From NCBI RefSeq assembly GCF_000146505.1, contig NC_017448.1, positions 2,280,001-2,312,000 of the forward strand: 32,000 nucleotides of DNA, written 5' to 3'. Of the stretch, positions 1 to 32,000 are shown piece by piece (positions within the stretch are counted from its first letter, which is position 1; each line of letters begins with the position of its first letter). Origin of the DNA: Fibrobacter succinogenes subsp. succinogenes S85 (lineage in GTDB: Bacteria > Fibrobacterota > Fibrobacteria > Fibrobacterales > Fibrobacteraceae). The notes beneath the pieces are model-generated. The model did no database searches. It was given only the letters and a program-made list of their open reading frames with translations, and was not told the origin of the DNA. Made by a program: the position numbers and the translations under genes.

Positions 1-732
1 GGCATCAAGCTTGAAGGTCTTGTAACGGGCAAGAATACGAAGCACCTGGAACCGACCGACAATGGGCTTATTTCGGCAATGGATGTGGACCAGGCAAAGG
101 AACTTCTGGAGCTCAACTCCGATGTACTAGACTTTGCGCAGATGGATTATTTGATGAACGCCATCCATGCATGCGAAGCGGGTGCGAACCGTGTGCATTT
201 GCTCAGCGGTGAATTCCAGGGTAGCGTGCTGCAGGAAGTGTTCTCGGCCCGCGGTGACGGAACCATGGTGTACGCAAACCAGTACTCCAGTATCCGCCCG
301 GCAACGATTGAAGACATCCCGGATATCTTACGCATCATGCAGGATTACATCGCGAAGGGCTATCTTGTACCGCGTACGCAGGATTCCATCTCCGAAAAAT
401 TGGAAGATTACGTTGTCTATAGCATTGACAACAGCATCCATGGCTGTGGCGCACTCCATGCCTTCGAAGACGGCATGGCCGAAGTTGCGGGAATTGCAGT
501 CGGTGCGAACTACCGCAAGTCCGGCATTGGCGAAGCCATCGTGCGCCACCTGATTTCACTGGGTCGCATGAAGGGCTACAAGACTTTGTTCTTGCTCACG
601 ACGCTGGCTCTCGATTGGTTCTACCAGCTTGGATTTGAAGATGGTACTGTTGAAGAATTGCCGAAGAGCAAACGCGAGCATTACAATCAGAAACGTAAGT
701 CTAGAATCTTGATGCTACCATTGAACAAGTAA
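1..732 (+). CDS. argA: Amino-acid N-acetyltransferase (N-acetylglutamate synthase), C-terminal ~243 codons; 5' end lies outside the window
   Basis: Frame 1 is open from base 1, so the ORF-track Met at 79 is internal. The translation parallels the C-terminal half of E. coli-type ArgA as I recall it. VLQEVFSARGDGTMV matches LLQELFSRDGIGT. The GNAT acetyl-CoA loop is AVGANYRKSGIGEAIV. The tail LPKSKREHYNQKRKSRILM matches LPESKKQLYNYQRKSKVLM. Confidence 0.85.
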   Translation, partial: GIKLEGLVTGKNTKHLEPTDNGLISAMDVDQAKELLELNSDVLDFAQMDYLMNAIHACEAGANRVHLLSGEFQGSVLQEVFSARGDGTMVYANQYSSIRPATIEDIPDILRIMQDYIAKGYLVPRTQDSISEKLEDYVVYSIDNSIHGCGALHAFEDGMAEVAGIAVGANYRKSGIGEAIVRHLISLGRMKGYKTLFLLTTLALDWFYQLGFEDGTVEELPKSKREHYNQKRKSRILMLPLNK

Positions 733-791
733 TTCGCGCGCATTTATAAACGGTGAACATTTCGTTTATTGTCACCGTCTTTTAACATTTC

Positions 792-821
792 ATCCGGCCA
801 TTAGGCCGGATTATCTTTTTT
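792..821 (+). terminator. Rho-independent terminator downstream of argA
   Basis: Perfect 8-bp GC-rich stem ATCCGGCC / GGCCGGAT with loop ATTA, followed by TATCTTTTTT. Confidence 0.8.
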
Positions 822-877
822 ATATACTCTGTTCTAAATAGAGTTTGTATATTTACAGAAAATAGGGAGAAGTGAAA

Positions 878-2650
878 ATGAAAAATGCGGCACTTGCGCT
901 GCTGTTTGTGTTTTGGGGCTTGATGGCGTGCTCTGATGCCGGTAACGATGGCGGAGAAATCCTTGTCCGTTACGATGAAGATGGGATGAAATTTTCCCCG
1001 ACGGAAATAGATGGCATTGTGGGTTACATGCCCTTGATGAAGGCGGAGTCTGTCAGAATTGTAACTGTCGATGCGTCGCTTAACCCGGTGGATTCTTTTG
1101 AAGTGCCGATAGATTCTCTGGAATGGGGTTCTGATGGATTCAAGGTAGATTCTCGTGACTATGAATATCCGTATGTGAAGCTTGTGACGATTTTTCCGTT
1201 AGGGGAAAACGGGAAAATGGAGTTCCCGCAGTATTTAAACTTGCTGACGTATAATTCAAATATCTTTTTGCAGTTTTATGGTGCCGTGATTTCTGGGCGT
1301 GTTGAAACGCTTGTTCGTGATAAGGGCTTTCGCCTACGCGATGCCAAAAAAAAGGCTTACAAGGAACTTGAAGAAGCGTTGGGAACATCTATTGGTAGTC
1401 CTGATAGTAGAGCCTTTTACGATCGCGATGATTATGGAAGGCCGGGACTTTGGGATTTATGGATTTACCTCCTTTGCAGACATGAAATTTCGGATAGCTT
1501 GTTCTATAGCGATTTCAAGGAACTGCGGGATTCCTTTGCTAAGGAAGGGACGATTAGTGCTTCTATAAAGGCACGAGCAGGCGATGCCTGGCTTTCTACT
1601 TTTAAGATTTCGGCGGATTCTACGGAGCGTGATCTTTTTAAGAGCACAAGTCGCGATACCTCTTTAATTCTGCAACGTTTGGATACGGCGTTCTTTAAAT
1701 GGGCGTATGGGATTGAGAATGCCTGGAAAGATTCTGTCAAGATTGAAAATGAGCATAGCGAATACAATGGTCGTATGTTTGTCTATGAGGAACGGTGCAA
1801 CTTGAGTTCTTGCGGATGGCGCCTGAAGGCTCCGCTTGAAGAAAAAATTGGCGCCTGTCTGTATGACAGGAGTCGTTATGCGGAGCTTGATGGAGTCTCT
1901 TATGTGTGCCGCAATGAGTCGTTTGTGTGGGTGCCTGTGAGCGATGTGGATACTATTTTGAAACACAAGTACAGCCGTTGCGAGGAAAAAGCTTATGGAC
2001 AATATGGCGAAATAGGCTTCTATAACGACAACATGTATGTCTGCGATTGTGAATCTGAGGACAAGTGCAACTGGACCGAAGTCAAAGAGGACTTTAAGGC
2101 GACCGTACTGGATACGCCGACGGTCAATGTCTTGGCGACGAAGCTTTATGGCGAATGCAGGGATCATGATGGCGAAAAACATGTGATGGATAGTATTCTG
2201 GTGCGTTGCCGCTGGACAAAGTGGCTTAAAGTCGATACGCTCTCGTATTACATGGGCATTTGCAAAAATGGTTCCAATAGGGATGAATTTGGCCAGTTGG
2301 AAAACGGCGATTACTATAAGTGCAGGGCTTATGGCGGAGAAAAGTGGGAACGCTGCACGTATGCCGATGTGCAAGGAGACTTGTGCAACTGGGTGACTGT
2401 TGATATCTATAAAAAATATGACGACAAGTATTTCCATTGTAAAAATGAAAAATGGAACGAGGTCTCGGAAGAGGATGTCTATGCGCCTGTCGTGAAGGGC
2501 GACTCCTGCAGTTCCAAAAACGAGAAGGAAATAAAGAAGTACGATGATGAATACTTTGTCTGCCGGAGAATAGTCACGGAGGGTAAGGAACTATATTATT
2601 GGCAAATTGCAAATAAATCGGATTTGGAATCTTATAAGGACGAAAACTAG
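878..2650 (+). CDS. Lipoprotein, uncharacterised Cys-rich paralog family, copy 1 of 4
   Basis: ATG 878 lies 7 nt after AGGGAGA (864-870); the ORF track starts at GTG 872. Lipobox is FWGLMAC|SD. Motifs shared with the next three genes: RYDxxGxxxSP, RDYEYPxVK(L/I)V, KMEFxQY, SGRVETLV, CRHE(I/V)SDSxFYS, DAWLSTF, SRD, IENxxSxYxGRxFVYE. The C-terminal half has about six modules of the form C-x(9-20)-[YF][YFIV]xC-x(3-8)-W. Confidence 0.85.
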   Translation: MKNAALALLFVFWGLMACSDAGNDGGEILVRYDEDGMKFSPTEIDGIVGYMPLMKAESVRIVTVDASLNPVDSFEVPIDSLEWGSDGFKVDSRDYEYPYVKLVTIFPLGENGKMEFPQYLNLLTYNSNIFLQFYGAVISGRVETLVRDKGFRLRDAKKKAYKELEEALGTSIGSPDSRAFYDRDDYGRPGLWDLWIYLLCRHEISDSLFYSDFKELRDSFAKEGTISASIKARAGDAWLSTFKISADSTERDLFKSTSRDTSLILQRLDTAFFKWAYGIENAWKDSVKIENEHSEYNGRMFVYEERCNLSSCGWRLKAPLEEKIGACLYDRSRYAELDGVSYVCRNESFVWVPVSDVDTILKHKYSRCEEKAYGQYGEIGFYNDNMYVCDCESEDKCNWTEVKEDFKATVLDTPTVNVLATKLYGECRDHDGEKHVMDSILVRCRWTKWLKVDTLSYYMGICKNGSNRDEFGQLENGDYYKCRAYGGEKWERCTYADVQGDLCNWVTVDIYKKYDDKYFHCKNEKWNEVSEEDVYAPVVKGDSCSSKNEKEIKKYDDEYFVCRRIVTEGKELYYWQIANKSDLESYKDEN

Positions 2651-2659
2651 AGGTTTGCG

Positions 2660-4057
2660 ATGGGCTATGTAAAAGCGTCTTTGCTGTTTCTTGTCTTGTG
2701 GCTTGTCGCCTGTTCTAGCGTTGATAGCGGTGACGGTGTCGTTGCCCGCTACGATAAAGATGGAACCCAGTATTCACCTGCGTTTATGCGCGGGATTGTC
2801 TATTACCTGAAGGGCATGAAGCCGGAAAAGATCAAGATTGTAAGCGTTGATGCAAAGCTCAATCCTATTGATTCTATTGAAGTTTCTGTTGCAAAGGATG
2901 ATGACGGGCGGTATGCCTTTGGGGTGGGCGACCGCGATTACGAATATCCGTTTGTAAAGATCGTGCCGGTGTTCCCGCTGGGTGAAAATGCAAAGATGGA
3001 ATTTGCCCAATATGTGCGCTTAAGAGAGTTCAATATTGACATCGCGCTGAACCTCCCAGAGGCAGTGATGTCTGGGCGTGTTGAAACGCTGGTGCGGGAA
3101 AAGGAACTGGATTTTGACTCGGCGATGACGCAGGCGATTGCTGAAATGCGGCAAGCGTTCAATACGTTTTCTGATGTCATGTCTTATGAAATGTATGTCA
3201 ATGAATATATTGCAAACGAGGCTAGACTTAATGGGCTCTTGATGTACATTTATTGCCGTCATGAAGTTTCGGATAGCGTTTTTTATAGCACGTTCAACGA
3301 ATATCGTGAAACGTTTGCCAAATCGGGGATTGCGGACTCCGCTTTGCTTGTGAAGTCTGCGGATGCATGGCTTTCAACTTTTAAAGTTTTTGACGATATG
3401 GATGAACATACCCAATTTAGGAGCTTGTCAAGGGATTCTGTCTTTGGGGTGAGCCGCTGTGACTATAGCCTCTTTAGGCGCGCTTATGGAGCACCTTTGC
3501 AGTTGACTACGGATATTTGGGAAACAGGTTCAGAATTTTATTCCCGTATTGAAAATAAGTCTAGCATGTATGATGGCCGTACATTTGTCTATGAAAAAAG
3601 GCTTGGCTATTGGCGGATGCAGACGGAATTGGATGATTCCATGGGTGTTTGCCTGTACGGGAATGATTTGGTCGGCGAATACAATGACTCTTATTACCGC
3701 TGTAGGCCGGGGTCTGCCTCGTGGAATGAAGAAACCCGTCGGGATTCGTTGTTGAACAAGATTTTCGGTAACTGCGCTCGGCATTATGCGTCTAATGGAG
3801 TTTCAGGCTATTTGAGAGATTCCCTGTTTGTCTGCGAATGCGATACTTCGCGAGTGTGCGCATGGACGGACAAGTATGTCAATAGTACTTTCAAAAAAGG
3901 CGATGATCTGTATGCATCTGCATTGAGTGCGAGAGCCGTTCAGCGTTATGGCAAGTGTTCTGATGATTTAATTGGTGAAGTGAGACAGATCGATAGTGTA
4001 TCGGTGAGTTGCACCTGGTTTTATGGCTGGAAACTGGTGGAAAATGATGAGGAGTAG
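2660..4057 (+). CDS. Lipoprotein, uncharacterised Cys-rich paralog family, copy 2 of 4 (shortest, about three Cys modules)
   Basis: ATG 2660 lies 9 nt after the copy-1 stop, with AGAGG upstream. Lipobox is LWLVAC|SS. It has the same conserved motif series as copy 1: ARYDKDGTQYSP, RDYEYPFVKIV, KMEFAQY, SGRVETLV, CRHEVSDSVFYS, ADAWLSTF. Confidence 0.85.
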   Translation: MGYVKASLLFLVLWLVACSSVDSGDGVVARYDKDGTQYSPAFMRGIVYYLKGMKPEKIKIVSVDAKLNPIDSIEVSVAKDDDGRYAFGVGDRDYEYPFVKIVPVFPLGENAKMEFAQYVRLREFNIDIALNLPEAVMSGRVETLVREKELDFDSAMTQAIAEMRQAFNTFSDVMSYEMYVNEYIANEARLNGLLMYIYCRHEVSDSVFYSTFNEYRETFAKSGIADSALLVKSADAWLSTFKVFDDMDEHTQFRSLSRDSVFGVSRCDYSLFRRAYGAPLQLTTDIWETGSEFYSRIENKSSMYDGRTFVYEKRLGYWRMQTELDDSMGVCLYGNDLVGEYNDSYYRCRPGSASWNEETRRDSLLNKIFGNCARHYASNGVSGYLRDSLFVCECDTSRVCAWTDKYVNSTFKKGDDLYASALSARAVQRYGKCSDDLIGEVRQIDSVSVSCTWFYGWKLVENDEE

Positions 4058-4063
4058 TTGGCG

Positions 4064-5740
4064 ATGAGGATGTGTATGATTTGGCTTCTGTTTGTTTTGT
4101 TGGGTTTGGTGGCGTGCTCTGAAAGCGAGAATCACGTCGTGGCGAGATATGACGATGTCGGGTTTCAGTATTCTCCTACGGCATTGCAGGGCGTAATTGA
4201 ATACGCTCCTCCCTTGGTTCCGGAATATGTGAGAATTGTCCGCGTCGACAGCATGTTGAATTCGAAGGATTCAATCGAGATCATTCTGGATTCAACCTTC
4301 AAGAATTCGTTCGTCTTTAAGATTGCCGAACGCGATTATGAATTCCCTTACGTGAAGATTGTGGGGGTCTTTTCGGATGGGAAAAAGAAGGTGGAGTTTC
4401 CGCAGTATGTGGATTTGCGCGAATCCAACAACGACTTGAAACTGAATTTAAATGCGTCGCTAGCGGCGGGCCGCATTGAAACGCTAGTGCAGAAGGAAGG
4501 CCTTGATTTCTCGGCCGCCGAAGAAAAAGCGTATTCTGAGATGACGGAGATTTTCAAGGCAGATTTTAATGCGTGGAATACGTACCGGTTTAAGGATGTC
4601 CATTACGCGAACCGCTGGGAACTTTATGAACCGTACCTTTACTGCCGTCACGAAATTTCGGATAGCGTGTTTTACAGCGACTACAAGGAGATGAGCGAAT
4701 ATTTTGCCAAGACGGGAAAAGTTGATTCATCGTTGATTGTCCGTGCGGCAGATGCGTGGCTCTCTACATTTGCACCTGCAAAGGATAAAAATGGAAGGCC
4801 GACTTATAAGAGTTTTTCAAGAGATACTTTGTTTGTTAATTATGCCTATTATGGTCGTGTCTTTGAGCGTATATATGGATTGACCATGCCTGCATGTAAT
4901 AGCTATAATCACCAAGTGACGATAGAAAATAAAAGAAGTGAGTTTTATGGTCGCAAGTTTGCTTGCCCCTGCGAATACGATAACTGGGCGTCTATATGCT
5001 TTTACCGGTTGGTGGACCCTATTGAGGATACGCTTGGCCTGTGCCTGTTGCAGACTACTACTGTTGCGGAGTATAACAATGCGTATTACGTGTGCAAGGA
5101 AAAGGATAATGTCTGGAAGGCCGAAAGCGAAATTGATACAGTGCTAAAATACAAGTTCGGTGCATGCGGTAATTCAGAGACGAAAAATCAGTTCTTTTAC
5201 TTGAATGATTCGCTGTTCTTTTGTGAATGCGATGGTGATAATTGTTCCTGGACGGATCGGTTTGTCAACAAGGATATCAACGAAGAGGACTCTCTGTATG
5301 CAGCTGTCCTGAATGCGAGGGGGGTGCAAAAGTTTGGAAAATGCCAAACGAATAATTCCTATTCGGGCGATAAATATCCACTTGACAGCGTCTTTGTCCA
5401 ATGCCAATATGGCAAATGGGGGCGTATTGATTCACTGACGTATTATCTGGGTGGCTGCTCCAGGGATAAAGCGGAACATTTGGGCGTCTACTATTCGTGC
5501 GAAGGGAGCCTGTATCATGAACGTTTCTTGACATGGCAGAATATATGGAAGGAAATTCCTGCTCCGGTATATTATGGGGAAGAATGCTATTATATACATT
5601 TTGGCGAAGTCGTAGAACATGATGGTTTTTCTTTTGTCTGTGAAGCAACGGATGCGTGTAAAAATGAAGATGGTGTTGTAGTGCCTGAAATACGATTTGA
5701 TCCCGGTTGCGATTACTATTGGCAAAAACAAGATAAATGA
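4064..5740 (+). CDS. Lipoprotein, uncharacterised Cys-rich paralog family, copy 3 of 4
   Basis: ATG 4064 lies 9 nt after GAGGAG (4049-4054); the ORF track uses TTG 4058, which abuts the copy-2 stop. Lipobox is LGLVAC|SE. It has the same motif series: ARYDDVGFQYSP, RDYEFPYVKIV, KVEFPQY, AGRIETLV, CRHEISDSVFYS, ADAWLSTF. About five Cys modules. Confidence 0.85.
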   Translation: MRMCMIWLLFVLLGLVACSESENHVVARYDDVGFQYSPTALQGVIEYAPPLVPEYVRIVRVDSMLNSKDSIEIILDSTFKNSFVFKIAERDYEFPYVKIVGVFSDGKKKVEFPQYVDLRESNNDLKLNLNASLAAGRIETLVQKEGLDFSAAEEKAYSEMTEIFKADFNAWNTYRFKDVHYANRWELYEPYLYCRHEISDSVFYSDYKEMSEYFAKTGKVDSSLIVRAADAWLSTFAPAKDKNGRPTYKSFSRDTLFVNYAYYGRVFERIYGLTMPACNSYNHQVTIENKRSEFYGRKFACPCEYDNWASICFYRLVDPIEDTLGLCLLQTTTVAEYNNAYYVCKEKDNVWKAESEIDTVLKYKFGACGNSETKNQFFYLNDSLFFCECDGDNCSWTDRFVNKDINEEDSLYAAVLNARGVQKFGKCQTNNSYSGDKYPLDSVFVQCQYGKWGRIDSLTYYLGGCSRDKAEHLGVYYSCEGSLYHERFLTWQNIWKEIPAPVYYGEECYYIHFGEVVEHDGFSFVCEATDACKNEDGVVVPEIRFDPGCDYYWQKQDK

Positions 5741-5751
5741 TTTTGGAGGAA

Positions 5752-7962
5752 ATGATGAATTTTAAAAGTGTTGTTTTGACGGTGCTTGCGGCTTTGCTTT
5801 TTGTCGCCTGTTCCGATAACGGCGAAGATGCTGTCATTGCCCGATTTGATGAATCTGGGTACCAGTATTCTCCTCGCTCAATAAGTGTTGTTGTTGAGTA
5901 TTTGCCAACGATGAAGCCTTCGGCGGTCCGTGTTGAGGTTGTCGATAGGCAGCTGAATGCCGTGGATACGATAGAACTGTTCAGGGATACTTCATCTTGG
6001 AACGGAAAGCGTTTTACCATGGAGTCTCAGGATCTTGAATATCCGCTTCTGAGGATTGTAACGGAGTTTCCGTATGGCGAAAAATCCAAGATGGAATTTT
6101 CGCAGTACTATCTCCTGAGTTCAAAATACCGCAGCTACAATATCAGCCAGAATATTTTCATGGCACTTGCATCTTCGCGTTTTGAACATTTTGTAAAGAA
6201 GGAAAATTACAGCTTTGCAGATGCCGAGGATACGGTGATGAGTGAGTTGTCAAAAAGATTTAGCAACACTGCGTATAAAATCGTGACGTATGAATTCCCT
6301 TCTTACGATGTTGGGTTTGATGATTTGCTTTTGTACGTGATTTGCAGGCACGAAATTTCGGATAGCCTGTTCTATAGCGATTTCAGGAAGTTGCGTGAGT
6401 CCTATGCCGAGAAGGGTTTTGTTGATACGACGATAGCTATTACGGCTGCCGATGCGTGGCTTTCTACGTTTGAAAATGTCCCTACTACATATTCGCTTGA
6501 AACCGTATTCCGGAGTGTTTCGAGAGATACAGCCGTGGACTTGAAAAATATGCAGAAGGAATTTTTCAGCCAGGTTTATGGAATAAAATTCACGACAGAC
6601 GATTCAATAAAAATTGAGAAAAAGTCCAGTGCTTATTATGGGAAATACTTTTATTATGACAATGACGGCAATAGCATTTATTATGCACAGTGGCGATTCA
6701 AAAATCCTATCGAAGATACCCTTGGACTGTGCCTGCTTAAGACAAAGTCTCTTGTCACGTATAAGGGCGATGAATATTTATGCGAGAGTGGCTCAAACAT
6801 CTGGAGAAAGAATGTGTCCCATGATGAACTGCTAAAAGGCTATTATGATCGTTGTTGGGAATTCAGTAACAATGATGCTATCTATGTCAGGGATTCGTTG
6901 TATGTCTGTGAATGCGACGAGTCTAAAAATTGCGCCTGGAGCGATAAGTATGCCGGTAAGGAAGTGCCTAGAACAGATTCAGCCGCTTTTGCAAAATATA
7001 TTGCAGTAAAAGCGGTCGGCCAATTTGGGAAGTGTTATACCGATGGTTATGGCGCTCTGAAAAAGCTGGATGATGTGTATATACAGTGCATTGACTCCAA
7101 ATGGCTTGAGGTGGATTCGTTGACATACTATATCGGCCATTGCGCAAAGGATCATGTGAAAGGTGAATACCTTGGGATTTATTATGGGTGCCGTGATTTT
7201 GCTGATTACGGTGCTGGCGATACTGTGTGGGCTGAAATACCGTGGTTCGTCTATAAGGATGATTCATGCACTGAGAAAAAACTGAAAAAAGTGAACAGTG
7301 ATGGTAAGAATTATTTTATTTGTGAAAAGAGTGATGGAGAAAAGGATGATTCCAATGCGGAGTACAAATGGCGTAAGCTTGATAGTGCAGAAGCGATTCC
7401 GCCTGTGATTAACATGGATACATGTGAAAATGTGGTTCCTTATAACTATTTGAAAAAGATTTACGATGATGAATATTACATGTGCGAGGATGGTAAGTGG
7501 CATTCTGTAGACAAGGAAAAACTTACTGCTCCGGAAAAGGCGGGAGATATTTGTTCCTGGGCGTTGCTCAATACTGTAAAAAGGTACGATGGAAAATATT
7601 ATCGATGCACCGCGATTAACATGTGGTATGCTGAAGATGTCGTAACTTCAGTCAGCTATGCATATCGCGACAGCCTTGGAAGTTGCGATACTCTTTCGAA
7701 CGTTGGTTTGCACTGGAACGAGGAAACTTCGGCACTTTGGAGCTGCGTAAGATCCGGTGACAAATACCAGTGGGGTAAAATTGAGTTGCAAGAAAGGGAA
7801 GGTGTTTCCTTGCCGGAGAATATTGAATTGAGCCGTTTTGCGGGCGGAACCCGTGTTAGCCCCTTGATTTATACCGTGGATATTGACGGGACTGATTATC
7901 GTTTTTCTGCGCCGATAGCTAGCGTATGGTATTTGACTGGGATTGTAGAACCTGAAGAATAA
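5752..7962 (+). CDS. Lipoprotein, uncharacterised Cys-rich paralog family, copy 4 of 4 (longest, about eight Cys modules)
   Basis: The start is ambiguous. ATG 5737 overlaps the copy-3 stop (ATGA) but gives an acidic N-terminus (MILEEMM). ATG 5752/5755 follows GGAGGA (5745-5750) and gives MMNFKSVVLTVLAALLFVAC|SD, a normal lipoprotein signal. It has the same motif series: ARFDESGYQYSP, QDLEYPLLRIV, KMEFSQY, CRHEISDSLFYS, ADAWLSTF. Confidence 0.85.
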   Translation: MMNFKSVVLTVLAALLFVACSDNGEDAVIARFDESGYQYSPRSISVVVEYLPTMKPSAVRVEVVDRQLNAVDTIELFRDTSSWNGKRFTMESQDLEYPLLRIVTEFPYGEKSKMEFSQYYLLSSKYRSYNISQNIFMALASSRFEHFVKKENYSFADAEDTVMSELSKRFSNTAYKIVTYEFPSYDVGFDDLLLYVICRHEISDSLFYSDFRKLRESYAEKGFVDTTIAITAADAWLSTFENVPTTYSLETVFRSVSRDTAVDLKNMQKEFFSQVYGIKFTTDDSIKIEKKSSAYYGKYFYYDNDGNSIYYAQWRFKNPIEDTLGLCLLKTKSLVTYKGDEYLCESGSNIWRKNVSHDELLKGYYDRCWEFSNNDAIYVRDSLYVCECDESKNCAWSDKYAGKEVPRTDSAAFAKYIAVKAVGQFGKCYTDGYGALKKLDDVYIQCIDSKWLEVDSLTYYIGHCAKDHVKGEYLGIYYGCRDFADYGAGDTVWAEIPWFVYKDDSCTEKKLKKVNSDGKNYFICEKSDGEKDDSNAEYKWRKLDSAEAIPPVINMDTCENVVPYNYLKKIYDDEYYMCEDGKWHSVDKEKLTAPEKAGDICSWALLNTVKRYDGKYYRCTAINMWYAEDVVTSVSYAYRDSLGSCDTLSNVGLHWNEETSALWSCVRSGDKYQWGKIELQEREGVSLPENIELSRFAGGTRVSPLIYTVDIDGTDYRFSAPIASVWYLTGIVEPEE

Positions 7963-7978
7963 TATTACATTTAAAAAC

Positions 7979-8569
7979 ATGAATACACTCGAAGCTATCA
8001 AGACTCGTCGCAGCACGCGCAAGTTCAAGGCGCAGCCTGTTGAAATTGAAAAGTTGAAACTGATTGCCGAAGCAGGGCAGTTTGGCCCGACCGGTGGTAA
8101 CGCGCAAGGTAATCACTTCCTTGTGATTTCGGATGCGGCGGTGATTGCAAAGCTCAAGGAGCTCGTGCAGTCCGCATTTGCAGCGATGGAACTTCGCGAA
8201 GACCTTTACAAGAGCCTCAAGAATTCTATCACGCTTTCGCGCAAGGGCAATTATTCTTTCTGCTATACGGCGCCTGTGCTTATCGTCGTTGCGAATAAAA
8301 AAGAATATGGCAACAACATGGCGGATGTCGCCTGCGCTGTCGAAAACATGATGCTTGCCGCGAATGAACTCGACCTTGGCAGTTGCTATATCAATCAGCT
8401 CAAGTGGCTGAATGAAGACCCGACGCTTTTGGAATACCTGCGCGGTCTTGGTCTTAAGGAAGATGAACGCGTCTACGCCTCTGTTGCGATTGGCTATGCC
8501 GATACGGAATCGGGACTTCCGAACCGCGCGGAAACTCCCCGAACAGGCAACGAAGTCGTGTTTGTTTAA
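7979..8569 (+). CDS. Nitroreductase-family oxidoreductase
   Basis: The N-terminal signature is TLEAIKTRRSTRKF (RRSxRxF), followed by PTGGNAQGNHFLVI. The length of 196 aa is typical of the family. It starts only 16 nt after paralog 4 with no intervening hairpin, so it may be co-transcribed with the array. Confidence 0.8.
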   Translation: MNTLEAIKTRRSTRKFKAQPVEIEKLKLIAEAGQFGPTGGNAQGNHFLVISDAAVIAKLKELVQSAFAAMELREDLYKSLKNSITLSRKGNYSFCYTAPVLIVVANKKEYGNNMADVACAVENMMLAANELDLGSCYINQLKWLNEDPTLLEYLRGLGLKEDERVYASVAIGYADTESGLPNRAETPRTGNEVVFV

Positions 8570-8577
8570 TACAGGTG

Positions 8578-8617
8578 ATCCCGCGGTTTAAAAAACATCG
8601 CGGGATTCATTTTTTTA
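8578..8617 (+). terminator. Rho-independent terminator between the convergent nitroreductase and FISUMP genes
   Basis: Stem GATCCCGCG / CGCGGGATT(C) followed by ATTTTTTT on the + strand. It overlaps the stop codon of the minus-strand gene. Confidence 0.7.
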
Positions 8618-10783
8618 TTCCTTGACGCAGCGGACGGGAGCCTTGATGTTGTTTATGTCACTGGAGAATTTGCGAGACTTTATTTCGTAGGTTGTTATTT
8701 CCGCTACCGTTATGTCTTTCCATCCGGTATCCTGGATCCAGAAGTACTGATAGTCGCTATTCACATAGACTTCTCTATTAAATAGGCCGGTCTTGGTGAA
8801 ACTCAGTCCATATTTATCCAATCCATCATAGCCAAGGCCCAAGCTATTCATCTGCGAGAACAATGCATTGAACAACTTTCGCGTCGAGGACACACTAACT
8901 TCTTCTGAGTCGTCAGGAGTACTTAGAAGTGCAACTTCGTTATTTGTCGGGAATCTCCATCCCTCCGGGCAGGCTTGTTTCGCAGCATTTATGGTATAGT
9001 AGTAACCAGAATTTTTGCAATTGTCACTTTTGCAGTATTTTTTGTCAACTTCAAAGGTTTCTGGAGTTCCTTGATACTTGAGATTTTCGGCCATCCATGT
9101 TGTTCCTCGGTAGCCAATGGTACGATAGGTGCGGCCATCTCTCGGATCTGAAAACGAGCCGTATTCAATGTTGGGATTGAAATAAAGTTCGTATGGAATT
9201 TCCCAGGATTCGTCTTTGCTTGAATACCACTTTCCGTCTTTGCAGGCATAATTCGTCTTGTATTTTTTGTCCTTTTCATTGGCCGTAGAGTACCTTGCGC
9301 CATTTTCGCAAGTGATTTCGTCAAATTGATGCCATTTGCCTTCATGGCACACATAATACATAGATTGGAGTTCTTGGCTTTCGAAATGTTTGCCCTCTTC
9401 GTCGCATGGGATCTTGTAGGTTTCCCTTTCCAAGCGGGTGGCTAATCCCCAAATGCCGTCCCTACAAATATGGAATGAATCTGGAGCCACGACGCTTTTT
9501 ATCATTTCCCCATTTTTTTCACAGGGAACGTCCGCGACTTCGGCTTCAAAAGGAGTCGCCTTGTCCCATGCATTTAGGGTATATTCTCGATTCCAGAGAT
9601 ATTCCCCGGTCCAGACGGTATCCCTACAAATATAAACCCCTCCAGGATTCAGTTTGCTCTTGAACAATGCTCCTACTGTATCGCACGGGATTTGCTTCAT
9701 TTCGATCTTGACGGTCGTTGTTGAATCCCATCCACTATCGGCTGTGCAAATATAGGAGCGTTCGGGGTTCTTGCGGCTCACGACGAACTTGCCGTCGGCG
9801 TCGCAGGGAATTCCCGACGTTTCGACATCCAGTGGAGAGGCTATTTCCCAATTGGTATAGGTATCGTCATTTATGGTATAATTGTCAGTTATGGTATAAG
9901 CGTAATACCTGCTACTTTTGCATACTAATGAACTGTCTTTGTTGAACATCCCGACCATCGCATCGCTGCAGTACGGCATTCCGGAGCACTTGCGCCAGAT
10001 GTTCTTGATGATGGCTTCCGGGTCCAAAATCTCGTGTTCATCGTATACGCATCCTATGGGCATGAAATTAAAGGCAACTTGGTCAAATGTATCGTATGGC
10101 TTATTACTGAAGCAGTAATTTTTCGGTTCAAGCTTGCCGTCTGCAAAATCGTCGACCAAATACGCTTTCAATTGATCGCTGCCACTTCTGTAAAGGTAGA
10201 ACAAGGTATATTCCATATAATATACCGGCATTTGGCGATCGGCAAGCAGGGAGTCTAGACCGAGTTCTTGCAACAGTTCTTCTGCCGCCTGTATCCAAGC
10301 GGAATCGTGTGCTGCTCCTTGTTTTTCAAGAACCTCGAGACGTTTTTCGACAAAGGCGCTCAGGACTCCATATTTCTCATCTTTCATCATAATGGCTGCG
10401 TACGAGGGCTCCTTGGCGGATCCCGCTTTTATCTTTGCTATTTTCGCAGCGGGCATCGCTTCCAGTAAGTCTGTGTAGACATTGGGGGCTGTTGTGCATC
10501 CGTGATTTTCCGGAATGTGTATTTTGACTTTGTATGAACTTGATGACTCCATTTTCACCGAGGAACTGCTTTCCTCCACGACAGAACTCGAGGATTTGAT
10601 TTCCAAAAGTGAACTAGACGAATTTTCTGAACTGGACGAACTTTCATTAATCGCAATGGCGGGTTCGTCTTCCCAAACGCCGGCGTCCTGTGGGTTTTCG
10701 GTTTCGGAGCAGGCGTCGAAAAATGCGATGGCAAGGAACAATGCGACAATCGGTAGGCTATTCAAAGTTTTCAACATTTTCAT
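8615..10783 (-). CDS. Lipoprotein with C-terminal FISUMP domain (Fibrobacter succinogenes major paralogous domain, TIGR02145 type)
   Basis: Lipobox is AIAFFDAC|SE, followed by a Ser-rich linker (SSSSSENSSSS...SSSS...). There are five repeats of (I/V)PC(D/E)xxG...(Y/F)(I/V)CxxGxW. The C-terminus reads FSDPRDGRTYRTIGYRGTTWMAENLKY...CPEGWRFPTNNE...FWIQD...PVRCVKE, which matches the FISUMP consensus as I know it. Confidence 0.85.
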   Translation of the reverse strand: MKMLKTLNSLPIVALFLAIAFFDACSETENPQDAGVWEDEPAIAINESSSSSENSSSSLLEIKSSSSVVEESSSSVKMESSSSYKVKIHIPENHGCTTAPNVYTDLLEAMPAAKIAKIKAGSAKEPSYAAIMMKDEKYGVLSAFVEKRLEVLEKQGAAHDSAWIQAAEELLQELGLDSLLADRQMPVYYMEYTLFYLYRSGSDQLKAYLVDDFADGKLEPKNYCFSNKPYDTFDQVAFNFMPIGCVYDEHEILDPEAIIKNIWRKCSGMPYCSDAMVGMFNKDSSLVCKSSRYYAYTITDNYTINDDTYTNWEIASPLDVETSGIPCDADGKFVVSRKNPERSYICTADSGWDSTTTVKIEMKQIPCDTVGALFKSKLNPGGVYICRDTVWTGEYLWNREYTLNAWDKATPFEAEVADVPCEKNGEMIKSVVAPDSFHICRDGIWGLATRLERETYKIPCDEEGKHFESQELQSMYYVCHEGKWHQFDEITCENGARYSTANEKDKKYKTNYACKDGKWYSSKDESWEIPYELYFNPNIEYGSFSDPRDGRTYRTIGYRGTTWMAENLKYQGTPETFEVDKKYCKSDNCKNSGYYYTINAAKQACPEGWRFPTNNEVALLSTPDDSEEVSVSSTRKLFNALFSQMNSLGLGYDGLDKYGLSFTKTGLFNREVYVNSDYQYFWIQDTGWKDITVAEITTYEIKSRKFSSDINNIKAPVRCVKE

Positions 10784-10791
10784 ACATTCCC

Positions 10792-11616
10792 CTAGGTTTC
10801 ATCGACTTTCTTCGTCAATGGGAAAAGTTGCAGATTCAGGCGGTAGACCTGGTTAATTTTTTTGCATTCGCCGGCGATGGCGGCTACCTTGCGGCGGCAC
10901 TCGTTCACCTCGCGCTCGATACGGCGGTAGGTAATTTCGTCGACGCCCATGGTGAGGCCCGAGACGCTTCGTTCGTCAACTTCTGTGTTGTCCAGCGACA
11001 GAAAGCCGAGACGGCCCATTTCGCGGTTCATGGAGCGTACCGTCAGGGGCAAGGCGTCCTTCGAAATCTTTACCATTTTCGAAGTCTGCTCGTAGGAATT
11101 CTCGCCCGTCTTTTTTAGAAGTCCTGTCTTTACCAAGAACTGGAGTGTATCGCGGACATCGAGCGCCGTAACCTCGGAATTGATTTTTGCGGCCATTTCG
11201 CTTGGAAGTGCGCCTGGCATCAGCGGGGCAAGTTCCCGCACGATCGGGCACACCGGATGTTCACAGAAGCGGAAACCGTCCGCATTCAGGACGTGCATCT
11301 TGTTCTCTTTGGCCGACTGCAGGATTTTCGCAAGCACGGTCTTCTTCTCGGCATCGCTTTTCACATGGCCCAATTGCACTAGGTTTTCAAAGAAGGTTCG
11401 TTCGAATCCCTCGAGACCCATAGCCTTCGCGACTTTTTGAATGCCGGGCTTGCTCAAGTTTGTCTTTCCGTCGCACACCAGTTTCAAGTACGTGGGCGAG
11501 ACGAATCCGGCTAGCTTGGCGAATTCCCTCCACGAAAACGCGGATGACTTCTTCCGCTCCTCGTAGAAATCGCGCATGTAGCAACGATAATCCAAATAAT
11601 TAAGAATGGGCTTCAT
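10792..11616 (-). CDS. TIGR02147 / DUF4423-type protein (putative HTH DNA-binding protein of a Fibrobacter paralogous family)
   Basis: ATG at 11616 is preceded by AAAGGAAAG; the ORF-track start at 11649 is a TTG. The N-terminus reads ILNYLDYRCYMRDFYEERKKSSAFSWREFAKLAGFVSPTYLKLVCDGKTNLS, typical of this family and HTH-like. At 274 aa it fits the family length of about 270 aa. It ends 8 nt upstream of the FISUMP gene on the same strand. Confidence 0.7.
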   Translation of the reverse strand: MKPILNYLDYRCYMRDFYEERKKSSAFSWREFAKLAGFVSPTYLKLVCDGKTNLSKPGIQKVAKAMGLEGFERTFFENLVQLGHVKSDAEKKTVLAKILQSAKENKMHVLNADGFRFCEHPVCPIVRELAPLMPGALPSEMAAKINSEVTALDVRDTLQFLVKTGLLKKTGENSYEQTSKMVKISKDALPLTVRSMNREMGRLGFLSLDNTEVDERSVSGLTMGVDEITYRRIEREVNECRRKVAAIAGECKKINQVYRLNLQLFPLTKKVDET

Positions 11617-11773
11617 GTTCACTTTCCTTTCGTTTTCAGTTGGCACCAATGCGCCCCGACATCTATAAATTTAATTTCGCGACATTTCTGAAGGCAATAA
11701 AAAAATATTACAAAGTCTTGAATTTTTGAGCAAAAACATCAATTTTTTTAATTTTTTAAAGCGAAATTTTAAT

Positions 11774-11795
11774 AATGATACGTTCGTGTATCATT
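11774..11795. promoter_or_regulatory. Perfect palindrome AATGATAC-N6-GTATCATT (candidate operator) in the divergent TIGR02147/folE intergenic region
   Basis: The sequence aatgatacGTTCGTgtatcatt has 8-bp perfect arms. A third GTATCAT half-site lies at 11803-11809. The surrounding intergenic region is 320 bp and AT-rich. Confidence 0.3.
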
Positions 11796-11971
11796 AAATA
11801 GCGTATCATATAGTCTAACAATCAAAACGCGAAAGACTTTGCAAACGTTCTTATTACTTTGTAAAAAAGTAATTTTTACTCGCTGGCGCAATTGCTGGAT
11901 TTAAAAGCCGTGATGCAATTTCAACCCGGTTGCGGTTGCCCGACACTGGATATTTTTTTATAATTGCTCCC

Positions 11972-12541
11972 ATGATGGATTTTAAGAAAATGGAAGACGG
12001 CTTCCGGATGATTCTGGAAGGCATGGGCGAAGACCCGAACCGCGAAGGTCTTATCGATACGCCGAAGCGTGTTGCAAAGATGTACGCCGAACTCATGACG
12101 GGCCTCTCGGGCGAAATGAAGGCCGAGGACATCCTCAAGACGCGTTTCCACGAAAAGTACGACGAAATGATCATCGTGCCGGATATCGAGTTCGCGAGCA
12201 TGTGCGAACACCATTTTCTGCCGTTTACGGGCAAGGCCCACGTGGCCTACATCCCGGGTGATTGCGTGGTCGGTCTTTCGAAAATCCCGCGCGTTGTGGA
12301 ATTTTATGCCCGCTTCCCGCAGATTCAGGAACGCATGACGCGCCAGATTGCAGAACTTATCCAAAAAGTGCTCCAGCCGAAGGGCGTTGCTGTGGTTCTT
12401 GAAGCTTCTCACATGTGCATGACGATGCGCGGTGTGAAAAAGCCGGGTGCAACCATGGTGACCACTCAGCTTTTGGGCCGTTTCAAGACGGACGAAAAGA
12501 CCCGCGCTGAATTCATGTCCCGCATTTACGCTCCAAGGTAA
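11972..12541 (+). CDS. folE: GTP cyclohydrolase I
   Basis: Motifs present: [40 protein letters not shown] and QERMTRQIA. Starting at ATG 11972/11975 gives about 189 aa, typical for FolE. The ORF-track start at 11930 adds an implausible leader. Confidence 0.93.
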
Positions 12542-12590
12542 ACATCCCTTAACATAACAAGACTGCTTGGATTTTTTGTCCATAGAAGGT

Positions 12591-12621
12591 GCCTCGTGAT
12601 TGGAATCACGGGGCTTTTTTT
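12591..12621 (+). terminator. Rho-independent terminator after folE
   Basis: Stem GCCTCGTGAT / ATCACGGGGC (one G-U pair) followed by TTTTTTT. Confidence 0.8.
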
Positions 12622-12676
12622 GGGGTATTTTACTTAGTGGATGGGACCGAGGTTTTGGTTAAGAGGAGTGCATAAA

Positions 12677-13978
12677 ATGAAATCAAAAATCCTAAAGATT
12701 GCTGTTTTGGCAAGTGCCATAGCTTTCATCAACTGCGGTGACGAAACCGCTCTTGCCCCTTACCTGAATGGTGGTGCTCAGGGGGTATCGTCAAGTTCGG
12801 ATGCTGTGGAATCTGAAATCTCTAGCTCTGACGTGGCTCTGCCAGGTTCTAGCGCTAATGCAGAAACGGGCTCGGAAACCTCGTCGAGTTCTGGTGCGGT
12901 TCAGCAGGGCTCCAATACCGATGCTCCCGCTTCCAGCAGCGACGAAAGCTGCTTGGCTTCTAGCCTGCCCGATGCATGCGGCCCGGGAACGAATCCGCTT
13001 CCGACTTCGAGCAGCGATGCTGCCGTAGCTTCTAGCGCCGACGCTCAGAGTGCTACTTCCAGCGCCAATGTGCAGGAGCCGGCATCGAGCTCTAGTGAAG
13101 CTGCAAAACCGGCTAGCTCTTCGAGCGAAAAGAAAGTCGAATCTTCTTCCAGCGAAACTAAGGTGGCATCCAGCTCCAGTGCCGAAGCCCCGAAGGGCAT
13201 TTTCCTTGCTAGTGGCAAGGAAGAAGAAAAGGACCAGATGCAGGTGGAATACAAGACCCGCACCGGCTGGGATGGCGGTGGAATCCTCTCGTATCCGAAG
13301 CAACTTTCTTCGACTCAAAAGCATGGCGTCGTGGTTTGGGGACCGGGTGGCGGTACCGAACCGGGTGCTTATGAAGGCATGATCCGCAGGCTCGCTTCTC
13401 ACGGCTTCGTGGTGATCGCTCTTAAGGAATCTCCGGGTGATGCATCCCAGGCCATAAAGGCTTTGGATTGGCTCGACAAGCAGAACAAGGATCAGAATAG
13501 CCCGCTGTTTGGCAAGCTCGACATGAATACGGTCGGTTGCTCCGGTCACTCCATGGGTGGTCTTGAATCTGAACAGGCTGTCATCAAGGACAAGCGCGTG
13601 CTTACGGCGTTCCTCAACAACAGTGGCGACTGGAATGGTGCAGGTGCAAAGAACGTGGCGACGGACCGTACGATTGCAATTCTCTTCGGTGAAGTCGGCA
13701 TGGAAAAGGACAACGCCAAGAACGACTACAACAATTCTGGCGTGAAGGCTCCGGCTTGCCTTATCGAAATGACGGGTGGCCCGCGTAACTCCGAAGGCGG
13801 TTATGGTCACGGTTCTGGCTCTTGGGATGGCATGGCAGCAACGGTTGCCTGGATGCGCTGGCATCTCGGTGGCGAAACGGAACGCAAGGCCGATTTCGTG
13901 GGTACGACCGGCAAGTATATCGATGGCAGCATCATCGGTAAGCAGGGCAAATGGAAGACCCAGTGTAAGAACTTCTAA
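12677..13978 (+). CDS. Secreted alpha/beta-hydrolase lipoprotein (cutinase / PETase / dienelactone-hydrolase-like esterase), copy 1
   Basis: ATG 12677 lies 8 nt after AAGAGGAG. The signal is MKSKILKIAVLASAIAFINC|GDE. A Ser/Ala-rich linker of about 150 aa follows. The catalytic domain has VVVWGPGGGTEPGAY, the nucleophile elbow GCSGHSMGG, GYGHGSG (a possible His) and the tail AWMRWHLGGE...QCKNF. Confidence 0.7.
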   Translation: MKSKILKIAVLASAIAFINCGDETALAPYLNGGAQGVSSSSDAVESEISSSDVALPGSSANAETGSETSSSSGAVQQGSNTDAPASSSDESCLASSLPDACGPGTNPLPTSSSDAAVASSADAQSATSSANVQEPASSSSEAAKPASSSSEKKVESSSSETKVASSSSAEAPKGIFLASGKEEEKDQMQVEYKTRTGWDGGGILSYPKQLSSTQKHGVVVWGPGGGTEPGAYEGMIRRLASHGFVVIALKESPGDASQAIKALDWLDKQNKDQNSPLFGKLDMNTVGCSGHSMGGLESEQAVIKDKRVLTAFLNNSGDWNGAGAKNVATDRTIAILFGEVGMEKDNAKNDYNNSGVKAPACLIEMTGGPRNSEGGYGHGSGSWDGMAATVAWMRWHLGGETERKADFVGTTGKYIDGSIIGKQGKWKTQCKNF

Positions 13979-14002
13979 AATTTCCACACTCCAACAACCA
14001 AG

Positions 14003-14035
14003 CGTCTCGATCAATTTGGTCGGGACGTTTTTTTT
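14003..14035 (+). terminator. Rho-independent terminator after esterase copy 1
   Basis: Stem CGTCTCGA / TCGGGACG followed by TTTTTTTT. A homologous hairpin follows copy 2. Confidence 0.7.
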
Positions 14036-14198
14036 GTATTGTGGCCTGCGATTTTTTTTGATTTGTTTCGTGATTTTAAATAAACTAAATAATTGCGGTC
14101 TTTGGATTTTTTATCCACGGGACTTTGTTCAAAACGTGAAATTTCAATGAAATTATAAGGTACTTTCTATACAGGTTATGGGTAAATAGGAGAACAAA

Positions 14199-15440
14199 AT
14201 GAAATCTAAACTCTTAAAAACTGTGGTGTTGGCCAGTTCCTTGGTCTTCCTGAATTGCGGTGACGATGTCACGTCTGCAATCAACAACTACGCTGCCGGA
14301 TTCTCGTCCAGCTCTGCTGAAGAAGTTCAGCCGGGTACGAGCTCTGACTCTCAGGGTGATGCTGGCACAGAAATTTCTAGCTCTGCAGCTCAGCAGAATC
14401 AAGACGCAATCCTTCCGGGTTCCAGTGCGGATGTTGGGCCGCAGGTGGAATCTAGCAGTACTGTCGCTCCGGGTGCAGAATCCTCTGCTGATGTTGCCGC
14501 AAGCTCTAGCTCTGTCGATGCTCCGGCATCGAGCTCCGAAAAAGCTCTGGTCGTAAGTTCCAGTTCGGTGAGTGCTCCTGCTGTAAGCTCCTCGAGTTCC
14601 GAAGAAAAGGTGGAATCCAGTTCTAGTGAAGAAGCAAAGCCGAAGGGCGTATTCCTTGCCGAAGGCTCGGACGAAACTAAGGACCAGATGCGAGTCAAGT
14701 ACATTGAACGCACCGGTCACGATGGCGGTGGAATCCTTGCTTATCCGGAACAGCTTTCTAACGACCAGAAGCACGCTGTTGTCGTGTGGGGGCCGGGTGG
14801 CGGCACGGAACCGGGTGCATACGGTGGAATTATCCGTCGTCTCGCATCTCACGGCTTTGTCGTGATTGCACTCCGTGAATCTCCGGGTAACGCAACCCAG
14901 GCAATTCCTGCCCTCAACTGGCTCGAAAAGAAGAACAAGGATCCGAATGATCCTCTGTACCAGAAGCTTGATATGACGAAGGTCGGTTGCTCCGGTCACT
15001 CCATGGGCGGTCTCGAATCTGAACAGGCCCTCATCAAGGACGATCGCGTGATTACCGCTATGCTCAACAACAGTGGTGACCTCGGACATACGGCTATGTC
15101 TCAGGTTTCTGCAAGCAAGACTGTCGGTATTGTTTATGGCGAAGGCGGCATGGAACGCCCGAACGCTGAAGCAGACTATAACAACCAGGGCGTCAAGGCT
15201 CCGGCTTGCCTCATCAAGATGACGGGCGGTCAGGGCAATGAATGCCAGCAGGGCGAATGCGGCTGGGGCCATGGTTCCGGTCCGTGGGGCGGCATGGCTG
15301 CAACGGTTGCCTGGATGCGTTGGCACCTCGGTGGCGAAGACTTCCGCAAGGCAGATTTCGTCGGTACGAGCGGCCGTTACATCAATGGTGAAATCATCGG
15401 TGAACGTGGCCATTGGAAAGGCCAGTGCAAGAACTTCTAA
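14199..15440 (+). CDS. Secreted alpha/beta-hydrolase lipoprotein (cutinase / PETase-like esterase), copy 2 (tandem paralog)
   Basis: The signal is MKSKLLKTVVLASSLVFLNC|GDD, followed by a Ser-rich linker. The catalytic domain is roughly 70% identical by eye to copy 1, with the same GCSGHSMGG, AWMRWHLGGE and QCKNF end. It carries an extra Cys-containing insert, GQGNECQQGECGWGHG. Confidence 0.7.
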   Translation: MKSKLLKTVVLASSLVFLNCGDDVTSAINNYAAGFSSSSAEEVQPGTSSDSQGDAGTEISSSAAQQNQDAILPGSSADVGPQVESSSTVAPGAESSADVAASSSSVDAPASSSEKALVVSSSSVSAPAVSSSSSEEKVESSSSEEAKPKGVFLAEGSDETKDQMRVKYIERTGHDGGGILAYPEQLSNDQKHAVVVWGPGGGTEPGAYGGIIRRLASHGFVVIALRESPGNATQAIPALNWLEKKNKDPNDPLYQKLDMTKVGCSGHSMGGLESEQALIKDDRVITAMLNNSGDLGHTAMSQVSASKTVGIVYGEGGMERPNAEADYNNQGVKAPACLIKMTGGQGNECQQGECGWGHGSGPWGGMAATVAWMRWHLGGEDFRKADFVGTSGRYINGEIIGERGHWKGQCKNF

Positions 15441-15465
15441 TCTCTTAAACACTCCAAACACCAAG

Positions 15466-15503
15466 CGCCTCGATCTTCATGGTCGAGGTGTTTGTTTTTT
15501 TTT
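15466..15503 (+). terminator. Rho-independent terminator after esterase copy 2
   Basis: Stem CGCCTCGA / TCGAGGTG followed by TTTGTTTTTTTTT. Confidence 0.7.
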
Positions 15504-15578
15504 ATAATTATCCACGAGAACAGTTTATAGGTATTATCCTAACTACTGTTTACTAACCACTAACCACGGTTTACCAGA

Positions 15579-16811
15579 ATGAACGCTGCTATCCTTACTA
15601 ACGAGTTTCCGCCAGAAATCTATGGCGGTGCAGGTATCCACGTCAAGTTCCTGAGCCAGGAACTTTCCAAGCTCTGCCACATCGAAGCACGCTGCTTTGG
15701 TCCGCAGAATGACGATGCAGACAATATCCGAGCCATTGGTTTTAGCCAGAAGCTAGAACATAATCCGGCTGATGAACGTTTCAAGAAAATCTTGAAGCCG
15801 CTTGATATTAATTTGCAGTGGATGTCCTCACTCAAGGATATCGATGTGATTCATTGCCATACGTGGTACAGCCATTTTGGTGGCGTGGTCGCAAGTCGCC
15901 TTTTGCAGTGCCCGCTTATTTTGACGACGCACTCGCTTGAACCGCACCGTCCGTGGAAAGCGGAACAGCTCGGTGACGGCGGCTATAACATGAGCTGCTG
16001 GATTGAACGCACCGCTTACGAAGCCGCAGACGGCGTGATTGCAGTGAGCGAGGGCATGAAGCGCGATGTGATGAAGCTTTACGGTGTGCCGGAAGATCGC
16101 GTGAAAGTTATATACAACGGCATTGATCCGGACTTTTACAAGCCCACATTCGACGAAGAAATCTTGAAGAAGTGGGGCGTGGATCCGAAGCGCCCGTTCG
16201 TGCTCTTTGTGGGCCGCATTACGCGCCAGAAGGGCATCAGCCAGCTCATTCAGGCTATCCCGCAAATCGACAAGAACGCTCAGGTGGTACTTTGCGCCGG
16301 TGCGCCGGATACGCAGGAACTTGCCGACGAATGCAAGCACTTGATTGAAGAAGTCCAGAAGACGCGCGATGGCGTCGTGTGGATTCAGGATGCCGTGCCG
16401 CATACGGAACTGCGCGTGCTCTATAGCCACGCAACCGTTTTTGCAACGCCGTCTCTTTATGAACCGTTCGGCATCATCAATCTCGAAGCCATGAGCTGCG
16501 GAACGCCGGTCGTTGGCTCTGCAGTCGGTGGCATTCCGGAAATCATTGTCGATGGCGAAACGGGTTACCTTGTGCCGCTCAAGGCTGTGTCCGATACGAA
16601 CTTTGAACCGGCAGACCCGAAGGCTTTCCAGACGGACTTTGCGAACAAGCTTAACAAGATTCTCGAGAATCCGGAACTTGCAAAGAAGATGGGCGAAGTC
16701 AGCCGCAAACGCGCCATTGACGTTTTCAGCTGGAAGACGATTGCCAAGCAGACTTTCGACTTCTATCAGGAATGCATCGAACGCTACAAGCGTGAAGGCA
16801 AGCGTATTTAG
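15579..16811 (+). CDS. glgA: Glycogen synthase, Corynebacterium-type (GT4 family glycosyltransferase)
   Basis: The N-terminus MNAAILTNEFPPEIYGGAGIHVKFLSQELSKLC matches the EYPPEVYGGAGVHV signature of TIGR02149-type GlgA. The GT4 C-terminal motifs are PSLYEPFGIINLEAMSCGTPVVGSAVGGIPEIIVDGETGYLV. Length is 410 aa. Confidence 0.75.
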   Translation: MNAAILTNEFPPEIYGGAGIHVKFLSQELSKLCHIEARCFGPQNDDADNIRAIGFSQKLEHNPADERFKKILKPLDINLQWMSSLKDIDVIHCHTWYSHFGGVVASRLLQCPLILTTHSLEPHRPWKAEQLGDGGYNMSCWIERTAYEAADGVIAVSEGMKRDVMKLYGVPEDRVKVIYNGIDPDFYKPTFDEEILKKWGVDPKRPFVLFVGRITRQKGISQLIQAIPQIDKNAQVVLCAGAPDTQELADECKHLIEEVQKTRDGVVWIQDAVPHTELRVLYSHATVFATPSLYEPFGIINLEAMSCGTPVVGSAVGGIPEIIVDGETGYLVPLKAVSDTNFEPADPKAFQTDFANKLNKILENPELAKKMGEVSRKRAIDVFSWKTIAKQTFDFYQECIERYKREGKRI

Positions 16812-16861
16812 AACTTAGCTCGGTCGCCAATTGGCGACCTCTTAGTGCTTAGAACTTAGAA
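16808..16861. repeat. Two copies of the AGAACTTAG intergenic motif flanking a GGTCGCC-AATT-GGCGACC hairpin
   Basis: AGAACTTAG occurs at 16810-16818, where it includes the glgA TAG stop, and at 16851-16859. A perfect 7-bp hairpin lies at 16822-16839. Confidence 0.6.
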
Positions 16862-16886
16862 AAGGTGGCCTCAAGCCACCTTTTTT
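16861..16886. terminator. Bidirectional rho-independent terminator between convergent glgA and dsbD
   Basis: The sequence is AAAGGTGGC-CTCAA-GCCACCTTTTTT. The stem is flanked by an A-run on one side and a T-run on the other, so it can serve both strands. Confidence 0.8.
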
Positions 16887-16915
16887 GCATCAGGATGATG
16901 TTTCCTAACCACTAA

Positions 16916-18865
16916 TCACTGCCTACTGTCTACTATTTTTCCCACAATTCCGTCAGTCGTGAGGAGTTCCGGGAGAACGATTTGCTTGCTTACATCGCCG
17001 GCGGGGTAGATGGCGTAGGCGGGGACGCCGGACTTGCCCATGCTGCGCAGGAGCGCTGTGACTTCGGGCGTTTCGCGGGTCCAGTCGGCTTTGACGCGGG
17101 CGACGTTCAGGCTGTCCATGGCGCGCTTGAAATCATCGCGGTTGAGGACGGCGGCTTCGTTTGCCTTGCAGGTGAGGCACCAGTCGGCGGTGGCGTCAAT
17201 GAATACGGTACGGCCTGATTTCGCAAATTCTTCAATGAGTTCCGGCGTGTAGCGGTACCATCCATCTTCGGTGACTAGCTGTACTGACCTTGCCTTGAAA
17301 ATCGCATCGACTTCGGCTTCAAACTTTGGCGATGCAAATGCAAACCAGATGACGGCAAGAATCACGACAGAACCGCCTACGGAGAGGACTTCGCGAGAAA
17401 ACGCGACGCCCGGCGGGGCGATGTTTCCTATAGCAAAGCTCATGGCGATGCTCAAGAGCGAAATGGCGGCGAAGATGCCGACGCCAACGTTTCCGGCCTG
17501 TTCATGCACGACCCACAGGAGCCATACGACTGTACCGAGCAAGAGAACGCCCATGATTTTCTGGAGCGTGACCATCCATGCGCCCGGTTTCGGAAAAACT
17601 TTCAGGACTTTCGGAAAGGCACTCACGAGCATGTAGGGGAGCGCAAGCCCAATGCCTGCCGCTGTGAAAAACAAAAACAGCACAGGGGTTGAGGCGGTAA
17701 AGGCAAAACCCATCGCGGTGCCGAGAAATGGTGCGGAGCACGGTGTGCTCAAAAGTACGAGGAGAGCTCCTGTGAAAAACGCACCCCAGAAGCCCTGCTT
17801 GCGCCCGGCCTTGTCCATCTTGGTAGTGGCACTTCCGGGGAGCCAGATTTCAAAGACTCCAAAAAAGCTCATCGCAAAGGCGCTCAGAATCACGACCATG
17901 AATGCGATGAATCCAGCGCTCTGGAATTGCATGCCCCAGCCTGCATTTCCGCCGCCCGCCTTGACGGCGGCGACAACCCCGGCGAGCGTCCAGAAACTAG
18001 CAAGTATCCCGAGGGTTGTCGTGGCGCCTAGCATAAGCAGGCGCCGGCGGCTCTCACGAGACTGCTTGATCAAGCTGAAAAGCTTTAGCGAAAGCACGGG
18101 AAGCACGCATGGCATCAAGTTCAGAATTAAGCCTCCGAACAGAGCCGATAAAAGCAATATGAACGTTCCGGCAGCGCCTTCCGAGGCGTTCCCTGCAGCA
18201 CTCGGCGCATTGACGACATTCCCGGTGGCTTTTCCTGCTGCGCTTCCCGCAGCGTTTCCAGCGGCATTCCCCGCAGCATTCCCGTTTGAGCTTGTAGCGC
18301 TTTTCGCCGCAGGTACCGCACCATCATCTCGCGATGCGCTTTTCTTTGCAAATCCGAGCGGCCCAAGTCCAAAAGTCACTTGCGATGGCGCGAGGCAAAT
18401 GGAGTTGTCGCAAGCCTGGTAGTGGAACGTCGCCTTTGTCGTCAAGCTGTCGTAATCATCTTCAACACTATCGACCGGGAGCGTCACCGTGAAATATCCC
18501 CTGAATACGAGATTTTCAAGGTCTAATGCTTCGCTGTATTCCTTGTGCGGTTCCGGCCACTTGGGCTCTCCAAAGTGAACGCCCTTTGCCGAAATCTCAA
18601 TAGACGAAGGCTTCAAAAATTCATCGGCGGCGACGTTTGCGTTCACGTGCCATTTGTCTGGAATGACGATTTCGACTGTGACGTTTGAACCCTTCTGCAA
18701 AGTGCCTGCGGAATAGTGCATGCCCACCTCTGGAGGCGGCATATTGTTCATGTTGAACTCTTCCGCGAAAATAGCCGTTGCAAACAATAGCATGCAAAAT
18801 GAAGCTTTTTGCAAACGGTTGTTTGCAAAATTTCCAAATTCTATAAATTTGTCTAAAATTTTCAT
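16916..18865 (-). CDS. dsbD: Thiol:disulfide interchange protein DsbD (protein-disulfide reductase)
   Basis: There are three modules. The N-terminal DsbD-alpha-like domain has FHYQACDNSICLAP. The polytopic membrane core has the conserved Cys residues NLMPCVLPVL and STPCSAPFLG. The C-terminal thioredoxin domain has DATADWCLTCKANE (CxxC). Confidence 0.9.
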   Translation of the reverse strand: MKILDKFIEFGNFANNRLQKASFCMLLFATAIFAEEFNMNNMPPPEVGMHYSAGTLQKGSNVTVEIVIPDKWHVNANVAADEFLKPSSIEISAKGVHFGEPKWPEPHKEYSEALDLENLVFRGYFTVTLPVDSVEDDYDSLTTKATFHYQACDNSICLAPSQVTFGLGPLGFAKKSASRDDGAVPAAKSATSSNGNAAGNAAGNAAGSAAGKATGNVVNAPSAAGNASEGAAGTFILLLSALFGGLILNLMPCVLPVLSLKLFSLIKQSRESRRRLLMLGATTTLGILASFWTLAGVVAAVKAGGGNAGWGMQFQSAGFIAFMVVILSAFAMSFFGVFEIWLPGSATTKMDKAGRKQGFWGAFFTGALLVLLSTPCSAPFLGTAMGFAFTASTPVLFLFFTAAGIGLALPYMLVSAFPKVLKVFPKPGAWMVTLQKIMGVLLLGTVVWLLWVVHEQAGNVGVGIFAAISLLSIAMSFAIGNIAPPGVAFSREVLSVGGSVVILAVIWFAFASPKFEAEVDAIFKARSVQLVTEDGWYRYTPELIEEFAKSGRTVFIDATADWCLTCKANEAAVLNRDDFKRAMDSLNVARVKADWTRETPEVTALLRSMGKSGVPAYAIYPAGDVSKQIVLPELLTTDGIVGKIVDSRQ

Positions 18866-18914
18866 AAATTGTGTCTCGCTAAAAGAAGTAGAAAATATCG
18901 GAAATAAAACAATT

Positions 18915-19529
18915 ATGTCATATACGGGATTCCTTTGCGACCGTTCCCCGAATTGGGTGGGGACCCTCTGGGAAAAATATTCCTACAGAATATACAAATT
19001 ATGCCTGCAAAAATGTGGGGGCAAGGATGAAGCGGACGACTTGTTTCAGGAGGTGGCGCTCCGTTTTTGCCAAAAGGCGAAAGCGCTGAATAACCAGGTC
19101 TATCTGTTGCCATGGCTCCATCGGGTGCTTTTGAATTGCCATTACAACGCCTATCGCAAAAGGAACATGGGCCGTGAAATCCCCTTTTCGAGCCTGTGCG
19201 AGCCGGGAGCAGAATATGACGCTAGCGAGGTTGAATTGACTCCGCCAAATGCAGGCGAGCTGGATCTGGAATCCGTCATGGGCGAAATAGAGGTCTTGCT
19301 TGGCGTGCTGAATCCGCTCGAAAGGATGATTGTGGAACTTTCGGATGTGGGCGGGATAAGCCTCCGCGAATTGAGCCTGCTGATCGGGGTTTCCCGGGGT
19401 AGCCTTGTCCACCGCCGAGAAATCGCTTTTCAGAAAATGCAAGAAAAAATGATGGCGCAGAAACTGCAGGTCAAGATGGTTACGGGACGGAACGCCTCAT
19501 TGCGGGAAATTATTGAATACATTGGTTGA
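18915..19529 (+). CDS. RNA polymerase sigma factor, sigma-70 family, ECF-like
   Basis: ATG 18915 is used because the ORF-track start at 18720 overlaps the dsbD 5' end. The region-2-like segment is DLFQEVALRFCQKA...LPWLHRVLLNCHYNAYRKR. The region-4 HTH is LNPLERMIVELSDVGGISLRELSLLIGVSRGSLVHRREIAFQKM. Length is 204 aa. Confidence 0.75.
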   Translation: MSYTGFLCDRSPNWVGTLWEKYSYRIYKLCLQKCGGKDEADDLFQEVALRFCQKAKALNNQVYLLPWLHRVLLNCHYNAYRKRNMGREIPFSSLCEPGAEYDASEVELTPPNAGELDLESVMGEIEVLLGVLNPLERMIVELSDVGGISLRELSLLIGVSRGSLVHRREIAFQKMQEKMMAQKLQVKMVTGRNASLREIIEYIG

Positions 19530-19558
19530 AATGTTTTTAAAATTTGTAATTTTAGAAT

Positions 19559-21922
19559 GTGAAAGTATTAATCAATCTTATCTGTATCCTCTCCATCGTC
19601 TCGACTGTTTTTGCGCAAGACGAGTGGATCAATTTTTCTAGCCCTTATCCGATTAAGGCGGCAATCCCCAATGGGGAAGGCTTGCTCATGGCGACTGCAG
19701 GCGGTATCCGCTACAGGGCTTTGAATGCCGACGATTTGTACACGACATCGAACGGTCTTGGCGACCAGTCCATGAGTGCGATTGCCGTCTCTGACCTTGG
19801 CGTCTTTTCCGTTAGCGACAACGGTGTCATTTCTACAATGCTTCCCGGCGGTTCCTGGCAGGTCCTGAGCCGTTCTTATGCGGGCAGCAATACGCGTGTG
19901 ATTCCCGGCATGGCTGTTTTGGGCGGCCCTGTTCTGGTGATTGCCTTCGAAGACCGTCTTTCGTTCTTTAGCCTCAAGTCGATGACTTCCATCATTACCG
20001 TGGAGCGCATCGCCAATATCAGCGTCTCGGCGTTCCCTGTAAGTGCCATGGAAGTCCGTGGCGATTCCCTGATTGTTGCTGCGGGTGGCGGAATTTTCAT
20101 GCGCAAGATGAATTGGGAAAAGCTGGATTCCGACGTGACACTTTATAACCCGGATTCCTGGAAGATTATTTCCGAAGCGTCTAATGACAAGGAACCGATC
20201 AAGAGTATCGCCTGGAAGGATGGAGAAATCAAGACGTTCCCGACCGAAGGCATGAGAATCTGGGATAAGGATGGCGAAACGCGTGTTGCGCTCGATACGT
20301 TCTCCGTGTTTACGGATACAGATGCGATGGTTGCCGTCCGTGGAAAAGTCCTGAAGGATTCCGTCCTGTACGAGCGACTCTCTGTCGAAGAACTGGACGC
20401 CAGCCGAAAAAAGGTGACTCGCTATTATTACAAGTCCATAGTCCGTTGGGTCTCGTTGCAGCCGTCGGGCAAGGCTGTTCTTGCCGGAGCTAATAATATT
20501 TTCTATTACGATGGCAAGGAACTGACGGAACTGACGACTTACAAGCCCTTCCCGATTAGGGATGCCTATGAGCTCCAGGTCCTTCCGCAAGGCGGTGTCC
20601 TAGCGGCATCCGAAGAAGGCTTTTTGACTTACTACTATTTTGACGGCCCGGAAAAGCGCTTCAAGTGGAAAGACCCGATGCCTGTATACGAGGGCATGCC
20701 TGGGATATACAGTAAGAACGATGCGAATGCCCGCGCCCATGATATGAAGACCTTGTCAGTTCTCCCGACTGGCGCTACTTTCTACCATGTGTGGGGTGAA
20801 GCCTATTTCCTTTATGACGTCTTGGCCGATGAAAAGGCTTACCAGTACATTTCTATCGCGAACAAGGATGCGGACTACTGCATGGACAACTTTACGGGTG
20901 ATCCGAATACTCCGTACATGGTTGCCATCGCTTCGACTCCGGCTCCAGACGGCATGGGCTACCTGACGACATCTGCTTCGAATAAAGGCTACAGCCTTGT
21001 CTATGTGGATATCGACGGTACGAATGTTTCCTGTGCAAGCAATGTCGGTTCTGCTCCTTTTGGCGGACCGATGCAGGCTCGCATAAATGAAAAGGGCCAG
21101 TGGGTTGTCTATGTCGGTACGCGTGCGATAGCATCGCTTGATGCCGAAGGTGGCCTGGATGTGTTTACGTTTGACCCTCCGAAAAAGCAGGGCGGCAATA
21201 TTTTCAAGGTGGATACGACCTCCAGAAAGACGTATTCTGGCCCTTCGACAACTCCGCTAGATTTGGCCTATGAACCGAAGACGGGGTATCTCTGGATGGT
21301 GACAAACTCCGCCCTCGTGTATTGGGACCAGGATGAAAACGACCTGAAGACTCCGCTCTCAACAAACGGCCTTAACGGTGCGAGCTACACAAGCATCGAT
21401 GTTGATAGCCGTGGAAACCTTTGGGTAGGGACGACGGCGCAGGGCGTTTACCGCCTGACTCCGCGCACGACAAGCCCGGATACATTGTCCGTACTGCATT
21501 TTACGAGCCGCCATGGTCTTTTAAGCGATCGAATCCAGGACGTAGCTATTGATACTGTGCTTGGCATGGTCTGGTTTGCCCACGAAAACGGCATTACCCG
21601 CTACAAGAGGGATGACCTGCGTGGAACAGAAAAGAACATGACCGATGAAGCTCGCGAAGATGTCAAGGTTTACCCCAATCCGTTCCGTCCGAAGCTCCAG
21701 CCGTACGTCTCGTTTACCAATGTCGCAGACGATGCCGTCATCAACGTTTACAATAGGGGCGGCAAGCTTGTAGTATCGTTGAGCGGTGAAAAGATTTCCG
21801 GTGGCCGTGCCGAATGGAATGGCCGTATGGATAACGGAAACATCGTGGCGCCTGGTGTTTACCAGTACGTTGTGCGTGGCGGAACCAAGGTTAGGAAGGG
21901 CAAGCTCCTGATTATCCATTAA
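19559..21922 (+). CDS. Secreted beta-propeller protein (two-component-regulator propeller / Reg_prop-like repeats) with FlgD-Ig / T9SS-CTD-like C-terminal domain
   Basis: GTG start with signal peptide MKVLINLICILSIVSTVFA|QDE. Reg_prop-like repeats are present: NGLNGASYTSIDVDSRGNLWVGTTAQGVYRL and HGLLSDRIQDVAIDTVLGMVWFAHENGITRY. The C-terminus is VKVYPNPFRP...INVYNRGGKLVVSL...WNGRMDNGNIVAPGVYQYVV...KGKLLIIH. Confidence 0.7.
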   Translation: MKVLINLICILSIVSTVFAQDEWINFSSPYPIKAAIPNGEGLLMATAGGIRYRALNADDLYTTSNGLGDQSMSAIAVSDLGVFSVSDNGVISTMLPGGSWQVLSRSYAGSNTRVIPGMAVLGGPVLVIAFEDRLSFFSLKSMTSIITVERIANISVSAFPVSAMEVRGDSLIVAAGGGIFMRKMNWEKLDSDVTLYNPDSWKIISEASNDKEPIKSIAWKDGEIKTFPTEGMRIWDKDGETRVALDTFSVFTDTDAMVAVRGKVLKDSVLYERLSVEELDASRKKVTRYYYKSIVRWVSLQPSGKAVLAGANNIFYYDGKELTELTTYKPFPIRDAYELQVLPQGGVLAASEEGFLTYYYFDGPEKRFKWKDPMPVYEGMPGIYSKNDANARAHDMKTLSVLPTGATFYHVWGEAYFLYDVLADEKAYQYISIANKDADYCMDNFTGDPNTPYMVAIASTPAPDGMGYLTTSASNKGYSLVYVDIDGTNVSCASNVGSAPFGGPMQARINEKGQWVVYVGTRAIASLDAEGGLDVFTFDPPKKQGGNIFKVDTTSRKTYSGPSTTPLDLAYEPKTGYLWMVTNSALVYWDQDENDLKTPLSTNGLNGASYTSIDVDSRGNLWVGTTAQGVYRLTPRTTSPDTLSVLHFTSRHGLLSDRIQDVAIDTVLGMVWFAHENGITRYKRDDLRGTEKNMTDEAREDVKVYPNPFRPKLQPYVSFTNVADDAVINVYNRGGKLVVSLSGEKISGGRAEWNGRMDNGNIVAPGVYQYVVRGGTKVRKGKLLIIH

Positions 21923-21942
21923 TGCCTGCGAGGATAAATGTT

Positions 21943-22308
21943 ATGAATAAAGTTGTTGGATTTGTGGCTTTTTTGGCAGTGTCTCTTTTGGTCGGCTGTG
22001 CCGGCGAGCGCCAGGGTTTTGTGTGTGAGGAAATTGAATACCGCCTGAACACGATGACCTATTCTCCGGACCAGCGCGCCTATATGGAAGAAGAACTTCG
22101 CACGTGCCGTGTGGAAGAAGCCAAAAAGAAGAACGAGTCCGGACAATCTAATGGTAGCATTTACGAGCGTTTTGCAAATACAGAAAATGCACCGTCAGGC
22201 GATTCTTCCAATGTCGAAATCCCTGTCCAGACGCTGTTGCAGGATTCATCCGAAGAAAAGACAACTAGCATTTACGACCGCTACAAGTCTGTCGAGGCCA
22301 ATAAGTAA
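21943..22308 (+). CDS. Small lipoprotein, hypothetical
   Basis: ATG 21943 gives MNKVVGFVAFLAVSLLVGC|AGE, a classical lipobox. The product of about 121 aa has no recognisable domain. Its stop overlaps the cca start (TAATG). Confidence 0.6.
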   Translation: MNKVVGFVAFLAVSLLVGCAGERQGFVCEEIEYRLNTMTYSPDQRAYMEEELRTCRVEEAKKKNESGQSNGSIYERFANTENAPSGDSSNVEIPVQTLLQDSSEEKTTSIYDRYKSVEANK

Positions 22309-23588
22309 TGCCGAGTATTGTAACACTTTCAGGCGAGACGTTTGAACCGGACTTGCCTAATCGACTGCTTTCTATTGCAGGTGAAATCCGTGAAGCGGGT
22401 GGCCGCGCCTTTTTGGTGGGCGGCTGGGTGCGCGATGCACTCCTCGGCAAGAACTGCCGCGATTACGATGTTGAAGTCTATGACCTTGTTCAAGATGAAC
22501 TTGTCCCTATTTTAAAGAAATATGGCCGCACAAATCTTGTGGGGAAGGCCTTTGGCGTGATCCATTTGGCGATGAAGGGGCTTTCGCTCGATTTCTCGTT
22601 CCCGCGTACCGAAAGCAAGGTCGGCTATGGCCACCGCGGATTTGTGGTGCATACGGATGAAAAGCTTTCGTTCAAGGAAGCGGCGCTCCGTCGTGACTTT
22701 ACGATCAATGCAATGGGCATGGAATTGCCGGAGCTTACACTTTGCGACCCGTACGGCGGCATTGACGATTTGAAGAAAGGCTTGTTGCGCCATGTCGGCC
22801 CTGCCTTTGTCGAAGATTCACTCCGCATTTTGCGCGGTGTGCAGTTTGCTAGCCGTTTTGCACTTAAGCTTGCGCCCGAGACGATTGAACTTTGCCGGAC
22901 GCTTTCGCTTGAAGACCTTTCTATTGAACGCTTGTTCGAAGAATTCAAGAAGTGGCTGTTGAAGCCGGGCAAGCCGTCGCTTGGGCTGCGTGCGTTTTTG
23001 GATATCAAGCTGAACGAGTTCTTCCCGGAAGTTTCGCCACTGCGTGGCTCCTGGGATGATTTGGGCGAAATGCTTGATAACACGGAAAGCTTGCGCGATA
23101 ATCTTTCGGACGATCAGGTGATGGAATTTGCATTTGCCGCATTCCTCAGCGGGAGTCCGGAAACGTCTCTCAAGTTCCTTGAACGCATTACGAACGAAAC
23201 GCACTTGGTGAAAAATGTTCCGCTGCTTTTGAATGCTTATAGCACGCTTGATTTTGCAATTGTAAGTGATGCGCCGGCGCTTCGCCGCATGGCGGTGAAG
23301 CTGGGTGGCCTAAAGCTCCTGTGCTTGCTTGTGAAGGCCACCCCGCGTAAGTATTACGCCGCCGCCGGCGCCTCGGAATTCCCGGAACAGCTTTGGCAGG
23401 CCGCTGCAGATCTCGACTTGATTGAGGCAGCTCCGCAGCCGTTCCTCATGGGCAAAATGCTTATGGAAATGGGATTCAAGCCGGGCAAGCAGATGGGCGA
23501 GACCATCAAGCAAAGCTTTGAGCTTCAGCTTGACGGCAAAATCAAGAACGCCGAAGAAGCCATTGCGTGGGCGAGAAGTAGAACTTAG
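22308..23588 (+). CDS. cca: CCA tRNA nucleotidyltransferase / poly(A) polymerase-family enzyme
   Basis: The class-II nucleotidyltransferase head reads AFLVGGWVRDALLGKNCRDYDVEV (GGxVRD plus DxD), with RRDFTINAM downstream. Length is 426 aa. The last three codons and the stop (AGT AGA ACT TAG) lie inside an AGAACTTAG repeat. Confidence 0.8.
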   Translation: MPSIVTLSGETFEPDLPNRLLSIAGEIREAGGRAFLVGGWVRDALLGKNCRDYDVEVYDLVQDELVPILKKYGRTNLVGKAFGVIHLAMKGLSLDFSFPRTESKVGYGHRGFVVHTDEKLSFKEAALRRDFTINAMGMELPELTLCDPYGGIDDLKKGLLRHVGPAFVEDSLRILRGVQFASRFALKLAPETIELCRTLSLEDLSIERLFEEFKKWLLKPGKPSLGLRAFLDIKLNEFFPEVSPLRGSWDDLGEMLDNTESLRDNLSDDQVMEFAFAAFLSGSPETSLKFLERITNETHLVKNVPLLLNAYSTLDFAIVSDAPALRRMAVKLGGLKLLCLLVKATPRKYYAAAGASEFPEQLWQAAADLDLIEAAPQPFLMGKMLMEMGFKPGKQMGETIKQSFELQLDGKIKNAEEAIAWARSRT

Positions 23589-23855
23589 AACTTAGACAAC
23601 TGCGTAAGGCGAGTGAAGCAGGATTGCTTGCAAGCCTATTTAACGCTAAAGCGTTGTCTCTTGAGCTCAGAAATAGTCAAATAATTTTTGACTGCTTCAT
23701 TCGCTTTTCGAGACTTTCCGAGCCTAGCGGTTGAGATTAGAGCGAAGCGATAATCTCACTTAGAACACCCTATTTTCTCTAAAAGAACATAACTAAGTTC
23801 TAAGAGCGAAGCGAGCTAAGTTCTGCCAACTAAGGCGCCTTTGGCGCCTTTATTT
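23579..23855. other. Hairpin-rich non-coding region bounded by inverted AGAACTTAG / CTAAGTTCT copies (MITE-like remnant, structured 3' UTR or sRNA candidate)
   Basis: There is no ATG on the + strand between 23589 and 23849, and only 3-7-codon ORFs on the - strand. Left end: TAGAACTTAGAACTTAGA (23579-23596). Right end: CTAAGTTCT at 23793 and 23816. Internal inverted repeats are GCGAGTGAAGCAG (23609-21) / CTGCTTCATTCGC (23692-704), AACGCT-AA-AGCGTT, AGTCAAA-TAATT-TTTGACT, GAGATTA-N11-TAATCTC and the palindrome GCTTGCAAGC. Confidence 0.5.
23834..23855 (+). terminator. Terminator-like hairpin GGCGCC-TTT-GGCGCC followed by TTTATTT
   Basis: Perfect 6-bp GC stem with a T-rich tail on the + strand only. 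It lies 246 nt after the cca stop and abuts or overlaps the stop of the convergent GT2 gene. Confidence 0.5.
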
Positions 23856-24953
23856 CCATCTAAACATTCCCGAGATTCCTGCGGGGACGCAGAACACGAT
23901 CATCGGGATTTGAATAAGCTCTACAGGCAAGAACGCGAGCATGCGGCGCTTGGACTTGAGCTTCCAGGACGCAATGCTCAAGAATACGAAGTCCACGACA
24001 ATCTTGGGCAGAATGCTGAACACGCACCACTGCCACGGAAAATCAAGGAAGATGGCGCACCACGGACTCACGAACATCCAGATGTAGTACGTGTAAATAA
24101 GCGTGAGCAAAAGGATGTACGATTTGCTTTCGTAGTTCGTGCCGTTACTGCTCCAGCGGGCGCGCTGGTTGAAAAGTTGCTTCCACGTGTGTACCGGGGC
24201 GGTCTCTATCACTGCATCCTTGTCGAGATTGTAGCAGACCTTCGTTCCCGGGATTTTCATCATCTTGTGGATGAGCATGTCGTCATCGCCACTTGAAAGG
24301 TTGATGAGGTCTCCAAATCCGCCGACTTTAAAGAACAGGTCTTTCTTGTATGCAAGGCAAGCCGCACTCGCGACAATCGGGCGGCCAAGGCTAAAGCCTG
24401 CCGCTTCCATCGCGGTGTAGCCGAGCGTTTCAAGTTTCTGGTAGAGGTGCGGCATTGAACGCGAACCGTTGTTCTGCTTGGGGCCTTGCACAATGCAGAT
24501 ACCATCGACAAATCGCCCGGCCATGGCGGTAATCCAGCTCTTGCGCGGGATGCAGTCGGCGTCCATCGTCAAGAGCACTTCGTTTTTCGCAATCTTGAAG
24601 GCGCTTTCGAGTGCGCGCTTCTTGGGGCTTGCGATTTGCGGTAAGTCTTGCGGAAGGCTCAAAACGCGGAAACGCGGGTGCGTGGCGGCAAACTTTTCTA
24701 GAATCTCTCGCGTGCGGTCGGTAGAACGGTCATCGACGCAAATCACTTCCCATTCGCCAATGTAGTCCTGGGCGGCGACAGCTTCGAGCGTGCGTTCGGC
24801 AAATTCCTCTTCGTTACGCATCGGGATCACGACCGAGACACTTGGGGTGGCTTTCGGGCCTTTATAGCGATGCGTCTTTAACAGTCCTACTATGAAGAAT
24901 AGGAACAGGAGCGCATAGAGCGCAGTCAGGCATGCGAGAATAATGCCACCCAT
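23850..24953 (-). CDS. Membrane glycosyltransferase family 2, processive type (D, DxD, QxxRW motifs)
   Basis: One N-terminal TM helix is followed by VSVVIPMRNEE, CVDDRSTDRT, LTMDADC and FNQRARWSSNG (the QxxRW motif of cellulose/chitin/NodC-like synthases), then several C-terminal TM helices. Confidence 0.8.
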   Translation of the reverse strand: MGGIILACLTALYALLFLFFIVGLLKTHRYKGPKATPSVSVVIPMRNEEEFAERTLEAVAAQDYIGEWEVICVDDRSTDRTREILEKFAATHPRFRVLSLPQDLPQIASPKKRALESAFKIAKNEVLLTMDADCIPRKSWITAMAGRFVDGICIVQGPKQNNGSRSMPHLYQKLETLGYTAMEAAGFSLGRPIVASAACLAYKKDLFFKVGGFGDLINLSSGDDDMLIHKMMKIPGTKVCYNLDKDAVIETAPVHTWKQLFNQRARWSSNGTNYESKSYILLLTLIYTYYIWMFVSPWCAIFLDFPWQWCVFSILPKIVVDFVFLSIASWKLKSKRRMLAFLPVELIQIPMIVFCVPAGISGMFRWK

Positions 24954-24971
24954 GTGTTTTAATTTAGAAAA

Positions 24972-25004
<33 letters not shown>

Positions 25005-25026
25005 ATGGCTTTGAAGTTACAATTTT

Positions 25027-25054
25027 TCTCGTCTCCCGTCTCTCGTCTCTCGCC
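25027..25054. repeat. Tandem heptamer repeat TCTCGTC x 4 (units TCTCGTC, TCCCGTC, TCTCGTC, TCTCGCC)
   Basis: Read directly from the sequence. It lies in the same 174-bp divergent GT2/lpxA intergenic region. Confidence 0.85.
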
Positions 25055-25080
25055 TAAAAACTAAATTTAAGCCTGTTAAT

Positions 25081-25116
25081 CTAAGTTCTACCAACTAAGT
25101 TCTGCCAACTACGGCG
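25081..25116. repeat. Tandem 14-mer CTAAGTTCT(A/G)CCAA x 2; the second unit plus its flank repeats 23816-23837 (21/22 identical)
   Basis: CTAAGTTCTGCCAACTACGGCG (25095-25116) compares with CTAAGTTCTGCCAACTAAGGCG (23816-23837). These direct repeats are 1279 bp apart and bracket the GT2 gene. Confidence 0.9.
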
Positions 25117-25127
25117 AAGCCGTCATC

Positions 25128-25895
25128 ATGCTCCATCCATCCGCTTTTGTTCATCCGAATGCTAACGTCCACGAGTCTGCCGTTATCGGCCCCTGGTGCG
25201 TTGTTGATGAAAATGCGGAAATAGGCGAAAATGTAGTGCTTGAATCGCGCGTGCGCGTTTACGGTGGCGTGACCATCAAATCAAATACGCATGTTTACGA
25301 TGGGGCGATTCTTGGGGCGCCTCCGCAAGACCTCAAGTACGCAGGGGAGCCGACTCGCCTTGAAATTGGCGAAAACTGCATCATTCGCGAATACACGACG
25401 CTCAATCGCGGCACCGTCCAGGGCGGCGGTTGCACTCGCATTGCGCCACACGTACTCATCATGGCTTACGCCCATGTAGGGCATGATTGCCAAATTGGCG
25501 AGGGGGCGGTCATCGCGAACGCTTGCCAGCTCGGCGGACACGTACGCATCGGCAAGTTTGCCACTCTCGGTGGTACTACGGCCGTGCAGCAACGCAACCA
25601 GGTAGGCGCCTACGCTTTTGTGGGCGGCACGCTCAAGGTCGATTACGACGTTCCCCCTTGCAGCCGTGCATTCGGGAATCCGCTCCGCTTTGCGTCCCTC
25701 AACCTCCATGCGCTCCGCTTGCATGCTGATGAATTCCCGCCTGAACGTATCGCATTTTTTGAACGAGCCTTCCGCGAACTTTACCGTGGCAAGCGCCCGA
25801 CCGCCGAAGTTATTGAAGAATTGAAAGAAGGCCCGGAACCTCTGTTCCAAGCCTTCTTTGATGAGCACTGGGGCGGTTCTCTCGTTCGCCCGTGA
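25128..25895 (+). CDS. lpxA: Acyl-ACP--UDP-N-acetylglucosamine O-acyltransferase
   Basis: The N-terminus is IHPSA-type (LHPSAFVHPNANVHESAVIGPWCVV). Left-handed beta-helix hexapeptide repeats are present, along with LKYAGEPTRLEIGENCIIREYTTLNRGT and AHVGHDCQIG. Length is 255 aa. Confidence 0.9.
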   Translation: MLHPSAFVHPNANVHESAVIGPWCVVDENAEIGENVVLESRVRVYGGVTIKSNTHVYDGAILGAPPQDLKYAGEPTRLEIGENCIIREYTTLNRGTVQGGGCTRIAPHVLIMAYAHVGHDCQIGEGAVIANACQLGGHVRIGKFATLGGTTAVQQRNQVGAYAFVGGTLKVDYDVPPCSRAFGNPLRFASLNLHALRLHADEFPPERIAFFERAFRELYRGKRPTAEVIEELKEGPEPLFQAFFDEHWGGSLVRP

Positions 25896-25927
25896 TCATT
25901 CGCGCTTTTGCGCTCGTTTTTTAAATT

Positions 25928-27091
25928 CTAGAAGATGAGGGCTTTAGGGAATCCTTCGTGCCACTTTTCGGCATTTGGTTCGTAGGCGTCAAATCCGCCT
26001 GTGTAGCCAAATCCCCAGTAGTGGAACGACATACCGTTTTTGACAGCGGCCTGTACTGCCTTCTTTGCCCATGTTGCTTTATATTGATCTGAGGGCCAAA
26101 CGCCTTGTTCCGGTTCTCCGTTTTGGTTGTACCATGTGCATTGCCCCATGTCGCTACCGCCGGCCACGCCGAATTCACCCATGTTCAACGGAACTTGGTC
26201 TATTCCGTTCACGTCCGGGTAAAGCTTATAGGCCAGCCCAACGTATGATAACAGGTCTTCGTCCGCTGTAGAGACGTATGCGGCATCGCCAAGGCATTTG
26301 TTACCGTGTTGACCTTGATGGCTGTATGTGTACGGTTCGTAATAGTGGCCACTGAAGATGATGTTCCCGTCTTGCGGCAAGTGGAGCATCGAGAGGTCAG
26401 CAAACTTTGCGGCATGGTAGGCTTCAAACATAATCGTCTTGCCCGGAGCGGCTGCACGGATGACCTTGTAGGCGTCATTCATCAGCTGGTCCACGCGCTC
26501 GGCGTTCGGGATGATCGGTTCGTTCAGGATTTCAAGAACTAGCATATTGTCGGGGAATGCGTTCATGGCCGTGGCAACCTGCGCCCAAAGAGCAAGGAAG
26601 TGAGCCTTTTCAGCTTCGTATTCGGTGGGGTTGTATGTACAGCCGTTACCGCCGCCACCTGCGCAGTTCAATTCTGTGTAGTGGTGGAAGTTTACGACGA
26701 CAGCAAGGCCGTTGGCAATAGCGAGATTGATGTCTTCAATGACTCCCGCAAGGCGGTTCGGGTCCACAGTATGGGTCGAGTAGTCAGAACCATTTTGCCA
26801 GCGGACCGGGATACGCACGGAATTGAAGCCTGCCGCCTTGATGGTGGCGAAGTCCTGGTCACGGATGGGGTTGCTCCAGGCGCCATCATCGGAACCGTCG
26901 GAATCCCAGGAGTTACCCAGGTTGATGCCGCGCCCAAGGAGCGCATTCATCGTTCTTCCCAAGGTGTAGTCTACGGGGACGGCCGTGCTCGTGTTGCCCT
27001 TGCCGGCCGATGTCGGTATTGTTGCCGAGCCACTGTCGCATGCCCAGAAGGCACATCCGATTGCCATTGCTGAAAGAATCTTTTTAATCAT
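25928..27091 (-). CDS. Glycoside hydrolase family 5 endoglucanase (cellulase), lipoprotein/secreted
   Basis: ATG 27091 is used because the ORF-track start at 27103 is a TTG. The signal is MIKKILSAMAIGCAFWAC|DS. GH5 landmarks: GINLGNSWD, VRIPVRW, VNFHHY, LEILNEP (acid/base Glu), SGHYYEPY and NMGEFG (nucleophile Glu). Confidence 0.88.
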   Translation of the reverse strand: MIKKILSAMAIGCAFWACDSGSATIPTSAGKGNTSTAVPVDYTLGRTMNALLGRGINLGNSWDSDGSDDGAWSNPIRDQDFATIKAAGFNSVRIPVRWQNGSDYSTHTVDPNRLAGVIEDINLAIANGLAVVVNFHHYTELNCAGGGGNGCTYNPTEYEAEKAHFLALWAQVATAMNAFPDNMLVLEILNEPIIPNAERVDQLMNDAYKVIRAAAPGKTIMFEAYHAAKFADLSMLHLPQDGNIIFSGHYYEPYTYSHQGQHGNKCLGDAAYVSTADEDLLSYVGLAYKLYPDVNGIDQVPLNMGEFGVAGGSDMGQCTWYNQNGEPEQGVWPSDQYKATWAKKAVQAAVKNGMSFHYWGFGYTGGFDAYEPNAEKWHEGFPKALIF

Positions 27092-27181
27092 GGTAACCCC
27101 CAAAAGGTTATGAGCTTAAATGCGTGTTCTCAAAATCTATATAAAACAAAAAATAGAAAAACAAAAACATGCTTATCTTAT

Positions 27182-27198
27182 GTTTACGCTTGAGTCCA
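27182..27198. promoter_or_regulatory. Copy 1 of a perfect 17-bp direct repeat GTTTACGCTTGAGTCCA
   Basis: It is identical to 27264-27280. It lies 91-107 nt upstream of the GH5 ATG (minus strand), in a 326-bp AT-rich divergent intergenic region. Confidence 0.4.
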
Positions 27199-27263
27199 TT
27201 GTGAGCATCGTCAAAAAATTTAATTTGTAAACATTAAGAAACATTACAAATGAAAAAATTTCC

Positions 27264-27280
27264 GTTTACGCTTGAGTCCA
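27264..27280. promoter_or_regulatory. Copy 2 of a perfect 17-bp direct repeat GTTTACGCTTGAGTCCA
   Basis: It is identical to 27182-27198, 82 bp start to start. It lies 138-154 nt upstream of ATG 27418. Confidence 0.4.
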
Positions 27281-27417
27281 GCGTCTATGTGGCTTAACAA
27301 GCGGTATTCCGTTGATACATCTAGCTTTGCAAAGCCTTTTTTGCAAAAGAGTGGAGCGAAAATTCCCAAAAACAAGCTATATTGTAGATGATCCGAATTT
27401 GGAGAATTGTACCTATT

Positions 27418-28161
27418 ATGAATGGAAACTTAAAAAAAGCCATTTGGAAGTCCGCTCTAGCGGCGATGCTTCTTGCTTCATCTTCTTTCGCTGGCTACGG
27501 TTTTAGCGATTACCGCGACCGCGACCAGTCCCACTTTGTCATGAAGGATCCTAAACCGTTCCGTCCTGATAAGGAAGTTGTCACCGTTGTCATGCGTGAA
27601 GCAATTCCGCGTGGTGGTGGTTACACGTACCAGTATCCGCGTGAAAACCCCGAACCGGTACTCACGGATAAGTATGCCATGGAAGGCGCTCTCTCCATGG
27701 AAATTGAACTTATCGCGAGTGACTATTCCGGTGTCGCAATCTGTATTGCGGGTTCCGTGGACTTGACTCCGTATCTCGAAGAAGGTGTTCTCGAATTTTG
27801 GATCAAGGGCGCCCAGGGTGGTGAAAACGCATTGTTCGTGCTCGTTGACGATGGCGTGAAGAGCAATGGCGAATCCCTCCAGGTGAAGCTCCGCTCCAAG
27901 AGCCTTGGTGAAATTACGACAGAATGGAAGCACTTCAGCATTCCTCTGAAGCTCTTCGGCAATACCGGTGTTTACTGGGATGCAAAGAACACGCGCGAAG
28001 TGATGCTCCCGTTCTCATGGTCCAACTTCAAGGGTTTCCGTCTTGAAGTCCGCAAGGATGAAAACGAATCCTTCAAGGTCTGGATTGACGATATTGTGAT
28101 TAAGAAGCATGGCAAGCCGTACGAAGGCCCGGCTCACTATCCGTTCCGCAACGAGATTTAA
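27418..28161 (+). CDS. Secreted hypothetical protein, possible CBM-like beta-sandwich
   Basis: ATG 27418 gives the signal MNGNLKKAIWKSALAAMLLASSSFA|GYG. The body resembles jelly-roll carbohydrate-binding modules: GALSMEIELIASDYSGVAICI, GVLEFWIKGAQGGENALFVLVDDG, EWKHFSIPLKLF and FKGFRLEV...FKVWIDDIVIKK. The fold assignment is a guess. Confidence 0.55.
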   Translation: MNGNLKKAIWKSALAAMLLASSSFAGYGFSDYRDRDQSHFVMKDPKPFRPDKEVVTVVMREAIPRGGGYTYQYPRENPEPVLTDKYAMEGALSMEIELIASDYSGVAICIAGSVDLTPYLEEGVLEFWIKGAQGGENALFVLVDDGVKSNGESLQVKLRSKSLGEITTEWKHFSIPLKLFGNTGVYWDAKNTREVMLPFSWSNFKGFRLEVRKDENESFKVWIDDIVIKKHGKPYEGPAHYPFRNEI

Positions 28162-28170
28162 GAGGATTTT

Positions 28171-30453
28171 ATGCGCAAAACAGTTTCTTCCCTTTTACTA
28201 GCGTCTAGCCTCGGTGCTGCATGGGCTCTTCCTCCGCAGTTGCAGCTTGATTCCCTTCACGCTTCGTTGGATACTCTTTCCAACAACATGGAATCGACTC
28301 TTCTCGGCAAGGACGATCTGCCACTGGCAGTCTCCGGTTATATGGCTTTCCGTTTGAAGAATTTCCACTATTCCGAACAGAGCCCGTGGGTCCGCGATGA
28401 CCAGGCACGTACGAGCGTTGACGCTTTGTTGAACGTGAACATCGTCGCCATGCCGAACTCCTACATTACGCTGTTTACGAACCTCATGTTCCCGTTTGAC
28501 TTGAGCGGTTTCTTCACGAATAAACTCGCCAAGAACCCGACTGAAGCTCCGGGCAACAACGATGAACGCGTCTTGTTCGACCACTCTACCGACTACTATG
28601 CATCGACCATCAACGAAGAAATGAACGTCGGTGTCGATATCCGTGCCGGTGTGTTCGGTGCTTACGTTACTGCAGGCGGTGTTATCTGGGCAAACGCCTC
28701 TCCGCTTACCATGTGGGAACGTGAAACGAACCCGCGCTTTGTGTGGCAGTACGAACTCTTCGAAGACGAAAAGACCGTTTCTACTTACTATAAGGAAAAG
28801 GCATTCAAGCCGGTCAAGGAAGGTGGTCGTGCTTTCTGGACGAACCGCTCTTTCGGTGGCGTCTTTGCGAACTTCTACCAGCTCCCGTACGACATGAAGG
28901 CTCAGTTCCTCGTGTCCCAGCCGGCAGATGCTGACATGGGTACCCGTGACGGTCTCCGCATGTACGGTGGCCAGCCGGGCGAACTCGAAATGATGGGTGG
29001 CTATGATTTGCGCGGTACCGTCCTTCATGGCCGTATCGCCAAGGAAAAGATTGCCGACAACCTGACTGTCGGTGTGAACTACATGGGCGTTACCTTCGAC
29101 AAGGACATCATCTATGAAGATGAATTCCGTACGCAGTGGATTACCCAGAGCGAAGGCGGCCTTCCGGTCCTCCTCAATACTCACGTGATTACTGCCGACG
29201 TCAAGGGCAATATCACCCCGAAGCTCTTCTTGATGGGCGATATCGGTGTCAGCATCACGGACTCCACGACGTTTGTCCCGGATCCGGACGCAGCTGATTA
29301 TTCTCTCAACGCTGATGGTTCCGTCAATATGAATTCCGGTTACTCCAGCCGCAAGGAAGGCTACGTTTCTACGGTTAACTCCCCGAAGGTTGGCGCTTAT
29401 ATCAAGGCACAGAGCAAGTACGTTGAAGGCTGGCCGATGACTGCAGAACTCGTGTTCTTCCAGCCGGGCTTCTACTCTCCGTATTCTTTGACGAACCCGT
29501 CCCGCTTCCCGGGCTGGCGCAAGAACGAAGCCTACCTCAACGGTGGCGCTCTCCGCTACTCCCCGAACATGACCGGTATCAACTTCAAGTTGGAACCGAG
29601 CTTCAACCGCGGTTACTTTGACTTCCAGTACGCCCAGCATCGTCAGATCGAAGCTGGTCCGGACGTGATTGCATTCAACTACCGTCTGAACGGCCGTAAC
29701 ATGTGGGAAAGCTCCAACTCCTGGACCAAGCACAAGCCGCTCTTTGTGGCTGACTCTGGTAACGCTTCCTGGTGTGGCTATATCAACCGTGTCGGTGCCA
29801 GCAAGAACTCCTCTGACGGTGTCAAGATGTACCGCCAGCGCGGTGGTCTCTATGGTGGTACCTGGGAACTTTGGGAATCCTTCGCCGCATTTGAAAATGG
29901 TGACCAGGTTGCCAAGGGCGAAATTCCGGAACATGCCAAGTGGTCTTCTTACCTCTCCTTCATGGGTGGTTACGATATCGGCCACTGGATCGGCACTGAC
30001 CGCAACGTCATGCTGACGGGCTTCTTTGCCCTCTCCGGTGTTTCCACTGCATTTACCCCGCTTGCCGTTTCTGAAAAGCAGTCCAACATGCTCTTGACGA
30101 GCTTCTTCGGTCAGATTGAACCGACCGTCGCCGTGACTCCGACCTTCCACATGGTGGGTATCGTCGGTCTCGAAACGTTCAGGTCTGACAAGGCTTACTT
30201 GATGCTCACCGCCGATAACGGTACCAGCAAGACTGCCAAGAATACCTATTACTACGAAGTGAACACCAGCTACTACAAGAAGGCTCCGATCAATTACAAG
30301 GACTTCGCAATTGGCCTTGGCTTTGACTGGGACTTCTCTGACCGCGTGGGTCTCCACTTCCGCTACAAGTTCATGACGCACTCTGACGAAACCGTTCCTG
30401 ACAATGATTGGCATTCCCATTACATTGCTGCCGAAACCAAGGCATGGTTCTAA
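28171..30453 (+). CDS. Large predicted outer-membrane beta-barrel protein, hypothetical (760 aa)
   Basis: AGAGGA lies 6 nt upstream, and the gene starts 9 nt after the previous gene. Signal peptide is MRKTVSSLLLASSLGAAWA|LP. Alternating hydrophobic strands run throughout. The end is OMP-type: FAIGLGFDWDFSDRVGLHFRYKFMTH...HYIAAETKAWF, with a terminal Phe. Codons 11-750 contain no in-frame TTA, CTA or TCA. Confidence 0.65.
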   Translation: MRKTVSSLLLASSLGAAWALPPQLQLDSLHASLDTLSNNMESTLLGKDDLPLAVSGYMAFRLKNFHYSEQSPWVRDDQARTSVDALLNVNIVAMPNSYITLFTNLMFPFDLSGFFTNKLAKNPTEAPGNNDERVLFDHSTDYYASTINEEMNVGVDIRAGVFGAYVTAGGVIWANASPLTMWERETNPRFVWQYELFEDEKTVSTYYKEKAFKPVKEGGRAFWTNRSFGGVFANFYQLPYDMKAQFLVSQPADADMGTRDGLRMYGGQPGELEMMGGYDLRGTVLHGRIAKEKIADNLTVGVNYMGVTFDKDIIYEDEFRTQWITQSEGGLPVLLNTHVITADVKGNITPKLFLMGDIGVSITDSTTFVPDPDAADYSLNADGSVNMNSGYSSRKEGYVSTVNSPKVGAYIKAQSKYVEGWPMTAELVFFQPGFYSPYSLTNPSRFPGWRKNEAYLNGGALRYSPNMTGINFKLEPSFNRGYFDFQYAQHRQIEAGPDVIAFNYRLNGRNMWESSNSWTKHKPLFVADSGNASWCGYINRVGASKNSSDGVKMYRQRGGLYGGTWELWESFAAFENGDQVAKGEIPEHAKWSSYLSFMGGYDIGHWIGTDRNVMLTGFFALSGVSTAFTPLAVSEKQSNMLLTSFFGQIEPTVAVTPTFHMVGIVGLETFRSDKAYLMLTADNGTSKTAKNTYYYEVNTSYYKKAPINYKDFAIGLGFDWDFSDRVGLHFRYKFMTHSDETVPDNDWHSHYIAAETKAWF

Positions 30454-30468
30454 GGGAGGATGCTAAAG

Positions 30469-32000
30469 ATGAATATGAAAATGAAAAATATTTTGATCGC
30501 CCTTCTTACTGCATCGGTTGCCGCATCGGCTTCTGCTGTTGCTGACAATCAAAAGGCTTTGCAGGCAAAGGCTGATAGCGCCAATGCAAAGCGCGGTGTT
30601 GAAATTGGTGGTAGCATTCGTGCTGTTGCACAGCGTTCCAGCTTCTCTACGGACCAGGACGTGCATAGCGTCAACAAGATGCCGAATGTCGAACACAACG
30701 AATATGTGAGTGCTGACTTGAGCTTCGGCTTCCGTCCGTACGAAAACGTTCGCGCCAACGTGATTATGCGCCTTGGCGGCGGCATGCAGGAATACTTTGC
30801 CGCAGCAGCAAAGACTCTCGAAGCCAAGTGGCTCAATGTCGAAGGCAACATCGGCAAGAACTTCTACTGGACCGTGGGTGACTTCCGCTCGGCAATCTCT
30901 CCGCTCTCCATTTACAATCCCGGTATCGACATCTTGTACGAACCGACGATTTTCGCCCGCAAGCGCCACATGGCCCAGAAGGAACAGCTCCTCGAAGGCA
31001 ACAAGCGCAACCTCCAGGGTATTAACCTCCAGTTCCGTCAGGAAATCGACCCGATGATCGGTGAACTCCGCGCCGAGGCCTTCCTCGCCCGCGTGAACCG
31101 CGTGTCGGTCCTTGACTTTACCGGTGCTGAAGGCAATATCCTTCCGGGTGACGAAATCGCTGGTACGTCTCTTGCCTCTGCAACGGACAAGTGGCTCGTC
31201 GGTGGCAACATCGAACTCTTGCCGGTTCAGAAGAATGTGTATGTCGGTGTGACCCCGATGCTCATTTTCGATAATGAAAATTCGAAGTCCTACACTTACC
31301 GCCATCCGAACCGCGACCCGCAGGGCTTTGTTCCGGGTGATGCAGAAAACGCATACGAACGTCAGGAAATCAACCCGTACGAATACGGTCCGCAGAACAC
31401 GTTTGTGTTGAGCGCCCGTGCCGGTGCTGACGTGGGTGGTCTCGTGAAGCAGAAGGGTCTTTCTGCAGACGTGGTCGCCGAATACGCCATGTCCGTCAAC
31501 AAGGTGAAGACTGCCGCTTACGTCAATGATCTCGGTCTTCCGGTTCCTGAAACCGAAGAATCCATTAACGGTTCTGCCTTGCTCGCCACCGTGAACGCTG
31601 GCTACGAGATCGAAAACTCATGGAGCGCAGGACTTAGCTTGGACGTGGTCATGAACGACGAAAAGTGGTTCAACAACCTTGCCCAGTCCCCGAGCTTCTT
31701 CGCCCAGCGCGTGTTGAACTCCGACAAGGACGGAAACACGGTCAAGTACGGCGTGAACTCCCCGCTCTACTCTACCTTTGACGCTCTCTACAACTACTCC
31801 CCGAAGTTTACTCCGGTGGCCCGTACTCTCGGTACTGATGACAACGCCTTCATGGATGGTCAGTCCAAGAGCTACAACATCGCTCCGTACAACAAGAACT
31901 CCTGGGGTTCCAACGTCTATTCCGCAGCTCAGCTCGCTCTCATCAACCAGATGATCGATCCTGCTATCCAGGCAACCTTGCCGAACGGCCTTGCTACTGC
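30469..32000 (+). CDS. Large secreted / outer-membrane hypothetical protein, N-terminal 510 codons (3' end outside the window)
   Basis: This gene is absent from the ORF track because no stop occurs before the window end. ATG 30469 lies 9 nt after AAGGGAGGA (30452-30460). The signal is MNMKMKNILIALLTASVAASASA|VAD. I read the frame codon by codon to base 32000 and found no stop. The listed minus-strand ORF 30463..31305 is its codon-aligned shadow. Confidence 0.8.
   Translation, partial: MNMKMKNILIALLTASVAASASAVADNQKALQAKADSANAKRGVEIGGSIRAVAQRSSFSTDQDVHSVNKMPNVEHNEYVSADLSFGFRPYENVRANVIMRLGGGMQEYFAAAAKTLEAKWLNVEGNIGKNFYWTVGDFRSAISPLSIYNPGIDILYEPTIFARKRHMAQKEQLLEGNKRNLQGINLQFRQEIDPMIGELRAEAFLARVNRVSVLDFTGAEGNILPGDEIAGTSLASATDKWLVGGNIELLPVQKNVYVGVTPMLIFDNENSKSYTYRHPNRDPQGFVPGDAENAYERQEINPYEYGPQNTFVLSARAGADVGGLVKQKGLSADVVAEYAMSVNKVKTAAYVNDLGLPVPETEESINGSALLATVNAGYEIENSWSAGLSLDVVMNDEKWFNNLAQSPSFFAQRVLNSDKDGNTVKYGVNSPLYSTFDALYNYSPKFTPVARTLGTDDNAFMDGQSKSYNIAPYNKNSWGSNVYSAAQLALINQMIDPAIQATLPNGLAT

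Follow-up and report, generated by a model that had tools for sequence, protein, structure and literature searches.

Four tandem lipoprotein genes in Fibrobacter succinogenes S85 resemble FISUMP-type lipoproteins without the FISUMP domain

The window, a 32,000-nucleotide stretch of the genome of Fibrobacter succinogenes S85, which degrades cellulose in the rumen, carries at positions 872-7962 four tandem paralogues on the + strand, Fisuc_1505-1508 (FSU_1987-1990), referred to here as W1 to W4. W1 (Fisuc_1505/FSU_1987; ACX75102, C9RRB6) spans 872..2650, W2 (Fisuc_1506/FSU_1988; ACX75103, C9RRB7) 2660..4057, W3 (Fisuc_1507/FSU_1989; ACX75104) 4058..5740, and W4 (Fisuc_1508/FSU_1990; WP_244263604, C9RRB9) 5737..7962. 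Protein lengths depend on the choice of start codon: 592 or 590 aa for W1 (590 from the NCBI start at 878), 465 aa for W2, 560 or 558 aa for W3 (558 from the NCBI start at 4064), and 741 or 736 aa for W4 (736 from the NCBI start at 5752). Spacers of 9, 6, and 11-14 nt, as given in an earlier note on this DNA, are correct if translation begins at the ATGs at 4064 and 5752/5755; if the earliest possible start codons are used instead, W2 and W3 abut (0 nt) and W3 and W4 overlap by 4 nt. All four proteins have the lipobox that had been claimed for them, preceded by a hydrophobic, K/R-containing leader: LMAC in W1 (Cys codon at 929-931, + strand), LVAC in W2 (2711-2713, +) and W3 (4115-4117, +), and FVAC in W4 (5809-5811, +). 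Three of the four are named 'putative lipoprotein' by NCBI and UniProt.

Besides the complete S85 genome, five other independent assemblies contain the same array, which excludes an assembly duplication artefact, and we found no long identical tracts between the four copies. The string GAAATTTCGGATAGC, noted earlier as identical in three copies, has exact copies at 1484, 4652, and 6352 and a copy with a single mismatch at 3263; four matches to it were reached in 0 of 100 shuffles. Two claims about composition were overstated or not borne out. Per-gene GC is 42-46%, rather than 27-43%, compared with 50-57% in neighbouring genes (GC3 0.44-0.50 versus 0.55-0.69), and the use of TTA/CTA/TCA codons (12-18 per 1000) falls within the neighbours' range of 0-21 and thus does not set the array apart.

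A terminator-like hairpin and T-run after argA (792..811, +; an 8-bp stem with 6 GC pairs, then TATCTTTTTT) sets the array apart from that upstream gene. At the other end, a nitroreductase gene (Fisuc_1509; 7979..8569, +) starts 16 nt past W4, and we looked for a terminator in this 16-nt gap and found none. By eye, we located a hairpin, ATCCCGCG ... CGCGGGAT followed by T7, at 8578..8616 (no strand assigned) between the convergent nitroreductase and Fisuc_1510 genes; the terminator scan had missed it because its loop is 13 nt. This hairpin is probably the end of the array transcription unit. The gap without a terminator, the hairpin beyond it, and the conservation of the nitroreductase as right-hand neighbour in 12 of 13 loci from other genomes make it plausible, as had been suggested, that this gene is a fifth cistron, and we consider this likely.

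The four proteins share an N-terminal region of ~300 aa, here called the N-domain, with 39-44% pairwise identity and 66 invariant columns. The invariant columns include every conserved island listed earlier: RYD..G..YSP, RDYEYP, KMEF.QY, GR.ETLV, CRHE.SDS.FYS, ADAWLSTF, SRD, and IE..S.Y.GR.F. By alignment and structure modelling, the W1 N-domain (929..1831, +) comprises an acidic post-Cys segment, an Ig-like beta-sandwich (~986-1270, +), a helical domain (~1274-1708, +), and a small beta region; those of W2, W3, and W4 lie at 2711-3625, 4115-5017, and 5809-6705, all on the + strand. Cys-pair modules follow on the same strand, M1-M6 with an acidic tail in W1 (1832..2647), M1-M3 in W2 (3626-4054), a further set in W3 (5018-5737), and eight modules plus a tail in W4 (6706-7959). 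The counts of 6, 3, 5, and 8 reported earlier fit the Cys-pair positions, and the view of a constant domain joined to a variable number of modules is supported. The modules are heterogeneous: M1-M4 each have a type that is tied to their position and conserved from one paralogue to the next, and true repeats, with the consensus PPV..GD.C-x10-12-YD..YY.C-x3-7-W, are confined to the distal modules.

In an AlphaFold (AF2) model of the W1 N-domain (pLDDT 81, pTM 0.82), the Ig-like beta-sandwich packs on the helical domain. A model of the helical-plus-module part, of moderate confidence (pLDDT 68), shows each module as a three-stranded beta meander with a short helix. Foldseek returned PDB analogues for the sandwich only, all generic (CBM41, CopC, Ig). 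The Cys-Arg-His-Glu-x-Ser-Asp-Ser motif of the helical domain, in which the 14 closest sequences all keep H, E, S, D, and S, could be read as the active site of an undescribed hydrolase, but H and E are substituted in more distant, clearly homologous members, which have RHFVSDS, RYFESDS, or RFEPSDS instead. Because RHE.SDS is not retained there, we regard the N-domain as not catalytic. Foldseek with the array-protein models gave no enzyme fold, sequence searches of Pfam, NCBIfam, and PDB with the array proteins gave zero matches, and an enzymatic role is highly improbable.

The absence of a match to curated models agrees with the earlier note, which could not match the conserved region to a family, but the N-domain and Cys modules make up the front of FISUMP (TIGR02145/PF09603) lipoproteins in Fibrobacter. 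A full-database profile search yielded 130 related clusters at E<=1e-3, of which 39 reached <=1e-30, and every homologue carrying a label is from Fibrobacter, in line with the lineage-specific family proposed earlier. Most full-length relatives are lipoproteins of 800-950 aa that have the same N-domain and the same Cys modules and end in a FISUMP or FISUMP-like domain. Among the matches listed, ~40 clusters consist of N-domain, modules, and a C-terminal domain of ~260 aa, which aligns with FISUMP (hhalign probability 94%, E 1.4e-7) and shares with it a CP.G.H.P...EW motif and a ..CVKD end; more distant family members bear canonical TIGR02145 (1e-30 to 1e-100). The TIGR02145/PF09603 (Fib_succ_major) domain was reported in 54 copies in S85 (PMC4704652).

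The array proteins have their genus and lipoprotein leader in common with FISUMP lipoproteins, and the same N-domain and Cys-pair modules occur in bona fide members (P0102, P0110, P0116, P0121) and in roughly 900-aa long forms at the same locus in other genomes. In contrast, W1-W4 lack the FISUMP domain entirely (no hit at E<=1), and no curated model covers either the N-domain or the module. The convergent neighbour Fisuc_1510 (8615..10783, - strand; 722 aa) shows how members of the wider family are built when the head is present. This lipoprotein has a Ser-rich linker and Cys-pair modules and ends in a canonical FISUMP domain, which matches TIGR02145 (1.7e-27) and PF09603 (6.7e-13); the module HMM matches one of its modules, and its match to the N-domain profile is only marginal (E 0.01). 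The W3 orthologue L002_2 (72% N-domain identity) is one of the long forms and has a FISUMP-like C-terminus. The W4 orthologues L002_3 and L009_1 are short forms like W4 itself, whose tail (..AGG..TVDIDGTDYRF..EPEE) matches the linker ahead of the FISUMP-like domain in long forms. On these comparisons, the four S85 genes are "headless" short forms of a FISUMP-type lipoprotein superfamily.

In 13 rumen Fibrobacter genomes (MAG loci), between one and four array genes lie between argA and the nitroreductase gene, with long and short forms mixed at the locus. The flanks are 78-98% identical across these genomes, compared with only 36-50% for most N-domain pairs. At the argA-nitroreductase hot spot, copy number, long or short form, and sequence all change from one closely related Fibrobacter genome to another. 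Two strains differ by 2 substitutions over the array and nitroreductase genes and ~6 over a whole block of ~9 kb, against 3-8% in the flanks, and the whole cassette was exchanged recently between them. This flexible island also hosts other secreted or surface proteins. In other strains, it holds carbohydrate-binding proteins or a GH5 enzyme.

The array has a dN/dS of 0.17-0.25 versus 0.02-0.09 for the flanks, and 0.12-0.51 region by region; we detected no gene-wide positive selection and no region at dN/dS 1. The earlier description 'rapidly diversifying' stands as far as fast evolution, 1-4 copies, and gene turnover go, but with no region reaching dN/dS 1 it is better taken to mean relaxed or fast evolution, combined with the turnover of genes. 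A reading of the genes as decaying, truncated remnants of long-form FISUMP genes that have lost their function would fit with the lack of a head in all four when W1 and W3 orthologues elsewhere have one, and with their lower GC3 and modest expression. However, no reading frame is broken in any of the six assemblies, transcripts are found for all four genes and protein for two, and the W4-type short form with its EEPEE tail has been kept across dS 0.66-1.4 at dN/dS 0.18-0.25. Given open reading frames intact across strains and the dN/dS values of the array, overall and by region, we consider the genes functional; decay is already largely refuted and has very little probability left.

Published data bear on when the genes are expressed. 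By RNA-seq, array RNA is constitutive and flat across cellulose (adherent and planktonic), cellobiose, and glucose cultures, and the genes belong to gene cluster 1, on which neither substrate nor growth rate has an effect (rlog 9.17, 7.83, 7.54, and 9.27 for W1 to W4 and 8.2 for the nitroreductase; PMC6204037). A biotin-affinity cell-envelope proteome detected two of the four, FSU_1987 (W1; three peptides, fold change -1.78 on cellulose) and FSU_1990 (W4; four peptides, -1.50), and not W2; pSORTb called both 'Unknown' (PMC6851124). Since the biotin-enriched set also holds many cytoplasmic proteins (PMC6851124), detection there is no proof of surface exposure.

The first candidate role named in the earlier note was adhesion to plant-cell-wall substrates. 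In this reading, the sandwich, together with the Cys modules, which are rich in aromatic residues, would bind cellulose or hemicellulose and aid fibre attachment. TIGR02145 proteins have been proposed to bind cellulose or to act as cohesin analogues, roles that are literature suggestions only (PMC4704652), CBM41, CBM20, and amylase N-domains are among the top Foldseek matches of the sandwich, Y+F+W make up 14-16% of residues, and the island has its carbohydrate-binding or GH5 occupants elsewhere. However, the public data offer no support: RNA is flat whatever the substrate, W1 and W4 are 1.5-1.8-fold lower on cellulose, and the array proteins are not among the entries of the 2015 membrane proteome lists. 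Moreover, the Foldseek matches are generic beta-sandwiches with weak scores (E 6e-3 to 0.1, TM to target 0.4-0.64), and W1-W4 lack FISUMP, the very domain that has been proposed to do the binding in this family. We consider adhesion unlikely.

Across the family, Ser occupies position +2 after the lipidated Cys in 53% of members, and D/E account for 37-47% at positions +3 to +5 versus 15% overall, with K/R at about 1-2%; the acidic run of W2 is weak. SDDDD/SDDFE are export signals of Bacteroides and Flavobacterium lipoproteins, a rule tested in Bacteroidota only (Lauber et al. 2016, PMC5080379). Bacteroidota surface lipoproteins with such an acidic lipoprotein export signal (LES; for example SusE/F-type glycan-binding proteins and BtuG/H; PMC5080379) resemble the array proteins in having a lipobox followed by Ser and an Asp/Glu run, an Ig-like sandwich as first domain, and a modular, non-enzymatic build, and both Bacteroidota and Fibrobacter belong to the FCB superphylum. 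However, there is no sequence or fold homology past the generic sandwich, and the array has no adjacent TonB-dependent transporter or PUL-like operon. Tandem paralogues, strong between-strain variation, and repeat-number differences are also features of the Mycoplasma Vlp/Vsp and Borrelia paralogous lipoprotein families. We found no phase-variation device at the array (invertible promoter, homopolymer, or short tandem repeat tract), and, unlike in those families, all four genes are expressed together and the paralogues are old (35-44% identity).

The proteins could instead be structural or chaperone-like envelope lipoproteins that face the periplasm. A lipobox by itself does not specify surface exposure, the export signal was established in Bacteroidota and not Fibrobacter, pSORTb made no call for either detected protein, and disulfide formation and isomerisation are periplasmic processes, with a DsbD homologue nearby. 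Yet the family-wide acidic segment resembles surface-export signals, exposed molecules typically show the kind of rapid turnover in copy number and sequence seen at this flexible island, and the C-type-lectin-like head of long-form relatives is a domain type with inferred extracytoplasmic location (PMC4704652), reported by DGR surveys as a diversified target domain (PMC11661182). We consider a periplasm-facing location unlikely.

On balance, we favor, at somewhat better than even confidence, the reading that the four genes encode non-enzymatic lipoproteins, most likely outer-membrane-anchored and surface-exposed, that fall, by virtue of their front two-thirds, into the Fibrobacter FISUMP-type superfamily without having its C-terminal lectin-like head. 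Each protein has a Sec/lipobox leader, a short acidic segment past the lipidated Cys, the N-domain, and, in a row, 3-8 small beta modules with a Cys pair each, a stalk that in most full-length relatives is tipped by a FISUMP or FISUMP-like domain. The acidic segment may act like the Bacteroidota export signal, directing the proteins to the cell surface, and the Cys pairs may form disulfides that stiffen an extended rod. Because F. succinogenes is a strict anaerobe of a reducing habitat, extracellular disulfides are not guaranteed, although the DsbD homologue is encoded only 9 kb from the array. Most likely, W1-W4 are not adhesins induced by cellulose but variable lipoproteins of a surface coat or stalk. 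The headless forms may serve as variable surface-coat, spacer, or ligand-binding proteins, whose diversity would be driven from outside, by phage, predators, or host antibody, and not by a role in cellulose attachment.

W1 to W4, the four tandem lipoprotein paralogs, are encoded on the plus strand at 872-2650, 2660-4057, 4058-5740 and 5737-7962 (Fisuc_1505-1508, equivalent to FSU_1987-1990), and their products (ACX75102-75104 and WP_244263604) carry the source names 'putative lipoprotein' or 'hypothetical protein'. The S85 identity of the window was checked over a 12.6-kb stretch, which is identical to CP001792.1 apart from one base. A strong terminator-like hairpin at 792-811 sets argA apart from the array; W4 and the nitroreductase gene (Fisuc_1509) are separated by 16 nt without a hairpin, and a hairpin followed by a T-run lies 3' of the nitroreductase gene at 8578-8616. 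The next gene, Fisuc_1510, is convergent and encodes a lipoprotein of 722 aa that carries a canonical FISUMP domain (TIGR02145, E 1.7e-27, 97.2 bits). Directly downstream of it is Fisuc_1511, of the TIGR02147/DUF4423 family (10792-11649, minus strand). Further along are two tandem plus-strand open reading frames for PET-hydrolase-like proteins (PF12740; 12641-13978 and 14199-15440), each with an N-terminal region of ~170-200 aa upstream of the domain that has no Pfam match, and a 760-aa reading frame (28171-30453, plus strand) without a Pfam match at E≤1e-5, almost the full length of which is covered by a 740-aa frame on the opposite strand. A DsbD homolog with DsbD_N, DsbD_TM and thioredoxin-like domains is encoded at 16916-18865 (minus strand), so that envelope thiol-disulfide machinery lies 9 kb from the array in this strict anaerobe.

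Nearly all of what the earlier note had read from the array withstood closer analysis. Each protein has a putative lipobox (LMAC, LVAC, LVAC and FVAC, in gene order) after a hydrophobic leader containing K/R. The proposed common N-terminal region, which we call the N-domain, is 39-44% identical over ~300 mature residues, compared with 35-40% over the full-length proteins, and its 66 invariant columns include every motif island previously proposed. Three copies have the string GAAATTTCGGATAGC, which codes for EISDS, without a mismatch and the fourth has it with one, a count reached in none of 100 shuffles. The Cys-pair modules that follow number 6, 3, 5 and 8 in W1 to W4, as the Cys positions confirm. 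They had been described as copies of a single repeat, which is true of the distal modules (consensus PPV..GD.C-x10-12-YD..YY.C-x3-7-W), but modules 1-4 belong to position-specific types that are conserved among the paralogs, the second having an extra CxC...C. A word-indexed search with an alignment of two modules gave no hits among its 52 candidates. The array is indeed low in GC, with 42-46% per gene versus 50-57% in neighboring genes and a GC3 of 0.44-0.50 versus 0.55-0.69, but the 27-43% originally quoted was wrong, and the usage of TTA, CTA and TCA codons, offered as a mark of the array, does not set it apart. Coding-strand GC skew is +0.15 to +0.27 per kb across 1001-8000 and roughly -0.09 to +0.10 in the rest of the window; the strong skew is probably due to a composition rich in Asp, Glu, Gly and Lys. 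An assembly artifact was ruled out, as the array is present in six independent assemblies. Recent gene conversion between the paralogs was also ruled out, because the DNA stretches they share are short and 68-86% identical; the paralogs are old.

Scans against curated families returned no Pfam-A or NCBIfam match for W1-W4 at E≤1. Profile searches of the PDB with alignments of 4 and 32 sequences gave only chance matches (E 0.26 and 1.6, respectively). A word-indexed search of 5.8 billion proteins found just 16 clusters, with Fibrobacter the sole organism name among them, and an index-free profile search, run over 1.84 billion representatives, yielded 130 clusters at E≤1e-3, including 39 at E≤1e-30; the organism-named members of this family are all Fibrobacter. 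We classified the relatives with HMMs built for the N-domain, the module, the canonical FISUMP domain and the C-terminus of the long forms. About 40 of the listed clusters are lipoproteins of 780-950 aa that combine the N-domain and 3-8 modules with a C-terminal domain, or head, of ~260 aa that terminates in ..ECPKDLYPMVQ..CVKD. Other, more distant members, including P0102, P0110, P0116 and P0121, have canonical TIGR02145 domains (1e-30 to 1e-100). In the profile search the long forms with a FISUMP-like end matched the N-domain at E 1e-114 to 1e-20, and the canonical TIGR02145 proteins at E 1e-6 to 1e-4 over profile positions ~95-293.

The FISUMP domain spans ~175-200 aa, with curated cut-offs of 41.65 bits (TIGR02145) and 33.9 bits (PF09603). 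TIGR02145 itself gave only sub-threshold matches to the long-form C-terminal domain (E 0.004-0.013). Aligning the two with hhalign gave a probability of 94% and an E of 1.4e-7, anchored on a CP.G.H.P...EW motif and a common CVKD end; the alignment is confident only over the 20-column CP.G.H.P..EW core, and its extension to positions 2-187 has low per-column confidence. W1-W4 have no FISUMP match at E≤1, nor any match to our own FISUMP and FISUMP-like HMMs, and the tail of W4 (..AGG..TVDIDGTDYRF..) matches the linker preceding the head in long forms such as P0037. Their N-terminal ~300 aa are significantly homologous to those of FISUMP and FISUMP-like proteins, and their lipoboxes after hydrophobic leaders correspond to the N-terminal lipoprotein signal described for the FISUMP domain family in a survey of DGRs (PMC11661182). 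Because the N-domain and modules occur in FISUMP and FISUMP-like proteins, they appear to form an unmodeled 'stalk' of the Fibrobacter FISUMP lipoprotein superfamily, of which W1-W4 are short forms that stop before the head. The N-terminus of Fisuc_1510 gave only a marginal match to the iterated N-domain profile (E 0.01), and we therefore make no N-domain claim for it. The literature counts 54 TIGR02145 copies for S85 and 17-119 for other Fibrobacteres, with no more than suggestions as to function, namely a cohesin analog or cellulose binding (PMC4704652). DGR surveys annotate FISUMP in DGR target proteins, beside C-type-lectin and DUF1566 domains that bear variable regions (PMC11661182). We found no mention of the locus tags of the four genes in the main texts of the papers searched.

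To model the stalk, we gave AlphaFold2 the mature N-domain of W1 and an alignment of 14 sequences (pLDDT 81.4, pTM 0.82). The predicted fold comprises an eight-strand beta-sandwich (residues ~20-114), a helix bundle (116-260) and a small beta region. Searching this model against the PDB with Foldseek matched the sandwich alone (CopC, CBM41, CBM20, amylase N-domains and Ig domains; best E 4e-3) and nothing over the whole N-domain; BFVD likewise gave weak local beta-sandwich matches. A second model, of W1 residues 134-592 (the helical domain and all modules; pLDDT 68, pTM 0.50), predicts each module to be a beta meander of three strands and then a short helix, and with it Foldseek gave no match better than E 0.12 and TM 0.2. 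The paired Cys residues of the modules may form disulfides. An enzymatic function ranks lower among the readings of these proteins. The RHE.SDS.FY motif, invariant in the close family, was considered as a catalytic signature and rejected: distant homologs have RHFVSDS, RYFESDS, RFEPSDS or LWEAPDS at this site, where H and E vary and only DS.FY persists, so that the motif is not catalytic in character. As for carbohydrate binding, W1-W4 have no Pfam CBM match, and the Foldseek hits on CBM41 and CBM20, at E≥6e-3, are weak and typical of beta-sandwiches in general.

Fibrobacter and Bacteroidota both belong to the FCB superphylum. In 161 members of the family, the residue after the lipidated Cys (+2) is Ser in 53%, and positions +3 to +5 are Asp or Glu in 37-47%, versus 15% overall, and Lys or Arg in ~1-2%; the family consensus from the Cys onward is C-S-D-D-D. 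W1, W3 and W4 begin CSDAGND, CSESEN and CSDNGED, each with only scattered acidic residues, and W2 begins CSSVDSGD; as an export signal we took a polar residue at +2 plus two or more acidic residues among positions +3 to +6. The acidic segment of the family is similar to the lipoprotein export signals SDDDD and SDDFE, which drive surface exposure in Bacteroidota (PMC5080379). By this analogy W1-W4 may be exposed at the cell surface, and a periplasmic location, to which the same lipoproteins could otherwise be assigned, ranks lower.

A role in adhesion to plant-cell-wall substrates had been proposed, along with a check of cellulose versus glucose data. Published RNA-seq and proteome data lend no support to a link with cellulose attachment. 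In chemostat RNA-seq, mean rlog values for Fisuc_1505-1508 are 9.17, 7.83, 7.54 and 9.27, and 8.2 for the nitroreductase gene, with SDs of 0.15-0.26 for the five genes, all of which fall in gene cluster 1, on which neither substrate nor growth rate acted systematically according to the authors (Neumann et al. 2018, Table S2, PMC6204037). Fisuc_1510 and Fisuc_1511, unlike the constitutive array, are in gene cluster 10, among the clusters enriched for substrate-affected genes (PMC6204037). RNA levels are uneven along the presumed operon (872-8569), falling from W1 to W3, rising at W4 and dropping again at the nitroreductase gene, which suggests either that a promoter inside the operon precedes W4 or that mRNA stability differs along it. 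A sigma-70-like site at 4880-4909, within W3, is the best match of the region (11/12). Biotin-affinity envelope iTRAQ detected two of the four proteins, FSU_1987 (C9RRB6, W1; 3 peptides) and FSU_1990 (C9RRB9, W4 by gene order; 4 peptides), with fold changes of -1.78 and -1.50 in cellulose- versus glucose-grown cells (Raut et al. 2019, PMC6851124). These decreases are part of a general drop in 40 of 49 putative lipoproteins (PMC6851124). The presence of W1 and W4 in this envelope proteome, which also contains cytoplasmic proteins, is indirect support for surface exposure. W2 and W3 were not detected in it, which fits their lower RNA, and a 2015 membrane proteome lists none of the four (PMC4619616). 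The cellulose adhesin therefore also ranks lower than a non-enzymatic stalk lipoprotein.

Scanning one genome per species, we found 13 loci with N-domain genes, all in rumen Fibrobacter MAGs. argA precedes the N-domain genes in all 13 (89-98% amino-acid identity to S85) and the nitroreductase gene follows them in 12 (78-96%), with an array of 1-4 copies in between that mixes long (~850-935 aa mature) and short (395-717 aa) forms. Most N-domain pairs are 36-50% identical. W3 and W1 pair with long forms (L002_2 at 72% and L001_2 at 54%, respectively), so the head has been lost or gained repeatedly among orthologs. W4 pairs with two short forms (L002_3 at 75%, which shares its ..EEPEE tail, and L009_1 at 61%), and its headless form is stably inherited. 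In other strains the argA-folE interval holds a 1615-aa Cthe_2159/Listeria-Bacteroides-repeat protein, other repeat proteins, a GH5 cellulase or further N-domain lipoproteins, one of them a distant long form downstream of the nitroreductase gene. Stretches of variable content are at 2252-7096 in locus L001, 13435-15612 in L007, 12757-15405 in L009, 13211-14965 in L011 and 5726-8578 in L004. The entire interval acts like a flexible island.

Nei-Gojobori estimates of dN/dS are 0.17-0.25 for array orthologs and 0.02-0.09 for flank genes (at dS 0.3-1.7). Constraint is strongest in the helical domain (0.13-0.17) and weakest in the distal modules (0.24-0.51); there was no positive selection by these estimates, gene-wide or by region, with no region reaching 1. 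A reading of the array as a pseudogene remnant also ranks lower. Two independent metagenome assemblies, L014 and L016, represent a second strain, whose argA, folE and outer flanks, like its 5' half of Fisuc_1510, are 3-8% different from those of S85. W1-W4 and the nitroreductase gene together show only 2 substitutions, and there are ~6 across window positions ~700-9600 (8042-16941 in L014/L016), including the 3' half of Fisuc_1510. A near-identical cassette between divergent flanks evidently points to recent exchange of the whole cassette by recombination, or to a sweep.

We conclude that W1-W4 are best supported as non-enzymatic, probably surface-exposed FISUMP-type stalk lipoproteins without a head, and the array as a recombination-prone, copy-number-variable island under constitutive expression and relaxed purifying selection. 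A bolder and rather unlikely proposal is that argA-folE is a surface-protein island whose divergent alleles are kept by phage, predator or host-antibody pressure, with whole cassettes exchanged among strains through homologous recombination within their conserved flanks. On this view the headless proteins of S85 would do a job of their own: they might form a layer that shields or serves as a decoy, masking FISUMP lipoproteins with heads or competing with them. The N-domain and the Cys-pair beta module would each represent a new structural domain family without solved relatives.

The four genes are long-known hypothetical ORFs of the type strain; what is new is their placement as headless FISUMP-type proteins, two unmodeled domains without solved relatives, and the description of a hypervariable locus. 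FISUMP-type lipoproteins are among the largest paralogous families of Fibrobacter. To our knowledge, some twenty years of genome data have yielded neither a function nor a solved structure for the FISUMP domain or for the remainder of these proteins. This analysis gives the family its first domain-level map, with a conserved stalk of Ig-like sandwich, helical domain and Cys-pair modules common to many members, and removes a tempting link of the array to cellulose attachment as unsupported. Natural headless variants under purifying selection offer a handle to separate stalk function from head function, and argA-nitroreductase is a tractable hypervariable locus at which to study how the surface varies, recombination and perhaps interactions with phage or host in a major fiber degrader of the rumen.

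Follow-up and report, generated by a model that had tools for sequence, protein, structure and literature searches.

A constitutive six-gene operon of Fibrobacter succinogenes encoding three very large outer-membrane barrels and secreted carbohydrate-binding proteins, a candidate non-Sus system for glucan capture

Organization of the locus

The window analyzed here is a 32,000-nucleotide stretch of DNA from Fibrobacter succinogenes S85. Near its downstream end, a GH5 endoglucanase gene on the minus strand (FSU_2005/Fisuc_1523; 25928–27091; 387 aa) is separated by a 326-bp divergent intergenic region (27092–27417) from three plus-strand genes. Gene 1 (FSU_2007/Fisuc_1525; 27418–28161; 247 aa) encodes a CBM30 protein, gene 2 (FSU_2008/Fisuc_1526; 28171–30453; 760 aa) encodes barrel 1, and gene 3 (FSU_2009/Fisuc_1527; 30469–32000) encodes barrel 2, with 510 of its 720 codons lying within the window. 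The initial annotation of this DNA, made from the letters of the window, described a three-gene module with 9- and 15-nt gaps, strong Shine–Dalgarno sites and a control region held in common with the GH5 gene. The coordinates bear out both gaps and the divergent spacer, and the sequences AAGAGG and AGGGAGGA precede the starts of genes 2 and 3. The three genes are real, but the unit to which they belong, FSU_2007–2012, has six genes and is cut by the window edge, so that the window holds its first half. The full gene 3 product, which had been sought beyond the window, is 720 aa long. It is followed, in L001 coordinates, by the genes for barrel 3 (FSU_2010; 14477–16618; 713 aa), a lipoprotein (16631–17290) and a GH18-like protein (FSU_2012; 17308–18360), giving the order CBM30 protein, barrels of 760, 720 and 713 aa, lipoprotein and GH18-like protein.

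A GH9 gene further downstream (18590–20350, L001 coordinates) is a separate transcription unit. We considered it as an operon member and rejected it on the basis of a 230-bp gap, a different expression cluster, an rlog value of 8.5 compared with about 11.7 for the operon, the periplasmic location of its product and its restriction to the F. succinogenes clade. A consensus scan for promoters and terminators gave results no better than those for shuffled sequence, except that the GH9 gene is followed by a strong terminator. On the other side of the operon, a GT2 glycosyltransferase gene is found 3 kb upstream on the opposite strand, behind lpxA and the GH5 gene.

The barrel genes have a strong codon bias. 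TTA, CTA and TCA account for 2 of the 761 codons of gene 2, both close to the 5′ end, and for 1 of 721 in gene 3, compared with 20 of 1691 in five neighboring genes taken together. A codon count thus reproduces the run of 740 gene 2 codons lacking all three triplets that had been described initially; at the background rate of the five neighbors, a clean run of this length has P ∼1.5e-4. The near-absence of these codons leaves a 740-codon open reading frame on the antisense strand (28198–30420). Antisense frames of 740 and 280 aa were considered as genes and rejected as by-products of the codon bias.

The GH5 gene and the divergent spacer

FSU_2005 belongs to family GH5, matching Pfam PF00150 with 113 bits (cut-off 23.5; E 2e-32), and cellulase activity has been reported for Fisuc_1523, together with the locus tags (PMC3079729, Table 2). 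Its N-terminus, MIKKILSAMAIGCAFWAC, suggests a possible lipoprotein signal. Expression of the gene is ∼3-fold higher on cellulose than on glucose (314 versus 102 RPKM; expression cluster 11). When co-occurrence was followed across genome loci, the GH5 gene was found at the same position in all Fibrobacteraceae genome loci that have the upstream flank present, but it is absent beside the barrels in distant loci, where barrel identity is 22–31%. The genetic link between module and cellulase proposed in the initial annotation therefore holds across the Fibrobacteraceae loci, but the GH5 gene is a separately regulated divergent neighbor that lies outside the operon and is missing from the distant loci.

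The spacer contains two perfect 17-nt direct repeats, GTTTACGCTTGAGTCCA, at 27182–27198 and 27264–27280, 82 bp apart (two matches observed versus 0.08 expected by chance), and also carries two short inverted repeats. The direct repeat pair is conserved with equal spacing in the F. succinogenes clade only, and may be the site of a regulator or a promoter element that has been duplicated.

Gene 1 encodes a stand-alone CBM30 protein

The product of gene 1, first described as a secreted CBM-like module, has a type-I signal peptide with cleavage between SSSFA and GYG; an alternative ATG at 27388 would give a protein of 257 rather than 247 aa. It matches Pfam CBM30 (PF21582) with 65.9 bits (cut-off 27; E 5.7e-18), the best match covering residues 99–226 with the first ∼100 residues outside, and it resembles the Clostridium thermocellum CBM30 structures 2C24 and 1WMX (E 4.2e-6). 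The earlier description is upheld by both the Pfam match and the PDB similarity, and by these features of its sequence the protein is a secreted, non-catalytic, true CBM30 protein. It is also the most highly conserved component of the operon, with a median global identity of 82% over 77 loci. In published work, the protein is present in the envelope proteome on all substrates, and a fractionation study placed it in the extracellular medium only. Indirect support for cellulose binding by FSU_2007 comes from the source annotation and from the reference columns of later papers.

The barrels define a new family of very large outer-membrane proteins

Barrel 1 has a signal peptide (AWA–LPPQ), an N-terminal amphipathic helix at residues 22–41, a C-terminal Phe (…AAETKAWF) and a long, highly conserved loop 3 at residues 175–225 (SPLTMWERE…KEGGRAFW). 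Its strand hydropathy alternation is 2.3, compared with 1.25 in shuffled sequence, and an AF2 model (pLDDT 74.8, pTM 0.77) contains ∼24 long antiparallel strands. The best 50 of 341 significant Foldseek matches to this model are all outer-membrane barrels, with TM-scores of 0.15–0.38. Barrel 2 likewise has a signal peptide (ASA–VADNQ) and an N-terminal helix (residues 22–38), and carries a conserved insert of ∼110 aa (residues 402–509). Its AF2 model, built from a shallow alignment, has ∼22 strands at low confidence (pLDDT 55, pTM 0.59). The best 50 of its 334 significant Foldseek matches are again all outer-membrane barrels, among them AlgE, FimD, MtrB and MOMP (TM 0.25–0.37). The features that the initial annotation had read from genes 2 and 3, namely signal peptides, amphipathic or strand-like sequence, the AAETKAWF terminus of gene 2 and the short helix of gene 3, are thus all present, and the strand count that it had proposed gave ∼24 and ∼22 strands, with no plug domain in Pfam searches.

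FSU_2009 and FSU_2010 are paralogues (BLASTP 1e-23). A BLASTP comparison of barrel 1 with barrels 2 and 3 returned nothing convincing. Whole-length hhalign gave a probability of 33% with the match out of register, and a global comparison of the N-termini gave 51% with colinear motifs; at these probabilities, the case for a shared origin of barrel 1 and the paralogous pair is suggestive only. A weak C-terminal representative (P0429) was considered as a relative of barrels 2 and 3 and rejected. All three barrels have in common the signal peptide, a short N-terminal amphipathic helix with a K-x-D-S-[LI] motif and the C-terminal Phe. The helix motif, the terminal Phe and the intergenic gaps of 9/14/15/12/14 nt are conserved in about 80 loci.

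With a signal peptide, ∼24, ∼22 and ∼22 strands in barrels 1, 2 and 3, a C-terminal aromatic residue and the appropriate localization, these proteins have the general properties of outer-membrane β-barrels. Searches of Pfam, NCBIfam and PDB with single sequences and profiles gave no meaningful match for the barrels, in agreement with the initial view that genes 2 and 3 belong to no named family, and Pfam searches at E up to 1 detected no plug or TonB-dependent receptor domain in any of the three. The family is narrow: barrel 1 has only 89 representatives among 1.84 billion proteins. We conclude that these very large outer-membrane proteins constitute a new family. The long conserved loops (residues 175–225 of the 760-aa protein and 402–509 of the 720-aa protein) could occlude the barrel lumen.

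The structural matches raise the question of whether the barrels might export rather than capture, either by secreting a polysaccharide in the manner of AlgE or BcsC or by translocating the CBM30 and GH18-like partners. The top Foldseek matches of barrel 2 are indeed the alginate exporter AlgE and usher pores, the two partner proteins reach the medium with no T9SS C-terminal signal in the annotation of FSU_2012 or in Pfam scans of both, and the GT2 gene is only 3 kb away. However, the TM-scores are low and generic (0.25–0.37), and the GT2 gene, which is carried on the opposite strand with lpxA and GH5 lying in between, has no counterpart at the distant loci. The operon also encodes no synthase, copolymerase, TPR scaffold, chaperone or POTRA domain detectable with Pfam, and polysaccharide-export operons have a single barrel rather than three. 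We regard an export machine as very unlikely.

The GH18-like protein is probably a lectin

FSU_2012 has a GH18 fold, matching Pfam PF00704 with 109.1 bits (cut-off 29.6), and CHI3L1 structures are among its PDB sequence matches. Active GH18 chitinases are defined by a D-x-x-D-x-D-x-E motif that ends in the acid/base Glu. The corresponding segment of FSU_2012, DGVELDWQ, aligns with DGIDLDWE of chitinase 5GZU and does not conform to this motif. In all 76 orthologues, the catalytic Glu is replaced by Gln or by T, V, I or L, and a fused GH18-like homologue at locus L093 has DGIDFAWD at the catalytic motif. Because the catalytic Glu is missing from every orthologue, FSU_2012 is probably a catalytically dead lectin rather than the chitinase of its annotation, a re-reading that touches earlier interpretations in terms of peptidoglycan turnover. 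We also considered a peptidoglycan tether for this protein and dropped the idea because the protein is ∼6-fold more common in the medium than in the outer membrane. In the citations of later papers, FSU_2012 appears as the cellulose-binding protein CBP-9, and accessions A7UG43/47/48/63 belong to a series that is cited to Jun et al. 2007; FSU_2009 and FSU_2010 are tied to that study through the accession series only.

Conservation of the operon and its distant relatives

Among 80 Fibrobacteraceae genome loci, all full-length ones have the order GH5, followed divergently by CBM30–760–720–713–(lipoprotein)–GH18. At the distant loci, the order of a binder followed by 760-, 720- and 713-type barrels persists, and the binder is a CBM30 protein, a GH18–CBM30 fusion, a CBM30–CBM30–CBM11 protein or a malectin. 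Judged from its domain arrangement, the fusion of GH18-like and CBM30 modules links the two Fibrobacter binders functionally. One distant barrel locus lies directly downstream of Opp-type ABC ATPase genes. Of the glycan role proposed in the initial annotation, the idea of capture gains support from these loci, where a carbohydrate-binding protein, though not always of one type, is still encoded next to the barrels.

Expression and localization

Published RNA-seq data confirm the high expression that had been predicted for the module. The operon falls in a constitutive cluster with rlog values of 11.4–11.9, above the 90th percentile, and varies little among glucose, cellobiose and cellulose; the three barrel mRNAs are nearly equal (rlog 11.85, 11.65 and 11.87). 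Induction on cellulose, one of the checks proposed initially, was not borne out by the published transcriptomes and proteomes, where the RNA response is at most about 1.3-fold and protein changes range from −1.32- to +1.11-fold. Equally constitutive expression is seen for the main cellulase of F. succinogenes, Cel51A, and for its cellodextrin phosphorylase.

All operon products have been found in the envelope proteome, in which FSU_2009 is abundant (21 peptides) and predicted to be an outer-membrane protein. In fractionation data, the barrels occur in the outer membrane, as first proposed for genes 2 and 3, and in the medium, a fraction that contains vesicles. The lipoprotein is confined to the outer membrane, and the medium is the main location of the CBM30 and GH18-like proteins.

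Abundant, near-flat expression, strong codon bias and presence in the vesicle-containing fraction would all be expected of a general major porin or structural outer-membrane complex that serves diffusion, envelope stability or vesicle biogenesis, with the binders as accessories. Foldseek also matches the barrels to major porins and to the stalked trimers OmpM and SlpA, and other Fibrobacter 'membrane proteins' of the same accession series turned out to belong to the PopA superfamily of major oligomeric outer-membrane proteins. It would be unexpected, however, for a housekeeping porin to keep an adjacent binder of changing type at 22–31% identity or to be paired in an operon with a GH18–CBM30 protein. 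The narrowness of the family also argues against this explanation, as does the lack of any SLH or OmpA-like peptidoglycan-binding domain in Pfam searches of the barrels. We consider a general porin unlikely, while granting it some weight.

A further alternative is a pure adhesin anchor, in which the barrels and lipoprotein would display the CBM30 protein and GH18-like lectin, and so fix cells and vesicles to cellulose, with no role in transport. Adhesion is obligatory for cellulose degradation in F. succinogenes according to the literature, FSU_2012 is among the proteins cited as cellulose-binding, no operon component is more conserved than the CBM30 protein, and the long conserved loops of barrels 1 and 2 could plug the lumen. 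For anchoring, however, three barrels of 22–24 strands would be far more than necessary. The binders are recovered mostly as free proteins in the medium and not with the outer membrane, and the Opp-type ABC ATPase genes upstream of one distant locus suggest an uptake context. This explanation seems to us improbable.

A candidate surface complex for glucan capture

Few known organisms degrade cellulose as effectively as F. succinogenes, and we know of no cellulosome and no Sus-type locus in Fibrobacter. In the literature, the route of cellodextrins across its outer membrane is described as unknown, and no MalA-like barrel has been found. Family-wide conservation and the constant presence of a carbohydrate-binding partner make the operon a concrete candidate for the capture or uptake step, and the best current one for holding, and perhaps importing, cellulose fragments at the Fibrobacter surface. 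We give about even credence to the proposal that it encodes a surface complex, distinct from Sus systems and without plugs, through which glucans are captured and possibly taken up.

In this model, the operon would build an abundant, always-on outer-membrane complex that handles β-glucan at the cell surface. The three barrels would form a stoichiometric hetero-oligomer, possibly joined via their N-terminal helices, as suggested by three observations: the order of the genes, their matched expression and the shared helix motif. Docked on these barrels, the CBM30 protein and GH18-like lectin would hold cellulose chains or cellodextrins, although the release of both binders in large part into the medium leaves stable docking in question. 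The wide barrels would let oligosaccharides diffuse into the periplasm, where cellodextrin phosphorylase, periplasmic glucanases and Opp-type ABC importers could take over. Such a complex would combine barrels with glycan binders at the surface, as a Sus system does, but from unrelated components and with no energization through TonB.

A more far-reaching version, which we regard as possible but doubtful, is that the operon represents a class of outer-membrane glycan importer not described before. It would consist of a hetero-oligomer of three plug-less, paralogous 22–24-strand barrels whose specificity is set by an exchangeable secreted binder (CBM30, GH18-like lectin, CBM11 or malectin), and would provide a TonB-independent route for cellodextrins or single glucan chains in Fibrobacter and related bacteria of the FCB group.

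Comparison with known systems

Among the binders, gene 1 shares its CBM30 assignment with Cel51A (CelF) of F. succinogenes and CelJ of C. thermocellum, but it stands alone as a secreted protein without a catalytic domain and is far more conserved than its operon neighbors. FSU_2012 resembles the chitinase-like lectin YKL-40/CHI3L1 in having a GH18 fold with the catalytic Glu replaced; it differs in being bacterial, in being co-operonic with outer-membrane barrels and, as cited in later papers, in binding cellulose rather than chitin.

The barrels are unlike chaperone–usher pores: Pfam detects no PF00577 domain, the operon contains no chaperone or pilin gene, and FimD/PapC-type ushers reach TM-scores of only 0.22–0.31. 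They are more readily compared with the sugar-specific porins LamB, ChiP, OprB and CymA, which are likewise barrels lacking a plug, with a proposed role in oligosaccharide passage. The Foldseek matches include chitoporin and OprB (TM 0.2–0.3 normalized to the query). Those porins, however, are homotrimers or monomers with 14–18 strands and ∼350–450 aa, whereas the operon encodes three distinct barrels of 713–760 aa with ∼22–24 strands. Taking classical porins (LamB, OprB, OprD/ChiP, KdgM) to have 12–18 strands, ∼230–450 aa and a match to the respective Pfam model, the barrels have no such match and lie outside both ranges. Veillonella OmpM1 and Deinococcus SlpA, trimers with N-terminal coiled-coil stalks that are also among the Foldseek matches, are abundant major outer-membrane proteins with the same succession of signal peptide, N-terminal helix and barrel. 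In the operon barrels, the helix is only ∼20 residues long and Pfam detects no SLH domain (PF00395), strand counts differ (16 and 30 in OmpM1 and SlpA), and the three products would form a hetero-oligomer rather than a homotrimer.

A parallel in design exists with the SusC/SusD loci of Bacteroidota. Pfam searches at E up to 1 with the three barrels, the lipoprotein and the CBM30 protein found no PF07715, PF00593, PF07980, PF12741 or PF14322, NCBIfam was also empty, and the operon thus differs in having no plug, TonB-dependent receptor or SusD-like domain. It also has three distinct barrels instead of one, binders that are Sec-secreted and soluble instead of lipoproteins, and constitutive instead of substrate-induced expression. 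In both systems, found within the FCB group, a barrel is co-encoded with glycan binders and a lipoprotein beside glycoside hydrolases, and the type of binder varies by lineage as the barrel core is kept.

Organization of the locus

Six genes, FSU_2007-2012, follow one another at spacings of 9-17 nt and encode a CBM30 protein, three large predicted barrels, a lipoprotein and a GH18-like protein. The CBM30 protein (gene 1, FSU_2007/Fisuc_1525; 27418-28161, plus strand, 247 aa) is followed on the same strand by barrel 1 (gene 2, FSU_2008/Fisuc_1526; 28171-30453, 760 aa, C-terminus AAETKAWF) and barrel 2 (gene 3, FSU_2009/Fisuc_1527; 720 aa), which starts at 30469 and runs past the window end. The gaps between these three genes are 9 and 15 nt, with upstream sequences AAGAGG and AGGGAGGA. 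Outside the window lie barrel 3 (FSU_2010/Fisuc_1528, 713 aa), the lipoprotein (FSU_2011/Fisuc_1529, 219 aa, lipobox LSAC), the GH18 gene (FSU_2012/Fisuc_1530, 350 aa), located ∼3.5 kb past the window end at 17308-18360 of L001, our extended S85 locus record, and a GH9 gene (FSU_2013/Fisuc_1531) with a 230-bp gap before its start and a strong terminator at its end. A GH5 cellulase (FSU_2005/Fisuc_1523; minus strand, ORF 25928-27103, annotated start 27091, 387 aa; PF00150, 2e-32) diverges from gene 1 across a 326-bp spacer. The coordinates and features listed for this locus in the initial annotation were all correct on re-check, and the window matches ∼1.85-1.87 Mb of the S85 record CP001792.1.

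The divergent spacer contains two perfect 17-nt direct repeats, GTTTACGCTTGAGTCCA, at 27182-27198 and 27264-27280 (82 bp apart). This pair, with the same spacing, is kept in the F. succinogenes clade only, and may be bound by a regulator or stem from duplication of a promoter element. The N-terminus of the GH5 protein (25928-27091, minus strand), MIKKILSAMAIGCAFWAC followed by DSGS, has two possible lipobox cysteines, and the cellulase may be lipid-anchored instead of simply secreted. Elsewhere in the window, four tandem paralogous lipoprotein genes (872-7962; 592, 465, 560 and 741 aa) have a lipobox and the N-terminal motif ARYDxDGxQYSP in common, lack any Pfam match, and occupy a region of lower GC (0.41-0.45) and unusually strong GC skew (+0.15 to +0.27). 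Two adjoining genes (12641-13978 and 14199-15440) carry PET-hydrolase-like (dienelactone hydrolase/cutinase-type) esterase domains, and near them are genes for a Fib_succ_major-domain protein (8615-10783, minus strand) and a DUF4423 protein.

The barrel genes have a pronounced codon bias. TTA, CTA and TCA account for two of the 761 codons of gene 2 and one of the 721 of gene 3, compared with 20 of 1691 in five neighboring genes. The run of 740 codons lacking all three that had been reported for gene 2 is borne out, and at the rate of the neighboring genes it has P ∼1.5e-4. Because these codons are nearly absent from the sense frame, long minus-strand ORFs mirror the barrel genes (740 aa at 28198-30420, 280 aa at 30463-31305, and 712 aa at 14507-16645 of L001); we rejected these as genes and regard them as by-products of the bias.

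The large proteins are predicted outer-membrane barrels

The initial annotation had recognized no named family for genes 2 and 3 and had predicted outer-membrane proteins, and both statements stand. Searches with the three large proteins, including profile searches, found no sequence relative in Pfam, NCBIfam or the PDB, and the FSU_2008 family is narrow: of 1.84 billion library proteins, 89 representatives match. Modeled with AlphaFold2 from a diverse alignment (pLDDT 74.8, pTM 0.77), FSU_2008 consists of long antiparallel strands after a helix at residues 22-41; short turns alternate with long loops, and counting on this basis gives 24 strands. The FSU_2009 model is weaker (pLDDT 55, pTM 0.59), with ∼22 long strands and a helix at residues 22-38. 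Foldseek searches of the PDB returned outer-membrane barrels only (best 50 of 341 matches for FSU_2008 and best 50 of 334 for FSU_2009), including TonB-dependent transporters, FimD/PapC ushers, MtrB, AlgE, SlpA, OmpM and porins. With TM-scores of only 0.15-0.38, the matches listed make the class of fold plain but include no close relative. Hydropathy alternation in the strands exceeds that of shuffled sequence, and the C-terminal residue is Phe in all orthologues of all three barrels.

BLASTP (1e-23, 23% identity) identifies FSU_2010 as a paralogue of FSU_2009. BLAST detected no similarity of FSU_2008 to either, but the three proteins have one layout and colinear motifs in common: the signal peptide is followed by a helix carrying K-x-D-S-[LI], loop 3 opens with SPLT[IL][WY], and a YEP-like motif is also present. 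Their N-terminal profiles, compared globally (probability 51%, E 2.4e-5), are likewise suggestive of a relationship. The N-terminal helices are short and have heptad-spaced hydrophobic residues as well as the common motif. Conservation in the barrels peaks in long, aromatic-rich loops, residues 402-509 of FSU_2009 (∼31672-31995, NNLAQSPSFFAQRILNSD...YGVNSPLYSTFDALYN) and 175-225 of FSU_2008 (∼28693-28845, SPLTMWERE...KEGGRAFW). AlphaFold confidence is low or moderate for both loops, and the FSU_2009 insert is poorly modeled despite its strong conservation. These candidate loops could act as constrictions, plugs or sugar-binding tracks.

Two predicted non-catalytic sugar binders

Gene 1, described at first as CBM-like, is a genuine CBM30 member as judged from its sequence: it scores 65.9 bits against the Pfam family (cut-off 27) and matches Clostridium thermocellum CBM30 structures (E 4e-6). 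It carries a type-I signal peptide and lacks a catalytic domain. FSU_2012 exceeds the GH18 Pfam threshold, but its catalytic block reads DGVELDWQ, compared with DGIDLDWE in the active chitinase 5GZU. Across 76 aligned orthologues, Gln is the usual acid/base residue, with Thr, Val, Ile or Leu in the others and Glu in none; the motif's first Asp is also frequently lost. By its Pfam match FSU_2012 belongs to the GH18 fold family, and by these residues it is not an active chitinase. Because the catalytic Glu is absent from all 76 orthologues, it is most likely a chitinase-like lectin, in agreement with later papers that give it as cellulose-binding (CBP-9). Published links of this protein, annotated 'chitinase', to chitinase activity or peptidoglycan turnover may therefore need revisiting.

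The barrel genes are linked to a binder gene

A scan of 185,579 species-level genomes yielded 134 loci. The best 80 are all from Fibrobacter, Hallerella or other Fibrobacteraceae/Fibrobacterota bins, and each sufficiently long locus among them has the order GH5 (minus strand), CBM30, 760, 720, 713, (lipoprotein), GH18-like, with median gaps of 9, 14, 15, 12 and 14 nt. The GH9 neighbor is restricted to the F. succinogenes clade in this set. Measured globally against S85, the CBM30 protein has a median identity of 82%, the 760-, 720- and 713-aa barrels 69, 55 and 54%, the GH18-like protein 65% and the lipoprotein 28%. Six loci (L040, L042, L044, L046, L047 and L048) come from genome records with the titles Oscillospiraceae, Alistipes onderdonkii, Senegalimassilia, Eggerthellaceae, Methanomethylophilaceae (an archaeon) and Sodaliphilus. 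Each has a complete Fibrobacter-type locus with flanking lpxA, GT2 and poly(A) polymerase genes, and the foreign titles most likely reflect binning or labeling errors.

Metagenome contigs encoding FSU_2008 homologues at 22-31% identity keep the order binder, 760-type, 720-type, (713-type), while the type of binder changes. It is a lone CBM30 protein in L087, L088/89 and L091, a 601-aa fusion of a GH18-like domain and CBM30 in L093 (925-2730), and a 1564-aa malectin-domain protein in L095/96 (L095:5293-9987). In L094, a 1062-aa CBM30-CBM30-CBM11 protein (7402-10590), with the module set of the Cel51A N-terminus, is positioned after two barrels, in a locus directly following Opp-type ABC ATPase genes. 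The GH18-like domain of the L093 fusion (DGIDFAWD) likewise lacks the Glu, and the fusion provides Rosetta-stone-type evidence that the two Fibrobacter binders would act together. A carbohydrate-binding protein adjoins the barrels in six of seven distinct distant contexts, the seventh (L090) being cut by the contig end. On L090, a DUF3450-ExbB-ExbB-ExbD-TonB cluster (201-4144) lies ∼3.7 kb upstream of the barrel genes, which bears on a published proposal of TonB-dependent cellodextrin import, though the barrels have no plug.

The GH5 linkage proposed initially holds in Fibrobacteraceae loci long enough to tell, but not in the distant loci, one of which has GH20 upstream and one a GH12-CBM9 protein nearby. 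What stays constant is therefore the association of barrels with a sugar binder, not with a cellulase, and it is ancient. This variable-binder pattern opposes the idea that the barrels are a housekeeping major-porin or structural complex, which we consider unlikely. That they anchor an adhesin and transport nothing is quite unlikely, given their number and size and the ABC-transporter neighbor in L094.

Expression and localization

In chemostat RNA-seq (PMC6204037), Fisuc_1525-1530 all fall in constitutive cluster 1, with mean rlog values of 11.35, 11.85, 11.65, 11.87, 10.13 and 11.65 (coefficient of variation 1.5-2%), confirming a highly expressed module; Fisuc_1530 exceeds the 90th percentile. 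GH5 and GH9 are expressed at lower, variable levels and belong to cluster 11. Batch RPKM values on cellulose/glucose are 981/731, 427/382 and 762/657 for Fisuc_1525, 1526 and 1529, 314/102 for GH5 and 53/22 for GH9 (PMC4668043). Envelope proteomics detected FSU_2005 and all of FSU_2007-2012, FSU_2009 by 21 peptides (PMC6851124). In published fractionations, the barrels occur in both outer membrane and medium, the lipoprotein is confined to the outer membrane and the CBM30 protein to the medium, the GH18-like protein is at ∼6-fold higher levels in medium than in outer membrane, and GH9 is periplasmic. Co-transcribed at high, matched levels are genes for three large barrels that lack a plug, a lipoprotein of the outer membrane and two predicted non-catalytic, extracellular sugar binders.

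The initial annotation named a lack of expression or induction on cellulose as grounds for refuting its proposal of glycan capture or uptake. A lack of induction is, narrowly, what was observed (cellulose/glucose change in envelope proteomics −1.32 to +1.11 for the operon, +1.38 for GH5; PMC6851124), but the comparison is not discriminating because Cel51A, the principal cellulase, and cellodextrin phosphorylase are as constitutive as the operon in S85, an obligate glucan specialist (PMC6204037).

A proposed model for glycan capture and comparison with known systems

We propose that the three barrels would assemble as a hetero-oligomer, that the binders would dock on them and hold glucan chains or cellodextrins, and that the barrels would pass oligosaccharides into the periplasm. 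We give this mechanism as a whole an even chance of being right, and the further step of calling the operon a new class of importer is tentative and somewhat doubtful. That the barrels export polysaccharide, or the binders encoded with them, is very improbable, as there is no synthase, chaperone or POTRA component. We rate the operon as an outer-membrane glycan-handling locus made of unrelated parts, through which the long-standing question of how Fibrobacter captures and takes up cellodextrins can be tested directly.

The operon proteins have been present in proteomic lists since 2007. In the available literature we found no main-text discussion of FSU_2008-2010, nor any account of the operon, its family of barrels, its GH18 protein lacking the catalytic Glu, or the rule that barrels keep a binder beside them. 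The passages covered of a 2025 study reclassify other Fibrobacter 'membrane proteins', FSU_2404 and FSU_0230, as PopA-type oligomers and do not mention FSU_2008-2010.

Among known systems, the barrels differ from classical and sugar-specific porins in size, strand number and profile, and they are not members of the ushers. Because they have no SLH domain, they are not SLH-tethered outer-membrane proteins; their short N-terminal helices recall the trimeric OmpM/SlpA-type stalks. Although the operon has no plug, TonB-dependent receptor domain or SusD, and thus none of the features of SusC/SusD membership, it resembles a Sus-type locus in its combination of barrel, surface glycan-binding proteins and hydrolase neighbors.
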